A stretch of 64,000 bases of DNA from contig JAHEXZ010000022.1 in assembly GCA_023251835.1 (NCBI GenBank), positions 251 to 64,250 of the forward strand, in the 5' to 3' direction. The notes below the pieces were generated by a model. That model worked only from the letters and a program-made list of their open reading frames with translations. It searched no databases and was not told the DNA's origin. This document shows, piece after piece, positions 1 to 64,000 of the stretch; positions within the stretch are counted from its first letter, which is position 1, and each line of letters opens with the position of its first letter. Both the position numbers and the translations under genes were made by a program. The DNA comes from Bacteroidota bacterium (GTDB taxonomy: Bacteria > Bacteroidota > Bacteroidia > 2-12-FULL-35-15).

Positions 1-1
1 A

Positions 2-3000
2 CTCATAGTATTATTTTTTCTAAGCTGTTATTCATGGGGTCAGAATAATATGATTGTAGTAACCAGTGCAGTACCTTCCCAATTGACAATTTGCGGTGCA
101 GCCAAACAATTTACCGTAACCATTTACAATCCAACTCCTTTTGTTATTACCAGCGACACGCTGAAAGTAACTATGCCAACCGGTATAGAATATGAATCCG
201 GATCCATTGCAGGTCCTCCAGGCACCATCTATATTGGTCATTTGTTCCCTAATACAGAAGTTTTTCTTTTGCCTAATATCCCCCTCCTGACAACTATAAC
301 TGTTACATTTAGGGCAAGTGCCAAATGTAATGTACTTAGCTTTATTTCGGGTGGAGGAGTAACAAAAAATAACGTACGTGTTAACTATACCGCTAATGGT
401 ATTCAAGGCTATGATCTGCAAAACACCAACTCTTATCTTGTAAAACAACCTTATCTTACAATAACTACAGTTACAAATCAATCTTATACAGGAAATATAG
501 GAAACGTATTTACACGCTGTATCACCATTGTAAATGCAGGAGCCGGGGAATTAAACAATTTCACATTTACAGATACACATGGTTCGGGGATTCAAATTAA
601 CTCTGTAAATATCGGAACATTATTCCATTTGAATTCAACCTTAGAAAAGGTGGTGATTGACAGCAACCAATTTGCCGGAATTGGTGATGGAGACAAACTC
701 TTTGAAAATGGAGAAAGTATCACCATTTGTGAAACAGTCGCCATTCTTAACTGTGTAGCTGCCTCATCGGCTTTTAAAGCTTTTTGGGGATGTAGTGTAA
801 ACGCTTGTCAGTCAGCCGTTTCGAGTGCCAACATTGTTTTCCCGAACTATATTCCGAATTTGGTTGTTACTCCAATACCTTCTCTGAACTCCTGTATTAC
901 ACAAGCCAGCCTGCAGCAATTAAAAATTGTCAATGCAGGTTTGGGAAAAGCTACCAATATTTCATTGGATATTTTTCAATCTACTGGCGGTGGCTACAAC
1001 AATGCTGTAGGCTCATATATAGATACGGGCAGTTTTACGATACAAACAGGTTTTTCAGGAACACCTTCTTCACTCACTTTCGCAAGCACACAAACCACCT
1101 CCAATTTAGGTTGTATGAACAATAATATAGGTAGGGCTGTTATTAATATAGCAGCTATTAATTCTGGAGATACAATCTATATAAAGTGGAATACCTATAG
1201 TTGCTGCTATAACTTCTGTACAAATATCGGAAAAAGATATGTTAATGGCTGGCGGTACAAAGGAACTTATCAGAATATTTGTTTGAACAACTATGTTATT
1301 TACGAAAACTGGGGAAGGGTATATTCGAATATTTATGCCGATCTAACAGACAATGGTTCGCCTTCCACATTGAGTTATGTACAAACCGGCACTTTTAAAT
1401 TTTTATTTTCAAACTATGGCAATAGTTATCCTGTAGGGTCTGGTGCCTGTTGGAAATTTGAAATCACACTTCCGACCTCCTCCTGTTTAAGTTATGCCGG
1501 AAATCTTCATATCCTAAGATCGAACGGAATTAATACCTGGCTGCCCTCTTCCATAACAACTTCAGGGAATATACTTACTGCCATTTTTAATGCTCCGCCC
1601 CCCTGGAGCCTGGCTCAGGCAGAATTGAAGTTTGATATTTCTCTCGATTGTTCAAATTGTGCGGGGCCTTCCGGCTCAAATGCAATTACTGTAAAATCAT
1701 TTTATATTCCCAATAACACATGCGGTTGTGAAATAGGTGTTTCCTGTTATACCCTTCCATTAAATATCAATTGTCCTGCTCCCTGTGTAGGAATGGAATT
1801 TACCTATTTCAGTTTGAAACGTACCAACTTCGGTTTACCTGACAATGAACCTGGTGGAGGAAATGGTTTACCAGATGGCAGCGGGAGCCTTGATTTTACG
1901 AAAGTAAAAGCCATCAGGGCAATGTATGGGGATACGGTTAAGGCTTCCTTTAACGGCAGGATTAAAACCAATCTTACCTATCCTAACTGGCAGTATTGCT
2001 TTGCCCGGGAACGTTTGTCGAATGGCAACCGTGTAACGTACCTTGACGCAGAGTTAAGAATATACCGTAACGACTCTTTGCTTGCTACCTGTAATAGTTT
2101 TACACCAGTAGTTACAGATAGCAGCAGTACCAGAATTTTTAAATACAATCTCAGTAATTCTATACTTGGCTCCTGTTTTCCCGGTCCCTATATAGACAAC
2201 GATTCTGTTGTATTTGAGCCTCGTTATAAAGTCACTTCCAATATTGGCAATTCTGCTCCGTTGCTTTGCTATTCCTCGAACTACTATTATGTAAGTGATA
2301 TTCCCAACCCTGATCCTGACCTCAGCCCTAAAATAGATTCAACCCATAAGTTTCAATGTGGTACCTACAATGGTAGTTGTTCCATTATCGGCTATTTTTA
2401 CCGCAGCTGGGATCCTGAAGGGTACGATACCAAGTCCTGTAACAATGTTGTTTTGTCACAAAGCTATTATCTAAGCATTGGTCCCGGAGATAACAACTAT
2501 GCAGGCGGAAATCTGTTTCCATACGAGTACCGTAATTGGGCACATATAGAAAATCTAAAAGCGATCATTCCAAGTGGATATACCTATATTTCAGCTCGCT
2601 TTAAAGAATCCAGAACCGCAGGAACTTTAACTCAGTATACCAGCCCATGGATAAATCTTAGCCCGGTCGACTCTACTTCCGATACAATCGATTTTCCTGT
2701 AGAACAATATTTTCAGGGTTATGGAGGTACGCAGTTGTCCCTAAGTGATGATGGGTTTGACGGAACCTTGGAAGTAACCATCCAGCCAAGCTGCGAGGTA
2801 ACCCCAGGCATATACCAGGATATACAGTATGATTGGAATTTTAAAGCTATTCCTCCTTTAACAGGTGCGGGAAGCGATACCACATTCATATCAAAACTCG
2901 ATGACCATGTTGTGTACGATCCGCCAGACCTGTTTGTACAATCATTATTGCCTTCTGTGTTTGCCCTTAACACAACCACAGCCTGGGACATCAGCATTTC

Positions 3001-6000
3001 CAATACTTCGAATGTATCTGATGCGTTAAATGCCTGGTTGAGTGCACCGGTGATTTCCGGAGTATCCATTGTTCAGGTGTTTGACCTGGATAGTAATGTT
3101 ACTATTCCTCTAACGGGCAATACGTATCAATTAGGTACTGTTAATGCATCATCGATGCGTAATTTCAGGTTAACCGGAACATTTACGTCCTGTTCTGTAG
3201 ACAGTATTATTGTTTATTCCGGCTGGAACTGCCATGATGGTTATCCTGCAAGTGTGGATACATATCCATGTACACCCGAAAGAATTGCACTTACACTCAC
3301 CCCACTTACACCTGCCTTCTCAGTGAACAGTACGGGACCCGGGGTAATTGATCTATGTGACACGGTAGAATATCTGTCTGAAGGCACCAATATACAGCTT
3401 GGTACCGGCTACAATATGATTTTCAGGGCCAATTTGCCGGCAGGTTCCTCTTATGTGACAAATTCTTCCAAACTCAGTTACCCGGATACAAATTCTTATC
3501 ACTTTATTCCAAACCCAACTATTTCGGGTGATACACTTACATGGAACATATCAAGTTCCGATAGTCTTCTGGGTATTGATGGATTGAAAGGACTTCTGAA
3601 TGACAGTTTAAATTCATTCAGAATCAAATTTAAAATTGCTACGCTGCCGGATTGTAATTTTGTACCCGGAAGCAGTATATATTTTGTGCTTTTGGGAGAA
3701 GCAGCCTGCGGGCTTTCTACTGAGCTGGACGTATCCCTGTCTCCGCCCATATACATTACCGGAGCCACGCAGCCTTATACTACCGCAATTAATATAACCA
3801 CTACTTACCTTTCGCCCTGCGCTGATAACTCTACCATGCATATAGCAGTTCATAACCTGGGACCTCCTTCATTCGGCAGCACAGATTCTTTGCTTATTAA
3901 ACTGCCTGTCGGTGTTTTCTTCATTACCGGATCCTTTGCCGGTATCCATAACGCTCCTACCAACGGTACACCTGTACAATATACTTCCGGTGGAAATACC
4001 TATTTGATCTGGAGATTGCCTGCGGGAACAGCAGCCGGAGACAGCACCATATTTTCGTTTGATTACAGCGGTGACCCTCATGATCTCTCCTGCAGTATTG
4101 TATTTTTTGAAGCCAAAACCTATAGCATTAGCGTTCTTACCTGCATTGGATCAGGACTTACGTGTGTAACCAATATTACCACTGGAGATACAACACTTGC
4201 TGTTTTCACCTATAAAGCATATTTGTCGCTTACCAATGCAAATAGTACGGCTATACCTTATGCACCCAGCCAGGAAATTGTTACCATGTATTTTGATATT
4301 ACAAATACTGGGCAGGCCATCTTATCAAATGCTGATTCAATCATACAGTTTTACTATGATGCAAATGGAAATGGCCTGTATGATACTTCCGATGTATTCC
4401 TGACCCAGGATACTGTTGTTATTCCTAAAGACACTACGATACATTATTCTAAAATACTGCATATAAATGCAGGGCAGACCTGTTCTATAATTGCTATAGT
4501 TGATCCTGCCGTTAATCCCTGTGTCTGTAACCCTGCCCAAATACAGCTACAACCACCGTTGTTAAGTTTAAACAATGATAGCACCTTATGTTCGGGAGCA
4601 ACCCTTCCTATTGGAACATCCACTATAATTGGTTACACATACAATTGGGCTCCACCAACGGGTTTAAATGATACCACCATTGCCAACCCTATACTTACCA
4701 CTTCAAATTCAACAAATGCACCGGTTGCAACTACTTACATACTCACTACTAACCGGATTGGCTGTAGCTCAAATGACACAATAGTGATTACGGTAAATCC
4801 AATTCCGGCATCCAATGCAGGTCCGGATATTGATATATGCCCGAACGATACCGGGCAGCTGGGCAGCGGATCCACTCCTGGCTATGCCTATCTTTGGTCA
4901 CCTTCAGCAGGAATTAGCGACACCACCTTGTCATATCCAACAGTTATATTGAATAGTCCCGGCACAAGCACCTACGTTGTAACTGCCACTTCCTTCGGTT
5001 GTATTTCTACTGATAGTGTTCTTGTAACAGTTAATCCTATTCCTATATCTGATGCAGGCCCGGACATACTCGGCTGTGCTACAGCAATCCCCGAAAATAT
5101 AGGAACTACAGCTACTACAGGTTATACTTATCAATGGACACCTGGTTCCGGATTGAGTGATTCAACGGATTCGAATCCGGACATAACACTGCTTACACCC
5201 GATACGCTCACCTATATTGTCACAACAACGGCTCTTGGCTGTTTTTCATCTGATACGGTTTCAGTTACCATAAACCCTTTACCAACTGCAACAATCATCG
5301 GAACTATTACTGTTTGTAAAAATGCTCCGGCACCACGTATTACTTTCACAGGGGCCAATGGTACAGCACCATATACATTCACATATATACTCAATAACGG
5401 GGGAAACCAAACAATAACAACCAGCAATAGTGATACCGTGAGCATAACCGTTTCTACAGCCATTGCAGACACGTTTAAATACACGCTGGTAAATGTGCAG
5501 GAATCAAGTTCAACCGCTTGTTCACAATTGCAAAATAGCAGCGCCACAGTTACTATAAATCCACTGCCTTCGGCAACCATTACAGGCACTGCACAGGTTT
5601 GTATAAATGATCAGCCACCCACTGTCACATTTACCGGGGCTTCGGGAACTGCTCCATATACGTTTACATACACAATTAACGGAGGAAACAACCAAACGAT
5701 TACCACTACTATTGGGGATAGTATAGACATTCCTGTTTCAACAGCCATAGCTGACACCTTCATATATATACTGTTAAGTGTGCAGGATGCAAGTTCTACC
5801 GCTTGTTTGCAACTACAGCCCGACACTGCAACAATTATTATTGACCCACTGCCGGTGGCTGATTTTGGTTTTGATAATGTTTGCTTTCAGGAAGATATAT
5901 ACTTTAACGATTCCTCCATTATTGCCAGCGGCTCTATTAATTCATGGTCTTGGGATTTTGGAGATAGTAGTTCTTCATACACTGCTCAAAATCCTGTTTA

Positions 6001-7177
6001 CATTTATCAAAGCCCTGGAACATATACTGTTTCATTAATTGTAACAACCACTGATGGCTGTAAAGATACCCTGGTTAAAACCGCTGTGGTGCACCCATTG
6101 CCCGATGCCCAATTTTATACTTCACCCACAGCCATTGGAATATGTGATGGTACAACTATTCTTTTTAACGATACTTCAACTGTTGCCAGTCCGGATGTGA
6201 TACAGTCATGGAACTGGAATTTCGGGGATGGAAGCCCGGTGAACATTAATCAGAATGTATCTCATTTATATGCTGCCACAAACCCTTACACTGTTCAGTT
6301 AAATGTAGCTTCCGACTTTGGTTGTATTGATTCAATTGCAAAACCAATTACTATAAACCCTAAACCTGTTGTTAACTTCTCTGGTGACCCTGTTGCGGGC
6401 TGTGAACCGTTATGCGTTTCTTTCATTGATTCATCTATTATTTCAACAGGCAATAATGTTTATTGGACATGGAATGTAGGTGATGGCGCTATCATCACTA
6501 ATTCTCAAAGTTTTGAGCATTGCTACACAGATGATTCGGTCTTTTCTCTACTGTCATTCAACATTTTATTAACCGTTACTTCTGATAGCGGGTGTGTCGA
6601 CTCTTTATCCAGAAGTAATTATATTACCGTATATCCTGCCTCATCTGCTGATTTCACAGTTGAACCTGAAACTACTACTGTTGTTAACACACTCATTTCA
6701 TTTGTTAATTTATCTACCGGTGCAACACAATGGAACTGGGATTTTGGGGATGAAGCTGGTTCAAACATTACTAATCCGGGCACCCATAATTATCCAACAG
6801 ATACCGGGACATATCAAATAACACTGATCACTTCAACACAATACGGTTGTAAAGATACAGCATATAAAACCGTAATAATTGAAGGCGATTTTTCATTTTA
6901 TATTCCTAATGCTTTTACACCAAATGGAGATAATATAAATGATTTCTTTTATGGAAAGGGGGTTGGCATAAAAGAGTACGACCTATGGATATTCGACCGC
7001 TGGGGCAACATGATTTATCGTGGACAAGAGATACCGGTAGAAAACTCAAGATGGGATGGCAGGGCCAATGTTGGAAAGGATATAGCTCAAATGGATGTTT
7101 ATACCTGGAAAGTAGCCATCACTGATATTTTCAATAATAAACATAAATACATCGGAACGGTAACGCTTGTAAGATAA
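2..7177 (+). CDS. Giant T9SS type-B cargo (gliding-motility-associated C-terminal domain) with Ig-like and PKD repeats; 5' end truncated by window
   Basis: Frame is open from base 2 (LIVLFFLSCYSWGQNN, signal-peptide-like) so the true start is upstream of the window. PKD motifs (WSWDFGD, WNWNFGDG, WNWDFGD). Type-B CTD FYIPNAFTPNGDNINDFF...IFDRWG...WDG...YIGTVTLVR. Confidence 0.9.
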   Translation, partial: LIVLFFLSCYSWGQNNMIVVTSAVPSQLTICGAAKQFTVTIYNPTPFVITSDTLKVTMPTGIEYESGSIAGPPGTIYIGHLFPNTEVFLLPNIPLLTTITVTFRASAKCNVLSFISGGGVTKNNVRVNYTANGIQGYDLQNTNSYLVKQPYLTITTVTNQSYTGNIGNVFTRCITIVNAGAGELNNFTFTDTHGSGIQINSVNIGTLFHLNSTLEKVVIDSNQFAGIGDGDKLFENGESITICETVAILNCVAASSAFKAFWGCSVNACQSAVSSANIVFPNYIPNLVVTPIPSLNSCITQASLQQLKIVNAGLGKATNISLDIFQSTGGGYNNAVGSYIDTGSFTIQTGFSGTPSSLTFASTQTTSNLGCMNNNIGRAVINIAAINSGDTIYIKWNTYSCCYNFCTNIGKRYVNGWRYKGTYQNICLNNYVIYENWGRVYSNIYADLTDNGSPSTLSYVQTGTFKFLFSNYGNSYPVGSGACWKFEITLPTSSCLSYAGNLHILRSNGINTWLPSSITTSGNILTAIFNAPPPWSLAQAELKFDISLDCSNCAGPSGSNAITVKSFYIPNNTCGCEIGVSCYTLPLNINCPAPCVGMEFTYFSLKRTNFGLPDNEPGGGNGLPDGSGSLDFTKVKAIRAMYGDTVKASFNGRIKTNLTYPNWQYCFARERLSNGNRVTYLDAELRIYRNDSLLATCNSFTPVVTDSSSTRIFKYNLSNSILGSCFPGPYIDNDSVVFEPRYKVTSNIGNSAPLLCYSSNYYYVSDIPNPDPDLSPKIDSTHKFQCGTYNGSCSIIGYFYRSWDPEGYDTKSCNNVVLSQSYYLSIGPGDNNYAGGNLFPYEYRNWAHIENLKAIIPSGYTYISARFKESRTAGTLTQYTSPWINLSPVDSTSDTIDFPVEQYFQGYGGTQLSLSDDGFDGTLEVTIQPSCEVTPGIYQDIQYDWNFKAIPPLTGAGSDTTFISKLDDHVVYDPPDLFVQSLLPSVFALNTTTAWDISISNTSNVSDALNAWLSAPVISGVSIVQVFDLDSNVTIPLTGNTYQLGTVNASSMRNFRLTGTFTSCSVDSIIVYSGWNCHDGYPASVDTYPCTPERIALTLTPLTPAFSVNSTGPGVIDLCDTVEYLSEGTNIQLGTGYNMIFRANLPAGSSYVTNSSKLSYPDTNSYHFIPNPTISGDTLTWNISSSDSLLGIDGLKGLLNDSLNSFRIKFKIATLPDCNFVPGSSIYFVLLGEAACGLSTELDVSLSPPIYITGATQPYTTAINITTTYLSPCADNSTMHIAVHNLGPPSFGSTDSLLIKLPVGVFFITGSFAGIHNAPTNGTPVQYTSGGNTYLIWRLPAGTAAGDSTIFSFDYSGDPHDLSCSIVFFEAKTYSISVLTCIGSGLTCVTNITTGDTTLAVFTYKAYLSLTNANSTAIPYAPSQEIVTMYFDITNTGQAILSNADSIIQFYYDANGNGLYDTSDVFLTQDTVVIPKDTTIHYSKILHINAGQTCSIIAIVDPAVNPCVCNPAQIQLQPPLLSLNNDSTLCSGATLPIGTSTIIGYTYNWAPPTGLNDTTIANPILTTSNSTNAPVATTYILTTNRIGCSSNDTIVITVNPIPASNAGPDIDICPNDTGQLGSGSTPGYAYLWSPSAGISDTTLSYPTVILNSPGTSTYVVTATSFGCISTDSVLVTVNPIPISDAGPDILGCATAIPENIGTTATTGYTYQWTPGSGLSDSTDSNPDITLLTPDTLTYIVTTTALGCFSSDTVSVTINPLPTATIIGTITVCKNAPAPRITFTGANGTAPYTFTYILNNGGNQTITTSNSDTVSITVSTAIADTFKYTLVNVQESSSTACSQLQNSSATVTINPLPSATITGTAQVCINDQPPTVTFTGASGTAPYTFTYTINGGNNQTITTTIGDSIDIPVSTAIADTFIYILLSVQDASSTACLQLQPDTATIIIDPLPVADFGFDNVCFQEDIYFNDSSIIASGSINSWSWDFGDSSSSYTAQNPVYIYQSPGTYTVSLIVTTTDGCKDTLVKTAVVHPLPDAQFYTSPTAIGICDGTTILFNDTSTVASPDVIQSWNWNFGDGSPVNINQNVSHLYAATNPYTVQLNVASDFGCIDSIAKPITINPKPVVNFSGDPVAGCEPLCVSFIDSSIISTGNNVYWTWNVGDGAIITNSQSFEHCYTDDSVFSLLSFNILLTVTSDSGCVDSLSRSNYITVYPASSADFTVEPETTTVVNTLISFVNLSTGATQWNWDFGDEAGSNITNPGTHNYPTDTGTYQITLITSTQYGCKDTAYKTVIIEGDFSFYIPNAFTPNGDNINDFFYGKGVGIKEYDLWIFDRWGNMIYRGQEIPVENSRWDGRANVGKDIAQMDVYTWKVAITDIFNNKHKYIGTVTLVR

Positions 7178-7274
7178 AATCAGTAGAAAATATTTGATGA
7201 TAATTTTACATTCAACCAAAAAGTCTCAATCTCAAAAAGGTTTTTAGCTTAAGACAAAAGAAGGCAGTATGTGA

Positions 7275-8756
7275 CTAATAAATAACAATTTTTTTCACCA
7301 TACTATTCCTGTCTGATAAAAGTCTTAAATAATAAACCCCGGAGGCTTGTGCGCTCAAATCAAGCAGGTATTCCGTTCTATCTCCAAAAAATTCTTTCTC
7401 CTGTATTGTTTTACCTAATGAATTTATTATAATAAACCTGTTAACTCTATGGTTGGGAGTTAAACGTAAAGTAAATTCCCCATAAGACGGATTGGGATAA
7501 ATCAAATCGGATTCTTTAATTCTATCTGCTTGTATTCCCAAAGATTGATCGAAAAAGAATCTGCCAATATCAGAGCTGGAACCATCCGGATCATTTGCAA
7601 AAGCAGGGTCTCCCATATCAATAGCAGCAGAGCCGGGCAATATATGAAAATCCCCGTTAGGGTTAGATACCGGATAGATAAACATAGGATTACCGGTAAT
7701 ATTGCCTGTTCCAGGGAGCAACGTATCATTTGCCAGAGAATAGGATATAGATAAAAAAGCTGTAGAATCAACATTCCAGGCAGTATCAGAATCAGCAATA
7801 ATACAATTGGTTACCGTTAAATGACCCGGTCCCCATATTTGATTCAAGTGATTATATGAATTAACACCCACCCTGTTATGGAACAATGTATTATGATCAG
7901 CCACCACATGAGCTCCTGATTTGGCACCTATACCCAGGCCACAACCAACAATAACGTTATGATTTATATTTACATTCATACAGTATTCTCCATCAGAAAC
8001 ACCTTTATTAAGCAGATTAAAAATATAATTTCCTTCAATAATTACGGTATCACAACCAATACTATCGGTTTGGCCTATATCAAATCCATCGTCTCCTCCT
8101 CCATAGAGATAGTTATTGGTAAATGAAATATTATTTGAGGCATCAAAATCAATATTATCATTATCGCCAAATGTCATACGAAGTGTGCAACCATCAATAA
8201 CTGCTCCATTGCAATATTGACCGTGAATTTTTTCTCCGGTATTTGTTGAATCAAGAATACAATCTTTTATCAGAATATTAGGACATTGGTACAAGGAAAT
8301 ACAACGCAGATTATTTTTAAAACGACAATTTTTTACTTCTAAAGTAGAATAATACCCATATATTGCACCAGGCTCCTGCTGGCTGTATACACTATATCTT
8401 GCATTTTCAAAAATCACATAATCAAATGTTGATTTTTGATTAAGGGCGCTGTCCAATAAAATATTTCCCCAAATAGTATCCTTTGCATGAATATAAACAG
8501 GTTGAGCAGCCGTACCCAAAAAGCTGACCTTGCCTTTTACAATAAGATGCGTATTCTCCGCCATTTTAATTTCCACTCCGGGATCAACAGTTAAACTACA
8601 GCCAGGTGCTATAGTAATAGAGGTATCAATAATATAAGGTGAACCGGTTATGGTTAATACCTCTCCACAGCCAAGCACTGAAGGCAAATAGGTTTGCCCG
8701 AGAAACGGTGTTGAAATGAGCAATGTTAACTGAAAAATAAATATGTTTTTTTTCAT
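7275..8756 (-). CDS. Right-handed parallel beta-helix protein with T9SS type-A sorting domain
   Basis: Signal peptide; repeated beta-helix strands (DGFDIG, NIIVGC, NTLFHN); CTD IYPNPSYGEF...GVYYLRL...KKIVIY. Confidence 0.85.
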   Translation of the reverse strand: MKKNIFIFQLTLLISTPFLGQTYLPSVLGCGEVLTITGSPYIIDTSITIAPGCSLTVDPGVEIKMAENTHLIVKGKVSFLGTAAQPVYIHAKDTIWGNILLDSALNQKSTFDYVIFENARYSVYSQQEPGAIYGYYSTLEVKNCRFKNNLRCISLYQCPNILIKDCILDSTNTGEKIHGQYCNGAVIDGCTLRMTFGDNDNIDFDASNNISFTNNYLYGGGDDGFDIGQTDSIGCDTVIIEGNYIFNLLNKGVSDGEYCMNVNINHNVIVGCGLGIGAKSGAHVVADHNTLFHNRVGVNSYNHLNQIWGPGHLTVTNCIIADSDTAWNVDSTAFLSISYSLANDTLLPGTGNITGNPMFIYPVSNPNGDFHILPGSAAIDMGDPAFANDPDGSSSDIGRFFFDQSLGIQADRIKESDLIYPNPSYGEFTLRLTPNHRVNRFIIINSLGKTIQEKEFFGDRTEYLLDLSAQASGVYYLRLLSDRNSMVKKIVIY

Positions 8757-8945
8757 GTGTAGAACTCTTTTGATTATCCCATATATATAATTATGGCTTT
8801 TACTATAATATTCAATACAGCTAAATAGCCTAAAAATAATGTGCCTGTTTTTCTATTCAATGTGATATAATGAAAAAAGTTCCAGCTCTCTCCATTTCTC
8901 TCCATTTTATGGGCACAATTTTTACATTGTTTCTCATAAGTAAGC

Positions 8946-9632
8946 ATGGAAAATATGGAACGCGTAAAAAAAGTAATCCATTCAATAACCGGTAATTTTT
9001 TCCTCAAAAGGGTTACTCCATTGCCTTCCACAATGCAACTTTTAAAAGACCTTTATCCCACAATTGATTGGACCAGAGTACATTTTTATGAAGGATTGCC
9101 CTGGTTTACACCTCTGATTGCCCCTTATGTTAATGCACAGGCATTACCACACTTTTACTCATTTAGTCGTTTCAATATATACATCCGAAAATTTGATGAG
9201 TCGCGAATACAATGTGTAAGTGATATTGTTCACGAAGCGTTTCATGTCCTGCAAGCCATGAAGTTCTGGAAAGGATATGGATTAGGGATAATAAGAGGAT
9301 TTACTATTTATTATAGTGCTGTTTTCGCAAAACACGGATACAGAAACAATCTTTTTGAAATTACCGCATACGACCAGGAATTCCGCTTTCTGGATTTTTG
9401 TGAAAAACATCACCAGCACGGAATTGTGCCCGAAGCAGATGCCCGTATATTTCAAGATGTTCCTATGGAAGCTTCGCTCATTTTCAGAAATTTCTCATTT
9501 CAATACCAAAGAAATTATTTGCTACTTATCTTAAGCTTTATAGTATGTCTGCTACTTGCAGCAATTAAACCGATCATAGATGTATTCATATTTTTAATCG
9601 GTTTTATAATTCCGGAAAAAACCTCACTATAA
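8946..9632 (+). CDS. DUF4157-like HExxH putative metallopeptidase with C-terminal membrane helix
   Basis: DIVHEAFHVLQ motif, downstream NNLFEITAY, hydrophobic C-terminal segment. Confidence 0.6.
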   Translation: MENMERVKKVIHSITGNFFLKRVTPLPSTMQLLKDLYPTIDWTRVHFYEGLPWFTPLIAPYVNAQALPHFYSFSRFNIYIRKFDESRIQCVSDIVHEAFHVLQAMKFWKGYGLGIIRGFTIYYSAVFAKHGYRNNLFEITAYDQEFRFLDFCEKHHQHGIVPEADARIFQDVPMEASLIFRNFSFQYQRNYLLLILSFIVCLLLAAIKPIIDVFIFLIGFIIPEKTSL

Positions 9633-9643
9633 TTCAACTGAAT

Positions 9644-9667
9644 GAGTTTGCGAAAGACGGTAAACTC
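9644..9667. repeat. Short hairpin GAGTTTGC-N8-GTAAACTC, related to the hairpin at 19237-19278
   Basis: Inverted repeat just after the stop at 9632; shares the AATGAGTTTGC arm with the second copy. Confidence 0.5.
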
Positions 9668-9751
9668 CCCTTCTCCTAACTAAAACCACTCTTAAAAAAT
9701 AAAATCTAAAGTAAAGATTTACAGAAAGTTATAAAAAAATTTGCATCTGAT

Positions 9752-9778
9752 TAAACTTTAGTATTTTTAGTACGTCTA
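9752..9778 (+). promoter_or_regulatory. Putative ECF sigma-dependent (autoregulatory) promoter
   Basis: TAAAC (9752-9756), 16-bp spacer, CGTCTA (9773-9778), 18 nt before the ECF gene; fits the AAC-N16/17-CGT ECF pattern. Confidence 0.6.
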
Positions 9779-9796
9779 ACAATTAAAATAAGATTT

Positions 9797-10339
9797 ATGC
9801 AACACACAGATCAGGAGATAATAGACCTGTTTCGCGACAAAGAATCAAGAAATCTGGCTATTCAATCTATGATAAAACAATACCAGGTAAGGTTATACTG
9901 GCACATCAGGCGAATAGTAATAGATCACGATGATACAGATGATGTCTTACAAAATACATTTATTAAAGCATGGAAAGGGATGGAAAATTTCAAAGGAGAA
10001 GCAAAAATATATACCTGGCTATTCAGAATTGGTACAAATGAGTCAATTACTTTTTTAAGACAAAAACGTTCGAACTTAAGCTCAATTCATCCAATTGAAT
10101 ACCATTTAAGTAATTCGATTTCTTCTGATCCATATTTCAAAGGAGAAGAAATACAGTTAAAACTACAAAAGGCAATTTTATCTCTACCGGAAAAACAACG
10201 TATTGTATTTAACATGCGCTATTATGATGAAATGCCTTACGAAAAAATGTCGGAGATTTTAGAAACTTCAGTTGGTGCGCTAAAAGCATCTTATCATATA
10301 GCAGCAAAAAAAATTGAAGAACAATTGTTAAACCATTAA
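9797..10339 (+). CDS. ECF-family RNA polymerase sigma-70 factor
   Basis: Region 2 (DDTDDVLQNTFIKAW...TWLFRIGTNE) and region 4 (LPEKQRIVFNMRYYDEMPYEKMSEILETSVGALKASYH). Confidence 0.95.
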   Translation: MQHTDQEIIDLFRDKESRNLAIQSMIKQYQVRLYWHIRRIVIDHDDTDDVLQNTFIKAWKGMENFKGEAKIYTWLFRIGTNESITFLRQKRSNLSSIHPIEYHLSNSISSDPYFKGEEIQLKLQKAILSLPEKQRIVFNMRYYDEMPYEKMSEILETSVGALKASYHIAAKKIEEQLLNH

Positions 10340-10351
10340 ACAAAGGAACTC

Positions 10352-11149
10352 ATGGAAAATAATTACGATAACCTTTCAGAAGAAATTTTTTTACCTGGCA
10401 TTGGTAAAGAAAATCCTTTTGTACATCCTGAAGGTTATTTTGACTCTTTTTCTGCCCGTATGCTGAACAGGATTGAGTTTGAACAAGAGCTGGAAGAATA
10501 CAAAACCTTAGCAGGAATAGATCGGCAGTTGAAGTTTGCTGTTCCCATAAATTACTTTCAATCACTTGAAAATATACTGGAATATAAATACGAATTATCG
10601 CTTTACCCTGAACTTAACAAAATACCCAAAGAACCTATAAAGGACTTACCACATGATTATTTTGAGACGCTGGATAAAAAAATTATGAATCGCTTGGAAC
10701 TATCCTCGGAATTAAATGAGTTCAGGGTTTTGTCTTCATTAGAAAAGAAAAACAACTTTTCCGTGGTTCCCGATTATTTTGATAACAACGTATCTAGGGC
10801 AGAAGAAAAATATCAGGCAGCAAACCGCCCTGTTATAAGTATTTTCAAACAAATACAAGTCACCCTCTTACAACCCAAAATGGCTTATGCTGCCGGACTG
10901 GCCTTATTGATAAGTCTTTCGGCAATATGGTATTTTAAGAAAAATGACTCTCCTTTTCAAACAACAGGTGACTGCAAAACACTGGCGTGCGTTGAAAAGC
11001 GTGAATTGCTTAATGAAAAAACCATCGGTGATTTTGACGATGAGAGTTTATATGATATGGTAGATGTAGATCAATTAGATAAAAATGTATCAGAGGATGA
11101 TAATAGTAGTAGTAGTATGGACTCAACAAGAAAGGATATAAAAGAATGA
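10352..11149 (+). CDS. Putative anti-sigma membrane protein with four FxxPxxYF repeats
   Basis: Directly after the ECF gene; ENPFVHPEGYF N-terminal motif; single TM helix (AYAAGLALLISLSAIWYF). Confidence 0.6.
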   Translation: MENNYDNLSEEIFLPGIGKENPFVHPEGYFDSFSARMLNRIEFEQELEEYKTLAGIDRQLKFAVPINYFQSLENILEYKYELSLYPELNKIPKEPIKDLPHDYFETLDKKIMNRLELSSELNEFRVLSSLEKKNNFSVVPDYFDNNVSRAEEKYQAANRPVISIFKQIQVTLLQPKMAYAAGLALLISLSAIWYFKKNDSPFQTTGDCKTLACVEKRELLNEKTIGDFDDESLYDMVDVDQLDKNVSEDDNSSSSMDSTRKDIKE

Positions 11150-11586
11150 AAGCGAATTTTAAATATATGGCTTTTGTATTTTTACTGGCCTTGCTGGTGA
11201 ATAGAACTTCATTTGCACAACCGGAAACAAAAAAAGATAAAATAGATGCACTGAGAGCTGCATTTATAAATAAAAAAGCTAACTTCACACCACAGGAGTC
11301 TCAAGCGTTTTGGCCACTATACAATGAAATGAATGATATGCTGCATGCTGCCAGAAAAACATTCAAACAACAATACAATAATAATACTAATTATGATTTT
11401 TCAACTGATAAAGAGGCTGAGGCTTATCTTGTTGCTGAGTTATACCTGAAACAAAAAGAGTATGAAATTTACAGGGATTATTATGAAAAATTCAAAAAAG
11501 TGCTTCCGGTAAAAAAGGTCGCTGTAATTCGAAGAGCAGAGGAAGATTTCAAAAAGGAAATTATAAAAACAATAAAAGAAAATTAA
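11146..11586 (+). CDS. Exported helical protein, Spy/CpxP-like partner of the ECF operon
   Basis: Signal peptide; FTPQESQAFWPLYNE motif; ATGA overlap with the upstream gene. Confidence 0.6.
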   Translation: MKANFKYMAFVFLLALLVNRTSFAQPETKKDKIDALRAAFINKKANFTPQESQAFWPLYNEMNDMLHAARKTFKQQYNNNTNYDFSTDKEAEAYLVAELYLKQKEYEIYRDYYEKFKKVLPVKKVAVIRRAEEDFKKEIIKTIKEN

Positions 11587-11592
11587 AAAAAC

Positions 11593-12768
11593 GTGAAAAA
11601 GTGCCGGGTATATATATTTTTAATACTGGGCTTTGTATTTTTTTATACAAAGCTTATGGCATTTTATAACAATGACAGTACCAAACAAATCAAACCACCT
11701 AAACATTATTTCAATCAGGTTCTATATATCGATTATTATCTCACGGGAAAAAGAAACCTGGATACTATTAATATGATCTCCAAAAGGTTAAAATCTTACC
11801 AGATCAATCAGTTTGCCGTGGGCTACAACATTCCTGTGATAACAAAAGATTATTACAACAAAGACAGTACGCGAATTTCCAATATTCATTTCCTGCTTAC
11901 TGCCAATTATTCAAGATTAGACCTGAATTTTGGTGGTATCTCTAAACATACTATGACTAAATTTTCCTTAGGAGGCAGACTAATATATAACAATGGAAAA
12001 AAAAGCATTTTCTTTGTTGAACTATCACCTTTTACAACGCAGGATGTAGGCTACAGCTATACCAGAGTAACACGTTTGGCAGGTACTGTTTTGTATAATT
12101 ACTCACCCAACGATTATCTGGGCATGAGAGTGGGTTATACACGCCTGTTTTTTTTAGGAAATCGTTATTCTCTTCCTTATGTTGGTTTTAGAGTTGGTAA
12201 GTTGGATGGCGTAAATTTAAGTATTCAATTTCCAAGGGCTGTTACATTTACCATTCCAATGGGCCCTGTTATACGAACAAGCTTATTTACACGCCCACAA
12301 GGTGGTTTTTATACTTTTGCCAATCATGATTCTCTTAAGATTGGTAATATCTATGAAAATCAAAAACTGTATTTCGGCAGATATGAGTTTCTTTCCGGAG
12401 TGAGGGTAGACATACAGCCAACAAAACTTTTTAATCTTTATTTTAGCAGTGGTTTTACTACTAAAAATATGATTTTATTTTACTATGCTGCACCTAAAAA
12501 TAGCACTTCTCCCTACCGAAATAATTATACGCAGAATATCAGAAGCAGTATCTTTCTGAGCTTCGGCTTTGTATTCAGGTTTGGTAAAACAAAATCTATA
12601 TACAACAACAACCAAATGTACGAAGCATTTGACATAAACAATACAATAACTCCTGGTGATAACGGGGCATACAATGGTAATGGCGATATCCCAAGCCCAG
12701 CAAAAAAAATGAAAAAATTTAATACAAATGAAGTGCTTGATTTAATTGAAATGCAGGATTTGTATTAA
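11593..12768 (+). CDS. Putative outer-membrane beta-barrel protein (DUF6268-like)
   Basis: GTG start, signal peptide, alternating aromatic/hydrophobic beta strands; last gene of the ECF operon. Confidence 0.55.
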   Translation: MKKCRVYIFLILGFVFFYTKLMAFYNNDSTKQIKPPKHYFNQVLYIDYYLTGKRNLDTINMISKRLKSYQINQFAVGYNIPVITKDYYNKDSTRISNIHFLLTANYSRLDLNFGGISKHTMTKFSLGGRLIYNNGKKSIFFVELSPFTTQDVGYSYTRVTRLAGTVLYNYSPNDYLGMRVGYTRLFFLGNRYSLPYVGFRVGKLDGVNLSIQFPRAVTFTIPMGPVIRTSLFTRPQGGFYTFANHDSLKIGNIYENQKLYFGRYEFLSGVRVDIQPTKLFNLYFSSGFTTKNMILFYYAAPKNSTSPYRNNYTQNIRSSIFLSFGFVFRFGKTKSIYNNNQMYEAFDINNTITPGDNGAYNGNGDIPSPAKKMKKFNTNEVLDLIEMQDLY

Positions 12769-12862
12769 TATTGAACAACCGGATAAGACAGCTTTATTAC
12801 AAAACCCTGCTTAAACAGAGAACGATAACAAAAAAAGGGATCGTTGATTTCTAATATCCATT

Positions 12863-13228
12863 TTATTTACTTAAAGCTTCACCCTGATGATTTTGTTCTT
12901 CCAGTGTCCATCCGTCAGTAACAGTTGTTTCCAGCCATACCTTTCCCGATTTTCTGAATACCTGTGCAGATAGCCCGAATACATTTCTGAAATTATATTC
13001 AAGCTCTTTCACCGTCATCGCTGGTGTTATTGTAATTTCTTTTTTAACGTTGTGAAAAGTTTTGAACTCACCCAGGGTTTTGGTGGCGGGTTCCAAAAAT
13101 CTTTTGGCAGAGCCCTCACTCGCTGAATGAGGTCTTGAAAAGAACTCCAGTTTCAGGTAAGGGAAAAGTGCATTAAATTCTGCCTGTATAGCAGCTATTT
13201 TTTTTCTGCTATTAATTTTAATCTTCAT
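12863..13228 (-). CDS. Conserved hypothetical protein (~121 aa)
   Basis: Likely start at MKIKINSRKK (13228); globular sequence with FPYLKLEFF and QVFRKSGKVWLETTVTDGWTLEEQN. Confidence 0.7.
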   Translation of the reverse strand: MKIKINSRKKIAAIQAEFNALFPYLKLEFFSRPHSASEGSAKRFLEPATKTLGEFKTFHNVKKEITITPAMTVKELEYNFRNVFGLSAQVFRKSGKVWLETTVTDGWTLEEQNHQGEALSK

Positions 13229-13321
13229 TTTGTTTATCAGGTTTATTATATATATAATCATCACGTCTGGCAGTTTTCTAATCCATTGAAAAAACGCTTT
13301 CTGTTTACAATAAGTTTCTTA

Positions 13322-14149
13322 TTATTCATGAAGTATTAACAATGGTACTCTGGCATGAAATGCCATGCGTTTGGTGTTGGATTCATGAAGCAGGTTTTGA
13401 AACAGTGTATGTTTCTGAGCAACCATAACTATCATATCCATTTTATGTTCCTCAGCAAAATCATTAATTCCGTCAATTACATCATCGTTTTTTGTAAAAT
13501 CAAATGAATGTTCAACATCTTTAAGCAAATGACTTACTTTAAAACTTTCAACAGTTTTATTTACAGAATATAGCAACTCTTGCTCCTCAGGAACAATATT
13601 CAATACGTGTATTTGTGCCTGAAAAGAAAGAACAAGATCTATTATTGGTTCAAAAACTGATGTATTTTTAATTGCGCTGTAGTTACAGGCCAGTACTATT
13701 CTACTAATTTTTCTAAATCTGGTATGCTTATTTATTATAAGCACAGGACATATTGATTTTTTTATAACAGCAGTAGATATACTTCCTACAAGTCTTTCTG
13801 TAAAATATCCGACACCTTCCATTCCCATTATAATAAAATCTACTTTATTTTCCTCTGCAAAGGTTACAATACCTTTAATGGGTACACCGTGTATACTGGC
13901 ATATTCCACCATCATTTTGTTACCATATTTTGTTTGAAGATTTTTTTGAATTATCCTCAACTTTTTCTTACGCTCCTGCCCTATCTCATGTTCCGATACC
14001 GAAATAATAGCTTCTGCAGGAACTGCGGGTTTATGATACACATGGAACAACATAAGTTTTGCCTGTATAGCTAATGCAAACTCCGCTGCATAATTTATTG
14101 CGTTATGCGCAGTTCTTGAAAAATCTGTTGGAACAAGTATCTTCTTCAT
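13322..14149 (-). CDS. Universal stress protein (tandem UspA domains)
   Basis: MKKILVPTDFS...A start; IIMGMEG...GS motif; C-terminal MAFHARVPLLILH. Confidence 0.95.
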   Translation of the reverse strand: MKKILVPTDFSRTAHNAINYAAEFALAIQAKLMLFHVYHKPAVPAEAIISVSEHEIGQERKKKLRIIQKNLQTKYGNKMMVEYASIHGVPIKGIVTFAEENKVDFIIMGMEGVGYFTERLVGSISTAVIKKSICPVLIINKHTRFRKISRIVLACNYSAIKNTSVFEPIIDLVLSFQAQIHVLNIVPEEQELLYSVNKTVESFKVSHLLKDVEHSFDFTKNDDVIDGINDFAEEHKMDMIVMVAQKHTLFQNLLHESNTKRMAFHARVPLLILHE

Positions 14150-14153
14150 AGTC

Positions 14154-14339
14154 TTAGTAACTAACTAAAAAATAAGTACCAATAAATCCAGCAAAATGGC
14201 AGTCATACTTGCCCCAAATATCAAACGCATAGGAGCTACTGCCAGCATAAGCGTCAAAGCAAAATTCTTCAGATAAAATTTTATGCGAGGTTTTTGCCGT
14301 AGAAAAACCCAACTGCTGTGTTTTGATTGACGAATTCAT
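14154..14339 (-). CDS. Small hypothetical protein (61 aa)
   Basis: Fills the gap between DoxX (17-bp gap) and the USP (4-bp gap) on the same strand; ATG preceded by an A-rich leader. Confidence 0.55.
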   Translation of the reverse strand: MNSSIKTQQLGFSTAKTSHKILSEEFCFDAYAGSSSYAFDIWGKYDCHFAGFIGTYFLVSY

Positions 14340-14356
14340 ATTATTTTGTTTTTAAA

Positions 14357-14779
14357 TTAAAAAATTAAATTATCAAGTGTCCAAACATTCCAGGAACGAG
14401 GCACAAGTAATAAAAAAAGTAGCAGTACTAAACGCGGGAATACAAACCGCATATCCCACATGGGCGAGTTTATACTAAATGCAACCGAGGCAACTAGTAA
14501 ATTTATTCCCAATAGGTACAAAGCGCAATACTCAAAAAGACCAAGGGTTAATAAACAACCTCCTATCAGCTCCGAATATGATGTATACCAAACTCCACAT
14601 ATTGTAATGAATTTAGGAACACCCTTATTTTCAAATGTAGGCTCATAAGTAGTTATTACATTTTTTATTTTAATATTAATAACTGCATCATACCCCTGAA
14701 AAAAAAATAACAGGCCAAGAAAAATTCTCGCTATCGATGTTGCTACTATCTCATGGCATTGGGTAATTATTTCCATCAC
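14357..14779 (-). CDS. DoxX family membrane protein
   Basis: RIFLGLLFFFQGYD and ELIGGCLLTLGLF motifs; four hydrophobic segments; WTLD C-terminus. Confidence 0.85.
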   Translation of the reverse strand: MMEIITQCHEIVATSIARIFLGLLFFFQGYDAVINIKIKNVITTYEPTFENKGVPKFITICGVWYTSYSELIGGCLLTLGLFEYCALYLLGINLLVASVAFSINSPMWDMRFVFPRLVLLLFLLLVPRSWNVWTLDNLIF

Positions 14780-14806
14780 ATTGAATCCACATTATTATGA
14801 TGATAA

Positions 14807-14814
14807 CAAAGTTA
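14807..14814 (-). promoter_or_regulatory. Bacteroidota sigma-70 -7 element (TAACTTTG) for the DoxX transcript
   Basis: Exact TAnnTTTG match 27 nt upstream of the DoxX start. Confidence 0.6.
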
Positions 14815-14837
14815 GTGGACCGGTAACGGCTATTAAA

Positions 14838-14871
14838 TGAGGAGAGTCAATAATGTATATGATTATTATCA
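14838..14871. promoter_or_regulatory. Tandem Crp/Fnr-type boxes TGA-N6-TCA (14838-14849) and TGAT-N4-ATCA (14860-14871)
   Basis: Two palindromic sites 22 bp apart, just upstream of the DoxX -7 element. Confidence 0.65.
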
Positions 14872-14879
14872 GCAAGCTG

Positions 14880-14915
14880 AACAGCCTGTTTTTCAAGCCA
14901 AACAGGCTGTTTTTT
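14880..14915. terminator. Stem-loop AACAGCCTGTTT/AAACAGGCTGTT
   Basis: Perfect 12-bp inverted repeat between the regulator 3' end and the DoxX promoter; the T-run lies on the + strand. Confidence 0.5.
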
Positions 14916-14968
14916 ACAGCAATATGGAGTAATATTCCGAATCGGGAAATTGTAATATTAAGAATTGA

Positions 14969-16027
14969 CTAATTTTTCAATTTAACCAGTTTATCATAGT
15001 TAAGAATAGTAATAGTGCCCCCGGCTATCTCAATATAATCTTCGTCTTTAAAATCACTAAGGGTACGAATTACTGTTTCAGTAGCTGTTCCAACCATATT
15101 GGCAAGATCTTCTCTGGATATGTTCATGCTAAATTTCACATCTCCCTCCTTTTTATATTTATCGGAAAGTTTAACAAGCGCTTCTGCAACTCTTTTTCTT
15201 ACTGAATTATAGGCCAGTTTAATAAGCCGCTGTTCATTTTCACGTAAATTATTAGAAAGCAATTCTATAAACTTCCGTGATACTTCTGCATTCTTGTATA
15301 GTAGTGAAAAAAAATCTTCTTTAGGAATCATATAAATTTCACAGTCATCCATTGCAACGGCAGAACTGCTATATACTTCATCCTGTAGCAAAGAGAGGTA
15401 ACCAAAAAAATCTCCTTCTTTATGCAGTTCAGTAATTAACTCCTTACCAAAATCATTAGATTTATATATTTTTACCTTACCCTTGCCGATAAAATAAATA
15501 CCTTTGGGATAACTACCTTCTTTGTATATACTATCTTTCTTTTTATAAATTCTTACATCTCTTGATTCTGATACCTTTTTCAGCGATTCAATACCTTTAG
15601 CTTCATTAATAAAGTCATCTATACCCTGAATGTTTTTTGTAAATTCTCTTCTAAGAATTTCATTTTTCTTAAGACGGCTTTCAATTGCATTTAACAGTTC
15701 CACATCATCAAAAGGTTTTGTCAGATAATCATCCGCGCCCATTTCCATTCCTTTTCTAAAATCGCTGCGCTCTGCTTTAGCAGTTAAAAAAATAAACGGA
15801 ATACCGGAGGTTTCTTCATTTTTCGACAACATATGCAATACTCCATGTCCATCTAATATAGGCATCATAATGTCGCAAATAATAAGATCTGGCTTGTCGC
15901 TTTGTGCAAGCTCAACACCTTCTTTGCCATTTTTAGCAGTGATTACATCATATTGTGCCAGTTTGAGAATTTCCGATGTATTCTCACGCACATCTTTATT
16001 GTCCTCTATTAAAAGAATTTTCTTCAT
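14969..16027 (-). CDS. Response regulator with REC, cNMP-binding and Crp/Fnr HTH domains
   Basis: Likely start MKKILLIEDN (16027); DLIICDIMMP phospho-acceptor; GDFFG cNMP barrel; SREDLANMVGTATETVIRTLSDF HTH. Confidence 0.95.
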   Translation of the reverse strand: MKKILLIEDNKDVRENTSEILKLAQYDVITAKNGKEGVELAQSDKPDLIICDIMMPILDGHGVLHMLSKNEETSGIPFIFLTAKAERSDFRKGMEMGADDYLTKPFDDVELLNAIESRLKKNEILRREFTKNIQGIDDFINEAKGIESLKKVSESRDVRIYKKKDSIYKEGSYPKGIYFIGKGKVKIYKSNDFGKELITELHKEGDFFGYLSLLQDEVYSSSAVAMDDCEIYMIPKEDFFSLLYKNAEVSRKFIELLSNNLRENEQRLIKLAYNSVRKRVAEALVKLSDKYKKEGDVKFSMNISREDLANMVGTATETVIRTLSDFKDEDYIEIAGGTITILNYDKLVKLKN

Positions 16028-16097
16028 TATATATAAATTTGTTTTAGTAACTGTCAGTTTCTCATACAACCACCTCAAACATACATGCTGATTGGTT

Positions 16098-17279
16098 TTA
16101 CAAAGGAACGTTTATGGTAAACACAGAACCCTTATTTTCTTTACTTTCATATTCAATACGACCATTCATTAATTCAGCATATTTTGCAACAATACTCAAA
16201 CCCAAACCAGTCCCCTGAATATGGGTGGCGTTGTAGCCTCTGAAAAAACGCTCAAACAAATGTTTCTGATCTTCTTTTGAAATACCTATTCCATTATCTT
16301 TCACAGAAATTTTAACCGTGAAATCAGATACCTGCGTATTAATTTCAACAAGACCATTTTCAGGTGAAAACTTGATTGCATTTGAGATAAGGTTAAACAA
16401 AACATTTTTCAACAATTTTTTATCCAGAAAAGTAGTTTCATCACCTGAATAGTTTTGTATAATTTTCTGACCTTTGGTTGCCATTACCTGCATTTCCATT
16501 ACAACCTCATTAATAAATTCTTTCAAATTGAGCTCTTCAAGTATATTCTCTATTTTTCCTTCCTCCAGTCTGCTAACAGATAAAAAGTCATTTAAAATGT
16601 CTGTAAGGTTGTTGATAGAAGCTTTTATTTTATTGATATGCTTCGATTGATTTTCCTTATCATTTTGTTCTCCATATTTCGAAACCAATGAAAGCGAAGA
16701 AAGCATTGTTGTAAGAGGTGTTCTAAATTCATGTGAAGCCATAGATACAAAACGCGATTTCAACTCATTCAAATCTTTTTCTTTGCTAAGAGCCCGATGG
16801 AGGTCACCCTTTGTTTTTTCCAGTTCTTCGATTGCTTCTTCAAGAATGAGTGTTCTGTTTCTTACCTGCCTTTCAAGTTCAATAGAGTAGTTTTTCAACT
16901 TTTCTTCGGCTTGTTTACGGGTTGTAACATCCACAAGAAAGGCAATTACAAACCGTTCTCCATTCCAGATATATGGACTTAAACTGATTTCCACAGGAAA
17001 TTCGATTCCGTCTTTTTTCAAACCAAACAATTCCATACCTGCTCCCATTGCACGGGCATGCGGATGCTGGCTATATTTCTCTCTGTAATCAACATGGCCT
17101 TTTGCAAACCTTTTAGGTACCAGCACTTCTATTTTCTTGCCAAGCAATTCATCCCTTTCATAAGCAAAAAGTTTTTCAGCGCTTGGATTAATCCGTGTAA
17201 TCTCACCCTTATTATTTGCCACAATAATAGCTTCCGTAGCATACAAAAAAAGGGCTTCAACACCTTCTTTTCCTTCCAT
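16098..17279 (-). CDS. FixL-like PAS sensor histidine kinase
   Basis: PAS with KGHVDYREKY...MGAG...G.KKDG..FPVEISLS; H-box SHEFRTPL; N, G1, F and G2 boxes. Start moved to MEGKEG (17279) because a TAAATTCG promoter-like element lies at 17306-17313. Confidence 0.9.
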   Translation of the reverse strand: MEGKEGVEALFLYATEAIIVANNKGEITRINPSAEKLFAYERDELLGKKIEVLVPKRFAKGHVDYREKYSQHPHARAMGAGMELFGLKKDGIEFPVEISLSPYIWNGERFVIAFLVDVTTRKQAEEKLKNYSIELERQVRNRTLILEEAIEELEKTKGDLHRALSKEKDLNELKSRFVSMASHEFRTPLTTMLSSLSLVSKYGEQNDKENQSKHINKIKASINNLTDILNDFLSVSRLEEGKIENILEELNLKEFINEVVMEMQVMATKGQKIIQNYSGDETTFLDKKLLKNVLFNLISNAIKFSPENGLVEINTQVSDFTVKISVKDNGIGISKEDQKHLFERFFRGYNATHIQGTGLGLSIVAKYAELMNGRIEYESKENKGSVFTINVPL

Positions 17280-17355
17280 TTTATTATTTAAACTAATATT
17301 CATGGCGAATTTACGGACTAAATGCCAAAAGTATTCTTTCACTGCAATAAAAAAT

Positions 17356-17369
17356 ATGACAAAAGTCAT
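17356..17369. promoter_or_regulatory. Perfect palindrome ATGAC-AAAA-GTCAT (Crp/Fnr-type box) in the divergent kinase/USP promoter
   Basis: Seen directly; same TGA-N6-TCA core as the DoxX sites. Confidence 0.7.
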
Positions 17370-17501
17370 GCAGCCTTCTAATCCGCCTCATAAGAAATTT
17401 TGTTTCCAAAAGTGACTTTTGGAGCATAAAACCCCTTATTTTTATAGTTTTTATTGAACAACTTAATAAATATCAATCTCATTAATAAAAAAATGAATGC
17501 T

Positions 17502-18398
17502 ATGAAACATTTTCAGATAAAAAACATCCTTATCCCCACCGACTTCTCCAAAACCGGGCTTTTAGCTCTTGAACATGCTTCATTCATGGCTCGTTTGTAT
17601 AAGGCAAACCTTTATCTCATGCATGTAATTGAAATAACAGAAAATACATTTGATATATACAGCCCGGTAATTCAGATAAAAAATCTGGATGAGATTGAAA
17701 AAATTGCTTTAAACCAGTTGGCAACCCTTGCCACAAGATTAAAAAAAGAATATAACATAAAAGCTACTATTCTATGCAGTAGAGGAAATATATCAGCAGA
17801 AATAGTTACGGCTGTTACAAATAACGATATTGATCTTGTAGTTATGGGAACTCATGGCGCTAAGGGTTTCAATGAATTTTTTATAGGCAGCAATGCACAT
17901 AAAACAGTTACTGTATGTCCTTGTCCGGTAATTACTGTACAAAGCCATGCAAAAAAACTTGGTTTTACTGATATTGTGCTTCCCATTGATGACACTTTGT
18001 ACTCAAGACAAAAAACAGATTATGCAATTACATTAGCAAAGAAATATGGTTCAAGAATACATATACTCGGGCTTATAGAAAAAAATGGCACCACAGATCC
18101 AAACAAGTTCAAAATCAAACTCGATTCAATAGAAAAAATGGTAAAAAAGGCTGGTTTGGCTTATGATTGTAAAACTATTAAGGATGGAAACCTGGCAGAA
18201 GCAGCCATGAAATACTCAAAAAAGATAAAAGCAGCTTTAATTGTTATTTTAACCGGCCATGAATCTGATATTACTGGCATGTTTTTAGGAGCTTTTGCAA
18301 AACAGATTGTAAACCATTCCAGGGTACCAGTAATGAGTATACATTCAATGGAAGGTATTTATGAACCAATCTCGCTTGCAGCAGCTAATCCATTTTAA
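17502..18398 (+). CDS. Universal stress protein (tandem UspA domains)
   Basis: IKNILIPTDFS; DLVVMGTHGAKG...FFIGSNA; start probably 17502 or 17493. Confidence 0.95.
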   Translation: MKHFQIKNILIPTDFSKTGLLALEHASFMARLYKANLYLMHVIEITENTFDIYSPVIQIKNLDEIEKIALNQLATLATRLKKEYNIKATILCSRGNISAEIVTAVTNNDIDLVVMGTHGAKGFNEFFIGSNAHKTVTVCPCPVITVQSHAKKLGFTDIVLPIDDTLYSRQKTDYAITLAKKYGSRIHILGLIEKNGTTDPNKFKIKLDSIEKMVKKAGLAYDCKTIKDGNLAEAAMKYSKKIKAALIVILTGHESDITGMFLGAFAKQIVNHSRVPVMSIHSMEGIYEPISLAAANPF

Positions 18399-18412
18399 CC
18401 TTGTTCAATAGT

Positions 18413-19225
18413 ATGAAAACAATCCTTGTACCAACTGATTTTTCAGCAGCAGCAGCAAATGCGGCTGAGTATGCAGTACATCTTTCAAAAGATTTAAAGG
18501 CTACTGTAATTTTGCTACATGTTTATCACTTTCCGACCTCAGTTTCTGAGGTGCCGATAATGGTAGTTACACCTGAAGAGCTGGAAAAGCAAAACAATGC
18601 GTTACTTAAGAAAGAAGCTGCCCGGATAAAGAAAAAAACAGGTGTTGGGGTAAAATATATAGCTAAACCGGGACTGGCTGTGGATGAAATAATTGAAGAA
18701 GGGAAAAAAGCCACTTTAACTGTAATGGGAATGCGAGGGGCCGGTAAAGTGGGTGAAGCCCTGTTAGGCAGCATTACTACCACTACTTTACGAAAAATAC
18801 AAAACCCACTACTTGTAGTCCCAGACAAAGCCAACTATAAAAAACCTGAAGTAATAGTGTTCGCAACGGACTACGATCCAAAAATAAATCTGCAAACAAT
18901 TGATACATTAAAGGAGTTCAGGAATATTTTTCATTCTAAAATATATGTTGTAAATGTGAAGCAGAAAAAAGAATCCGTAGCAGTAAAAGAGGTTTTTTCA
19001 GATACATTAGAGAACAAGCTAAATGATACTGAACATGTTTACTACTTCGCTGAAAAAGAAGACTTAGCTGAAGGTATCAATGAATTTGCTAAAGGCCATC
19101 ATGCTGATATAATAGCAATTATACCGCACCATTACAACCTGATGGAGCGTTTGTTTCATAAGAGTATCAGCAGAAAAATGGCCTTTCATTCCAGCATCCC
19201 ATTACTTGCTCTTCCTGATCTATAA
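18413..19225 (+). CDS. Universal stress protein (tandem UspA domains)
   Basis: MKTILVPTDFS; VMGMRG...LLGS; MAFHSSIPLLALP. Confidence 0.95.
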   Translation: MKTILVPTDFSAAAANAAEYAVHLSKDLKATVILLHVYHFPTSVSEVPIMVVTPEELEKQNNALLKKEAARIKKKTGVGVKYIAKPGLAVDEIIEEGKKATLTVMGMRGAGKVGEALLGSITTTTLRKIQNPLLVVPDKANYKKPEVIVFATDYDPKINLQTIDTLKEFRNIFHSKIYVVNVKQKKESVAVKEVFSDTLENKLNDTEHVYYFAEKEDLAEGINEFAKGHHADIIAIIPHHYNLMERLFHKSISRKMAFHSSIPLLALPDL

Positions 19226-19236
19226 CAATCCTACTT

Positions 19237-19278
19237 CGGGTAAACGAGTTTGCGGAAAATAGCAAACTCATTTACCCG
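19237..19278. repeat. Long hairpin after the USP pair (terminator-like, repeat family with 9644-9667)
   Basis: CGGGTAAA-C-GAGTTTGC / GCAAACTC-A-TTTACCCG, 16 of 17 bp paired. Confidence 0.6.
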
Positions 19279-19370
19279 GTATAATTTTCAATAGCGATAC
19301 TAAAACAGCAATCTTAATCATTCCTAACGATAATCGTACGGAATTGAAATAAAAAATAAAGTTAAAAGAA

Positions 19371-20621
19371 ATGCACTGGCCCAAATTAACATCTGACAAA
19401 ATAAAAAAGAGGATAATTGAGGCACTAACCAAGAATGTAAATTATAGGAAAACCCCTATATTAGGGGTTCCTGCAACCTATCTTGATCCTGAAGTATTTT
19501 ATGATGATGCTCCTTTTCTCAATAATGCTCCCTTTTTATCTACGCTTATAGCCAATCCCAATCATATTGGTTGTCATACTTTGGGTGGCGATACCGAAAA
19601 ACTTTTTAAAGGAACCCAGGAAATAGAAAAAGAATTAATAAAACTTTGTGCAGAACAGATTTTTTATGGGAACCCCGATGCACAAGATGGATACATTGCT
19701 TCAGGTGGGACAGAAGCTAATATTGAAGCCTTGTGGATATACAGAAATTTTTTTATAAAACAATACAACGCGCAACCAAACGAAATAGCGCTTATTTATT
19801 CAGAAGATAGCCATTATTCATTAGCAAAAGGGAGTAATATTTTAAATATTAATTCCATTAAGATAAGTGTTGAACCAACAAACAGGATTCTTAACCTTTT
19901 GGAATTAGAAAAAAAAACAGAATTGGCAAAAGCCAATGGAATCAAACATTTTATTGTGAATATGAATTTGTCAACTACTATGTTCGGCTCTGTAGACGAT
20001 ATTGATAAAGTAACTATGTTGCTCAATAGAAAAAATATCAATTATAAACTACATGTTGATGCAGCGTTTGGAGGGTTTATATACCCTTTTTCAAATCCTG
20101 AAAACAGTTACACGTTTAAAAACCCTTATATCACTTCCTTTACAATCGATGCTCACAAGATGCTTCAAACACCTTACGGAACAGGTATTTTTCTGATACG
20201 AAAAGGTTATATGCAATATGTACGTACAACAGAAGCACAATATGTTGCCGGTACAGACCATACATTGTGTGGAAGCCGTTCTGGTGCAAATGCCATCGCA
20301 GTATGGATGGTGCTCCATAATTATGGTTCGGAAGGATGGAAAACAAAAATGCAGACACTGGTAGATAAAACTACTGATATTTGTTATCAATTGGATGAAA
20401 TAGGTATCCGTTATTTCAGAAACCCCTATCTCAATATTATTGCTATCCATGCTTCCGGTATATCCGGTTCAGTTGCCTCAAAATACTTTCTTGTAGCTGA
20501 CAGTTATGAACATGAACCACAATGGTGGAAAATTGTTGTAATGCCACACATCACCCGAGGTTCAATCGATTCATTCATCAGTGATTTAAAATCTGAGATT
20601 AAAATAAAACAGCGTAATTAA
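19371..20621 (+). CDS. PLP-dependent group II decarboxylase (aspartate/tyrosine/histidine decarboxylase-like)
   Basis: SGGTEAN, HYS, LHVDAAFGG, DAHK (PLP lysine), GSRSGA. Confidence 0.9.
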   Translation: MHWPKLTSDKIKKRIIEALTKNVNYRKTPILGVPATYLDPEVFYDDAPFLNNAPFLSTLIANPNHIGCHTLGGDTEKLFKGTQEIEKELIKLCAEQIFYGNPDAQDGYIASGGTEANIEALWIYRNFFIKQYNAQPNEIALIYSEDSHYSLAKGSNILNINSIKISVEPTNRILNLLELEKKTELAKANGIKHFIVNMNLSTTMFGSVDDIDKVTMLLNRKNINYKLHVDAAFGGFIYPFSNPENSYTFKNPYITSFTIDAHKMLQTPYGTGIFLIRKGYMQYVRTTEAQYVAGTDHTLCGSRSGANAIAVWMVLHNYGSEGWKTKMQTLVDKTTDICYQLDEIGIRYFRNPYLNIIAIHASGISGSVASKYFLVADSYEHEPQWWKIVVMPHITRGSIDSFISDLKSEIKIKQRN

Positions 20622-20679
20622 TATACTATAATTTCAAATCAACAATTTTTGTTGTATTAATAAAAAACACTCTACTTCA

Positions 20680-21132
20680 ATGTACATCCGTCTGACAAAA
20701 GAATTTGAATTTGAAATGGCTCATGCATTGTTAGGTCATGACGGCCCTTGCAGGAATATTCACGGACATTCTTACCATTTTTCAATTACTATAAAAGGTA
20801 TACCTGTAAAAGATCGGAAAAACCCCAAAACCGGAATGGTGGCTGATTTTTCAGATATAAAAAGAATTGTTGTAAATACAATAATACAACCGTTTGACCA
20901 TGCACTCATGTTGAACAAGGCCACTGAGAAAAATATTCTTTCAGGATTGGAAAATCAAAAACTTATCCTGGTTGATTTCCAACCTACTTGCGAAAATATA
21001 CTTATCTATATTGAAAAAAAATTAAAGGAAATACTGCCTTCAGACCTAATACTTCATCATTTACTCCTACGTGAAACAAACTCCTCGTTTGCTGAATGGT
21101 ATGCAGAAGATAATGAACATATATCGGCATAA
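20680..21132 (+). CDS. queD: 6-carboxytetrahydropterin synthase (QueD/PTPS family)
   Basis: FEMAH...CRNIHGHSY...DH...PTCEN...RET motifs. Confidence 0.85.
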   Translation: MYIRLTKEFEFEMAHALLGHDGPCRNIHGHSYHFSITIKGIPVKDRKNPKTGMVADFSDIKRIVVNTIIQPFDHALMLNKATEKNILSGLENQKLILVDFQPTCENILIYIEKKLKEILPSDLILHHLLLRETNSSFAEWYAEDNEHISA

Positions 21133-21144
21133 CCCAAAATTTAC

Positions 21145-22368
21145 TCAGACATTCAGCTCATTCAATGCCAGCCACGCCATCAGCCCTGCACCTATCTCAA
21201 GAGCAGCTTCATCAATATCAAAGGTAGTAGTATGAACGCCACTGGTAATTCCTTTGACTTTATTACCAGTTCCTAATCTATAAAAACAAGATGGTACCTG
21301 TTGAGAAAAAAATGCAAAATCTTCAGCCGTCATTCGTAACGACAGTTCTTCAACATTTTCTTTTCCAAGATACTCCTCTGTTGCCTGACGTGCACGTAAA
21401 GTAACAGCTTCATCATTCACTAAAAAAGGATACCCTTGTTCTATTCTAAAGTCACAGATACCTCCCATTTGCTTTGCAATGTTTTGAGCCAATTGTTTCA
21501 TCATTTCATGTGCTTCTGCTCTCCACTCTTCATTCATCGTCCGAAATGTTCCTTCAATTCTAACCTCATCCGGAATAACATTCGTAGCACCACTACCTGT
21601 AATTTTGCCAAAAGCCAGCACTGTTGGGGCTTTTTGCTCTTGTTGCATGAAAGCTTTATCTAACTCCAATATTATTTTTGAAGTAATTAATAAAGGATTG
21701 TTATAATCGGCAGGCATGGCAGCATGGCCACCTTTTCCCTTAACAGTCATGTATAATTCATCTGTGCTTGCCATATACATCCCACTACGAAACCCTACCT
21801 TACCCGTTTCCATACTTGGAAATACATGCTGTCCAAACATACTTTCCGGACTTGGGTTTTCAAGTACACCTTCTCGTATCATAAGAGAAGCACCTCCCGG
21901 CAACTTTTCCTCTCCCGGTTGAAAAATTAATTTTATCGTGCCTTCAAAATCATTTTTCAATTCATTTAAAATTCTGGCAGCTCCCAGCAATGAAGCACTA
22001 TGTACATCATGCCCACAGGCATGCATTACGCCATTATTTTGTGACTTATATTCAACATTATTCAACTCTGTAATAGGCAAGGCGTCCATATCTGCACGCA
22101 AAGCAATGCACTTCTCCTCCACCCGCTCTCCCTCTTTTACCAGGAAGGAAGAATGTTTGTTTCCTTTTATTATACCCACAATTCCGGTTTTTACAATACC
22201 TTGTTGAAAAGGAATCCTGTATTCTTTAAGTTTGGAAGCAATATAATTGCTTGTATTATATTCTTCAAAAGATAATTCGGGATGTGCATGCAAATATCTT
22301 CTGATTTCGGTTATTTCAGAAACATATTGTTTAGCAAGTAGTTGTATTTTCGATTTTAAATCGTTCAT
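21145..22368 (-). CDS. M20 family amidohydrolase with a repeat-derived loop insertion
   Basis: HAHPELS, ALRADMDALP, HACGHD, QPGEE, EDF, H motifs. Confidence 0.95.
   Translation of the reverse strand: MNDLKSKIQLLAKQYVSEITEIRRYLHAHPELSFEEYNTSNYIASKLKEYRIPFQQGIVKTGIVGIIKGNKHSSFLVKEGERVEEKCIALRADMDALPITELNNVEYKSQNNGVMHACGHDVHSASLLGAARILNELKNDFEGTIKLIFQPGEEKLPGGASLMIREGVLENPSPESMFGQHVFPSMETGKVGFRSGMYMASTDELYMTVKGKGGHAAMPADYNNPLLITSKIILELDKAFMQQEQKAPTVLAFGKITGSGATNVIPDEVRIEGTFRTMNEEWRAEAHEMMKQLAQNIAKQMGGICDFRIEQGYPFLVNDEAVTLRARQATEEYLGKENVEELSLRMTAEDFAFFSQQVPSCFYRLGTGNKVKGITSGVHTTTFDIDEAALEIGAGLMAWLALNELNV
22117..22152. repeat. Degenerate C/T-rich then G/A-rich palindromic repeat inside the M20 gene
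   Basis: CTCCACCCGCTCTCCCTCTTTTACCAGGAAGGAAGA resembles the copies at 41159, 43151 and 61187. Confidence 0.5.
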
Positions 22369-22374
22369 ACTATT

Positions 22375-22761
22375 TTATTTACCAAAAATCATTTTCAGTG
22401 AAAGTAAAAATATAATTACTCCAAACACCTTCCTTAACATAACCTGATCAATCGAAATAGACAGTTTTGAACCAAAGTAACTGCCTATTATAAATGTGCT
22501 GCCCATAACCAAAGCTGTTTTCCACTCAATATACCCCGCCTGATAATAATTAAAAACACCTAATATACCAATAGGTAACAGAAACATAAATAATACTGTT
22601 CCCTGTGCCTGATGTTGGGAATAACCCATAAAATAAATTAATGCCGGAACTATTACAATTCCGCCTCCAATACCAACCAAACCACTTAACATACCAGCAA
22701 TCAAGCCAAGGCAAAGTAAAATAACAAGTGTTCCCATATTTATGTTTTTTTGTTGCATCAC
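22375..22761 (-). CDS. Half-size TSUP (TauE/SafE) family transporter
   Basis: GLIAGMLSGLVGIGGGIVIVPAL and QHQAQGT motifs; four TM helices. Confidence 0.9.
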   Translation of the reverse strand: MMQQKNINMGTLVILLCLGLIAGMLSGLVGIGGGIVIVPALIYFMGYSQHQAQGTVLFMFLLPIGILGVFNYYQAGYIEWKTALVMGSTFIIGSYFGSKLSISIDQVMLRKVFGVIIFLLSLKMIFGK

Positions 22762-22966
22762 ACCTAAAAATTACAAAAATCCCAATAACTATAGGGACGA
22801 ATATACTAATTAATGATTGTTTATTTACATTTTTAATTTTTTTCACTACCTTCGTAAAAGTGGGTGTTTTGTGCGGATTAGTGAAATAAAAAGAATAGAA
22901 CTGCTTGTTATTAAATAGCAGATTTCGGCAACAAAATAGTTGAATTTATTTTTAATAAGATTCAAA

Positions 22967-25900
22967 ATGCGAATAAGCCTACTATTTCCATCGAAATTAT
23001 TCTTTGGAGCTTTACTGCTCCTGCTTTTTACTCCAAACTCAATAAAGGCAACGCATGTACAGGGTGGAAATCTTACCTATAGATGTTTAGGTGGAAACCA
23101 ATACGAAATAACGTTAGCGCTTTACAGAGATTGTGCAGGCGCTAATGCACCTACATCAGTCTCGATCAAACGGAAGTCTGTATTATGTGGAATTAACACC
23201 ACCTTTACACTTAATAAAATTGCAGGAACAGGTATTGAGGTTTCACCTATTTGCCCCGGTTCAACTTCAAAATGTTCTAATGGCTCACTACCAGGCGTAC
23301 AGGAATACATTTACCGGGGAATTGTTACGCTGCCTTCCTGCTCAGACTGGATTCTATCATATTCCATAAGCGCAAGGAATGCTGCTATAACCACAATTCA
23401 AACCCCAAGTTCAATGTCGATGTACATTGAAGCAACATTAAATAATCTTAATTTCCCATGCAACAGTTCACCCACATTTACTAATCGTCCGGTACCATAT
23501 ATTTGCGTTGGCCAACTCTATTGTTTTAATAATGGTTCAAATGACATTGATGGGGATTCGCTCTCTTATACATTAATTACCCCACGTCATTCAGCAACAA
23601 CAAATGTTACATATATTGGAGGATATTCAGCAAACCAGCCATTAGCCTCTTCTCCTGCAGCGACATTTAATCCGGCTACAGGCGATATGTGCGTAACACC
23701 CACAATGCTGCAGGTAACAGTACTTGCCATGTTAGTAAAAGAATGGCGCAATGGAGTTTTAGTAGGTAGTGTCATGCGCGACATCCAAATCCAAACAATA
23801 ACTTGTTCAAATAATAATCCTTATTTAAACGGAATAAATAATACAGGTGTTTATACCATGAACACCTGTGCCGGCAGCCCATTAACGTTCAATATTCCCT
23901 CCTTTGATGCAGATATATCACAAAACGTTACTTTAAGCTGGAATTCGGGAATTTCAGGAGCAACCTTCAACGCAGGAACAGGCACAAGACCAACAGGTGT
24001 ATTTTCCTGGACACCAACATTAGCAGATGTTAGCAGTATACCCTATTGTTTTACCATCACTGTCAAAGACAATGCATGTCCTTTCATTGGCAGCCAAACC
24101 TATTCATTTTGTATAACAGTTGGCGGTTTTACAACAACCACATCAACGGTTAATGCTGTATGTACTGCTTCTAATGGTTCGGCATCAGTAAATGTTACAG
24201 GCGGTTTAGCACCTCTTGTCTATAATTGGCTTCCGGCAGGAAGTGCAGGCTCAATACCTACAGCCTCCGGTTTAGCTGCCGCATCATATACCTGCACAGT
24301 AACGGATGCGGTTGGGTGCTCTAAAACCCTTCCAATTACTGTAAGCTCAAGCCCAGGTGGTACTGCAACAATCGGTTCATTCTCAAACATTACCTGTAAT
24401 GGAGCAAATAATGGTACAGCAACAGTTACAATGAACGGCTCGGCAACACCACCATTTACTTATGTTTGGGTGCCATCTTCTGCAGGTACGGCAGTAACAG
24501 CTAACAATTTAGGCCCGGGAACTTATACTGTTAATGTTACTGATGCCAATGGCTGCATAGCTTCTGCATCACAAACTATCAGTGAACCAACTGTTTTAAC
24601 TGTCAGCCAAACATTTATAAACGTAGGTTGTTACGGAGGCATCACAGGAACAGCAACAGCAACAGCTTCCGGTGGAACAGGCCCTTATACTTATTTATGG
24701 ATGCCGGGAGCATTAAATACTGCTTCCATTGGTTCATTACCTATAGGATCTTATACTGTTACAGTTACTGATATAAATGGCTGCACAACATCAGGAACGG
24801 TTACTATTGTTCAACCTCCTGAATTGTCAATAACTGCATCAACAACCCCTGCAAATTGCGGGCAAACAAATGGTTCTGCAACAGTTACCGGTTCAGGAGG
24901 ATTTCCACCTTATACATGGTCTTGGTCAAACGGACAAACAAATGCAGCAGCAACGGGTTTAGCATCCGGAACATATACTGTAACTATTAGTGATCTAAAT
25001 CTTTGTACTGCTTCTGCACCTATTACCGTTGGAAACATTTCCGGTCCCACAGCTCAGATTACCTCATTCAGCAATGTAATATGCAATGGTGAAAATAATG
25101 GAAATGCCACAGTTGGTGTAACAGGTGGTTCTCCTCCATTTTCCTATTTATGGAGCAATGGCCAAACAACACCAACAGCAAATAATATGCCTGCAGGCAT
25201 ATACTCAGTATCAGCTACTGATGCAACAGGATGCATTGCATCAACAAGTATCGCAATAACACAACCTGCTACTTTGACTCTAAATGCTGTGAGTACTGAC
25301 CCTGTATGTTTTGGAAATACTAATGGAACTGCTACAGCAAGCGCAGTTGGCGGAACTACGCCTTATAGTTATGTTTGGACAATCAATGGTAATCCAACAA
25401 CTCCTGTTGTTACAGGTCTTGGTTCCGGTATTTATAGCGTTACAGTAGCCGATGCAAACGGATGTGTTAAAAATACTTCTGTTACTCTTACAAACCCACC
25501 AACATTAAGTACATCTATATCAAAAACAAACGCTTCATGTAACAACCTGTGTGATGGAACTGCAACAGCAACCATAAATAACGGAACCCCGCCATACATC
25601 TGTTTATGGAATAACCCTTCTGCTCAAACCGGGCCAACAGCAACCGGTTTATGTGCCGGTAGTTACACTGTTACTGTTTCAGATGCTCATGGTTGTCCTT
25701 CACAGGGAGTTATAACAATTTCAGAACCGCCTCCACTAATAGGTACAATTTCATCCGTTGGTAATTTAAATTGCTATGGTGTTTGCACTGGCTTTGCCCA
25801 AACCACAGCAACCGGTGGAACTGCGCCTTATTCCTATACCTGGCTGCCAGACTCATCTGCAAGCGCAACGGCATCAAATTTATGTGCCGGAACATACACC

Positions 25901-28852
25901 TGCACAGTTACAGATTCTAAAGGATGTATAGATACCACTGTTGCTACCATTACACAACCCGATCAATTAATTGCCGTTATCAGTGGAACAGATATTAACT
26001 GCTACGGTTCATGTGATGGAACCGGAAATATTGCTTTCTCAGGTGGAACAGCTCCGTATACTGCTTTATGGACTCCTGGCATGCAAACCATTTTCAATCC
26101 CAATAATTTATGTCCGGGCACTAACATCGGGAAAGTCACAGACGCAAAAGGCTGCTTGGTAACAGACAGCATAAACCTAATTCAATCGTATACCCCAATA
26201 ATTGTTTCAACAAGCATAACAAGTTCAAATTGCGGCCAGCCCAATGGTGGTGCGTGTGCTTCCGTTAGTGGAGGATTACCCCCTTATACCTATATCTGGA
26301 GTGATTCAAGTGTAACACAATCAGCTTGTGTAAATGCAATTCTGGCAGGCTCCTATACGGTTGAAGTAACTGACTCAAATGGCTGTATGGTTTCATCCGT
26401 AGCCAACATAAATGACATACTCTCACCTGCTGTTTCAATAACATCTCATACGGATTTATTGTGTTATGGTGATAGTAATGGAACAGCAACCATTACTATT
26501 TCAGGAGGCGTTGGCCCCTACAATCAATTTTGGATACCGGGAGGCCAAACTACCACTAATCCCAGTGATTTAGCAGGAGGCGTAAACACCGTCAAAATCA
26601 CAGATGCAGCAGGCTGTATTGCTTCAGCATCCGTAACCATAATAGAACCGCCTCCTGTTAATCATGCTATTTCGGGTCTGACAAATATCAGTTGTTATAG
26701 TGTATGTGATGGAACCGCCACTGTTGCTGCAGCAGGTGGAACAGGTAGTTTATCCTTTTTATGGGATGATCCGGCTTCACAAACAACCACCACCGCAACA
26801 GGATTATGTGCAGGAAACAGAACGGTTCTGATAACCGACTCAAATGGTTGTACTGCTTTAGATTCAGCTACAATTATTTCTGAGCCTAATTCACTTGCTA
26901 TTTCCGGCAGCTCAGTTACAAATATTACTTGTTTTGGAGATAATGATGGAAGCATTGTTCCTGTTGTGAGTGGTGGAACTCCTTATTATACTTTTACATG
27001 GTCTCCCACAGGAGGCAGCGATCCTGTTGCAAATGCTTTAGGCCCTGGAATATATACACTTACAGTTGCTGATCAAAATGGTTGTACAGTTAACCAAACC
27101 TGGTCAATTACACAACCACCACTGTTAACAGATACTTCAGCCTTTATATCCTCTCACTGCTGGCATGCCGATGGAACAGCCCTGATAACTGCATCAGGAG
27201 GAACAGTTCCGTATACCTATCAATGGAATGATTCAGCATTGCAAACAACACCAACTGCTGTTGATTTATACAGTGGCTCGTATATTGTTACTATTATTGA
27301 TTCAAACGGTTGTACGATTTCGCAGAATTATTTAATTAATGATATACCCGGCCCCATAATTAGCACTATTGCTTCAACACCAGTTCTTTGTAATGGCGAT
27401 AGTACCGGAACAGCTACAGTTTACCTAACTCCCGGAGCCGGAACAGCACCTTTTGTATATAATTGGAACCCTGGCAACCAGATAGATTCATTAACAACAG
27501 GATTAGCACAAGGTTCATACAGTATAACAGTAACAGATGCTGCAGGCTGTTCTGTAACGATTGTTGTTATTGTGAGTGAACCTCCGGTGTTACAATTATT
27601 CACAAGCATAAATGATACGCTTTGTTTCGGAGATACATCGCAGGTTTATACTACAGCATCGGGCGGAACACCAACATATAGCTATACATGGATAGATACT
27701 TCCGGAAATGGATTTACCGGGCCCGGCCCTTTTATGGTCACTCCAACATCCACAACTATTTATACCGCTTCAGTTACAGATAATAATGGATGTGCTGCCG
27801 GACCATCAGATATGCTTGTATATATAAAGCCACCATTAATAATCCAGGCATCCGATACCACTATATGCGGAGGTGATTCTGCAACAATATATGTAACTGT
27901 AGATAGCGCAAGCGTAGGCCCATTTATCTATCTATGGGATAATGGTGATACCACTCTGTCACAAGTTGTAACGCCTCCCTCTGACTCAATGGAAAGTAAT
28001 TATATTGTAACCGTTTCAAATGGCTGCTCAAGTCCTGTCAGCGATACTTCAAACATAACAATCAATCCGGCTCCTGTAGGTTCATTCCAGGCTTCACCCA
28101 ATACAGGCTGTGAACCGTTAACAGTTGTATTTAATGCCGTAAGCAATAGTGGAAACTCCTATTCATGGGATTTTGGCAATAGTAGCGTAAGCAGTGAAAA
28201 CCCGGCAACAATTACTTATGCCGATTCAGGATTATTTGATGTATCACTAACTATCACCGGCCCTTCGGGCTGCACATCAGTAATTGACAGCCTTTCATAT
28301 ATTACTGTATATCCTAAACCAACAGCAAATTTTGGGACAGAATCAACTTTATCACCATTGATTTCATTCAATGATTTGTCAACTCCAACAATTACTAACT
28401 GGCTCTGGGATTTTGGTGATTCAACAACCATTAACGATGCAAGCAATGACCAAAACCCTGCATATCAATATCAGGAAGCCGGAATTTACACTGTTACATT
28501 AATAGTAACCAACCAATTTGGTTGTATGGATACTACGCTACAACAACTTGAAATCTCTGAGAACTATGAATTTTATGCTCCCGGTTGTTTTACTCCTGAT
28601 GGTAATGCAATGAACGATGTTTTTATACCCAAAGGAATTGCTTTTGACGTTAACACATTTAAAATGATGATATTTGACCGATGGGGTAGTTTAATTTATT
28701 TTACAGATGATTTTCAAAAAGGCTGGGATGGCAGAGCAAATCATGGAACAGAAATAGCCCAGATAGGTGTATATGTATGGAAGGTGGAATTAGTAGATAA
28801 TGCAAACATTAAGCATAAGTATATAGGCCGGGTTACATTGATAAAGAATTAG
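22967..28852 (+). CDS. Large T9SS type-B cargo/adhesin with SprB repeats and PKD domains
   Basis: Signal peptide then ATHVQGGNLTY; many C.G...GTA....GG..PY.Y.W...GL.AG.Y.VTVTD.NGC repeats; PKD; CTD FYAPGCFTPDG...IFDRWG...WDG. Confidence 0.92.
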   Translation: MRISLLFPSKLFFGALLLLLFTPNSIKATHVQGGNLTYRCLGGNQYEITLALYRDCAGANAPTSVSIKRKSVLCGINTTFTLNKIAGTGIEVSPICPGSTSKCSNGSLPGVQEYIYRGIVTLPSCSDWILSYSISARNAAITTIQTPSSMSMYIEATLNNLNFPCNSSPTFTNRPVPYICVGQLYCFNNGSNDIDGDSLSYTLITPRHSATTNVTYIGGYSANQPLASSPAATFNPATGDMCVTPTMLQVTVLAMLVKEWRNGVLVGSVMRDIQIQTITCSNNNPYLNGINNTGVYTMNTCAGSPLTFNIPSFDADISQNVTLSWNSGISGATFNAGTGTRPTGVFSWTPTLADVSSIPYCFTITVKDNACPFIGSQTYSFCITVGGFTTTTSTVNAVCTASNGSASVNVTGGLAPLVYNWLPAGSAGSIPTASGLAAASYTCTVTDAVGCSKTLPITVSSSPGGTATIGSFSNITCNGANNGTATVTMNGSATPPFTYVWVPSSAGTAVTANNLGPGTYTVNVTDANGCIASASQTISEPTVLTVSQTFINVGCYGGITGTATATASGGTGPYTYLWMPGALNTASIGSLPIGSYTVTVTDINGCTTSGTVTIVQPPELSITASTTPANCGQTNGSATVTGSGGFPPYTWSWSNGQTNAAATGLASGTYTVTISDLNLCTASAPITVGNISGPTAQITSFSNVICNGENNGNATVGVTGGSPPFSYLWSNGQTTPTANNMPAGIYSVSATDATGCIASTSIAITQPATLTLNAVSTDPVCFGNTNGTATASAVGGTTPYSYVWTINGNPTTPVVTGLGSGIYSVTVADANGCVKNTSVTLTNPPTLSTSISKTNASCNNLCDGTATATINNGTPPYICLWNNPSAQTGPTATGLCAGSYTVTVSDAHGCPSQGVITISEPPPLIGTISSVGNLNCYGVCTGFAQTTATGGTAPYSYTWLPDSSASATASNLCAGTYTCTVTDSKGCIDTTVATITQPDQLIAVISGTDINCYGSCDGTGNIAFSGGTAPYTALWTPGMQTIFNPNNLCPGTNIGKVTDAKGCLVTDSINLIQSYTPIIVSTSITSSNCGQPNGGACASVSGGLPPYTYIWSDSSVTQSACVNAILAGSYTVEVTDSNGCMVSSVANINDILSPAVSITSHTDLLCYGDSNGTATITISGGVGPYNQFWIPGGQTTTNPSDLAGGVNTVKITDAAGCIASASVTIIEPPPVNHAISGLTNISCYSVCDGTATVAAAGGTGSLSFLWDDPASQTTTTATGLCAGNRTVLITDSNGCTALDSATIISEPNSLAISGSSVTNITCFGDNDGSIVPVVSGGTPYYTFTWSPTGGSDPVANALGPGIYTLTVADQNGCTVNQTWSITQPPLLTDTSAFISSHCWHADGTALITASGGTVPYTYQWNDSALQTTPTAVDLYSGSYIVTIIDSNGCTISQNYLINDIPGPIISTIASTPVLCNGDSTGTATVYLTPGAGTAPFVYNWNPGNQIDSLTTGLAQGSYSITVTDAAGCSVTIVVIVSEPPVLQLFTSINDTLCFGDTSQVYTTASGGTPTYSYTWIDTSGNGFTGPGPFMVTPTSTTIYTASVTDNNGCAAGPSDMLVYIKPPLIIQASDTTICGGDSATIYVTVDSASVGPFIYLWDNGDTTLSQVVTPPSDSMESNYIVTVSNGCSSPVSDTSNITINPAPVGSFQASPNTGCEPLTVVFNAVSNSGNSYSWDFGNSSVSSENPATITYADSGLFDVSLTITGPSGCTSVIDSLSYITVYPKPTANFGTESTLSPLISFNDLSTPTITNWLWDFGDSTTINDASNDQNPAYQYQEAGIYTVTLIVTNQFGCMDTTLQQLEISENYEFYAPGCFTPDGNAMNDVFIPKGIAFDVNTFKMMIFDRWGSLIYFTDDFQKGWDGRANHGTEIAQIGVYVWKVELVDNANIKHKYIGRVTLIKN

Positions 28853-31800
28853 AAGTCGAGACTAAGCGATATATACCAAAGTGGTTTTAGAACAATTCCA
28901 TCCTGAACTCCCCAAGCCCTGTCTATACGTATAAAATAGCCAAACAAACGGCTTCTGACACCCCATCCATAGCCACCAACAATCGGATCATGCAGTGTGT
29001 TTAAAGTTATAATAAGTGGTGTTTGAGAAGAACCTATAACGGTTTTGTTGAGTGAATTTTTATCTGAATAAGGTGAACTTCCTGTCCAGGCAGTACCTAC
29101 ATCACCAAAAGCAACAATTTGAAAATTTTGAGCAAAGTCAGAACGTATAGGTCGCTGAGAAAGATATTTAAATACCGGAAAACGTAATTCACTGTTGATT
29201 GCAATAAAGCTGTTTCCATTACGTATATTCTGATAAAATCCCCGCATATTGGTTGCCAGTGTCTGGTAAGCATAATTCTGATCGGTAGCAATATTGGTTG
29301 TATTATCAAACCTGGCTCCAAACCAGTTATCTACGCCTCCCATATAATAGATTAGTTTTTTATTGCCAAACGATGTGCTTCCTGCAATGCGGTTTGCCCA
29401 AATAAAATCACGATGAATTTTTTGGTAATGGCGTGCATCAAATCCAACAACAAAAAAATCTGTTTTAGCTTTATCTAACTGGCGGTAGTACTCTCCGAAT
29501 ATCTTTGCACGTGAACCATTGAATATATTCAATCCTCTTTTAATTGTATTGTCAAATACATATTCTCCTTTAACAAAGGCCCAGTTTTCCTGTGTATTTG
29601 GCTTAGGAAGAGTATTATCATTTGTTGCTAAATATACAATCCTGTCGTTACGGTAGCTTATTGTTCCTCTTAAACTTGCCACTTCACTAAATGGATATTT
29701 TAAAATATATTTTGCATCATGTGTAAAAATTTTAACCAGCATGCTGTTATCTGTTACATTAAGTAATGTCTGGCGATGTACTACAATTTGTTTATCCAGA
29801 TTTTTCATCCGGTCTTCATAACTCAAAAAGTATTCATTATTATTAAAATCAAAAGAAAAACGCATACCACCTGTAATGCGATAATCTTCAAACAGATCAC
29901 TCATACCTACTTTAAAAAAAGCATTCAGACCCGGATTTAAGTAAATAGGGCTTCCTCCCCCGGTAAACTTTTGATATGAATTGTTTAGGAAAGAATTATC
30001 CAACTGTGAAACCACATAATCAACCGAATAATTTGTATTATAATTACGTTGTTTGGCCAATTGAAATTCAGCATCTTTTTTTACAGACAAAGAATCATAT
30101 AGGTGAGCTGATGTTTGTTTATTTTTTTCTATTTTTTTCTCCGGCTTTGGTTGTTCGTTTTCAAATGTATAATTATTAATATCAATTTCTGATGAATCTT
30201 TCTTCACCGGCTCTTGATATGTGTTTTTGATAGTTATTACATTTTCGATTGCAGGTGTTTCATTAAAAATTTTGTTCCTGGTTTCAGCTTCAAGTTGTTC
30301 TTTTTTATCAACGCGATTCCTATAATCGCGGAAAGAAGTATTTTTCAATTCAACGGCAGTGGTAGTTTTAGTGCTGGCCAATGGCACAACATACATCTTA
30401 TATTTTCCTTTTTCAAAAATTATCTCGCTCAGCTTTGTTGTTTTTATATTTACATCCTGCTCCAGGATACTACGCGAATAATTGGTAATTGGAAAGGTTG
30501 TAACAACAGTACGGTAGTGGGCGGCCGTATCAATATAAGCTATAACACTGTCGAATTTGGCAATATACCGGTTACGTATGCCATTCAAATCGCTTAGGTA
30601 AGAAATATGAGAACTATCATAGTCACCCGGATAGGTTTCATCAATACCGGGTGTATTGGTAACACGTATTAGTATAGGTGATTTGGTTATATTGTTAAAC
30701 ATAAATATATCTTTATGTGGCTGAGCATTTTCATATTTATGTTTGGGATTAAAAAAGAGTGTATCTGCCGGCCGGTTTGAAGCAAACACTATACCTTTTG
30801 AGCCATGCACAAAACGTGGAGTAAGATCATCATAAATATCCTTGGTTATCTGATCATAAGCACTGGAAGAGGCCGTAAACACATAAATATCGGTCTGACC
30901 TTTTTGTACTGCCGACATAACAAAGCGTTTACCATCATCGCTGTATGAATAATCCAAAATTTTCTCAAAGCCGGTAATATTGCGTTCAGCAAATTCTTTA
31001 GTTTCCATATCATACGTTTTCATCACAATATAGCCTTTACGCTCTATTATGAATGAAAACAACTTATTGCTTGGATGCCATGCCACTATGGGATATGAAT
31101 AATCATTGATCCGGTCTATCTTATGGTCTGCTTTATAAATACGTTTGGTTTTATTGTTTTGAACATCATACAACCAAAGCTTGTTCTGTCCCATTTCATT
31201 GGTAGTATATAAAACATAGTTACCATCCGGACTAACTTTCAACTGGCTGTATACCCTTGTGGATTTTGGTTTTAAAAGAACAGGAGCCTGTGAAGGTAAT
31301 GTTTTGGCCGGGTCTTTGTCCGCATATTTATTCTTATATGATTCCAGACACTCTTCCCATAAATTGCGGATAGAGATTCCTAATACAAACAGTGAAGAGT
31401 TATCAATATTACGGCTCACCTTAGTCATGTATAAAATGTTGGAAATCACAGCCTCTCCATAGTTATCTGCCACATGCTTCCACAAAGCATGACCAGCATA
31501 AACAGCATCAGCACCTTCCAAACGGTTGATATTTTTGTATTTTCCGCTTAAAATACCATCCTTAACACGATTGTCTATATCTGAATTCCAGTTATTCGCT
31601 ACATAAGATACCAGCCCTTTCTGATACCAGTCAGGTAAGTTTAAAAGAGTATTATTTTTAAGCATTTCACGCACATTACCACCATACATTATATGATTAA
31701 TAAGTACCTGTGCCACCCCTTCGCGAATCTGGGCATCCAGCTTATCATGGTCGCCTTCATAATACAAAATTACTTTTGTACCAACAATGGTTGTAATACC

Positions 31801-32178
31801 ACCGGTATTATATTGAGCGTCTGTAGAAAGACCTATATTACTTTGCTTAAAATCAGAATGTTTATTGAAAATAATAAACTGAAAACGCTCATCTACAGCA
31901 TAATCAAACAGCTTCTCAATAGCAGTTATCTGCTTTTTAGCCGCTTGGGAAACATAATCAGCCAGTTCCCTACCTTCCTCATAAAAATAAATATCGTAAC
32001 GGTCGTAGCTGTAATAGGTCCAAAAGAAATCCTCGTATTTTACCCTGTTTTTACCAAACTCCATTTGAGAGCCTGTATAAAACTGAGCATCAGAAATATA
32101 AGTATTACCTATAATGCCAAGCAAAATGATAAAGCTGGTTATAAGCTTTTTATAAAAATAAAAAAAAGAAGTCCCCAA
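28849..32178 (-). CDS. Omp85-like barrel protein with TolB/PD40 propeller and degenerate metallopeptidase-like N-domain
   Basis: Signal peptide; FGKNRVKY; propeller repeats (VSPDG, AWHP, YSDDG); C-terminal barrel with LRGFYQ-like MRGFYQNIRNG, NSELRFP, FGDVG and a terminal Phe. Confidence 0.65.
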   Translation of the reverse strand: MGTSFFYFYKKLITSFIILLGIIGNTYISDAQFYTGSQMEFGKNRVKYEDFFWTYYSYDRYDIYFYEEGRELADYVSQAAKKQITAIEKLFDYAVDERFQFIIFNKHSDFKQSNIGLSTDAQYNTGGITTIVGTKVILYYEGDHDKLDAQIREGVAQVLINHIMYGGNVREMLKNNTLLNLPDWYQKGLVSYVANNWNSDIDNRVKDGILSGKYKNINRLEGADAVYAGHALWKHVADNYGEAVISNILYMTKVSRNIDNSSLFVLGISIRNLWEECLESYKNKYADKDPAKTLPSQAPVLLKPKSTRVYSQLKVSPDGNYVLYTTNEMGQNKLWLYDVQNNKTKRIYKADHKIDRINDYSYPIVAWHPSNKLFSFIIERKGYIVMKTYDMETKEFAERNITGFEKILDYSYSDDGKRFVMSAVQKGQTDIYVFTASSSAYDQITKDIYDDLTPRFVHGSKGIVFASNRPADTLFFNPKHKYENAQPHKDIFMFNNITKSPILIRVTNTPGIDETYPGDYDSSHISYLSDLNGIRNRYIAKFDSVIAYIDTAAHYRTVVTTFPITNYSRSILEQDVNIKTTKLSEIIFEKGKYKMYVVPLASTKTTTAVELKNTSFRDYRNRVDKKEQLEAETRNKIFNETPAIENVITIKNTYQEPVKKDSSEIDINNYTFENEQPKPEKKIEKNKQTSAHLYDSLSVKKDAEFQLAKQRNYNTNYSVDYVVSQLDNSFLNNSYQKFTGGGSPIYLNPGLNAFFKVGMSDLFEDYRITGGMRFSFDFNNNEYFLSYEDRMKNLDKQIVVHRQTLLNVTDNSMLVKIFTHDAKYILKYPFSEVASLRGTISYRNDRIVYLATNDNTLPKPNTQENWAFVKGEYVFDNTIKRGLNIFNGSRAKIFGEYYRQLDKAKTDFFVVGFDARHYQKIHRDFIWANRIAGSTSFGNKKLIYYMGGVDNWFGARFDNTTNIATDQNYAYQTLATNMRGFYQNIRNGNSFIAINSELRFPVFKYLSQRPIRSDFAQNFQIVAFGDVGTAWTGSSPYSDKNSLNKTVIGSSQTPLIITLNTLHDPIVGGYGWGVRSRLFGYFIRIDRAWGVQDGIVLKPLWYISLSLDF

Positions 32179-32316
32179 AATGATCTTTATTTAAGCATGC
32201 TAAGTTACTAAATATTGATACGAATCACAAGCGCTATATTTTACTCTTATTTTTGTTTAAATTTGCCCTTGGTTTTCGGCAAAAACGAATTTATTGATTT
32301 AATAGTATTATTTAAA

Positions 32317-33081
32317 ATGAAGAAATTCTTTCTCGCTCTTATTTCTTTGAGCTTTACTGGAATCATCTATTCACAAAACAGTTCCGGAAAAAAAGTAGAT
32401 ACCGATAAAAAAATGGAAGATGTTGTGTACCTTAGAAATGGGGCTGTTATCAGAGGAATAATTATTGAACAGGTTCCGGATAAAACACTCGAAATAAAAT
32501 CCAATGACAATAATTATTTTATCTTTGACTATAATGAGATTCAAAAAATTACCAAAGAAAATCAGTTAACAGACCCTACCGATTACAAGAAGAAAGGATT
32601 TCTTAGTATAGAAGAGTTTAACTACGGCTTTGGTATCTCTACTATCAATACCAGCCATGGAGCACTTGTGATTAATGGCGATTTCCCGACAATAGCTATA
32701 CGCTCAATAAATGGTTATCAAATAAATGAAATGTTCTCCGCTGGAATTGGTGTTGGTTTTGAAGCTTTTTTAGATGGAGATCAAAAGGGGGCTATGATAC
32801 CATTTACATTAGATGCAAGAATTAATTTTAAAAAGGGAAAATTATCTCCTGTATTAAATCTTAATGGGGGTTATTCAGTTGGGGTTGAAAATTCAAGTGG
32901 TTTGGCTGCAAACCCATCCATTGGCATAAAATATTATCTGACAAAAAAAATAGCTTATCTGTTTAATATCGGATATAAAGTTCAGCAACAACGTGTTATG
33001 CTGCCTGACCAATGGGGAGTGCCTGTACCACGTATTGTCAATTACCAGTTTTTGGCATTAAGCACCGGACTCACATTCTAA
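32317..33081 (+). CDS. Exported protein: small N-terminal beta domain plus outer-membrane beta-barrel
   Basis: Likely start MKKFFLAL (32317); DVVYLRNGAVIRGIIIE domain; barrel strands ending in F. Confidence 0.65.
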   Translation: MKKFFLALISLSFTGIIYSQNSSGKKVDTDKKMEDVVYLRNGAVIRGIIIEQVPDKTLEIKSNDNNYFIFDYNEIQKITKENQLTDPTDYKKKGFLSIEEFNYGFGISTINTSHGALVINGDFPTIAIRSINGYQINEMFSAGIGVGFEAFLDGDQKGAMIPFTLDARINFKKGKLSPVLNLNGGYSVGVENSSGLAANPSIGIKYYLTKKIAYLFNIGYKVQQQRVMLPDQWGVPVPRIVNYQFLALSTGLTF

Positions 33082-33117
33082 AAACCAGCTCAAACTGAAT
33101 TAATATTATCTCATATA

Positions 33118-33756
33118 ATGATTTCTATCCATACCTTTACATTTGGTCCTTTCCAGGAAAACACATATCTCCTGCACGATGAAACTAATGAATGTATCAT
33201 TATTGATCCTGGCTGCTATGACATTGCTGAACGTAAAAAATTAGTAGACTTCATTGATACACAAAAACTGAAACCTGTTAAATTAATCAATACTCACTGC
33301 CACCTTGACCATGTTTTTGGAAACGGCTTTATTGCAGGGAAATACAATCTAAAACCTGAAATAAATAAACACGATAAACAGGTACTGGACACCTTCCTGA
33401 TGACTGCGAGTCTTTATGGATTAAATGCAGATCCATCGCCTCAGCCTTCGGTATACTTAGATGAAGGCGACATAGTGAAATTTGGAGACTCCGCACTAGA
33501 AGTAGTATTTACGCCAGGACATTCTCCCGGAAGTATCACCATTTACAACCGCGAACAAAAATTTATGATTGCGGGAGATGTGTTGTTTTATGGCAGCATA
33601 GGCCGCACTGATTTACCGGGAGGCGATTACCAAACACTTATCAGCAGCATCAAAAATAAACTATTACCCTTAGGTGATAATTATACCATTTACAGTGGAC
33701 ATGGGCCTTCTACTACTATTGGTTTTGAACGTATGAATAATCCCTTTCTTATCTGA
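33118..33756 (+). CDS. MBL-fold metallo-hydrolase (glyoxalase II-like)
   Basis: THCHLDH, TPGHSPG, GDVLF, SGHG. Confidence 0.95.
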   Translation: MISIHTFTFGPFQENTYLLHDETNECIIIDPGCYDIAERKKLVDFIDTQKLKPVKLINTHCHLDHVFGNGFIAGKYNLKPEINKHDKQVLDTFLMTASLYGLNADPSPQPSVYLDEGDIVKFGDSALEVVFTPGHSPGSITIYNREQKFMIAGDVLFYGSIGRTDLPGGDYQTLISSIKNKLLPLGDNYTIYSGHGPSTTIGFERMNNPFLI

Positions 33757-33773
33757 TAACTTTTCATTTTTTA

Positions 33774-33995
33774 ATGAAAACGAAACTCCTATTAGGCAAA
33801 TACCAACATTACAAAGGCAAAGAATATGAAGTTATTGGTATTGCCCAACACAGCGAAACGCTTGAAGAGTTGGTTGTTTATAAGGCTCTGTACCAACCCG
33901 AGGGAAAGAATCTTTGGGTTCGCCCTTTAAAAATGTTCACAGAAACTCTTACTATTGAAGGAAAAAAAGTGCCCCGATTCAAATACATATTGTAA
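33774..33995 (+). CDS. DUF1653 domain protein
   Basis: YQHYKGKEYEV...HSETLEELVVYKALY...WVRP..MF. Confidence 0.9.
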   Translation: MKTKLLLGKYQHYKGKEYEVIGIAQHSETLEELVVYKALYQPEGKNLWVRPLKMFTETLTIEGKKVPRFKYIL

Positions 33996-34076
33996 ATACC
34001 TTTTTTTTTCGTACCTTAGTCACACATCTTTAAACAGTTAGTTATTCCATTTTGTTTAAAAAAAAAATCAAAAGCC

Positions 34077-35690
34077 ATGAATACATCTATATTCAAATCA
34101 GCAGTTTCAGCCATAGTGCTTAACGGATGTTTTAACTTAACATTCGCACAAAATGAAATCAGTTATGATTTTCTTGATGTAAATAATATCAAGGCAACCA
34201 TTAATGCCAGCGGGCACCTGTTTGGCAGTTTACAAAACATACCTGAAAATGAAAGAAATGGTTTTGAAATTAAAAATACGGATGGTAAACATGCTATACG
34301 TATTGCCGGACTTTGGATGGGTGGCAAAGAAGGAACCAAATACCACATTAATGCTCCAACATTTGGTGTTTGGGGAAGGGATGTTTACCAGGGGCCGGTA
34401 ATGAAACAGGAATTTTACAATGCGGCAGAGGACGCTAAATGGAACAGAATATGGAAAATATCTAAAGAAACTATAAAAAATCACATCGCTAATTTTGCAT
34501 CCAAAGACTATGTTATACCGGAAGAAATAGCCAACTGGCCCGCTTCAGGTGACATTCAAAAAGGGCAATCCCCAAACCTTGCTCCCTTTGTAGATATAAA
34601 TGCAAACGGCATTTATGACCCACAAAACGGAGATTACCCATCTATCAAAGGAGATCAGGCAATCTTATTTATATACAACGATCACCGTGCCATGCATACC
34701 GAATCAATAGGCACATACCCAATGGGAATAGAGGTTATAGGCATGGCCTATGCTTTTGCAAACTCATTCAACAAAGCGTACAACAATACTATATTTGTAG
34801 ATTTCACCATTATCAATCGTTCAGGGATTGATTATAATGATGCCAAATTAGGCGTATTCACCGACATTGATTTAGGCACTGTTACCACAGATGAATACCA
34901 GGGATTCGACTTAAAACGCAGCACCTATTTTGGCTACAATGCTGATAATGGTAAAACAGCCGAACAGTTTGGCCGCAACAAAAATCCATTTATGTCTGTT
35001 ACCTTGCTAAATGAGCCATTCTCTGGTTTTATGACTTATAATAACGATTGCAACATGAATGGCAATCCAATAATGCCAACTGATTATTATTTCTACCTGA
35101 ATAACTATTGGAAAGATGGTATGGTAATGACAAAAGGCGGAAGCGGTAAAGGCGGTACGGTACATTACAATTATATGTATGATGGTAACCCCTCAACTGG
35201 TGAAGGCTGGACCGAAAAATCAGTAAACAATACGCCTGGCGACAGAAGAGGATTAGGGATGGTGGGACCTTTTGAATTTAAGGCCGGGCACATTAAAAAG
35301 ATTTCTGTAGCTTACAATTTTTCAGGTGACTTTGAAGACATGCAAAAAAATGCAGACAAATACACCAACGATTTTAAAAATAATTCCGGCCTATTTGCGC
35401 ATGAAACACCTGCATTTGCAGCTTCTACAGGAGGAACCAACATAAAATCAATGGATGTGCTGGTATATCCAAATCCTGCTAATACAAATACAACACTTAG
35501 TTTCAGCAACCCTGCCAATGAAGTATACAGCATCAACGTATATGATATTACAGGAAGGAAAATACTCTCCGAAACACAATTAAACGGTACACAATATCAA
35601 TTGAATACAAGCAAATTAGAAAAAGGACTTTATGTTATTGAACTTATGTTTAAAGATAAACGAAATAGTTCAAGATTAGTGATTCAATAA
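34077..35690 (+). CDS. T9SS type-A cargo of unknown function
   Basis: Signal peptide, LDVNNIKATIN domain, CTD VYPNPAN...DITGR...KGLYVI...SRLVIQ. Confidence 0.85.
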   Translation: MNTSIFKSAVSAIVLNGCFNLTFAQNEISYDFLDVNNIKATINASGHLFGSLQNIPENERNGFEIKNTDGKHAIRIAGLWMGGKEGTKYHINAPTFGVWGRDVYQGPVMKQEFYNAAEDAKWNRIWKISKETIKNHIANFASKDYVIPEEIANWPASGDIQKGQSPNLAPFVDINANGIYDPQNGDYPSIKGDQAILFIYNDHRAMHTESIGTYPMGIEVIGMAYAFANSFNKAYNNTIFVDFTIINRSGIDYNDAKLGVFTDIDLGTVTTDEYQGFDLKRSTYFGYNADNGKTAEQFGRNKNPFMSVTLLNEPFSGFMTYNNDCNMNGNPIMPTDYYFYLNNYWKDGMVMTKGGSGKGGTVHYNYMYDGNPSTGEGWTEKSVNNTPGDRRGLGMVGPFEFKAGHIKKISVAYNFSGDFEDMQKNADKYTNDFKNNSGLFAHETPAFAASTGGTNIKSMDVLVYPNPANTNTTLSFSNPANEVYSINVYDITGRKILSETQLNGTQYQLNTSKLEKGLYVIELMFKDKRNSSRLVIQ

Positions 35691-35713
35691 TAGTTATTAA
35701 ATAAAGCTATTCT

Positions 35714-35750
35714 AAACACCCGGAAATTAACTATTTCTGGGTGTTTTTAT
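35714..35750 (+). terminator. Rho-independent terminator
   Basis: AAACACCCGGAAAT / ATTTCTGGGTGTTT stem followed by T-rich sequence, after the stop at 35690. Confidence 0.75.
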
Positions 35751-35853
35751 TAGAGTATAGACAAATTGCATTTCGAAATATAAAAAATGATTTATTGCTT
35801 GTGCAATTTGTCATAAGGCTGTAAACAAATAACGAAATCTATTATCGTATAAA

Positions 35854-37503
35854 ATGCAAATCCTTCTCACTACCTTAAATTCCAAATATATTCACATGAA
35901 TCTTGCCATTCGTTTATTATACGAATTGAACAAAAAACATAAAGGACTATGCTGGAAAGAGTTTGTAATTAAAGAAGATAAAAACGAAATAGCCAGATAT
36001 TGCAGCCAATACAACATTGTTGCTTTTAGCTGTTATATCTGGAATATCACTCCAACACTTGAAGTAGCAAAAAAGATAAAAGCACTAAACCCTGATTGCA
36101 AAATACTTCTGGGAGGTCCGGAAGTAAGTTATGACTGGCAGGAGGTAATAGAGCTCCCTTATATTGATTATATTATTACAGGAGAAGGTGAAATACCATT
36201 TGCTGAATTTATCAAACACTTCCCTTCTACCGATAAAGTGCCAGGCCTGGTATGGAAAAACAATGATATTGAATTTGAAAATGCTGCGCATCCTCTGTTC
36301 GACCTCAATAATTTCACAGCTATAAATCCCTATATAAATGATAACCCGGAAGAATTGTACAATAAGGTCTGTTATATCGAAACATCAAGAGGATGCCCGT
36401 ACAAATGTGAATTTTGCTTAGCCAGCTTAGATAACAGGGTGCGTTATTTGCCCATTGAAAGCATCAAGGCTAATCTGATTTATTTAATGAAATACGGCAG
36501 AACCATTAAATTTTTGGACCGCACATTCAACATAAAAAAAGATTTTACCATTGCTATTTTTAAATTCATTTTGCAACACCATCAGTCCGGAAATGTTTTT
36601 CAGTTTGAAATAACTGCCGATATTGTCCATCCCGATATTATTAAATTCATTAATGAGTATGTTCCAAAAGGTTTATTCCGTTTCGAAATTGGTATCCAAA
36701 CGATAAATCAAAAAGCGAATTTAGAAGTCGGCAGAAAACAAAATTTTGAAAAAACAAAAAGTATCATTCAACAATTATCCCCTAAAGTGGAGATGCACTT
36801 AGATTTAATTGTTGGATTACCTTTGGATTATTGGGAAGATATTAAATACAGCTTTGAAGAAGTATTTAAATTGTATGCACCCGAACTGCAATTAGGCTTT
36901 TTGAAATTTCTGAAAGGAACTCCTGTTCGGGAAAAGTATGAAAAATATGGCTTTACGTTTGACCCCAATCCGCCTTATCAAATCATTGAAAGTAATTTCA
37001 TATCAGCCAAACAACTTCATGAAATTACGCTTGTAGAACACGCTCTTGAAATTTACTGGAATAAAAAAAGAGCAGTAAACACATTAAAATACATCGCATC
37101 AAACCATTCTATATTTGATTTTCTTTTAGGCCTTGGATTTTATTTTGAAACAAAAAGAGATTTGCATAAGTTTTCCTTAGTAGACGTTTATGAAATTATT
37201 ACCGAATATGTTTCTTCCAGCCTCGGTGACAATAGCATTGTTAAACAAATGATTGCTATTGATTATTACCTTCATCACAAAGTAAAACCAAAAACATTAT
37301 TTATAAACGAAGTTGATAGAACAATCAAAAATCAAATCATTGATCAAAATCAACTAAACCATCATAAATACAGGTATGTAATTTTACCTTTAAAATTTGA
37401 TTTTAATTTATTTGAAAAAGAAAATAAAGTGGAAAATGGTGATTCAAAAATCATTATTCAATATGATGGCGTAAATAAGGCAGAAGTGCTTTGTTGTTAT
37501 TAA
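35854..37503 (+). CDS. B12-binding radical SAM protein (DUF4080-type C-terminus)
   Basis: B12-binding domain (FSCYIWN, LGGPEVS, GEGE); ETSRGCPYKCEFC (CxxxCxxC); HLDLIVGLP. Confidence 0.9.
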   Translation: MQILLTTLNSKYIHMNLAIRLLYELNKKHKGLCWKEFVIKEDKNEIARYCSQYNIVAFSCYIWNITPTLEVAKKIKALNPDCKILLGGPEVSYDWQEVIELPYIDYIITGEGEIPFAEFIKHFPSTDKVPGLVWKNNDIEFENAAHPLFDLNNFTAINPYINDNPEELYNKVCYIETSRGCPYKCEFCLASLDNRVRYLPIESIKANLIYLMKYGRTIKFLDRTFNIKKDFTIAIFKFILQHHQSGNVFQFEITADIVHPDIIKFINEYVPKGLFRFEIGIQTINQKANLEVGRKQNFEKTKSIIQQLSPKVEMHLDLIVGLPLDYWEDIKYSFEEVFKLYAPELQLGFLKFLKGTPVREKYEKYGFTFDPNPPYQIIESNFISAKQLHEITLVEHALEIYWNKKRAVNTLKYIASNHSIFDFLLGLGFYFETKRDLHKFSLVDVYEIITEYVSSSLGDNSIVKQMIAIDYYLHHKVKPKTLFINEVDRTIKNQIIDQNQLNHHKYRYVILPLKFDFNLFEKENKVENGDSKIIIQYDGVNKAEVLCCY

Positions 37504-37552
37504 TAAACAAAGCAAAACAACTACTGGTTTTAGTTCTACGATCACTTTATCC

Positions 37553-38632
37553 TTATCCTTTTTTCACAAACTTTCTTACTAAATAACTATTTACGGGCTG
37601 CTCAAAGTAATAATAACTTACCGAGCTGACTAAAATTGAAAAACCAAAAAGAAAAAGAACAAACAAATAATAGTTTGAAAAAACAATATACGTTTGATTC
37701 ATTTTGATAAAATACTCTATAATCAAGGCATGGAACATATAAAAACCATAACTTATCTTCCCAAAATATAGCATATACTTATTTGAAAGTAACCGCGATA
37801 TGTAGCCTCTTTGTAAAGAGAACACAAGAATAATAAAGGAAATTGGAAGCCAATAATAACAGGAAAACCGATATATAGCGTTTATCGAATTATGAAAAAT
37901 AAAGAAGCAGAAAAAGATCATTAGGGAAAAAAGCTCCAACAATGTCATAAACTTTAATGCTTTGCTTCTTTGCAGCTTTATATAAATTTCAAATAACAGA
38001 ATCCCTACTAAAAAATCTACTAACCTAAATACTGGATGTATATAAAACCATTCTGGACGAAAACCTGTTTCTAACGTTTCGTACATCAGAATTGGAATGA
38101 TGGCACAAGCAAATAGAACAGCTATGATAAAAAATTTTAAATTCTTAGTCAAAAGAAAAATAATTGCGGGAAATAACAGATAGAAAAATGCTTCATTAGA
38201 TATACTCCAAGAAACAGAATTGAATGACCAAAACCAATTCCCTTCTGGAAGAATATAGGCTTGAAGAAGATAAAAATTCACTGCAAAAGGGAGTCCCATC
38301 ATATCGTTCATATTGAAATTCCATAACATGAGTAAAGGAATTGAAGCAAATAATGTAAGCAGGTGTAAAGGATATATTCGAGCAAAACGTAATACCCAAA
38401 AGTTTATTTTTGTAATCCTTTTCTTTACGAATTTATCTTTATAAGTATATGCCATAATAAACCCACTAAGTATAAAAAAGAACCCAACCCCAATATAACC
38501 CTCTTTAAAAATATTGATTGCAAGCCATTGTGTTTGACTATCAAAGTGCATAGCAATCCTCGAATTACAGATATGCAGTAGAAACACCATTAAAGCAAAT
38601 ACAAACCGAAGCGCAGTAAGAGAATTAATCAT
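37553..38632 (-). CDS. Acyltransferase 3 family (OafA-like O-acyltransferase)
   Basis: LTALRF, GV.FFFILSGF, RFARIYP, WSISNE..FY, GKISYGFYMFH. Confidence 0.92.
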   Translation of the reverse strand: MINSLTALRFVFALMVFLLHICNSRIAMHFDSQTQWLAINIFKEGYIGVGFFFILSGFIMAYTYKDKFVKKRITKINFWVLRFARIYPLHLLTLFASIPLLMLWNFNMNDMMGLPFAVNFYLLQAYILPEGNWFWSFNSVSWSISNEAFFYLLFPAIIFLLTKNLKFFIIAVLFACAIIPILMYETLETGFRPEWFYIHPVFRLVDFLVGILLFEIYIKLQRSKALKFMTLLELFSLMIFFCFFIFHNSINAIYRFSCYYWLPISFIILVFSLQRGYISRLLSNKYMLYFGKISYGFYMFHALIIEYFIKMNQTYIVFSNYYLFVLFLFGFSILVSSVSYYYFEQPVNSYLVRKFVKKG

Positions 38633-38707
38633 TTACGATGACATTCATTAAAGAAAAATTATCAACCAATTACTCTGGCCACTTGATCGATTTATAAATG
38701 CATTTAA

Positions 38708-39979
38708 TTAGTTAATTGCCGAAAAACCAGTATAAGGCACCAATACTTTCGGAATCTTTATTCCTTCAGGTGTTTGATTATTTTCCAATAATGATGCAAC
38801 AATACGAGGCAGTGCCAGAGCGCTGCCATTCAAGGTATGTGCAAGCTGTGTTTTGTTATCAGCTCCTCTAAAACGTAATTTCAAACGGTTGCTCTGAAAC
38901 GTTTCAAAATTAGATACAGAACTGACCTCAAGCCATTTTTCCTGTGCCGCAGAGAAAGCTTCAAAATCATATGTCAATGCCGATGCAAAGCTCATATCAC
39001 CTCCGCACAATTTAAGAATACGGAAGGGCAGTTCTAAATCACGCATCAACCCTGCTACATAGGTTCGCATTTCTTCAAGTGTTTCGTAAGATTTATCAGG
39101 ATGTGCTATCTGTACAATTTCTACTTTATCAAACTGGTGCAAACGGTTCAAACCACGTACATCTTTGCCATAGCTTCCTGCCTCTCTTCTGAAACAGGGA
39201 GTGTAGCCGCAATTTTTAACAGGCAATTGGTCTGCTTTTAAAATCACATCCCGGTATATGTTAGTAATAGGCACCTCCGCAGTGGGAATCATATATAAAT
39301 TATCTATTGTAGCATGATACATCTGTCCTTCTTTATCAGGCAATTGGCCTGTTCCGTAGCCAGAAGCTTCATTCACCATAATAGGTGGCTGAATTTCAAG
39401 GTAACCTGAAGCAGTGGCCCTGTCTAAAAAGAAATTAATTAATGCACGCTGCAAACGTGCTGCTTTACCTTTATACACAGGGAAACCGGCACCTGTAAGT
39501 TTTACGCCTAGTTCAAAATCAATCAAATCATATTGTGCAGCCAGCTCCCAATGAGGCTTTGAACCTGCAGGCAATTTAGGAATTTCGCCTTCCTGATATA
39601 CATTCTCATTATCAGCAGCAGTCTTTCCTTTGGGAACTTTAAAACTAGGTGTATTGGGCACCTGAACCAGCAACTGTTGTTGTTGTTCCTCAATCTGCTT
39701 GAACTGTTCAGCAAGTTTGCCGGAACTTTCTTTTACTGCAACACTTTTATTTTTTAACTCGTCAGCCTCCGCTCTTTTGCCTTGTTTATATAACTCCCCT
39801 ACCTGCTTAGCAATTATATTAGCTTCATTCAACAATGAATCCAGTTCATTTTGTGTACGTCTTCTTTCATTATCAAGCTCTAAAACCTGTTCCAAAACAG
39901 GCCTTGCATCAAAATTTTTAATAGCCAGGCGTTCAATGGCTTCTTCTTTCTTTTCGCGTATATAGTTCAGTTGTAACAT
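38708..39979 (-). CDS. serS: Seryl-tRNA synthetase
   Basis: Coiled-coil arm; PTAEVP, CFRREAGSYGKDVRGLNRLHQF, EVSSVSN, TLNGSALALPR. Confidence 0.99.
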   Translation of the reverse strand: MLQLNYIREKKEEAIERLAIKNFDARPVLEQVLELDNERRRTQNELDSLLNEANIIAKQVGELYKQGKRAEADELKNKSVAVKESSGKLAEQFKQIEEQQQQLLVQVPNTPSFKVPKGKTAADNENVYQEGEIPKLPAGSKPHWELAAQYDLIDFELGVKLTGAGFPVYKGKAARLQRALINFFLDRATASGYLEIQPPIMVNEASGYGTGQLPDKEGQMYHATIDNLYMIPTAEVPITNIYRDVILKADQLPVKNCGYTPCFRREAGSYGKDVRGLNRLHQFDKVEIVQIAHPDKSYETLEEMRTYVAGLMRDLELPFRILKLCGGDMSFASALTYDFEAFSAAQEKWLEVSSVSNFETFQSNRLKLRFRGADNKTQLAHTLNGSALALPRIVASLLENNQTPEGIKIPKVLVPYTGFSAIN

Positions 39980-40025
39980 ATCGTTTTGCTTATTTTATTT
40001 ATGAACAATCAATGGCTAAAAATAA

Positions 40026-40067
40026 AAAAATCTCCCAAACTTCTTATCAGAAGCTCAGAAGATTTTT
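40026..40067 (-). terminator. Terminator of rplU-rpmA
   Basis: 19-bp stem with GAUA loop that pairs fully only on the minus strand (four G-U pairs), followed by a U-run. Confidence 0.8.
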
Positions 40068-40091
40068 CTTATTTATCTAATTCAATAATCC

Positions 40092-40358
40092 TTACGCTTC
40101 AGTAGGAAAAGGAATAACAGAAACATACGATTTGTTATCGCGTTTCTTTTTAAACTCTACAGTGCCATCCACTAAAGCAAACAAAGTGTGGTCTTTACCC
40201 ATACCCATATTTGCACCTGGTCTGTGTTTTGTGCCTCTTTGACGCACAACAATATTACCTGCTATAGCCAATTGACCACCATAGATTTTAACGCCTAAAC
40301 GTTTACTGTGCGATTCGCGGCCGTTGTCGGTACTACCGGCCCCTTTCTTATGTGCCAT
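40092..40358 (-). CDS. rpmA: 50S ribosomal protein L27
   Basis: [24 protein letters not shown]...RQRGT. Confidence 0.99.
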
Positions 40359-40427
40359 TTTATTTTAAAATTTTAATTCGTTACTCTTTTATTTTAACTA
40401 AAAAACCCTAAAAAAATTCGCCTTCTA

Positions 40428-40928
40428 TTATTCAGACGATTTTTTTGCAGCTTTTTTAGGGGCAGCTTTTTTTACCAGAGCTTTTTTTGCAGGGGCAGAT
40501 TTTTTAGCAGGTGCTTTTTTAGCCTTTGGTGCTTCTGCTTCTATTACTTCTGCTTCAACAGCTTTAGCTTTTGGAGCTTTTTTCTCAATGGTTATTTCAT
40601 CTTTTAATGTTTCACCTTTTGCTAATACACCCTGAATAAGGATTTGAGATAACTGCTGGCGGTGACCATTTGATTTTTGATAACCTTTTCTGCGTTTTTT
40701 CTTAAATACGATGACTTTGTCACCTTTCAGATGGCCGAGTACTGTTGCAGCCACTCTTGCACCATCTATAGAAGGAGTTCCTACTTGAACTTTTCCATCA
40801 GTATCGATCAACAAAACTTTGTCAAACTCTACTTTAGACCCTTCGCTAGCTTCGAGGCGGTTCACATATACTCTGTTTCCACGTGATACCTTAAATTGTT
40901 GCCCGGCTATTTCTACGATTGCGTACAT
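40428..40928 (-). CDS. rplU: 50S ribosomal protein L21 with Lys/Ala-rich C-terminal extension
   Basis: MYAIVEIAGQQFKV...VIVFKKKRRKGY...GHRQ. Confidence 0.99.
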   Translation of the reverse strand: MYAIVEIAGQQFKVSRGNRVYVNRLEASEGSKVEFDKVLLIDTDGKVQVGTPSIDGARVAATVLGHLKGDKVIVFKKKRRKGYQKSNGHRQQLSQILIQGVLAKGETLKDEITIEKKAPKAKAVEAEVIEAEAPKAKKAPAKKSAPAKKALVKKAAPKKAAKKSSE

Positions 40929-41155
40929 TGTTTAGGGATTTACTGTTAATAATTACCCAAATAACTATTACTTGGGGGCACGAAATTACTAAATTATTTC
41001 AGTATAGAGGTTATTTTTTGAAGAAAAATTAACTTTTTATACTATTTTACTATATTACGCATTCAAGACCATTCATTTTCCGCTCCTTCAGAGTGGTTGA
41101 GACAAGGCCCCCCACACCTATCAATACCACCGTTACTCAGGCAAAATGAAGAATA

Positions 41156-42061
41156 TTACCTCCCCTCTTCTTTGGAGAGAGGTTGGGAGTGAGGCCCCTT
41201 ATTAACCAAATAAACCCCCAGCAAAATTAATCCTATCCAGGCAAAATGCAGAAAAGAAACAGCTTCATTATCAAAAATGCCCCATCCCATGGCAACAATG
41301 GGTATTAAGTATGTTACCGAAGACGCAAAAAGAGGATTGGTATTTTTAATCAGTGTATTAAAAACTATCACGGAAAGGGCCGTACCAAATATGGCCAATA
41401 TGCTTGTAAAGAAAAGACTCTCAATAGCCACAGGGTGAGTTGTTAAACGGTGTACAAAATCGGTTGTAAAAAGATAGCAGCCCGCCACAGGACCTATGAA
41501 TAATAATGCCCAAACCGTAGCAGTCAGCGAATCAACCTCACTAAGGTACCTTTTAATGATATTTACACTCAATGCATAACATATTGTAGCCAGCACTACG
41601 AAAAAAATAAATAATAAGTCGTTATTTACTCCTTTTTCTTTACCAACCATTGTAAGCCCCGTAGCTCCAATAAAGCCAATAATTATCCCTAATACATTTA
41701 TCCAACCTGTTTTTTCTCTAAACAATACAACACCCACAAGCAGGGTAAACAAGGGTGTTAATGAATTAAGCGCCCCTGTTAATGAACTACTGATACCGGT
41801 TTCTGCCTTAGTAAACAAAAATGCAGGTATAAGATTACCTAATACCCCCATTCCTATATATCCTCTCCAGTGTTTTAACAACGACTTTTTAATATGCTTG
41901 AATAATAAAGGTGATAAAAACAGGAATGCAATAAATATGCGCATTGCTGCCACCTGGTCACTCGGAAAAGCTTCCATTCCACGTTTCATCAATATAAAAG
42001 AGCTGCCCCAGATGAGAGCAAGTATTATAAGTATAACCCAATTGGTAAGTCTGCTATTCAT
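41156..42061 (-). CDS. DMT/EamA family transporter
   Basis: LILALIWGSSF, two EamA repeats, ten TM helices. Confidence 0.95.
   Translation of the reverse strand: MNSRLTNWVILIILALIWGSSFILMKRGMEAFPSDQVAAMRIFIAFLFLSPLLFKHIKKSLLKHWRGYIGMGVLGNLIPAFLFTKAETGISSSLTGALNSLTPLFTLLVGVVLFREKTGWINVLGIIIGFIGATGLTMVGKEKGVNNDLLFIFFVVLATICYALSVNIIKRYLSEVDSLTATVWALLFIGPVAGCYLFTTDFVHRLTTHPVAIESLFFTSILAIFGTALSVIVFNTLIKNTNPLFASSVTYLIPIVAMGWGIFDNEAVSFLHFAWIGLILLGVYLVNKGPHSQPLSKEEGR
41159..41194 (-). repeat. Palindromic repeat CCTCACTCCCAACCTCTCTCCAAAGAAGAGGGGAGG forming the EamA 3' end
   Basis: Hairpin CTCTCTCC/AAGAGGGGAG-type arms; encodes PHSQPLSKEEGR. Confidence 0.7.
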
Positions 42062-42164
42062 TATATATTTTGAAAATGTAAAGATAACGTTTAAAACACC
42101 ATGAATAACGAATCCAAAACGAATTGCAAATAGTTATTCAACCATACATTATGCATTTTATCCC

Positions 42165-42172
42165 TACCTTTG
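42165..42172 (+). promoter_or_regulatory. Bacteroidota -7 element TACCTTTG
   Basis: Exact TAnnTTTG 23 nt before the likely TDO start. Confidence 0.6.
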
Positions 42173-42195
42173 CAGATATTTCAAACTTACAAACT

Positions 42196-43167
42196 ATGGA
42201 ACTTAAACCTGAAATAATTGAGCGCTTACAGTTGTTAGATGAAAAATACCAGGCAATGGGACAAAATCTTGCCTCCTATCTTGACGGGCTGCTTTATGCA
42301 GATTATTTAACCTATTGGGATTACATCCATCTCGATACCTTATTAAGCCTGCAAACACCTAAAACACCTATCCCCGATGAGCATATTTTCATTATGTATC
42401 ACCAGATAACAGAGTTGTATTTTAAACTCTGTTTACATGAATACGAACAACTGGCAGCAAAACAAGACCTGGATGCCGGTTTCCTTACTAATCGTGTAAC
42501 GCGTATCAACCGTTATTTTGAAGCACTCATAACTTCTTTTGATATTATGGTAGATGGTATGGATCCCAAACAATTTCTGAAGTTCCGCATGAGCCTGTTA
42601 CCTGCCAGCGGATTTCAATCCGGGCAATACCGCAAAATAGAGATATGCTCCACTACCTTCAAAAACCTTGTTGATAAAGAAGTACGCGATACTTTCCCTG
42701 AGGATATTGCGGACGAACAGATTGAAGAAATGTACGACCATATTTACTGGAAAGCTGGTGCAACAGAGCTTTCATCAGGAAAAAAAACATTAACACTTGT
42801 GCAGTTTGAACAAAAATATTCAGAACAGTTTATTCAACTGGCAAAAAAATTCAGGAATAAAAATTTGTTGTCTTTGTACAAATCGCTTCCCGAAACCGAA
42901 CAAAAAAATGAACTGTTAATAACTGCGTTACGCCAATTAGACGTAAATGTTAATGTCAACTGGCCATTATCACATTATAAATCCGCTGTCCGTTATCTGC
43001 AGGCCGACCCGGAAGATATTGCGGCTACCGGAGGCACTAACTGGCAAAAATATCTGCCTCCACGTTTCCAAAAACGCATTTTTTACCCCGAACTATGGAG
43101 TACACAGGAAATAAATGAATGGGGCAAGGGATGGGTAAAAAATGTAGTGTTTAGGAGAGAGGATTAA
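42196..43167 (+). CDS. kynA: Tryptophan 2,3-dioxygenase family protein
   Basis: Y.DY..LD.LL..Q, DE..FI..HQ..EL.FK, ASGFQS.QYR, GGT motifs; likely start MELKPE (42196). Confidence 0.8.
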   Translation: MELKPEIIERLQLLDEKYQAMGQNLASYLDGLLYADYLTYWDYIHLDTLLSLQTPKTPIPDEHIFIMYHQITELYFKLCLHEYEQLAAKQDLDAGFLTNRVTRINRYFEALITSFDIMVDGMDPKQFLKFRMSLLPASGFQSGQYRKIEICSTTFKNLVDKEVRDTFPEDIADEQIEEMYDHIYWKAGATELSSGKKTLTLVQFEQKYSEQFIQLAKKFRNKNLLSLYKSLPETEQKNELLITALRQLDVNVNVNWPLSHYKSAVRYLQADPEDIAATGGTNWQKYLPPRFQKRIFYPELWSTQEINEWGKGWVKNVVFRRED

Positions 43168-43176
43168 GAGGTGAGG
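43151..43176 (-). repeat. Half copy of the palindromic repeat (CCTCACCTCTTAATCCTCTCTCCTAA) at the convergent gene overlap
   Basis: Similar to the first half of the 41159-41194 copy. Confidence 0.6.
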
Positions 43177-44254
43177 TAACCTCCATTTGCCTTCGTATCG
43201 ATTCATCATGTATCAGATGATATACCCCCTTTATAAAATTTTTTGGTAAACCCAGTTGGTTAGCCCCTGCAACAGCCGTCTCAATTATTTTCTTCCAATG
43301 GGCTACCTGCAACACCGTAATATTATTGTCGCGCTTATAAGCACCTATTTGCGATGAAACGGCCATACGTTTGGCAAGCAGTTCCAACAGCTCATTATCT
43401 AACTTATCAATAACTAAACGCAACTCATCCAATTTGGTCTGCAATACCCTGTCAGCAACAGCGGCTGAACGTATGTTTAAACCACTGATAATTTCATGTA
43501 GCTCATAAGGAGTTACCTGCTGATTTGCATCACTCCATGCAGATTTGGGCTGTATATGTGTTTCTATCATTAACCCGCACATATCCATATCCATTGCTTT
43601 CTGCGACAGGTAAGGTATCAGCTCCCGAGTGCCTCCAATATGTGAAGGATCACATATTACAGGCAACTCATTACATGCTGTTTTTAGTTCAATTACCAAC
43701 TCCCATTTGGGAGAATTACGGAAGGGTCCATTATCATAAGAATAAAAACCACGATGAACAGCAGCCATTTTTTTTATACCTGCATTATTAATCCGCTCTA
43801 AAGCACCCATCCATAATTGCAAATCAGGGTATATCGGATTTTTAACAAATACAGGAATATCAATACCTTTCAAAGCATCAGCAATCTCCTGTACTGAAAA
43901 AGGATTCACTGTAGTACGTGCACCAACCCATAAAACATCAATACCATGCTTCAAACACTTTTCTACATGCTCCGCAGTTGCAACTTCCGTTGCAGTGAGC
44001 AAACCTGTTTCTTCTTTTACAGCCTGCATCCATTTTAAGCCAATATCACCTACCCCTTCGAAAGTATTCGGACGTGTTCGCGGTTTCCAGATACCCGCCC
44101 TGAAAATACTGCCAGGATAACAGGATGCAATCTGCCTGGCAGTTGTCAGCATCTGTTCTTCGGTTTCGGCACTGCATGGGCCGGCAATGAGCAACGGTTT
44201 GGGGTAATTACCCAACCATTGAGTTAAAGGTAATATGTCTAATTCTAACTTCAC
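43151..44254 (-). CDS. Bifunctional DAHP synthase / C-terminal chorismate mutase
   Basis: IAGPCSAE, RAGIWKPRT, GARTTVNPF, HRGF, DPSH; C-terminal AroQ-like LDELRLVIDKLDNELLELLAKR. Confidence 0.93.
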   Translation of the reverse strand: MKLELDILPLTQWLGNYPKPLLIAGPCSAETEEQMLTTARQIASCYPGSIFRAGIWKPRTRPNTFEGVGDIGLKWMQAVKEETGLLTATEVATAEHVEKCLKHGIDVLWVGARTTVNPFSVQEIADALKGIDIPVFVKNPIYPDLQLWMGALERINNAGIKKMAAVHRGFYSYDNGPFRNSPKWELVIELKTACNELPVICDPSHIGGTRELIPYLSQKAMDMDMCGLMIETHIQPKSAWSDANQQVTPYELHEIISGLNIRSAAVADRVLQTKLDELRLVIDKLDNELLELLAKRMAVSSQIGAYKRDNNITVLQVAHWKKIIETAVAGANQLGLPKNFIKGVYHLIHDESIRRQMEVTSPLNPLS

Positions 44255-44356
44255 GCCTATCCTATTCTCATTTTTACAAAAATACGCAAAAGAATACAGA
44301 TTTAGCTGATTTATAGGTATATAAAAATTGCTTTAACACCAAAATATATACTGAAC

Positions 44357-46264
<1,908 letters not shown>

Positions 46265-46285
46265 AATTTAAGTGGGAAAACTTAT

Positions 46286-46327
46286 AACAAAAAAATGCTC
46301 TCAACGTTTTGAGAGCATTTTTTTGTT
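46286..46327. terminator. Bidirectional terminator between pyrG and gldJ
   Basis: Perfect AACAAAAAAATGCTCTCAA-CGTT-TTGAGAGCATTTTTTTGTT palindrome between convergent genes. Confidence 0.9.
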
Positions 46328-46344
46328 TATTACTTAAAGTAAAT

Positions 46345-47883
46345 TTATTTTTTACCTAACCCAACCGGGCTTCCAACACGTGTCATAGCACAACGGAAAC
46401 CAATCCATGCTGTTGCCTGACGCTGATCAAGAAAACGTCTGGTTCCTGGCACCATCCAATAAGCGCGGTCTTTCCAGGAACCACCTTTATATACCCTTGC
46501 CTCATCATTAATTAAGGAAGTTTTCTCGTATTCATACATACCCATACTTTCTGGTTTAGTAGCAGTAGTAGGATCATATTTTTCACTGAAAGGAGTACCG
46601 CTCAATCCTTCTGCCTGTGTCTGGATATCACCATCTAAATAATTAATGTTATCAGAGTATTTATAGTTTCTTCTTTCATCCAGATTATCGTCAGCCACGC
46701 TAATACTTACATCCCTCCAGCGTACCTGTCCGGGGATACTCACAATATTGCTGTCTGCGTCATACCTGATTGTATCATTGACTACAATTCCTTCTTCATT
46801 AGTCATCTGAGTTTTAAATACATTTCCTCTAAAAGGGCGGAAATCAGATTTATCTTCGGCAGAAAGAGGGCGGTATACGTCCATTACCCACTCACTTACA
46901 TTACCTCCCATATTATACAAACCATAGTCATTTGGCCAGTATGAATATACAGGGGTAGTGACATCACCGGCATCATTAAGTGCTCCGGCAATACCCATCA
47001 TATCACCATTGCTACGTTGGTAATTGGCTTGCATTTGTCCCAGGAACTTTTCATCAGGATTACGTGTTCCGTGACCATTCCAAGGGTATAATCTCCTATC
47101 TGTAATACGTTCTCCTATTGTATTTCCAATAAGGCCATAAGCGGCAAATTCCCATTCTGCTTCAGTTGGCAGGCGGTATCGGGGTAAAAATATTCCATCT
47201 TCCATACGTACTATACGGTCTCCACCTTCAGGAGCAATGGAAGGAATTGGAGTTACTACTGTCCCCTGCCATTTACCAGCCATATATTGATCGGTATTGA
47301 AATAGTCATTTTCTGTTGGAGTTGGAACATGATCTAAAATGCCTTCGCGTATCAGAATAAATTCATTAACACGATCTGTACGCCAGGCACAGAAATCGGA
47401 TGCCTGTAACCAGTTAACACCCACAACAGGATAGTCTCTGTATGCGGGATGGCGTAAATAATATTCAACATAGGGTTCATTGAAAGCCAATCGGTCGCGC
47501 CACACTAATGTATCCGGTAATGCCTTTTTATAAACATCAACGAAATTTGGGCCAAATACCCTTCTTGTCCAGTGTAAATATTCTAAATAATCAAGATTAC
47601 GAACCTCTGTCTGATCCATGTAAAATGAAGAAACGGTAACCCTTCTTGGTATCGTATTCCAATCGTAGGTAACATCCTGCTCTGCTCTACCCATAGTAAA
47701 GGTACCACCCTGAACCAATACCAACCCTGGACCGGTTTCTTGTTCTTCATAAGGAACAACTTCAAAACCTCCATTTTTGGTATCATTGTATTCCCAAGCG
47801 GTAACAGGCGATCTTTCTTTGCTACATGAGCCAAGAATAACAATGCCCGCAAGTAAGATGAGTGTGCTTGAAATTTTTTTCAT
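46345..47883 (-). CDS. gldJ: Gliding motility lipoprotein GldJ (FGE-sulfatase fold)
   Basis: Lipobox GSC; W.YND...GGF; RLPTEAEWE, NMGGNVSEWV, GFRCAM; located next to porU/porV. Confidence 0.88.
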   Translation of the reverse strand: MKKISSTLILLAGIVILGSCSKERSPVTAWEYNDTKNGGFEVVPYEEQETGPGLVLVQGGTFTMGRAEQDVTYDWNTIPRRVTVSSFYMDQTEVRNLDYLEYLHWTRRVFGPNFVDVYKKALPDTLVWRDRLAFNEPYVEYYLRHPAYRDYPVVGVNWLQASDFCAWRTDRVNEFILIREGILDHVPTPTENDYFNTDQYMAGKWQGTVVTPIPSIAPEGGDRIVRMEDGIFLPRYRLPTEAEWEFAAYGLIGNTIGERITDRRLYPWNGHGTRNPDEKFLGQMQANYQRSNGDMMGIAGALNDAGDVTTPVYSYWPNDYGLYNMGGNVSEWVMDVYRPLSAEDKSDFRPFRGNVFKTQMTNEEGIVVNDTIRYDADSNIVSIPGQVRWRDVSISVADDNLDERRNYKYSDNINYLDGDIQTQAEGLSGTPFSEKYDPTTATKPESMGMYEYEKTSLINDEARVYKGGSWKDRAYWMVPGTRRFLDQRQATAWIGFRCAMTRVGSPVGLGKK

Positions 47884-48007
47884 TTCTTTGGGTTTTGGTT
47901 AATTAATCAGACTGTTGCAGTTATTACAGCGCATTTTGCTGCAAACAAATTGTAACTATTAAAACTATATTTTCTATTAAATATTGTACTTACTTTAGAT
48001 TTTAAGT

Positions 48008-48976
48008 TTAAAATGACGGACAGCTTACCAGCCTGAACTTTTTCTTTTTAGGTTTACATTCAAATTGTAATGAGAATGAAAGTTCATGAGATCCTGCTGT
48101 AGCATTTGTTAATTTTGATATTGTAACATCATAACTATATCCTACTTTAAAGAAATGTTGCTGGAAACCAATAACAGCGATAAATGAATCCTGGTTACGA
48201 TACCATAAACCTGCAACAATTGATCCTTTGGTTACATACAATCCTAAATTAAGCTGTTGAAAATCCTGTTGTTTTTGGAATAGCACATTGGGAGAAATGA
48301 ATGTTTGCGATCCTTTATCACCTACCGGGAAGGTGGCACCGGCATGTCCTGTCATTTTCATTGGCAGTTTGCTTGGCCCCAGTAACCCTTCATCTGGCTG
48401 AGTAAGATGGTGGGCGGCAAAACCAAAATAATAGCGCTTGCTAAATCCTAACATACCAACAGAAAAATCAACACCAGACTTGCTGTTCAATCCGGGTGTT
48501 TCATTTGTGTTATATACAAATCCCCTGCGGGCATCAATCATATCACCAAATGTAAGTTTACTCCAGTCGATGCTTTTTTGAAAATAAGTTGCCTGAGCAC
48601 CAAATTTTAGCGAAAATTCCCTGCTAACGTTTAATAAGTATGAATACATACCGCTTACATTGGTTGTTCTTAAAGTTCCCTGGCCAGCATTATCATTGGT
48701 AATCAATAACCCAAGCCCACCAGCAATAACATCCACATGCTGGTCATAAGAAGCAGAATAAGTTACATAAGTTCCTGAAATTCCCGGCCACTGATTACGG
48801 TAATTAAGATTTACCCTCGGACATCTTGCTGTACCTGCAAGTGCTGGGTTTAGATAAAGCGGATTAGCATAAAACTGAGTAAATTCAGGATCCTGAGCAA
48901 ACAAATTTTCATTTATACCTAACATAAACAGTATAGCAGAAGCTAAGATAATTCGTTTTACCATAGTAGAAAACAT
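48008..48976 (-). CDS. PorP/SprF family T9SS membrane protein
   Basis: AQDPEFTQFY.NPLYLNPA..G, YRNQWPG, GYSYD...S.L......HE motifs. Confidence 0.95.
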   Translation of the reverse strand: MFSTMVKRIILASAILFMLGINENLFAQDPEFTQFYANPLYLNPALAGTARCPRVNLNYRNQWPGISGTYVTYSASYDQHVDVIAGGLGLLITNDNAGQGTLRTTNVSGMYSYLLNVSREFSLKFGAQATYFQKSIDWSKLTFGDMIDARRGFVYNTNETPGLNSKSGVDFSVGMLGFSKRYYFGFAAHHLTQPDEGLLGPSKLPMKMTGHAGATFPVGDKGSQTFISPNVLFQKQQDFQQLNLGLYVTKGSIVAGLWYRNQDSFIAVIGFQQHFFKVGYSYDVTISKLTNATAGSHELSFSLQFECKPKKKKFRLVSCPSF

Positions 48977-49221
48977 TTAGGTTTATACAGTAAATTTTTT
49001 ATAAAGTTACAATTTCTGTTCATAAAAAGAATCAAAGCACAATATTCGGTTAAAAAAATCGTTATTCAAAGCAAAATGTTAAAAGTTTTTAAAAACAAAT
49101 TTAATTAAAAAAATTTATATATAAACTATATTTGGGATTTAAAGTTTTATGATGGTTTATTGCTAATATTGCTCACTTTATTTTTATTACTTATAACCGG
49201 TTGGGATAAATTTATTTTTCT

Positions 49222-52200
49222 ATGCATATCCGATTTACGCTTTATTTTATTTTATTTATTCCTCTTTTTTCACTGTCTCAATCAAGGATTACTGGCGTTT
49301 CCCCAACAAATTCAAACCAAATTAAATGGAATCCACCCGCTTCTATAAAAATTTCAGATACTGAGACACAGCGTTTTCTATCATTTGAGGGGGCGCAATA
49401 TGCTTTTGAGGATGGATTTTTACCCAGATACAGCCAAAAAATAGCTTTGAGCGGTAATTTAAAGAACTTTTCTGCACTACTTAAAAATTCTGTTTTTGAG
49501 CCATTATCGGATCAGGAAACAGCTTATATAAAAGACCCCTCAAAAGTTTCAGAACAAATACACATAAGTAGTAATGTGCTGACTGCTAAAAAAAAGTTAT
49601 ATGGGGTTGTTTCTTTTATACCCATCCGTAAAAATAGTGCCACAGGGAAGATTGAAAAATTAGTATCTTTTGAGCTTTCCATTGTGCCAGCCAATGAATT
49701 AAAATCGGGAGCACGTTCTGTTCATACCTATGCATCCAACTCTGTTCTGCAAAGCGGTACTTGGTATAAAATTGCATTATCCACAAATGGTATTTACAAA
49801 TTATCTTACTCTTTTTTGCAAGGTATGGGAATTGATGTAACATCTGTTAATCCCCAAAATATAAGGGTTTATGGTAATGGCGGAAAGGCGCTTGCTGAAT
49901 TAAACTCTGTTCCCCGCCCGGACGACCTTATTGAAAATGCTATTTATGTTGAAGGAGAGAATGACGGGGTATTTAATGAAAACGATTATGTATTATTTTA
50001 TGGGCAAGGAACCACAACCTGGACATACGATAGTACGGCTTCCTGCAATAAATATAAACATTCATTAAACCTTTATTCTGACTCAGCCTATTATTTTATT
50101 ACTACAGATTTAGGTGCCGGTAAACGCATCCAGACACAGGTATCATCTGCTTTACCAGTTACACATACCGTTAATAGTTTTGATGATTATGCTTATCATG
50201 AAAATGAAAACGTCAATTTTATAAAATCGGGCAGACAATGGTTTGGTGAGTATTTTGAAAATGTAAATTCTTATAATTTTTCTTTTTCCTTTCCAAATAT
50301 AGATGCAACATCTGATGCATCAGTAAATGTATGCCTTGCATCGCGTTATTTGAGCGGTGGCAATGCTATTTATTCGGTTAGCAGCCAGTCGGGCAGCACC
50401 TCCATTTCTATTCCGGCAGTGTCAGGAAGTTCATACGACCATTATGCCAGAATTGTAAGCAATTGTTATTCTTTTACTCCTTCCAACCCGGCAATTACCG
50501 TAAATGTTACCAAACAAACAGCGGATGCAGTAGCATGGCTTGATTATATTGACGTGAATGTAAGACGTTTACTTACCATGAGTGGTGCACAACTAATTTT
50601 CAGGGATGCTCAATCAATTGGTACAGGTAATATTGCCCAGTATGAAGTTACGAGCAGCTTACCTATACAAATATGGGATATCACAGATATTAACAATGTA
50701 AAACTGCAATCAGTAAACACACCAGGCTCTTCGCTGTACCAGTTTATTTTGCCTGCCGATTCTTTAAAAGAGTTTATAGCTTTTACGGGGGCATCCTATA
50801 ATGTACCGGCATTGAGAGGAATTGTTGCTAACCAGGATTTACATGCTTTAACGGCCAAAGATTTAATTATTGTTACCCATCCTGATTTTTACCAGGGGGC
50901 ATTACAGCTTGCAGCATATCATGAAAGCAGGGATAGCTTATCTACGGTAGTTGTAACACCCCAGCAGATTTATAATGAATTTTCATCAGGCGCTCAGAGT
51001 GTTTGTGCTATAAGGGATTTTGTAAAAATGTTTTATGACAGAGCTTCAGATAGCTCAGAATTGCCCCAATATTTATTGTTATTTGGTGATGGTTCATATG
51101 ATAACAAGAAGCGTTTTACGAGCAATACCAATTTTATTCCTACTTACCAATCAGATAATTCAACTATTCCCACCTCATCTTATGTGTCTGATGATTTTTA
51201 TGGTTTGCTGGATGATGATGAAGGAGTATGGAATTTTGACGCAGTAGATATAGGAATTGGCCGTTTTCCTGTTAAAACAAAATCAGAAGCTCAATCTGCC
51301 ATTAATAAAATAATGAATTATACCAAAACCGGTTTTTCAACATCAACAACTTCAGGCAATACATGTACCAACCAAGCATCCGGTTCACCTTTTGGGAGCT
51401 GGCGCAATACTGTTTGTTTTATAGGCGATGATGAAGATGGCGGTATTCATGCTTCACAGGCAGATCAACAGGCAACTTTGGTTGATACCACCTATCAGAA
51501 TTACAATATTGATAAAATATACTTAGATGCATACCAACAGGAAGCCACTCCTGGGGGTAACCGTTATCCGGCAGTAGTTGAAGCAATCAATAGAAGGATA
51601 GAAAAAGGAGCTTTAATTATAAACTATACAGGCCATGGAGGAGAAGTTGGTTTAGCTCATGAACGAATCATTGAAGTATCCCAAATTAACAAGTGGAATA
51701 ATGCTACTAATTTGTTTTTATTTTTTACAGCTACCTGCGAGTTTAGCAGGTTTGATGATCCTGAGCGTACTTCGGCAGGAGAGTATGTTTTTTTAAACCC
51801 TAATGGTGGTGCTATTGCTTTATATAGCACAGTAAGATTGGTATTTGCGAGCCCTAACTTTTATCTAAACAGAGATTTTTATACAGCCGTTTTCGAACCT
51901 TTGAACGGAAAGATGCCACGTTTGGGCGATTTGTATGAATATATAAAAAATCAACCGGGAGGAAACTCTGTTAACAGTCGTAATTTTACATTACTTGGAG
52001 ACCCTGCGTTGACTTTAGCTTATCCAAAATATACTATTACAACAGACACTGTTAATTCAAATCCGGTAACAGCTATAAGTTCAGATACATTAAAAGCACT
52101 CTCTATTGTAACAGTAAGTGGGCATATCAGCGATGCTAATAGCAACATCTTAAGTTCATATAATGGGACATTATACCCCACTGTGTATGATAAACCACAA

Positions 52201-53118
52201 AACATTACTACCCTGTCAAATGATGGTACATCTGCAAGTCCACCATTTACTTTTAAATTACAAAAAAATATTTTGTACAAAGGTAAAGTAAGCATCACGA
52301 ATGGATATTATAAATTTTCATTTATAGTTCCTAAAGACATAGCCTACCAGTTTGGCACCGGGCGGATAAGTTATTACGCTGAAAACGGAAATGAGGATGC
52401 ACAAGGGAATCATGAAAAAATAATTATTGGTGGTTCTAATGATACTGCTGCATCGGATGCTGTTGGACCTGAAGTAAGTTTGTATATGAATGATACCAAA
52501 TTTGTATTTGGTGGATTAACGGATGAAAATCCGGACATTTATTCGATATTGAAAGACGACAATGGAATAAATACTGTTGGAAATGGAATAGGGCACGATA
52601 TTACAGCTGTAATGGATGGTAATACAGAAAAATCTATAGTATTAAATGACTATTATGAATCGGATTTAAACAGCTATAAAAGTGGAAGCATACGGTATTC
52701 GCTGGAAGAATTAAGTGAAGGTAAACATACATTAAAATTAAAGGTATGGGACATCTATAATAATTCCACAGAAACCTATACTGAATTTGTTGTTGCAAAA
52801 TCAGCAAAGCTGGCATTAACTCATGTTTTAAATTATCCAAACCCATTTACTACCCGTACTCAGTTTTTCTTTGAACACAACCAAATATGTAGTTTACTGG
52901 AAGTACAGGTACAGATTTTTACTGTATCAGGGAAACTGGTAAAAAATATTGACCAGTTTGTTTCAACACAAGGGTTTCGTTCAGAACCGATAGAATGGAA
53001 CGGTCGGGATGATTTTGGTGATAAAATAGGAAAAGGAGTTTATGTATATCGTGTTAAAGTAAAAACAGCAGATGGTAATACTGCTGAGAAATATGAAAAG
53101 CTGGTAATTTTAAATTAA
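49222..53118 (+). CDS. porU: T9SS sortase PorU (C25 peptidase)
   Basis: NYTGHGGE and TATCEFSRFD catalytic His/Cys; LLGDP; CTD NYPNPFTT. Confidence 0.97.
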   Translation: MHIRFTLYFILFIPLFSLSQSRITGVSPTNSNQIKWNPPASIKISDTETQRFLSFEGAQYAFEDGFLPRYSQKIALSGNLKNFSALLKNSVFEPLSDQETAYIKDPSKVSEQIHISSNVLTAKKKLYGVVSFIPIRKNSATGKIEKLVSFELSIVPANELKSGARSVHTYASNSVLQSGTWYKIALSTNGIYKLSYSFLQGMGIDVTSVNPQNIRVYGNGGKALAELNSVPRPDDLIENAIYVEGENDGVFNENDYVLFYGQGTTTWTYDSTASCNKYKHSLNLYSDSAYYFITTDLGAGKRIQTQVSSALPVTHTVNSFDDYAYHENENVNFIKSGRQWFGEYFENVNSYNFSFSFPNIDATSDASVNVCLASRYLSGGNAIYSVSSQSGSTSISIPAVSGSSYDHYARIVSNCYSFTPSNPAITVNVTKQTADAVAWLDYIDVNVRRLLTMSGAQLIFRDAQSIGTGNIAQYEVTSSLPIQIWDITDINNVKLQSVNTPGSSLYQFILPADSLKEFIAFTGASYNVPALRGIVANQDLHALTAKDLIIVTHPDFYQGALQLAAYHESRDSLSTVVVTPQQIYNEFSSGAQSVCAIRDFVKMFYDRASDSSELPQYLLLFGDGSYDNKKRFTSNTNFIPTYQSDNSTIPTSSYVSDDFYGLLDDDEGVWNFDAVDIGIGRFPVKTKSEAQSAINKIMNYTKTGFSTSTTSGNTCTNQASGSPFGSWRNTVCFIGDDEDGGIHASQADQQATLVDTTYQNYNIDKIYLDAYQQEATPGGNRYPAVVEAINRRIEKGALIINYTGHGGEVGLAHERIIEVSQINKWNNATNLFLFFTATCEFSRFDDPERTSAGEYVFLNPNGGAIALYSTVRLVFASPNFYLNRDFYTAVFEPLNGKMPRLGDLYEYIKNQPGGNSVNSRNFTLLGDPALTLAYPKYTITTDTVNSNPVTAISSDTLKALSIVTVSGHISDANSNILSSYNGTLYPTVYDKPQNITTLSNDGTSASPPFTFKLQKNILYKGKVSITNGYYKFSFIVPKDIAYQFGTGRISYYAENGNEDAQGNHEKIIIGGSNDTAASDAVGPEVSLYMNDTKFVFGGLTDENPDIYSILKDDNGINTVGNGIGHDITAVMDGNTEKSIVLNDYYESDLNSYKSGSIRYSLEELSEGKHTLKLKVWDIYNNSTETYTEFVVAKSAKLALTHVLNYPNPFTTRTQFFFEHNQICSLLEVQVQIFTVSGKLVKNIDQFVSTQGFRSEPIEWNGRDDFGDKIGKGVYVYRVKVKTADGNTAEKYEKLVILN

Positions 53119-53219
53119 TTACTACCTTAGCATTCCCAAAAAAAATCTCATTGGGTATACTATTTTTTTGTTTAGAGCGTTAGTGAAAAACTTTTATCAG
53201 TAAAAAATACTTTTTCAGG

Positions 53220-54509
53220 ATGGGTTATATACAGATTAATAAAACACACCCGGTTATCTTACCCCTGCTATTATTGGGTATTCATAGCTTATTTTCTCAA
53301 GCGCAACAATCTATTAATTACAATCAAATTTCAGGGCAACAGTTAGATACACGCTTAAATACAATAACTACAGCCGTTCCTTTTTTATTAATCTCACCCG
53401 ATTCAAGGGCTGGCGGCATGGGAGATGCAGGATGTGCTTCATCAGTTGATGTAAATTCCATTCATTGGAATCCTTCCAAGCTGGGCTTTGCTGACAAAAA
53501 GATGGGGTTTGGAGTATCCTATACTCCCTGGCTGAGAGCACTTGTACCCGATATTAACCTTGCCTACTTATCCGGCTATTATAGAACTAAAAAGAGTGGA
53601 ACAATAGGTGGCTCATTACGTTATTTTTCATTAGGTGACATTACATTTACCGATATTAATGGCAACACTATAGGTCAATTCAGGCCAAATGAGTTTGCTA
53701 TTGACATAGCTTACGCTACCAAGCTGGGCGATAAATTTTCAGCAGGTGGCGCGGCACGTTATATCAATTCTAATTTAACTGGTGGTACTTTTGTAGACGG
53801 GTCGGCAACGCGTCCCGGCCGCTCTTTTGCAGTAGACGTTTCTGCATTATACAGAGAAGATAAATTAAAACTGGGCGATAAAAAAGCTATTTGGGCATTA
53901 GGTTTAAATATTTCAAACATTGGTGCTAAAATATCATACTCAGACAGGGGTGGAAAAAACAATTCTGATTTTATTCCTATTAATATGCGTTTGGGGGGCT
54001 CATTGGCTATAAATATTGATGATTATAACAGTGTACTGTTTATAGCTGATGCTAACAAATTATTGGTTCCTACACCTCCTATCTATAAACAAAAAATAAA
54101 TCCGAATACTGGTAAACCTGATGGTATTGAATATGATGCTAATGGCGACCCGGTTATTCTTGCTGGAAAAAATCCAAGGAGGGGTGTTGCAGAAGGTATT
54201 TTTGGTTCTTTTAATGATGCCCCCGGTGGTGGCAAAGAGGAACTTAGAGAAATTAATTATTCATTGGGATTGGAATATTGGTATAATAAATTATTTGCCG
54301 TAAGACTTGGTTATTTTTATGAGCATCCAACTAAAGGGAACCGTAAGTATTTTACACTAGGAGCCGGTGTAAAGTACAATGTATTTGGATTAGATTTTGC
54401 CTACCTTATTCCTACCCAGCAAAGAAATCCGTTAGAAAACACATTAAGATTTACACTGACGTTTGATTTTGATGCGTTTAAGGCACAAAATGAAGCAAGC
54501 GCGAACTAA
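53220..54509 (+). CDS. porV: T9SS outer-membrane shuttle PorV
   Basis: ITTAVPFLLISPDSRAGGMGD, SYTPWL, KGNRKYFTLG, NPLENTLRF. Confidence 0.97.
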   Translation: MGYIQINKTHPVILPLLLLGIHSLFSQAQQSINYNQISGQQLDTRLNTITTAVPFLLISPDSRAGGMGDAGCASSVDVNSIHWNPSKLGFADKKMGFGVSYTPWLRALVPDINLAYLSGYYRTKKSGTIGGSLRYFSLGDITFTDINGNTIGQFRPNEFAIDIAYATKLGDKFSAGGAARYINSNLTGGTFVDGSATRPGRSFAVDVSALYREDKLKLGDKKAIWALGLNISNIGAKISYSDRGGKNNSDFIPINMRLGGSLAINIDDYNSVLFIADANKLLVPTPPIYKQKINPNTGKPDGIEYDANGDPVILAGKNPRRGVAEGIFGSFNDAPGGGKEELREINYSLGLEYWYNKLFAVRLGYFYEHPTKGNRKYFTLGAGVKYNVFGLDFAYLIPTQQRNPLENTLRFTLTFDFDAFKAQNEASAN

Positions 54510-54992
54510 ATGACAATACGTATCGGATTTGGGTTTGACGTACATCAACTGCAAGCAGGAAAAGCATTGTGGTTAGGCGGAGTCCAAATCCAGAATGCTT
54601 CTAAAGGCGCTGTAGGACATTCTGATGCGGATGTTTTAATTCATGCTATTTGTGATGCATTGCTTGGTGCAGCCGGTATGCGTGATATTGGATTTCATTT
54701 CCCTGACACTTCTTCAGAATTTAAAGGTATTGATAGTAAACTACTCCTTGCCAAAGTGATTCAGCTTTTAAGAACAAAGAATTATAGTGTTGGAAATATT
54801 GATAGTACATTGGTTTTAGAAAAGCCAAAAATAAATCTCCATATTGAGCAAATAAAGCAGGTGCTGGCACCTATTATGGGTGTAGATACAGACGACATTG
54901 GAATTAAAGCTACTACCAATGAAAAGATGGGGTATGTTGGCCGTGAAGATGGGGTTTGTGCGTATGCGGTGGCGTTGATAAGTCAAAAGTGA
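54510..54992 (+). CDS. ispF: 2-C-methyl-D-erythritol 2,4-cyclodiphosphate synthase
   Basis: RIGFGFDVHQL, GHSDADVLIHAICDA, KATTNE. Confidence 0.99.
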   Translation: MTIRIGFGFDVHQLQAGKALWLGGVQIQNASKGAVGHSDADVLIHAICDALLGAAGMRDIGFHFPDTSSEFKGIDSKLLLAKVIQLLRTKNYSVGNIDSTLVLEKPKINLHIEQIKQVLAPIMGVDTDDIGIKATTNEKMGYVGREDGVCAYAVALISQK

Positions 54993-55125
54993 TATGTCGG
55001 AAGGCAAAAAGTTTTTGACGGAATTTATTTTTATAGGCATTATCCGGCAATTTCCAGCAAATGTCGGATACGATATTCCTGCATAAGTTGCTGTATTTCA
55101 GAACTATAATTTCCATCTTTTTCGA

Positions 55126-56523
55126 CTATCCGGTAATATCCGGTAATTCTTTATTGGTTCTAACATATTTTGTAGAAGGACCTTCGCCAACTTTACTCAC
55201 CCATTCTCCTTCCAATAATTTTGAAATATCATTTCTTGCGGTTTTTTCCGAAATATTTCCTTTATAGAACTTTTCATATTCTTCTCTTGCAAATTGGTCG
55301 GCTGTTTTAATACGTTTTAAAAAGGAGAACATTCTCTTATTCATTTCTATTTGCTTCGCTGTTCCATAAAGCGTAAGTGTAGTGTATCCACTTTGTGTTG
55401 TCCATTCAGGCATTCGCAAGCCAAATTCGGTAAACTTGTTTTTAATCAAACTCAAACCTCTTCCTAATTTTTCTATTTTACCTCTCAGGTAAAACATATG
55501 GGCAATAGTTGGATTTCTTAAAACAGAATGGTGCTCTTTTATTTTGTTTTTCCCTAAAATAATATCAGGGGGAATTTCACCAGAATTAATTATTTCAATT
55601 TTATCAGAATAAATATTTATGGTAATATCCCCCGATATATCAGCATAATCTCTATGAACCATTGCGTTTAGAATAGCTTCATCTAATGCCTCCATCGGAT
55701 ATTTTTCATGCGTTGTCCTGTCCCAATTATCGTGCTTAAATACACTAACCATTGGCAGATTGCGATTAAAATATTCCTGAATACGATTAAAAGACGTGAA
55801 TAAATTATCTTCTATCAAAACGGTATCATCAAAACGGCTTCCAGTTTTTCCGTGTGGCATAACAGTAATTCTGATTCGGCATTGCGAAATAAATTTAACA
55901 GGGTCTTTACCAAATAAAACGATGCTTCCGTTCTTTATCAAATTCAAATCAAACAATTGGAAGTAGTTGAGAAATTCTGGAATATCATTTGGTAAACTTT
56001 TGCCTCTGCCTATCTTGTTGGATTCGTTAATAGTAGTTTCAATTTCTTTTTGAACTAAATCTTCCAAAACAGCATCAATAGTCGTTTGTTTTTCCCAAGT
56101 GGAAGCATATTCATTGGAGCTACGCATAAGCAAACTGATTTCATCTCCATTGGCTTCTTTGGTAATACTGTCCTGCCTCACGTAATACTTGCGGTCAAAA
56201 GAGTATGGTTGCCGTGAACCTTTAATCACGTTCATTAGAATTACATGTTTGCTCTTGTAAGTTTCTATCCGAACATCAATTAAAGGTTGAGGAAAAATCT
56301 GTTCAACAATCAACCTCTTTAGTTCTATAACTTTTTCGTCAATGCCATTTGTTATACCTATCAATTCTTTTCCATTATATCCAACCAATATCCAACCTCC
56401 TTCAGTATTCAGAAAGCCACAAGCAGCCTGCATTAGCTGTTGGGGTTTATATTCACTTACAAATTCGATTTGAAGATTTTCTTTTTGCTGAATCAACTCA
56501 GCTATGAATGAACTGTTAATCAT
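55126..56523 (-). CDS. Schlafen/AlbA_2 domain + RecG-C-like (HATPase_c_4) domain + winged HTH
   Basis: E-x4-EF and FLNTEGG.ILVG; YYVR; EAILNAMVHRDY, IEIINSG, RNPTIA, IEKLGRG; C-terminal SEKTARNDISKL...VGEGPSTKY. Confidence 0.88.
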   Translation of the reverse strand: MINSSFIAELIQQKENLQIEFVSEYKPQQLMQAACGFLNTEGGWILVGYNGKELIGITNGIDEKVIELKRLIVEQIFPQPLIDVRIETYKSKHVILMNVIKGSRQPYSFDRKYYVRQDSITKEANGDEISLLMRSSNEYASTWEKQTTIDAVLEDLVQKEIETTINESNKIGRGKSLPNDIPEFLNYFQLFDLNLIKNGSIVLFGKDPVKFISQCRIRITVMPHGKTGSRFDDTVLIEDNLFTSFNRIQEYFNRNLPMVSVFKHDNWDRTTHEKYPMEALDEAILNAMVHRDYADISGDITINIYSDKIEIINSGEIPPDIILGKNKIKEHHSVLRNPTIAHMFYLRGKIEKLGRGLSLIKNKFTEFGLRMPEWTTQSGYTTLTLYGTAKQIEMNKRMFSFLKRIKTADQFAREEYEKFYKGNISEKTARNDISKLLEGEWVSKVGEGPSTKYVRTNKELPDITG

Positions 56524-57134
56524 GGTAATAATTTGATTTTATCAATTAAATTCTTAATCCTTACTGGATATTTAAACTGACTATCTAAATGCAATCGTAT
56601 ATCTTCTAAACTCTGATACTCCTGAACCCAATTTCCTTTTCTATCCAATGGTGGAATTTTATTTTTTATCATCTCCTCATACAATTGAACACAGCGAATA
56701 TCCATGATAGTGTTATTATTAAAATTGATATTGCCGGAATCGATCGGAATATCAATACCGCCATTGTTAATGGCAGCCTTTCTGATAAGAGAACGAGTAA
56801 ACGTAACACGGAAATCAGCCATAATAAATCTTGGGATTTTGCGGACAATAGCCGTTTCAAATTCTTGATGTGTGATGGACTTACCGCTTTTATCTAAAAC
56901 ACTCGAACCGTAATCCGGTCTGATAAACCCAATGAACAGATCGCATTCTTCAACTCCATTGGTGCAATTTTGCAAATTTGATTCACTACTATCAACCATT
57001 ATAGTTCCTTTATGAGAATTTAAAACATCATAGCCAAAGCCATCTAATAATTCATAGATTTTATTTAACTCAGTTTGAAAGTTATAAACTGTTGATGCTA
57101 CAAATATTTTAATATGATTACGTGGTGCTGCCAT
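56520..57134 (-). CDS. DUF4062 domain protein (TIR/nucleoside-deoxyribosyltransferase-like fold)
   Basis: KIFVAST, C...VEECDLFIGFI...YGS, SITHQEFETA; ATGA-type 4-bp overlap with the downstream gene. Confidence 0.85.
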   Translation of the reverse strand: MAAPRNHIKIFVASTVYNFQTELNKIYELLDGFGYDVLNSHKGTIMVDSSESNLQNCTNGVEECDLFIGFIRPDYGSSVLDKSGKSITHQEFETAIVRKIPRFIMADFRVTFTRSLIRKAAINNGGIDIPIDSGNINFNNNTIMDIRCVQLYEEMIKNKIPPLDRKGNWVQEYQSLEDIRLHLDSQFKYPVRIKNLIDKIKLLP

Positions 57135-57157
57135 GTTGCTATGCTTCCTAATTTATT

Positions 57158-58192
57158 TTATTCCTTTTGAATTATGAAATCCAAAACCCTAATTTTAACA
57201 TAAGCTTCCTCTGCATAAAGAAATCCTAAGTCTTCTCCATTATTTGCCATATTCATCTCAAATGATCGCGCCAAAAAGGGTTGAATAACTTCATTTCCTA
57301 TTACCAGTGTTTTTGGTTGATAGCTCACAATTGTGCCAGTCTTGTCATAAATAAGTAGCAAAATTTTTATTGAAAAAACAGCGGTGGGTAGATTGTTTTT
57401 TATCGAGAAAAAAACTTTTGCTGGCAAACAATGCTTGCTCGTTCCTCTCGTCCATTCAAAACAAGGGTCAATATTTCGTATAGTAACGCCTGTTTTAATA
57501 AGGGGAGATGCGGAAGTCTGAGAGACAGTTTTAACTTTCGATTTTACAGATGATAAAGAGGTTACTGTTCCAATTTTTAATTTTAAGCTAAGTAAATATT
57601 TTACTGGTATTGCAAAATTTATATTTTGTCCATCTGTGAAACTTGCAAATGCAATACCTATAGCCAGTCCAAGTGAATTTAAAACAGGGCCTCCACTACT
57701 ACCAGGTGAAATAGGAGCAGTGATTTGCAAAACTTTGTTAGTTTGTATATCACGTATTCCGCTAATATTACCTTCAGAAAATGTACCATTAAATCCTTTA
57801 GGATTGCCAACAGCAAATATTTTTTCGCCTATCTCCGGAAGATTTTCACTTCCTAAATTTAATTTGTCTCCCGATAGCTCGGAAATTTTTAAGATTACTA
57901 AATCGTTTGCTTTATCTATTGCAACATATCCATTTACCTTATATTTTTTATCTTCTCCGTTTTTTAGAATATACGCTGAATTACATCCTTCAATAACATG
58001 TACATTCGTTGCAACCAATTCATCATCTATCATAAAGCCAGAGCCATATCCCAATGGTTGTATAAATTGGTCTAAAGCAACAATCGACACGGTTGATTTT
58101 ATTCCGGTTTTGGCAATTTCGGTGGATGATTGTCCAAATATTTTTAATGATGTCAGTAAAATGGCCAATAAAATAAATTTATTTCCTCTCAT
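57158..58192 (-). CDS. Exported S1C/trypsin-like serine protease with C-terminal beta domain
   Basis: Signal peptide; GSGF, TNVHV (His), NDLVILKI (Asp), ISPGSSGGP (Ser). Confidence 0.92.
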   Translation of the reverse strand: MRGNKFILLAILLTSLKIFGQSSTEIAKTGIKSTVSIVALDQFIQPLGYGSGFMIDDELVATNVHVIEGCNSAYILKNGEDKKYKVNGYVAIDKANDLVILKISELSGDKLNLGSENLPEIGEKIFAVGNPKGFNGTFSEGNISGIRDIQTNKVLQITAPISPGSSGGPVLNSLGLAIGIAFASFTDGQNINFAIPVKYLLSLKLKIGTVTSLSSVKSKVKTVSQTSASPLIKTGVTIRNIDPCFEWTRGTSKHCLPAKVFFSIKNNLPTAVFSIKILLLIYDKTGTIVSYQPKTLVIGNEVIQPFLARSFEMNMANNGEDLGFLYAEEAYVKIRVLDFIIQKE

Positions 58193-58290
58193 TGTTGGCT
58201 TATTTTAAAATTGCACAAACTATTAATTTCTGATTGAAATCAAATAAAAATGACATTCAAAATTTGACATCTAAAATACGTATTTAAACA

Positions 58291-58404
58291 GCGCATTTGA
58301 AAAAAATGGCTCTTTTGCTTTTGCCGAAGGCTAGTTTTGCATATCCAGGGGCAAAAGCAAAAGAGCCAATTGTGCAGTTGGCTAAAATTGTTTTTAAAAT
58401 GCGC
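58291..58404. repeat. Large intergenic inverted repeat
   Basis: Perfect 19-bp arms TGGCTCTTTTGCTTTTGCC (58307-58325) / GGCAAAAGCAAAAGAGCCA (58350-58368), enclosed by GCGCATTT / AAATGCGC. Confidence 0.8.
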
Positions 58405-58527
58405 GGTGGCAAAAAAAGTTTAAAGTCAAAAGGTTTAAAGTTAGTTAAAGGTTATTGGTTATTGAGTTATTAGCTGTTGAGTATTTGAGATAATTATTGG
58501 GGAGGAGGTTTCGGTTGTGAAATTATT

Positions 58528-59214
58528 TTATAAAGTCAGAGTATATTCCAACCCAACAATGTATAGATTTTGCGGGGCTGAAACATTATATTCGTTTTGA
58601 ATAAGGTAATATAGTCCAAATGTATTTCTATCACTTTGCTTATAATCCAAACCTAAGGAATAACGCTGCCGGTGCCATAATCTATCGGATTCAATGTTTC
58701 TGGGATTATTGATCTGATAACGAAGTTCAGCAGCAATATAAGGTGTTATCCGTTTATTTAAATCATATTTAAGCTGAAATTTGCTTCTCGAATACCATTC
58801 AGGAACAGCACCATCATTACTGCTGTTTACATTTCTTACTTCGGACTGGAAACGCTGCCGAAAGGCGATGCTGTAGTTACCAATTTTATGTTTTAATAAA
58901 ATATCCAACATTAAACGATGACGGTAACTGAAGGTATTATCTAACATATATTTCTCAATTGACCGGTAAGAGAGGGCGATTTTTAATGGTTTGATTGGAC
59001 GAACCGCAACACCAATATCGGTATAGAACAGGTTGGTTCGGGTAAAATTTTCTTTCACACGATATTCTTCGGTAAGAAAAACAGTGGTATTATTTTTAAG
59101 TTCTTTTTCAATGGTAAATGTTGTCCATAAGCCTGCGTCATTTGTGGGTTGTGAAAAACAAATTGCGTTTGGTCCTGACACAATAAGAAATAATAAGTTT
59201 ATTTTTTTTAACAT
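58528..59214 (-). CDS. DUF2490 outer-membrane beta-barrel protein
   Basis: Signal peptide; DAGLW, EHRL-like YRHRL, RQRFQ..., R.R motifs; terminal aromatic strand. Confidence 0.8.
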   Translation of the reverse strand: MLKKINLLFLIVSGPNAICFSQPTNDAGLWTTFTIEKELKNNTTVFLTEEYRVKENFTRTNLFYTDIGVAVRPIKPLKIALSYRSIEKYMLDNTFSYRHRLMLDILLKHKIGNYSIAFRQRFQSEVRNVNSSNDGAVPEWYSRSKFQLKYDLNKRITPYIAAELRYQINNPRNIESDRLWHRQRYSLGLDYKQSDRNTFGLYYLIQNEYNVSAPQNLYIVGLEYTLTL

Positions 59215-59219
59215 TATTT

Positions 59220-59846
59220 TTATGTGGTTTCGTAGTAATAAATCTTTATCAAAGCTGTATCTTTTAAAAAATCTACTTTAGTGATTGCGATACGGTTAAT
59301 TTTTATACCTGTTCTTGATTCCAGATCATTGATAAGCTCTGCTTTATTTTCAGGTCTTATCAGTTCTATATTTTCATATTGAATGGTTTTTGAAGATTCT
59401 TTTTTAATGAATATATTGCTTTCAAGTATATAGGTAAAACCGATGATGATTAAATTCAGAAGTAAGAATTCGTCCCAACTTCCTTTACTTACAGCAGTGA
59501 GTAACCCCATAGCGATTACCAAAAAAAGATAAGTCATATCCTTCATTGAAATACCTTCTGTTCGGTATCGCAACATAGAAAATACTGCAAACAATCCAAA
59601 GGCAGCTCCCATACTCATTTCTACCTTATTTAAAATAAAGCTAATCAGGAAAATGATTAAGTTGAAAATAAAAAAGGTAAAGAAAAATTCCCGATTTTTA
59701 TAAATCGGGTAATAAATAAAACGAATAAGTATGAATACAGACAGGATGTCTATACCCAACCGGATAAAAAATTTAGGACCTAATTTTTCAAATAAACTGA
59801 ATGCCTGGCCTGCAGTATCAGTATCAATTGTTTGTAATAGTACCAT
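59220..59846 (-). CDS. DUF4956 domain membrane protein
   Basis: MGAAFGLFAVFSMLRYRTE...KDMTYLF motif; TM helices; C-terminal soluble domain. Confidence 0.92.
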   Translation of the reverse strand: MVLLQTIDTDTAGQAFSLFEKLGPKFFIRLGIDILSVFILIRFIYYPIYKNREFFFTFFIFNLIIFLISFILNKVEMSMGAAFGLFAVFSMLRYRTEGISMKDMTYLFLVIAMGLLTAVSKGSWDEFLLLNLIIIGFTYILESNIFIKKESSKTIQYENIELIRPENKAELINDLESRTGIKINRIAITKVDFLKDTALIKIYYYETT

Positions 59847-60588
59847 ATAATACTTTTTTTAGTAAAATTAAATTGGGTTTGAAATTATTGTGTTTTATTT
59901 TAAATAAACTGATTATTCCATAACAATATTTACTGATAGAACCTTCACGCAGATGATACTTTTTCATCAGTTTGACAAATGGCGAACTTAATGCTTTATC
60001 CTGTTTTACTTCTGCTATTACAAGATTTTCAATGGTTTTACATTGTTCCTTACTTTTAAAAGTTAAGTCAATATCTATGGTTACACGTTCAGGAGAAACT
60101 TTATTTACAAATGTAATTCTTGAATAATTCACCCAGATTTTAGCTTCTAAATTTACAGATTCAAGAGGTGTTTTATCTCTCAATAATACTTCCGCTGCAT
60201 CTTTTATTGAATCTCCTATTTGTTTTTGTTTAACACGATCTTTGATAGTTCTTCCTTTGTTGTTTTTAAATTTAACTTCAAAAAAATGAAGGTTAGATTC
60301 TACATATTTCCTGAATCTGATTTTAAATCTGTTTGGTTTTCTTCTATGGTGGCAATGGTATAGGTCGAAATTTGCAGTATCGAAATAGAGAGACTCATAA
60401 CGGCTAATTCTGTTTCCTTCTATCTCAAGTACTCTGTAATCATTTTTTAATTGATCGAGAAAATATGGCAATTGCTGAAGGGTAAACACATATTTTGTAT
60501 CTGTTCTATCCATTAATTTTACATTATCCATTTCTTTTAATGTAATGGGAGAGAAATCAGCTAATATGGAGTTGAGATTTTTTTCCAA
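59824..60588 (-). CDS. Polyphosphate polymerase (VTC) domain protein, CYTH-like tunnel fold
   Basis: RTDTKY, SLYFDT..FDLY, KIRFRKY, FFEVKFK, R.T..., RVTID..L, AEVK, SKYC. Confidence 0.92.
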   Translation of the reverse strand: MEKNLNSILADFSPITLKEMDNVKLMDRTDTKYVFTLQQLPYFLDQLKNDYRVLEIEGNRISRYESLYFDTANFDLYHCHHRRKPNRFKIRFRKYVESNLHFFEVKFKNNKGRTIKDRVKQKQIGDSIKDAAEVLLRDKTPLESVNLEAKIWVNYSRITFVNKVSPERVTIDIDLTFKSKEQCKTIENLVIAEVKQDKALSSPFVKLMKKYHLREGSISKYCYGIISLFKIKHNNFKPNLILLKKVLYGTITNN

Positions 60589-60590
60589 TT

Positions 60591-61160
60591 TTAATATTCG
60601 TAAGTGTATTTTTTTATTGAAAGTACATTGCTATTAGCATCCATGGTTTTCTTCTCTGTTTTCAGGCCATTTTTGTCATAGGTATAAATGGATTTCTTCA
60701 GAACTTTTCCTTTCTCATCGCTTGTAATTTCATATATTTTTTCATCATTGAGATTATAGCCATAAATTGTTTTTTCAATTAATTTATCCTTACTGTCAAA
60801 AATGCTTTCAGTAGTTTTATCGTTATTAACATTATATTCAGTAATAATTTTCTTTTTTAAATTTCCTTTTTCATCATAAATACTTTCTTCAACAGGGTCA
60901 TCATTTTTATTGAATTTTTTAGTTTCCTTTTTCTTAAAATTACCATCCTTATTGTATTCAATATCTTCAATTACATGACCTGAATTGTCATATTTCTGAT
61001 AGGAGTCGTTTCTTGTTTTCTCTTTGCCGTCAATGGTTTCAGTAACCGTAACAGCAGTTGATTTTATTTTTAATTTTTTAATTGTTTTTTTGCTTTGAGC
61101 AAGGATACAATTGCTGCTATTAATCAATAGAAGAAGGGATATGAGTATTCTTATGTTCAT
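60591..61160 (-). CDS. Exported Lys-rich protein with ~24-aa YD-like beta repeats
   Basis: Signal peptide; repeats YDNSG/YDEKG/YDKNG...E....; 2-bp gap to the VTC gene. Confidence 0.7.
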   Translation of the reverse strand: MNIRILISLLLLINSSNCILAQSKKTIKKLKIKSTAVTVTETIDGKEKTRNDSYQKYDNSGHVIEDIEYNKDGNFKKKETKKFNKNDDPVEESIYDEKGNLKKKIITEYNVNNDKTTESIFDSKDKLIEKTIYGYNLNDEKIYEITSDEKGKVLKKSIYTYDKNGLKTEKKTMDANSNVLSIKKYTYEY

Positions 61161-61186
61161 TAGTATATAATTTGTAGTAGTTTTGA

Positions 61187-61224
61187 CCTCTCCCCTGCCC
61201 CTCTCCTTGAGGAAGGAGAGTGGG
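61187..61224 (+). repeat. Palindromic repeat CCTCTCCCCTGCCCCTCTCCTTGAGGAAGGAGAGTGGG
   Basis: Intergenic copy of the family at 22117, 41159 and 43151; hairpin CTCTCCTT/AAGGAGAG. Confidence 0.7.
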
Positions 61225-61285
61225 TTACTGTTTCTTAAGCAATACGAGAGGGAATGGGTTTAATCTTTTTAAGAAGCGGCATATT

Positions 61286-61684
61286 TTAAGTATTAACAGT
61301 AATTTTACCAACATCAACAGTTTGTTTTTTCTTAGTAATTTCCACGTTTACAATAACAGCTTCTTTACCATTAGGGTTTACCGAAGTGCTGGTTTTTGAA
61401 TAAACGTATATTTTGTAGGAACCGGGACGAAGGTATTTAAATTCAAAAGTTCCATCGGGGCTTGTAGAGATTTTATCACCATAACTTGTTTCATCGCCAT
61501 AGATAATAAAAACATCAACATCTTCTCCAACACCTTCACTGGTAAGAACAGTAAATGAACCATTCCATTTTTGCACCCATACATTTCCTTTAATGGAAGA
61601 ATTACCACCATCACCAGCGGGTTTCTTGCAAGAAGACACAGCAATTGTTAAAGCAATTGCAAGAATTGAGATTAATCTTTTCAT
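61286..61684 (-). CDS. Lipoprotein with a small beta-sandwich (carboxypeptidase-regulatory-like) domain
   Basis: Lipobox VSSC; G.FEFKYLRPG.Y.IYVY. Confidence 0.75.
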   Translation of the reverse strand: MKRLISILAIALTIAVSSCKKPAGDGGNSSIKGNVWVQKWNGSFTVLTSEGVGEDVDVFIIYGDETSYGDKISTSPDGTFEFKYLRPGSYKIYVYSKTSTSVNPNGKEAVIVNVEITKKKQTVDVGKITVNT

Positions 61685-61719
61685 ACGTATAAAATTTATT
61701 TGTTAATTATCGGATAAGA

Positions 61720-61740
61720 TTTTCTTAAAGTTTTCTTAAA
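61720..61740 (-). promoter_or_regulatory. 11-bp-period direct repeat TTTAAGAAAA-C-TTTAAGAAAA
   Basis: Two exact 10-mers 36-56 nt upstream of the lipoprotein start. Confidence 0.45.
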
Positions 61741-61841
61741 CCCGAATTTACATAATTTTAAGATGATATACATAACAATAATAAATAAAGAAAGGGGATA
61801 AAACAAATACAAAATTATTGCATCATTTCGAAAATTTAGAA

Positions 61842-63998
61842 TTAGTCAATAATAATTTTTCCTGTATTAATTAAATTGCCTTCTGAAGTAATTTTATAGA
61901 AGTAAATTCCATTTGCTAAATTATTTCTGGTTACTCGTATTTCCGTTTTATTATTTGAAGTATTAATAGCATGAGAAACATCTATTTTTTGCCCCGCCAA
62001 ATTAAACATCTCAAATGATAAATGCGGATTTTGCTCCTGAATAGGAAATGAAATTAAAGTTGTGTAGCAAAATGGGTTCGGAGAAATTGTAACTACAAGG
62101 TTTTCTTTTTTGTTGATGCCAACACTCAATGGCAAGGTATCATATTTCAGTGTAACAATATCTTTTTGAGAATTTAGTCCAATGCTTCCGCCTGTCACAT
62201 AAACAGAAGATCCAACCACAGCAACCGCATTTGCTCCATCTGTTCCATTTCCTGTTCCATTGTATTTAGAAGTCCAAACTGTATCTCCCAATGGATTATA
62301 TTTTATGGTAACAAAATCTTTGTTCGGAAACGATGAAGTACCATTTTCAGATTGGCCGGTGACATATATATTTCCTGAAGGGTCTAATGCAATTGCTACT
62401 GCCGCATCATTAGTGTTAGACTCTCCATTATAAGATTTAGTCCACTGCTGGGTGCCTGCCGAATTATATTTGATTGTTAAATAATCATAATTTTTGAGCA
62501 GTTGAGAGGTAAGGCTATCACTTTGCCCTGTAACATATACATTGCCAGTACCATCAACTGCAATACCATAAGCCCTGTCATTTTTACTTCCAATTCCATC
62601 AAATGTTTGCACCCAGGTTTGAGTTAAGGATGAATTATATTTTATTGTTGTGTAATCATCAAATAAATTTGAAGCTGTTGTTTGACCTGTTATGTAAACA
62701 TTTGCACTTGCATCTATTGCAATTGCATTGGGAACATCATCACCATTCCCTCCACTATAAGTAACAATATTTTGTTGAACGCCAGATGAGCTATATTTTA
62801 CAGTGACAATATCATAATTACTACCATTAAAGCTTTTTCCGGTAACAAAAACATTGCCATTTGCATCAACTACAATTCCGTAAGCACGGTCAGTTGCGTT
62901 TATACCACCATTATAAGAACTAGCCCAAAGTTGAGTTCCGGAAGAACTATATTTCACAGTTACATAATTATCATTTGATGCAAGAGATGGATCACTGTCA
63001 CTATAACCTGTTACATAAATATTCCCTGAAGCATCTACAAAAAGAGAATTTGCTTTATCTGTACCATTTCCTAATCCATTATAATTTTTAGTCCAAATCG
63101 TGTCTCCTAAAGAGTTATATTTTATTGTTATAAAATCATATCCGGTTAATGAATTTTTCGCATATCCTGCAACGTAAATATTTCCTGAAGCATCAAGACC
63201 AATTGCTGCAGCTTGGTCAGTTTTACCTGCGCTTCCATCATATTTTCTGACCCAGGCTGTATCTCCAACAGAATTTATTTTCATAACGCAAATATCCTGG
63301 TCAGTTCCATTTCCAAAACTATATCCTGCAACATATACGTTTCCTTGAGCGTCCGCAACGATTGCATTTGGGTTGTCTGAGTTATCGCCCTCTCCATTAT
63401 AATTTTTAATCCATTGTTGGACTCCAGTTGTATTATACTTTATTGTTGTACCATCTTTTTGAGAACTGTTTTCTTCACTCCCACCCGTAACAACACAATT
63501 GCCTGCTGCATCAACAGCGATTGCATTTGCCCCATCGCTAATATTGGAAGAGCCATTATATGTTTTTACCCACTGTTCAATTCCTGATGAATTATATTTA
63601 ATAGTTGCATAGTCATTATTTGTTAGGATACTGGCGTCAACATCCGTTTTTCCGGTAACATAAACATTCCCGTTGGCATCAATTGCAATATCACTCGGAA
63701 TGTCATTATTATTCCCCGCACCATTGTAATTTTTTGTCCAAACCGGAGTCCCTGCATTATCATATTTCACAGTAAGAAAATCATAATTTGTAGTTCCTGT
63801 TTGGTCAACATCGCTCTGTCCGGTAACATAAACATTTCCATTTGAATCATATGTCAGTGCCTGAGGTCTGTCATTGCCTGCTCCAGCCCCATCATAAATC
63901 GCGGTCCACAACGTTGCTCCACTTGAATCATATACTATGGTATAATAATCATCATTTGTACTTTTGCTTCGTCCAGTTACAAAAGTATTTCCAGCAGG
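61842..63998 (-). CDS. SBBP beta-propeller repeat protein with T9SS type-A CTD; 5' end beyond window
   Basis: Many W...YNG.GN..D.A.AIA.D..GN.YVTG repeats; CTD ISPNPF...GIYFYKI...GKIIID; the frame stays open to the window edge. Confidence 0.9.
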   Translation of the reverse strand, partial: PAGNTFVTGRSKSTNDDYYTIVYDSSGATLWTAIYDGAGAGNDRPQALTYDSNGNVYVTGQSDVDQTGTTNYDFLTVKYDNAGTPVWTKNYNGAGNNNDIPSDIAIDANGNVYVTGKTDVDASILTNNDYATIKYNSSGIEQWVKTYNGSSNISDGANAIAVDAAGNCVVTGGSEENSSQKDGTTIKYNTTGVQQWIKNYNGEGDNSDNPNAIVADAQGNVYVAGYSFGNGTDQDICVMKINSVGDTAWVRKYDGSAGKTDQAAAIGLDASGNIYVAGYAKNSLTGYDFITIKYNSLGDTIWTKNYNGLGNGTDKANSLFVDASGNIYVTGYSDSDPSLASNDNYVTVKYSSSGTQLWASSYNGGINATDRAYGIVVDANGNVFVTGKSFNGSNYDIVTVKYSSSGVQQNIVTYSGGNGDDVPNAIAIDASANVYITGQTTASNLFDDYTTIKYNSSLTQTWVQTFDGIGSKNDRAYGIAVDGTGNVYVTGQSDSLTSQLLKNYDYLTIKYNSAGTQQWTKSYNGESNTNDAAVAIALDPSGNIYVTGQSENGTSSFPNKDFVTIKYNPLGDTVWTSKYNGTGNGTDGANAVAVVGSSVYVTGGSIGLNSQKDIVTLKYDTLPLSVGINKKENLVVTISPNPFCYTTLISFPIQEQNPHLSFEMFNLAGQKIDVSHAINTSNNKTEIRVTRNNLANGIYFYKITSEGNLINTGKIIID

Positions 63999-64000
63999 AT

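What the first reader, a model, noticed from the sequence alone, without database searches (positions are those of the whole stretch)
55126..57134. Candidate undescribed anti-phage system: DUF4062 (TIR/NDT-like) translationally coupled to a Schlafen-ATPase-like-wHTH protein
Seen: a two-gene unit with a 4-bp start/stop overlap, antisense to ispF, interrupting housekeeping context. DUF4062 keeps the S-x-T-x-x-E91 glutamate. Established: TIR and nucleoside-deoxyribosyltransferase-like folds use such a Glu to cleave NAD+ or nucleotides in Thoeris, CBASS and retron-type systems, and Schlafen domains are tRNA/RNA nucleases linked to antiviral defence. Inference: a sensor-effector or signal-effector pair. 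I do not recall this exact standalone pairing as a named system.
Basis: partly seen in the sequence, partly recalled or inferred. Interest (0 to 1): 0.8.

Follow-up and report, generated by a model that had tools for sequence, protein, structure and literature searches.

The report
Two-gene NADase–Schlafen-ATPase phage-defence cassette
Two overlapping genes, a small TIR-like NAD+-cleaving enzyme (DUF4062) and a Schlafen–ATPase–DNA-binding-type protein, form a mobile unit that always travels together across bacterial phyla and is most likely a two-part anti-phage system that I did not find described as a pair.

Summary
Gene A (56520-57134, minus strand, 204 aa) is a DUF4062 protein. Gene B (55126-56523, minus strand, 465 aa) has Schlafen/AlbA_2, GHKL ATPase and winged-helix domains. 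They share a 4-bp ATGA overlap.

The pairing is not chance:
- No intact gene A lacks gene B in 38 species-representative loci, and flanking genes differ everywhere.
- The pair persists at 25-35% identity in Alpha- and Gammaproteobacteria and on plasmids.
- One metagenomic protein (P0423, 640 aa) is a natural A-B fusion.
- About half the loci sit beside defence genes, and eleven lie next to or inside type I restriction operons.

Three 2026 papers show DUF4062 is a TIR-like NADase in single-gene defence systems (Swarozyc, Evangelion, NIR) that carry a fused sensor domain. Gene A lacks room for one.

In gene B the ATPase residues are invariant, but the Schlafen nuclease motif is complete in only 22% of relatives and incomplete here.

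Best reading: a split DUF4062 system, with gene A as NADase effector and gene B as an ATP-gated sensor or regulator acting in trans.

Verdict: new variant of a known kind, untested experimentally.

The parts
56520..57134 (-). Gene A: 204-aa DUF4062 (TIR/NDT-like) protein consisting of the catalytic core only. Proposed NADase effector.
   Evidence: ORF. Pfam PF13271 E 1.8e-19. The AlphaFold model (pLDDT 78, pTM 0.78) is one alpha/beta domain spanning residues 9-187 plus a terminal helix. Foldseek matches the TIR of TIR-STING, nucleoside 2-deoxyribosyltransferase, DNPH1, BcmB and the RPS4 TIR. F11, E91, W169 and Q171 are invariant in 118 relatives.
56862..56864 (-). Codon GAA for E91, the predicted catalytic glutamate of gene A (counterpart of KpSwz E97 and Eva01 E87).
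   Evidence: Sequence read. E in 118/118 relatives. The E97A and E87A mutants abolish defence in the published systems.
56520..56523 (-). ATGA overlap between the gene A stop and the gene B start (translational coupling).
   Evidence: The same 4-bp overlap occurs in 18 of 31 intact junctions in related loci; the rest are spaced from -8 to +17 nt.
55126..56523 (-). Gene B: 465-aa 'Schlatpase'-wHTH protein (Schlafen/AlbA_2 + GHKL ATPase + winged helix). Proposed ATP-gated sensor or regulator.
   Evidence: ORF. Pfam. AlphaFold model pLDDT 81. Foldseek gives a full-length match to 3LMM (DIP2311, E 7e-20), then the SLFN11-14 N-domains, the SAMD9 tRNase domain, histidine-kinase catalytic domains and PDK4.
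56152..56478 (-). Schlafen/AlbA_2 domain of gene B (residues 16-124). The Schlafen box C35-x-F-L-N39..GGW44 is intact, but the nuclease motif is incomplete (E15, E20, V22 in place of K, N50/G51 in place of the third acidic residue).
   Evidence: The full motif is present in 26 of 118 relatives.
55369..55680 (-). GHKL (Bergerat-fold) ATPase of gene B: N-box E282-x3-N286 with H290-R-D-Y293, then HATPase_c_4 residues 299-385 with N313-S-G315 and G354-R-G356.
   Evidence: All of these residues are invariant in 118/118 relatives and in all distant partners. They correspond to the E314/N318 ATP-Mg site of RzAgo.
55159..55338 (-). C-terminal winged helix-turn-helix of gene B (about residues 396-455).
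   Evidence: Weak Pfam DIP2311-like_C hit. Model topology H396-404, H413-419, H426-438, E442-445, E452-455. Distant partners carry Fic-like_C or DeoR-type wHTH at the same place.

Best explanation
This is a two-component version of the DUF4062 (TIR-like NADase) abortive-infection defence. Gene A is the bare catalytic core and lacks the fused C-terminal sensor (AUX) domain that the single-gene systems need. Gene B supplies sensing and control in trans. Its GHKL ATPase drives ATP-dependent oligomerisation, and its Schlafen and winged-helix domains act mainly as binding or sensing surfaces rather than as an obligatory nuclease. On phage infection, gene B releases or assembles gene A into its active oligomer, NAD+ is hydrolysed, and the infected cell stops supporting phage growth.

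Shown here: the domain identities, the residue conservation pattern, the obligate linkage, the fusion protein, and the mobility and defence-island context.

Inferred: the physical complex, the trigger, NADase activity in this protein, and protection against phage.
For: 1. Obligate pairing. Among 38 species-representative loci, 34 have gene B directly after gene A. The other four are remnants or contig ends. None of the window's flanking genes recur.
2. Reciprocal look-ups starting from gene B homologues find DUF4062 upstream.
3. The gene junctions are overlapping or tightly spaced.
4. The pairing survives deep divergence:
   - IMG/VR contig: A 46%, B 38% identity.
   - Hymenobacter plasmid: A 34.5%, B 30%.
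   - Dongiaceae: pair next to Wadjet.
   - Pseudoalteromonas and Sessilibacter: pair inside hsdM-hsdM-hsdS-hsdR operons.
   - Acinetobacter Rep3 plasmids.
5. Rosetta stone. P0423 (640 aa) is DUF4062 fused to Schlafen-GHKL-wHTH in the same order as the genes.
6. Length rule. Partnered DUF4062 proteins are 174-244 aa. The two unpartnered plasmid DUF4062 proteins examined are 299 and 419 aa.
7. Gene A keeps the three motifs shown to be essential in Eva01 (F11, E87, W162 there; F11, E91, W169 here) but has only 35 residues after the Trp.
8. Selection pattern. The gene A Glu and the gene B ATPase residues are 100% invariant, while the Schlafen nuclease motif is relaxed.
9. Published biochemistry:
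   - DUF4062 hydrolyses NAD+ to ADPR and Nam, and needs its AUX domain and a phage trigger.
   - ATP binding by the same Schlafen-GHKL module drives tetramerisation in SLFN-pAgo.
10. Defence context. At least 18 of 38 loci have RM, Gabija-like, pAgo, Hachiman-like, CARF or PDC neighbours within 6 kb.
Against: - There are no experimental data for this pair, and no complex prediction could be run.
- E15 and E20 are still acidic in 81-85% of relatives, and 22% keep the full nuclease motif. A tRNase output cannot be excluded in part of the family.
- About half of the loci, including the window, lie in non-defence surroundings.
- Eva01 is described as having only a 'short' AUX, so a 204-aa DUF4062 protein might retain some autonomous sensing.
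- HisKinase-type pSlfns tested alone in E. coli gave no protection. This fits a need for a partner, but it also fits the absence of any defence role.
- The NIR preprint could not be read, and it may already cover a two-gene form.
Confidence: 0.55

Rival explanations
1. Dual-effector system. Both proteins are toxic outputs: gene A depletes NAD+ and gene B cleaves tRNA through its Schlafen domain, as in RzAgo and RorSlfn5. The ATPase and wHTH act as the shared sensor.
For: Schlafen domains are proven tRNases in bacterial defence. E15 and E20 are acidic in 81-85% of relatives. 26 of 118 relatives, and the Dongiaceae partner, keep the canonical ExxxxEFK plus the third acidic residue.
Against: The window copy lacks the Lys and the third acidic residue. 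The motif is incomplete in 78% of relatives. The Acinetobacter partners have lost the N-terminal strand altogether while keeping the pairing. By contrast, the ATPase residues and the gene A Glu are invariant.
Confidence: 0.15
2. Plasmid or ICE addiction (toxin-antitoxin-like) module. Gene B is a wHTH repressor or antitoxin that restrains a toxic NADase, stabilising mobile elements rather than defending against phage.
For: The pair occurs on small Rep3 plasmids, on a conjugative-type plasmid and in an ICE-like PRTRC region. Gene B has a wHTH. Another Schlatpase sits behind a RelE/HigA pair.
Against: Many copies are chromosomal and lie inside RM operons or defence islands. A 465-aa ATPase is unusual for an antitoxin. 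The fusion protein P0423 is hard to reconcile with differential-stability TA logic. Published DUF4062 systems are phage-triggered.
Confidence: 0.1
3. Restriction guard of the PrrC type. The pair monitors a type I R-M complex and fires when a phage anti-restriction factor disables it.
For: Eleven of 38 Bacteroidota-type loci have type I hsd genes within 6 kb, and in about ten the order is hsdR-hsdS-[A-B]-hsdM. Two gammaproteobacterial loci also place the pair between hsd genes. Kuzmenko et al. saw Schlatpase modules fused to or embedded in type I R-M operons.
Against: The window copy and many others have no R-M gene nearby, so R-M cannot be an obligatory partner.
Confidence: 0.08
4. Thoeris-like signalling. 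Gene A makes a nucleotide signal from NAD+, and gene B senses it and then acts as effector.
For: TIR-family enzymes can make signalling nucleotides. The gene order and coupling resemble sensor-effector operons.
Against: DUF4062 was shown to give plain ADPR and nicotinamide. Gene B has no SLOG, SAVED, CARF or Macro-type ligand domain. The natural fusion argues for direct contact. The proposed effector nuclease site is degenerate.
Confidence: 0.05
5. Two independent single-gene defence systems (an Evangelion-like DUF4062 and a pSlfn) that merely sit side by side.
For: Each family has been described as single-gene. Defence genes do cluster.
Against: No intact gene A lacks gene B across phyla. The start and stop codons overlap. 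The pairwise divergences of the two genes correlate (r = 0.70). A fusion protein exists.
Confidence: 0.04

Closest known systems
Swarozyc (KpSwz), Evangelion (Eva01) and NIR: single-gene DUF4062 TIR-like NADase defence systems (2026 preprints)
   Same: Same catalytic domain (PF13271). It has the conserved Phe, the S-x-T-x-x-Glu site and the W/Q/E motif. The expected output is the same: NAD+ hydrolysis and abortive infection. Distribution is likewise patchy, mobile and defence-island linked.
   Different: Those proteins carry a cis C-terminal AUX sensor that is required for defence; in KpSwz it has an HTH/winged-helix core that binds the phage portal. Gene A is 204 aa with no room for such a domain, and it is always followed by, or in P0423 fused to, a Schlafen-GHKL-wHTH protein.
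Prokaryotic Schlafen proteins, class HisKinase-HTH (Perez Taboada et al. 2026), also called the 'Schlatpase'+HTH supradomain (Kuzmenko et al. 2026)
   Same: Identical architecture: AlbA_2/Schlafen, PF13749 GHKL ATPase and a C-terminal HTH. The ATP-Mg residues are conserved. It is often found near R-M genes.
   Different: The Ex4(E/D)xK nuclease motif, reported as highly conserved in pSlfns, is incomplete here and in most of this lineage. This lineage has a fixed DUF4062 partner. Other Schlatpase-HTH proteins at 23-30% identity have none.
SLFN-pAgo (RzAgo)
   Same: It shares the Schlafen-GHKL module, which explains the PADLOC hits of gene B to pAgo and Aga models. In RzAgo, ATP-driven tetramerisation gates an effector.
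   Different: Gene B has no PAZ, MID or PIWI core. In RzAgo the Schlafen domain is the effector, whereas here a separate NADase is the likely effector. In locus L001 a full SLFN-pAgo sits in the same R-M operon as the pair.
Thoeris (ThsB TIR + ThsA)
   Same: A two-gene logic that combines a TIR-fold protein with a second protein, and an NAD+-centred abortive infection.
   Different: No SIR2, SLOG or Macro domain is present. There are no PADLOC Ths hits for either gene. There is no evidence for a signalling nucleotide.
PrrC/RloC anticodon nucleases embedded in type I R-M operons
   Same: An ATPase-containing abortive module inserted between hsd genes in many relatives.
   Different: The folds differ: GHKL and Schlafen rather than an ABC-type ATPase with an ACNase domain. 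There is an extra NADase gene, and the window copy is not R-M linked.
DIP2311 of Corynebacterium diphtheriae (PDB 3LMM)
   Same: The best full-length structural match to gene B (Foldseek E 7e-20).
   Different: It is a structural-genomics entry with no known function, shares about 15% identity, and no DUF4062 partner was examined.

Membership tests
DUF4062 NADase defence (Swarozyc / Evangelion / NIR) | DUF4062 (PF13271) TIR-like domain | tested here: met
   Pfam E 1.8e-19, above the cutoff. The fold matches TIR and NDT-like enzymes.
DUF4062 NADase defence (Swarozyc / Evangelion / NIR) | Catalytic Glu (KpSwz E97, Eva01 E87) together with the conserved Phe and W/Q/E motif | tested here: met
   F11, E91, W169 and Q171 are invariant in 118 relatives.
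DUF4062 NADase defence (Swarozyc / Evangelion / NIR) | C-terminal auxiliary (AUX) sensor region fused in the same polypeptide and required for defence | tested here: not met
   The protein is 204 aa and the model is one domain plus a terminal helix. Only 35 residues follow W169, whereas the Eva01 AUX extends at least 50 residues beyond W162. The unpartnered plasmid homologues are 299 and 419 aa.
DUF4062 NADase defence (Swarozyc / Evangelion / NIR) | Single-gene autonomy | tested here: not met
   Gene A is always followed by gene B and is fused to it in P0423. Functional autonomy itself cannot be tested with these tools.
DUF4062 NADase defence (Swarozyc / Evangelion / NIR) | Phage-triggered NAD+ hydrolysis and protection | not testable with these tools
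   This needs enzymology and plaque assays.
Prokaryotic Schlafen (pSlfn HisKinase-HTH / Schlatpase) | AlbA_2/Schlafen domain with the Schlafen box | tested here: met
   Pfam E 6e-14. C35, F37, N39 and GGW44 are invariant. The profile hits SLFN11, 12, 13, 14 and 5 structures.
Prokaryotic Schlafen (pSlfn HisKinase-HTH / Schlatpase) | GHKL ATPase (PF13749) with the Glu/Asn ATP-Mg site | tested here: met
   Pfam E 1e-16. E282 and N286 are invariant. The fold matches His-kinase catalytic domains and PDK4.
Prokaryotic Schlafen (pSlfn HisKinase-HTH / Schlatpase) | Catalytic Ex4(E/D)xK motif plus the third acidic residue | tested here: not met
   The window copy has E15, E20, V22 and N50/G51. The motif is complete in only 26 of 118 relatives and deleted in the Acinetobacter partners.
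Prokaryotic Schlafen (pSlfn HisKinase-HTH / Schlatpase) | C-terminal HTH | tested here: met
   Sub-threshold Pfam hit. Winged-helix topology in the model. There are clear Fic-like_C or DeoR wHTH hits in distant partners.
Thoeris | ThsA-type effector (SIR2 or TM with SLOG, or a Macro domain) next to a TIR protein | tested here: not met
   No such domains appear in Pfam or PADLOC scans of either gene.
SLFN-pAgo | Argonaute PAZ-MID-PIWI core fused to the Schlafen-GHKL module | tested here: not met
   Gene B is 465 aa. The PADLOC pAgo model aligns only over its positions 236-445, and no PIWI domain is found.
PrrC-type R-M-embedded abortive module | Location inside a type I hsd operon | tested here: not met
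   The window locus has no hsd genes. The feature is met in 11 of 38 related loci and in L058 and L062.

The most novel reading that the evidence does not exclude
The Schlafen-GHKL-HTH proteins are the commonest prokaryotic Schlafen class, with tens of thousands of members and no phenotype when tested alone. They may in general be ATP-gated sensor or licensing modules that work through a neighbouring effector. This cassette would then be the first defined case: a 'split Swarozyc' in which a catalytically degenerate Schlafen domain senses infection and switches on a trans-encoded TIR-like NADase. That would place the bacterial relatives of two human immune domains, TEP1's NIR domain and Schlafen, in one ancestral complex.
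Probability: 0.3. Interest if true: 0.75.

Novelty: new variant of a known kind. Interest (0 to 1): 0.6.

Why it matters
Both halves belong to families that were shown only in 2025-2026 to act in phage defence and that have human counterparts (TEP1 in the vault particle, and SLFN11-14).

So far DUF4062 defence has been described as single-gene, with a fused sensor. The abundant Schlafen-ATPase-HTH class has no assigned phenotype. A strictly conserved, sometimes fused, pairing of the two bears on both gaps:
- It suggests how an AUX-less NADase could be controlled.
- It suggests what the orphan Schlafen-ATPase class is for.
- It may explain why single-gene tests of some homologues failed. One possible case, if the tested gene was of the partnered type, is the Acinetobacter DUF4062 gene tested alone.

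It also gives annotation pipelines a simple rule: a DUF4062 gene of about 250 aa or less, followed within 20 nt by a PF04326/PF13749 gene.

Tried and rejected
- PADLOC and NCBIfam scans of gene A found nothing. Gene B hit only pAgo/Aga models, through the shared Schlafen-GHKL region.
- A PDB sequence search with the gene A profile gave no meaningful hit.
- tblastn of gene A against 50,697 phage genomes found no match. Only one IMG/VR contig carries a pair.
- I looked for insertion scars, RNA genes and signals around the cassette. There were only chance-level repeats, no Rfam family, promoter-like sites at the shuffled expectation, and no terminator after gene B. The scan does not model Bacteroidota promoters.
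- I looked for an empty site or strain variation through the exact ispF protein. All three contigs have the same arrangement.
- I looked for RNA-seq evidence. Only groundwater and sediment metagenome DNA runs hold the sequence.
- I tested whether the upstream secreted trypsin-like protease (23-bp gap) belongs to the unit. It is absent from every related locus, so I rejected it.
- I tested whether the 154-aa DprA-like ORF downstream of the pair in some Bacteroidales is related to the small ORF upstream in the Acinetobacter plasmids. It is not.
- The NIR preprint (10.64898/2026.09.04.749371) could not be opened. I could obtain only term counts.
- The first neighbour-annotation batch exceeded the residue limit, so I split it.
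Full report
OBSERVATION

The window holds two minus-strand ORFs exactly as reported. Gene A is 56520-57134 (204 aa) and gene B is 55126-56523 (465 aa). The gene A stop and the gene B start share ATGA at 56520-56523.

Pfam gives DUF4062 for gene A (E 1.8e-19, residues 9-95). For gene B it gives SLFN_AlbA_2 (residues 16-124, E 6e-14), HATPase_c_4 (residues 299-385, E 1e-16) and a sub-threshold winged-helix hit.

ispF (54510-54992, +) is convergent with the pair and does not overlap it. A secreted trypsin-like protease ends 23 bp upstream of gene A. The wider context is porU/porV/ispF on one side and DUF2490/DUF4956/VTC on the other, in a Bacteroidota contig from a groundwater metagenome. GC content does not set the pair apart from its surroundings.

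IS THE PAIRING REAL?

A pattern scan of one genome per GTDB species with a gene A alignment returned 38 loci. Most are Bacteroidota and two are Chlorobiaceae MAGs. tblastn of the window's proteins into those loci gave the following.
- Gene B lies directly downstream of gene A in 34 loci. Gene A identity is 58-84% and gene B identity is 51-77%.
- L037 is a deletion remnant that joins gene A residues 5-34 to gene B residues 378-461.
- L032, L036 and L038 are gene A fragments at contig ends, or remnants.
- No locus has an intact gene A without gene B.
- None of the window's flanking genes (protease, ispF, porV, DUF2490) occurs in any locus, so the two genes move as a cassette.

Of 31 intact junctions, 18 have the same ATGA overlap and the rest are spaced from -8 to +17 nt. 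Starting instead from gene B homologues (Sphingobacterium and a JGI contig) also finds DUF4062 upstream with a 4-bp overlap. Pairwise identities of the two genes correlate across 31 loci (r = 0.70). Some copies are decaying: there are premature stops in gene A in L030 and L034, and frameshifts in gene B in L013. Such turnover is usual for defence genes.

DEPTH OF THE ASSOCIATION

More distant gene A relatives keep the same partner.
- An IMG/VR contig: A 46%, B 38%, with an 8-bp overlap.
- A Hymenobacter plasmid next to traK/M/N: A 34.5%, B 30%.
- A Dongiaceae (Alphaproteobacteria) contig, beside Wadjet jetABC.
- Pseudoalteromonas and Sessilibacter, where the pair sits inside hsdM-[A-B]-hsdM-hsdS-hsdR. 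hhalign of the partner to the gene B profile gives E 3e-44.
- Small Acinetobacter Rep3 plasmids. There the partner is annotated 'Fic family protein' but aligns full-length to gene B (hhalign E 7e-28).

The two DUF4062 proteins on plasmids that lack such a partner are longer: 419 aa in Agrobacterium, inside a PIN/AbiH island, and 299 aa in Clostridium. All partnered proteins are 174-244 aa.

An exhaustive profile search of 1.84 billion representative proteins found 1,745 clusters with E of 1e-3 or better. The best 150 are almost all short. One of them, P0423 (640 aa), is a natural fusion of DUF4062 (residues 12-96 by Pfam) with Schlafen (197-308) and GHKL (484-569), in the same order as the genes. 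hhalign to the gene B profile gives E 6e-53. This is classical Rosetta-stone evidence that the two products act together.

Other Schlafen-GHKL-HTH proteins at 23-30% identity have no DUF4062 neighbour. I saw this in a Parabacteroides capsule locus, in a Deinococcus hsdS-DUF262-RelE/HigA context, and in Chlorohelix. The DUF4062-linked proteins are therefore one lineage within a larger module family.

GENOMIC CONTEXT

I clustered 232 neighbouring ORFs and annotated representatives. In about ten loci the order is hsdR-hsdS-[A-B]-hsdM. In four loci a MmeI-like type IIG enzyme with a Gabija-like OLD-ATPase and UvrD pair lies upstream.

RM models dominate the aggregated PADLOC and Pfam counts. A tblastn probe finds RM or Gabija-like genes in 15 of 38 loci, with type I hsd genes in 11 of them. 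Scanning the large neighbours adds four more contexts:
- a full SLFN-pAgo in the same R-M operon (L001);
- a SIR2-APAZ-pAgo fusion together with PDC-S68 (L033);
- a HamB-like helicase (L011);
- a CARF protein (L035).

So at least 18 of 38 loci have a defence-type neighbour within 6 kb. Other copies lie in mobile elements: MobC and relaxase with MmeI, and a PRTRC/ICE-like region. Still others, like the window, lie in housekeeping surroundings.

WHAT THE TWO PROTEINS ARE

Gene A. The model (pLDDT 78) is a single alpha/beta domain spanning residues 9-187 plus a terminal helix. Foldseek matches the TIR of TIR-STING, nucleoside 2-deoxyribosyltransferases, DNPH1, BcmB and a plant TIR.

Three 2026 preprints establish DUF4062 as a TIR-like NADase that acts in single-gene abortive-infection systems.
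- Swarozyc: KpSwz needs E97 and is activated by the phage portal through an AUX domain with an HTH/winged-helix core.
- Evangelion: in Eva01, F11, E87, W162 and the AUX region are all essential.
- NIR.

Gene A has the counterparts F11, E91 and W169/Q171, all invariant in 118 relatives. Only 35 residues follow the Trp, which leaves no room for a separate AUX domain. That last step is an inference from the alignment and the model.

Gene B. The model (pLDDT 81) matches the uncharacterised DIP2311 structure 3LMM over its full length (E 7e-20). Parts of it match the SLFN11-14 N-domains, the SAMD9 tRNase domain, histidine-kinase catalytic domains and PDK4. The profile also hits Schlafen structures by sequence.

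This is the 'Schlatpase'+HTH architecture of Kuzmenko et al. [quoted passage not shown] It is also the 'HisKinase-HTH' class of Perez Taboada et al., which makes up 19% of prokaryotic Schlafens. HisKinase-type members tested alone in E. coli gave no protection.

CONSERVATION PATTERN IN GENE B (118 relatives)

- The ATPase residues E282, N286, H290-R-D-Y293, D295, G298, N313-S-G315 and G354-R-G356 are invariant or nearly so (one D292N in 118).
- The Schlafen box (C35, N39, GGW44) is invariant.
- The nuclease motif is relaxed. Position 15 is acidic in 81% and position 20 in 85%. Lys or Arg at position 22 occurs in 33%. A third acidic residue occurs at position 50 in 16% and at position 51 in 25%.
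- Only 26 of 118 relatives have all four features.
- The window copy reads E15, E20, V22 and N50/G51.

Among the distant partners, only the Dongiaceae protein has the canonical ExxxxEFK. The Acinetobacter partners lack the N-terminal strand entirely. By region, GHKL is the most conserved (mean column identity 0.82), while the Schlafen domain and the C-terminus are the most variable (0.62-0.64). That is the pattern expected if those ends face the phage.

MECHANISM

The most economical reading is a split DUF4062 system. Gene A is the NADase effector core. Gene B provides in trans what AUX provides in cis, namely infection sensing and control of NADase assembly, using an ATP-dependent oligomeric switch. 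I put this at 0.55.

Rival readings and my confidence in each:
- Dual effector, NADase plus tRNase (0.15). It is kept alive by the 22% of relatives with an intact nuclease site.
- A TA-like addiction module (0.10).
- A PrrC-like guard of type I R-M (0.08). This cannot be obligatory, because many copies lack R-M.
- Thoeris-like signalling (0.05).
- Coincidental adjacency of two single-gene systems (0.04).

None of the biochemical steps has been shown for this pair.

NOVELTY

PADLOC v2 (2023) has no model for gene A. It hits gene B only through the module it shares with pAgo-associated proteins. NCBIfam has nothing for either gene.

In the searchable library, no paper contains DUF4062 together with Schlafen, or together with AlbA, HATPase, GHKL, RecG or PF13749. 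The supplements of the Swarozyc paper that are held as text do not mention them either. [quoted passage not shown]

The NIR preprint could not be opened. Term counts show 'two-gene' once, 'ATPase' twice and 'winged' once, but no Schlafen, GHKL, HTH or histidine kinase. A prior description of the pair therefore cannot be fully excluded.

I rate it a new variant of a known kind. The interest is moderate to high for specialists, for three reasons:
- It links two families that are conserved in human immunity.
- It proposes a role for the most abundant but phenotype-less Schlafen class.
- It is immediately testable.

Noticed in passing
L001:710-4030 (Saprospiraceae MAG CAYRYD010000044.1): A full-length SLFN-pAgo (PADLOC pAgo model PDLC02394 covered 1-1121, E = 0) sits in the same type I R-M operon as the pair: hsdR, SLFN-pAgo, hsdS, DUF4062, Schlatpase-HTH, hsdM. 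One operon therefore holds two different Schlafen-GHKL modules.
   Followed up: partly
L033:2766-5954 and L033:8254-11886: Here the pair lies between a 1062-aa SIR2-APAZ-pAgo fusion (PDLC02384, E = 0) and a 1210-aa PDC-S68 candidate defence protein. This is a dense defence island.
   Followed up: partly
L010:5412-5876, L015:8568-9053, L020:8245-8715, L022:8280-8744, L023:8108-8572, L035:2016-2480: A conserved ORF of about 154 aa with a weak DprA/DNA_processg_A (Rossmann, SLOG-like) hit (E 2.6e-5, below the cutoff) follows gene B in six mostly Bacteroidales-type loci. It may be a third component in that sub-lineage. It is absent from the window.
   Followed up: partly
L048:1984-2484 and L061:1703-2170 (Acinetobacter Rep3 plasmids): A 155-166 aa ORF with no Pfam hit overlaps the start of the DUF4062 gene by 8 bp. 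This suggests a three-gene form on these plasmids. It is unrelated to the DprA-like ORF.
   Followed up: partly
L013, L030, L034, L037, L038: These cassette copies are decaying: frameshifted gene B (L013), premature stops in gene A (L030, L034), an internal deletion fusing the start of gene A to the end of gene B (L037), and a 32-residue gene A remnant (L038).
   Followed up: partly
P0381 (373 aa) and P0307 (368 aa): There are other architectures of close gene A relatives: DUF4062 fused to a canonical TIR_2 domain (P0381), and a tandem duplication of DUF4062 (P0307).
   Followed up: partly
window 57158-58192 (-): This is a secreted (signal-peptide) trypsin-like/HtrA-type protease ending 23 bp before gene A. 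It hits PADLOC RT-Protease_XI models only through the protease domain. It is not found near the pair elsewhere, so any promoter for the pair must lie inside it, or the three genes are co-transcribed.
   Followed up: partly
L055 (Parabacteroides distasonis plasmid NZ_OY725760.1): Two Schlafen-GHKL-type genes annotated 'RNA-binding domain-containing protein' are interspersed among glycosyltransferase genes of a polysaccharide locus. This is a non-defence-looking context for the same module.
   Followed up: no
window 50-7177 (+), 22940-28852 (+), 28849-32178 (-): Very large ORFs of 2375, 1970 and 1109 aa lie elsewhere in the window. I did not examine them.
   Followed up: no
window 49222-54509 (+): The type IX secretion genes porU (Peptidase_C25, 1298 aa) and porV (429 aa) lie directly upstream of ispF and run into it without a gap. 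The porV stop is at 54509 and the ispF start is at 54510.
   Followed up: no

Follow-up and report, generated by a model that had tools for sequence, protein, structure and literature searches.

What does a bacterial protein of the VTC family make when its gene lies in an operon of envelope proteins, and on which side of the membrane is the product used? Reviews of 2023-2026 describe VTC as the eukaryotic polyphosphate (polyP) polymerase and PPK1/PPK2 as the prokaryotic enzymes, and our literature search found no enzyme assay of any bacterial VTC protein, which agrees with the statement in the original prediction that bacterial VTC-DUF4956 pairs are uncharacterised. That prediction concerned a locus in a window of 64,000 nucleotides (the whole stretch of DNA analysed here, from an uncultured Bacteroidota bacterium) and proposed a machine that makes polyP, or another phosphorylated polymer, and exports it across both membranes. 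Its compartments and its polymerase-like enzyme stood up to analysis, whereas translocation and export are still conjecture.

The reading that we favour, possible rather than probable, is a five-gene envelope operon in which a Vtc4-type enzyme and an MgtC-like DUF4956 protein yield a product or signal for extracytoplasmic use. Polymerase activity, docking of VTC on DUF4956, passage of a polymer across either membrane and the direction of flow are the parts that we infer. If VTC is a polymerase, it would represent a third bacterial polyP route, always paired with an MgtC-like protein and always accompanied by secreted CotH kinases. Such a route would bear on the phosphorylation or decoration of surfaces where there is no ATP, on the molecular role of the MgtC superfamily, and on VTC genes at exopolysaccharide loci in Gram-positives and Bacteroidota alike.

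A conserved five-gene unit

The four packed minus-strand genes of the original prediction (58528-61160) match the open reading frames exactly, with gaps of 2, -23 and 5 bp, and their identities as Lys-rich repeat, VTC, DUF4956 and DUF2490 genes agree with the reading frames and with Pfam (VTC, DUF4956 and DUF2490) (Table 1). The upstream boundary has to be moved, as a fifth gene encoding a lipoprotein had been missed. One product per compartment, as proposed, fits the signal peptide of the Lys-rich protein, the lack of signal peptide and helix in VTC, the five transmembrane (TM) helices of DUF4956 and the DUF2490 barrel.

Table 1 Features of the locus (positions in the window)
Feature	Position	Strand	Remarks
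Lipoprotein gene	61286-61684	minus	132 aa; heads the conserved five-gene unit
GC-rich hairpin	61198-61223		11-nt arms; from inverted-repeat search
Lys-rich exported repeat protein gene	60591-61160	minus	189 aa
VTC gene	59824-60588	minus	254 aa; TTG start
DUF4956 gene	59220-59846	minus	208 aa
DUF2490 gene	58528-59214	minus	228 aa
Terminator-like hairpin	58364-58383	minus	about 145 nt 3' of the DUF2490 stop codon
Trypsin-like protease gene	57158-58192		next gene; 335 nt from the DUF2490 stop

Conservation was assessed in 80 related Bacteroidota loci, in which the lipoprotein, Lys-rich, VTC, DUF4956 and DUF2490 genes form the conserved unit. The same gene order is found in about 55 of the 80 loci, at VTC identities of 52-87%. 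The start of the DUF4956 gene overlaps the end of the VTC gene by 23 nt in the window; of 71 loci, 61 have an overlap of 4, 23 or 26 nt. The gap between the Lys-rich and VTC genes has a median of 2 nt in the related loci. Order and overlaps are also kept in a paralogous second locus type. Additionally, among 61 genomes sampled across the phylum, VTC adjoins DUF4956 in all ten that carry it (Fisher test for VTC with DUF4956, 5e-7; 1.5e-5 at genus level).

This arrangement is far beyond chance. A neighbourhood due to chance or drift, with no shared function, would agree with the presence of DUF2490 and of kin of the Lys-rich/MORN-type repeat proteins in unrelated contexts as well, but it is refuted by an order and overlaps that dozens of loci retain even where VTC identity has fallen to 52%, and the Fisher values also speak against it; we give it a negligible probability.

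The lipoprotein carries a lipobox (…AVSSC↓KK) and sub-threshold Pfam matches to Y_Y_Y, fn3_3 and CarboxypepD_reg, a weak signature of a CarboxypepD_reg/Ig-like β-sandwich. In most of the 80 related loci an orthologue immediately precedes the Lys-rich gene, and the same holds for the paralogous locus of contig C103. The two genes are separated by a median of 12 nt in 57 related loci, compared with 125 nt in the window, and it is within this unusually long spacer that the GC-rich hairpin sits. Since no T-run follows it, the hairpin is unlike an intrinsic terminator. Its 11-mer AAGGAGAGGGG occurs 28 times in the genome; at 34-nt resolution, however, the hairpin is not a repeated element, its 34-nt core being unique in the genome. 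At the other end, the transcription unit probably stops at the terminator-like hairpin. A sigma-70 promoter scan returned 25 matches versus 21 expected, with a consensus that does not apply to Bacteroidota.

The VTC enzyme and its likely chemistry

The VTC protein matches its Pfam family over nearly the full profile (PF09359; E 2.3e-30; 106.3 bits versus a cut-off of 23; profile positions 2-235 of 235). It is a stand-alone domain with neither signal peptide nor membrane helix: VTC was the one domain found in the Pfam search of the 254 aa, which returned no SPX domain and no CYTH match. Stand-alone VTC proteins are widespread, with 3945 representative clusters at E ≤ 1e-3 (about 3,900 at 50% identity).

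A single-sequence phmmer search against the PDB retrieved nothing relevant, and with a shallow VTC profile the match to Vtc4 stayed at E 0.39. It took a profile built from 60 homologues to retrieve the catalytic domain of Vtc4 (3g3q; E 7.8e-6), in an alignment of three pieces of which the last is weak (0.5 bits). In this alignment, K32 corresponds to Vtc4 K200, R91/R93 to R264/R266, E104/K106 to E279/K281, Y155/R157 to Y359/R361, E193/K195 to E426/K428 and S219/K220 to S457/K458. K32, R91, R93, E104, K106, R157, E193, K195 and K220 are invariant in the 60 homologues (37-77% identity), and S219 is nearly so. The polymerase-like cytoplasmic enzyme of the original prediction is thereby upheld at the level of residues, all the Vtc4 equivalents listed being kept, and because they are kept an active, Vtc4-like triphosphate-tunnel enzyme is likely.

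Residue conservation does not prove polymerase chemistry, since hydrolytic and cyclase tunnel enzymes share basic residues, and a polyphosphate polymerase is at this point plausible. Several chemistries are described within the tunnel-enzyme superfamily (PMC9582702). VTC might then be a hydrolytic or signalling enzyme (a triphosphatase, tripolyphosphatase or cyclase-like protein) that steers exopolysaccharide and CotH phosphorylation through the ACT-like domain of DUF4956. The small-molecule ligands that ACT domains usually bind would suit such a role, and so would the recurrent setting of the second VTC copy described below and the Gram-positive homologues at Pel polysaccharide loci. This explanation is nonetheless rather unlikely in our view: the protein matches the VTC family model and not CYTH, the profile search of the PDB favours Vtc4 (28 bits) over Vtc2 (19 bits), and the lysine aligned with Vtc4 K458 is retained, a residue that is reportedly needed for polymerase activity and lost in the inactive Vtc2. 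In the reading that we favour, the cytoplasmic VTC enzyme would most likely polymerise the γ-phosphate of ATP into polyP.

The second VTC copy of the genome ends an operon of STAS, GT2 cellulose-synthase-like and response regulator genes, a neighbourhood that recurs in four related loci (L064, L067, L069 and L076).

DUF4956 and its probable kinship with MgtC

The membrane protein is a clear DUF4956 member (PF16316; E 4.1e-54; 183 bits). Its AF2 model, of moderate confidence (pLDDT 74), comprises helices at 23-49, 52-74, 80-95, 101-119 and 124-142, followed by a C-terminal, ACT-like β-α-β-β element at 150-205. Foldseek gave weak matches to ACT domains; against the PDB the model had no significant match (best E 0.047) and no VTC chain appeared among the 50 matches listed. 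Positive residues are found in the first and third loops and beyond helix 5, and the paralogous DUF4956b subgroup has an N-terminal signal peptide; both fit a topology with the N-terminus out and the C-terminus in, which would make the ACT-like domain cytoplasmic.

Pfam reported no MgtC match for the window protein, and its narrow clade alone gave 0.3% against MgtC in hhalign. The kinship emerged once diverse VTC-adjacent DUF4956 proteins were added, so that the narrow clade would have wrongly excluded it. Nine of these 11 other proteins have sub-threshold MgtC matches (12-21 bits), with ACT likewise below threshold in relatives, and their alignment matches MgtC at 97.5% (E 5.7e-12, 198 columns) and the window clade at 97.1%, while the pooled alignment reaches 82%. 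DUF4956 may be viewed, from these profile comparisons, as a divergent MgtC-like protein connected through intermediates, with kinship at the superfamily level and not family membership. The architecture agrees, as MgtC/SapB proteins (Salmonella MgtC; PF02308 plus an ACT-like domain) also have five TM helices and then a cytoplasmic ACT-like domain. The known role of MgtC is regulatory and not in transport, and we know of no pore or demonstrated transport function in its family; nor, to our knowledge, does MgtC pair with a VTC enzyme or belong to envelope operons.

With the eukaryotic VTC complex, which in yeast consists of the catalytic subunit Vtc4 with Vtc1/2/3/5 (structures 3G3Q/3G3R/3G3T/3G3U for the Vtc4 catalytic domain and 3G3O for Vtc2), the operon shares the Pfam VTC domain, the conserved residues aligned with the Vtc4 tunnel, and the pairing of an enzyme with a membrane protein. 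It differs in having neither SPX nor a DUF202-type three-helix channel subunit, in encoding the catalytic domain as a separate 254-aa protein beside a membrane partner of another, MgtC-like superfamily, and in being set in an envelope of two membranes, with partners in the outer membrane and the periplasm. No DUF202 (Vtc1-type) match was found in the window DUF4956 at E ≤ 10, or in 10 other DUF4956 proteins at E ≤ 1. The earlier idea that DUF4956 forms a translocation channel like that of VTC is consequently reduced to an analogy, with no DUF202 match, no fold match in the PDB and an MgtC-like protein instead. In our favoured reading, VTC would be made in a fixed proportion with DUF4956, on which it probably docks.

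The exported proteins and the case for polymer export

The DUF2490 protein (PF10677; E 2e-19; 70.5 bits) has a signal peptide and a confident AF2 model (pLDDT 91, pTM 0.81) with 11 strand segments by DSSP. The top Foldseek match is NanC (2wjr; E 6.5e-5; TM 0.50/0.54), and KdgM (4fqe) reaches a TMt of 0.56. With these small monomeric acidic-sugar porins (2WJR, 4FQE) the barrel shares its approximate size and a basic lumen, and its model matches them best, at a TM of about 0.5-0.56, but the similarity is modest, there are 11 strand segments and not 12, and there is no membership of their sequence families: Pfam yields DUF2490 only, even at E ≤ 10, with no KdgM/NanC match. As claimed originally, the barrel is Arg-rich (17 R and 12 K in the mature protein). 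By strand alternation about 20 K/R versus 12 D/E point inward, and the conserved lumen residues are mostly basic, the conserved basic residues being R52, K110, R119, R143, K145 and R184. The model is thus confidently a small outer-membrane β-barrel with an apparently basic lumen; net basic charge and acidic-sugar porins as nearest folds suit the polyanion foreseen in the original prediction. A preprint describes buried salt-bridge networks in some DUF2490 barrels, by which the lumen could be occluded.

A tie of DUF2490 to VTC is not statistically supported across the phylum. The barrel is present in five of the ten VTC genomes (p = 0.15) and is common among the 61 genomes in those that have no VTC, and we rejected it as an obligate VTC partner. 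The genome's other DUF2490 gene closes a molybdenum-cofactor cluster that has a ModE-like regulator, and the gene directly before it encodes a MORN_2 repeat protein; in BLASTP the two DUF2490 paralogues were too divergent to align.

The Lys-rich protein has a signal peptide of the signal peptidase I type (…ILAQ↓SKK) and no T9SS tail, and is therefore probably periplasmic. It appears to consist of YD/RHS-like β-hairpin repeats of about 20-22 aa, and an alignment of 33 orthologues shows conservation around the AQ↓SKK cleavage site and of KKYTYEY at the C-terminus. RHS_repeat is matched weakly by 16 of the 33 orthologues (best 2.7e-5) and MORN_2 by 10, while the window copy has no Pfam match at E ≤ 0.1 (MORN_2 at E 0.23 only), so that its description as a YD-repeat protein is fair at the family level and not for this copy on its own. 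The profile had no match among PDB sequences. Homology to the MORN_2 protein that precedes the second DUF2490 gene was considered and dropped (1.2%, homology not shown). With 18.5% Lys (35 K, 2 R, 15 D and 16 E; net +6) the protein, envisaged originally as a basic periplasmic chaperone, is only mildly basic. Together with the lipoprotein, it is confined to one clade.

These proteins allow the full export model to be weighed, in which polyP made by VTC is threaded during its synthesis through the inner membrane by a DUF4956 oligomer, chaperoned across the periplasm by the Lys-rich protein and released at the surface by DUF2490. Yeast VTC couples polyP synthesis to translocation, and one protein per compartment, tight translational coupling, conserved Vtc4-like catalytic residues and a NanC/KdgM-like fold with a basic lumen are what such a model would lead one to expect. 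Against this, DUF4956 has no homology to the channel subunits of VTC and resembles instead a family without a known pore, half of the VTC genomes do without the barrel, the Lys-rich protein and lipoprotein occur in one clade only, some DUF2490 barrels may be salt-bridged internally, and in the one genetic study available no phenotype was reported for the VTC deletion (PMC12345266). On balance we judge the full model decidedly improbable. Less probable still is a PPK-independent, vectorial secretion of polyP, with a Vtc4-like polymerase seated on an MgtC-like oligomeric anion conduit, exit through the basic barrel and its Lys-rich partner, and the polymer acting outside the cell as phosphoryl donor or scaffold for CotH. 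Were it true, conducting anions would be the molecular activity long sought for the MgtC superfamily, and secreted CotH kinases, otherwise without ATP, would gain a phosphoryl donor. The favoured reading asks less of the exported proteins: DUF2490 would be a small anion-selective pore, and the Lys-rich protein would bind an anionic polymer in the periplasm or be a kinase substrate.

Co-occurrence with CotH and PPK1

CotH accompanies VTC in ten out of ten sampled genomes and in all five closest relatives, and in about 25 of the 80 related loci the operon is directly preceded by a CotH kinase gene. The source genome has seven CotH copies, all away from the operon. Five genomes of one genus, and genome G027, have DUF4956 and CotH but no VTC. 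The strong link to CotH kinases had been missed in the original prediction. All ten VTC genomes also encode PPK1. VTC is therefore not the sole polyP route, and we rejected it as a replacement of PPK1; it would be an addition with a specialised role.

Could the pair serve phosphate and ATP homeostasis instead, with a DUF4956 that is regulatory like Salmonella MgtC, VTC making membrane-proximal cytoplasmic polyP, the barrel and Lys-rich protein admitting an oxyanion such as phosphate, and a flow that is inward or nil? The homology of DUF4956 to MgtC, via intermediates, covers the full length including the ACT-like domain, NanC and KdgM are uptake porins for acidic sugars, and the place of the other DUF2490 gene at the molybdenum-cofactor cluster would fit oxyanion uptake. 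The direct substrate of Vtc4 is ATP and not imported Pi, the operon has no inner-membrane phosphate transporter, and additional cytoplasmic polyP seems redundant because PPK1 is present in every VTC genome; the strong co-occurrence with CotH would also be left unexplained. Work cited in PMC12345266 does tie MgtC to ATP and phosphate homeostasis. We regard homeostasis as an unlikely account of the operon. In the reading that we favour, the VTC product or a signal derived from it would serve an extracytoplasmic purpose together with the three exported proteins and the secreted CotH kinases.

Related gene sets are known from Gram-positive Pel loci, which have CotH, polyphosphate-polymerase-domain and DUF4956 accessory genes (10.1101/768473; Streptococcus intermedius SIR_1592-1594, PMC12345266). 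They share the VTC-DUF4956 pair and the CotH link with the operon; here, CotH is unlinked and a barrel, a periplasmic repeat protein and a lipoprotein are added. In Streptococcus intermedius, the DUF4956 homologue is described as an MgtC transmembrane domain plus ACT, and deletion of the DUF4956 or the CotH homologue altered aggregation and Pel levels, while no change was reported upon VTC deletion (PMC12345266). The present operon does not belong to a Pel locus, whereas that paper remarks that no such triad was seen elsewhere.

A cultured and genetically tractable relative, Bacteroides thetaiotaomicron, has the same DUF4956-DUF2490 neighbourhood (BT3498-BT3499), for which a transcriptome table gives a non-significant change under iron limitation. 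VTC and CotH were likewise detected in B. thetaiotaomicron in control searches.

Operon structure and conservation

ORF calling placed the four genes, all on the minus strand, exactly at the positions of the original prediction and with its gaps of 2, -23 and 5 bp. Pfam assigned the VTC (2.3e-30; score 106 bits, cut-off 23), DUF4956 (4.1e-54) and DUF2490 (2e-19) proteins to their families, for none of which NCBIfam has a model. For comparison, 80 related loci were collected by scanning a single genome of each species, and their ORFs were called and classed against the window proteins. Of these loci, 78 belong to metagenome-assembled genomes of Bacteroidota. The other two, L062 and L066, bear the label Candidatus Methanoperedens and carry a VTC-DUF4956 pair 57-59% and 68-69% identical to Bacteroidota proteins, reflecting either bin contamination or horizontal transfer to an archaeon.

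About 55 of the 80 loci (VTC identity 52-87%) share the order lipoprotein (130-145 aa), Lys-rich protein, VTC, DUF4956 and DUF2490. The four genes first proposed as a unit thus belong together, but its boundary shifts: the conserved operon consists of five genes, with the lipoprotein gene first. In 61 of 71 related loci VTC and DUF4956 overlap, by 23, 26 or 4 nt, and the median gaps at the other junctions are 12 nt (lipoprotein to Lys-rich gene), 2 nt (Lys-rich gene to VTC) and 10 nt (DUF4956 to DUF2490). The lipoprotein/Lys-rich spacer in the window measures 125 nt versus the median of 12 nt in relatives, and contains a hairpin with the GC-rich arms CCCCTCTCCTT/AAGGAGAGTGG. Its 11-mer AAGGAGAGGGG is present in 28 copies across the genome (4.1 Mb, AT-rich), pointing to a family of small palindromic elements rich in GC.

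Coordinates of the operon, its surroundings and related genes elsewhere in the genome (window positions unless a contig, C, or locus, L, is named)
Feature	Coordinates	Strand	Remarks
Lipoprotein gene	61286-61684	minus	orthologue of the 130-145-aa lipoproteins in relatives
Lipoprotein/Lys-rich spacer	61161-61285
GC-rich hairpin	61198-61223		in the spacer; no T-run after it
Lys-rich protein gene	60591-61160	minus	ORF, 189 aa
VTC gene	59824-60588	minus	ORF, 254 aa, TTG start; Pfam PF09359
DUF4956 gene	59220-59846	minus	ORF, 208 aa; Pfam DUF4956
DUF2490 gene	58528-59214	minus	ORF, 228 aa; Pfam DUF2490
Terminator-like hairpin	58364-58383		after the DUF2490 gene
Trypsin-like protease gene	57158-58192		downstream of the operon
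DUF4062/Schlafen-ATPase pair	55126-57134		beyond the protease gene, separate from the operon
Second VTC gene (VTC2)	C82:20372-21103 (L010:8334-9116)	minus	57% identical to the window VTC
STAS, GT2 and receiver genes	L010:9094-12206		before VTC2
Second DUF4956 locus	C103 (L012:6481-7967)		DUF4956 60% identical to that of the window
Other DUF2490 gene, with upstream MORN_2 gene	C101:34314-35505 (L131:5314-6506)		145 bits

The VTC enzyme and its second copy

Comparison of the single VTC sequence with the PDB matched nothing. A profile built from 60 homologues, 37-77% identical to the query, matched the catalytic domain of Vtc4 (3g3q, E 7.8e-6) and, more weakly, Vtc2. With positions counted along the printed chain of the 3g3q alignment, window residues K32, R91/R93, E104/K106, Y155/R157, E193/K195 and S219/K220 are aligned with Vtc4 K200, R264/R266, E279/K281, Y359/R361, E426/K428 and S457/K458, respectively. 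K32, R91, R93, E104, K106, R157, E193, K195 and K220 do not vary across the 60 aligned sequences. Together, the profile match and the retained tunnel residues support assignment as an active Vtc4-type tunnel enzyme, while residue conservation stops short of proving polymerase chemistry. A non-polymerase VTC, acting as a signalling or hydrolytic enzyme that controls surface polymers, is in our view unlikely.

At E <= 1e-3 the VTC family comprises 3945 representative clusters; nearly all of the best 150 are stand-alone proteins of about 230-320 aa. Recent reviews still term VTC a eukaryotic enzyme, and no assay of any bacterial VTC member was found in the literature searched, in agreement with the earlier statement that bacterial VTC-DUF4956 pairs are uncharacterised.

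VTC2, which keeps the catalytic residues, closes an operon whose other genes encode a STAS protein, a GT2 cellulose-synthase-like glycosyltransferase of 601 aa and a response-regulator receiver; it overlaps the receiver gene by 23 nt. The second DUF4956 gene, on another contig, is intact, and its product has a signal peptide at the N-terminus and an extension rich in Ser and Lys. It is preceded by a gene for a 146-aa paralogous lipoprotein and a start-less 65-aa Lys-rich remnant, and neither VTC nor DUF2490 follows it: this locus is a decayed paralogous operon. Six relatives have an intact second operon (lipoprotein, Lys-rich protein, the paralogous subgroup DUF4956b, DUF2490) that is convergent with VTC2, and four of them (L064, L067, L069, L076) carry GT2 and response-regulator genes upstream of VTC2. 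VTC is linked to an exopolysaccharide synthase at Gram-positive Pel loci (PMC12345266); given the genes beside VTC2 in this genome and its relatives, this link therefore recurs in Bacteroidota.

DUF4956 as a putative MgtC-like membrane protein

The AF2 model of DUF4956 (pLDDT 74) shows five transmembrane helices besides one short amphipathic helix, and ends in a beta-alpha-beta-beta domain. Loops 1 and 3 and the segment following helix 5 are positively charged; together with the signal peptide of the DUF4956b subgroup, this indicates a probable N-out, C-in topology, which would place the C-terminal domain in the cytoplasm beside VTC. Foldseek searches of the PDB with this model gave a best E of 0.047 and weak resemblance to ACT domains.

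The S. intermedius homologue SIR_1592, encoded at a Pel locus, is described as combining an MgtC transmembrane domain with an ACT domain (PMC12345266, mBio 2025). Against ten Bacteroidota MgtC proteins, the narrow clade of the window DUF4956 scored 0.3%. In ten further DUF4956 proteins of the phylum sample, sub-threshold matches to MgtC (9/10) and ACT (3/10) appeared. An alignment of 11 other DUF4956 proteins matched MgtC over 198 columns (97.5% probability, E 5.7e-12) and gave 97.1% against the window clade; when all were pooled, the DUF4956 alignment matched MgtC at 82%. From these comparisons, DUF4956 is predicted to belong to the MgtC/SapB superfamily as a divergent lineage. A Vtc1-like channel subunit was considered and rejected, since Pfam found no DUF202 match in 11 DUF4956 proteins and no VTC complex chain stood among the 50 Foldseek matches listed. 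DUF4956 had been proposed to make and translocate the polymer together with VTC; as it appears MgtC-like and MgtC is not known to have channel activity, translocation would lose its basis in homology but may still take place. Where MgtC roles are cited in the S. intermedius study, they are regulatory and concern ATP synthase and PhoR (PMC12345266).

Association with CotH

The same 61 Bacteroidota genomes were searched with each family, giving VTC in 10, DUF4956 in 18, DUF2490 in 19, CotH in 20 and PPK1 in 51. All ten VTC genomes encode DUF4956, adjacent in every case (Fisher p = 5e-7; genus level 1.5e-5), as well as CotH (p = 2e-6; genus level 8e-5) and PPK1. CotH is present in 16 of the 18 DUF4956 genomes (p = 3e-9; genus level 9e-5), and the two families occur without VTC in one genus (5 genomes) and in the sampled genome G027, where their genes lie about 2 kb apart. 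The genome holding the window has PPK1 and seven CotH genes, none near the operon, and PPK2 was not found in it; CotH is likewise unlinked to the operon in the five closest relatives. In about 25 related loci, a CotH-family gene (760-1030 aa) lies directly upstream of the lipoprotein gene, in synteny through to DUF4956 and with no pel genes in view, a position taken in the window by a gene for a 993-aa T9SS-tailed repeat protein.

In S. intermedius, strains deleted for the DUF4956 or CotH homologue aggregated less, by >50% in artificial sputum medium, and their Pel levels were changed, while no effect was reported for the VTC deletion; the same paper states that CotH, VTC and DUF4956 were not found in this arrangement away from Pel loci (PMC12345266), unlike the roughly 25 Bacteroidota loci above. 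The DUF4956-CotH link, the tighter one here, matches these genetics, the only ones available.

The best-supported reading of the whole, which we put forward tentatively, is a surface-directed function. VTC would be a Vtc4-type enzyme, probably a polyphosphate (polyP) polymerase, co-produced with the MgtC-like inner-membrane protein DUF4956 and probably docked on it, and would share this function with three exported partners and unlinked CotH kinases. The activity of the enzyme, its docking, any translocation and the direction of flow are inferences.

Exported partners

The Lys-rich protein has a signal peptide and 18.5% lysine, as expected of the basic periplasmic protein first proposed, but its net charge is only +6 because it contains 31 acidic residues. 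It is well conserved: its orthologues share an AQ|SKK cleavage region and a KKYTYEY C-terminus, with repeats about 20-22 aa long in between. The YD-repeat label is fair for the orthologues as a family (RHS_repeat matches in 16/33, MORN_2 in 10/33); the window copy gave no family match of its own.

The DUF2490 barrel was modelled confidently with AF2 (m172cb6140233, pLDDT 91, pTM 0.81). Structurally it comes closest to NanC (E 6.5e-5, TM 0.50/0.54) and KdgM (TMt 0.56), which are small monomeric acidic-sugar porins. If each strand turns its more polar side to the lumen, the lumen would hold 20 K/R versus 12 D/E, and most of its conserved positions carry a basic residue (R52, K110, R119, R143, K145, R184; acidic D26, E163). 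The lumen would thus be basic, as anticipated, but the tie of the barrel to VTC is loose: DUF2490 occurs in only 5/10 VTC genomes (p = 0.15) and is common in genomes without VTC. Alongside the apparently MgtC-like DUF4956, this leaves the full polyP synthesis-and-export conduit across the envelope, as first proposed, very improbable. A 2026 preprint describes buried salt-bridge networks in 238/2,789 DUF2490 members that were modelled, and the lumen of some of them could therefore be filled.

The other DUF2490 gene of the genome directly follows a gene for a 141-aa MORN_2 repeat protein, and this pair closes a co-directional cluster of ModE-like HTH, TauE/SafE, MobA, MoaE and MoaC-MoaB genes. 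A hairpin-repeat protein thus stands beside a DUF2490 barrel twice in the genome, and the molybdenum-cofactor setting of the second copy hints at an oxyanion porin role. This lends some support to a module for phosphate/ATP homeostasis or oxyanion entry, which we nevertheless regard as rather doubtful next to a surface-directed function. DSSP assigns 11 strand segments to the barrel model, an odd number for an outer-membrane barrel, and the conserved KKYTYEY end of the Lys-rich protein is aromatic and beta-strand-like.
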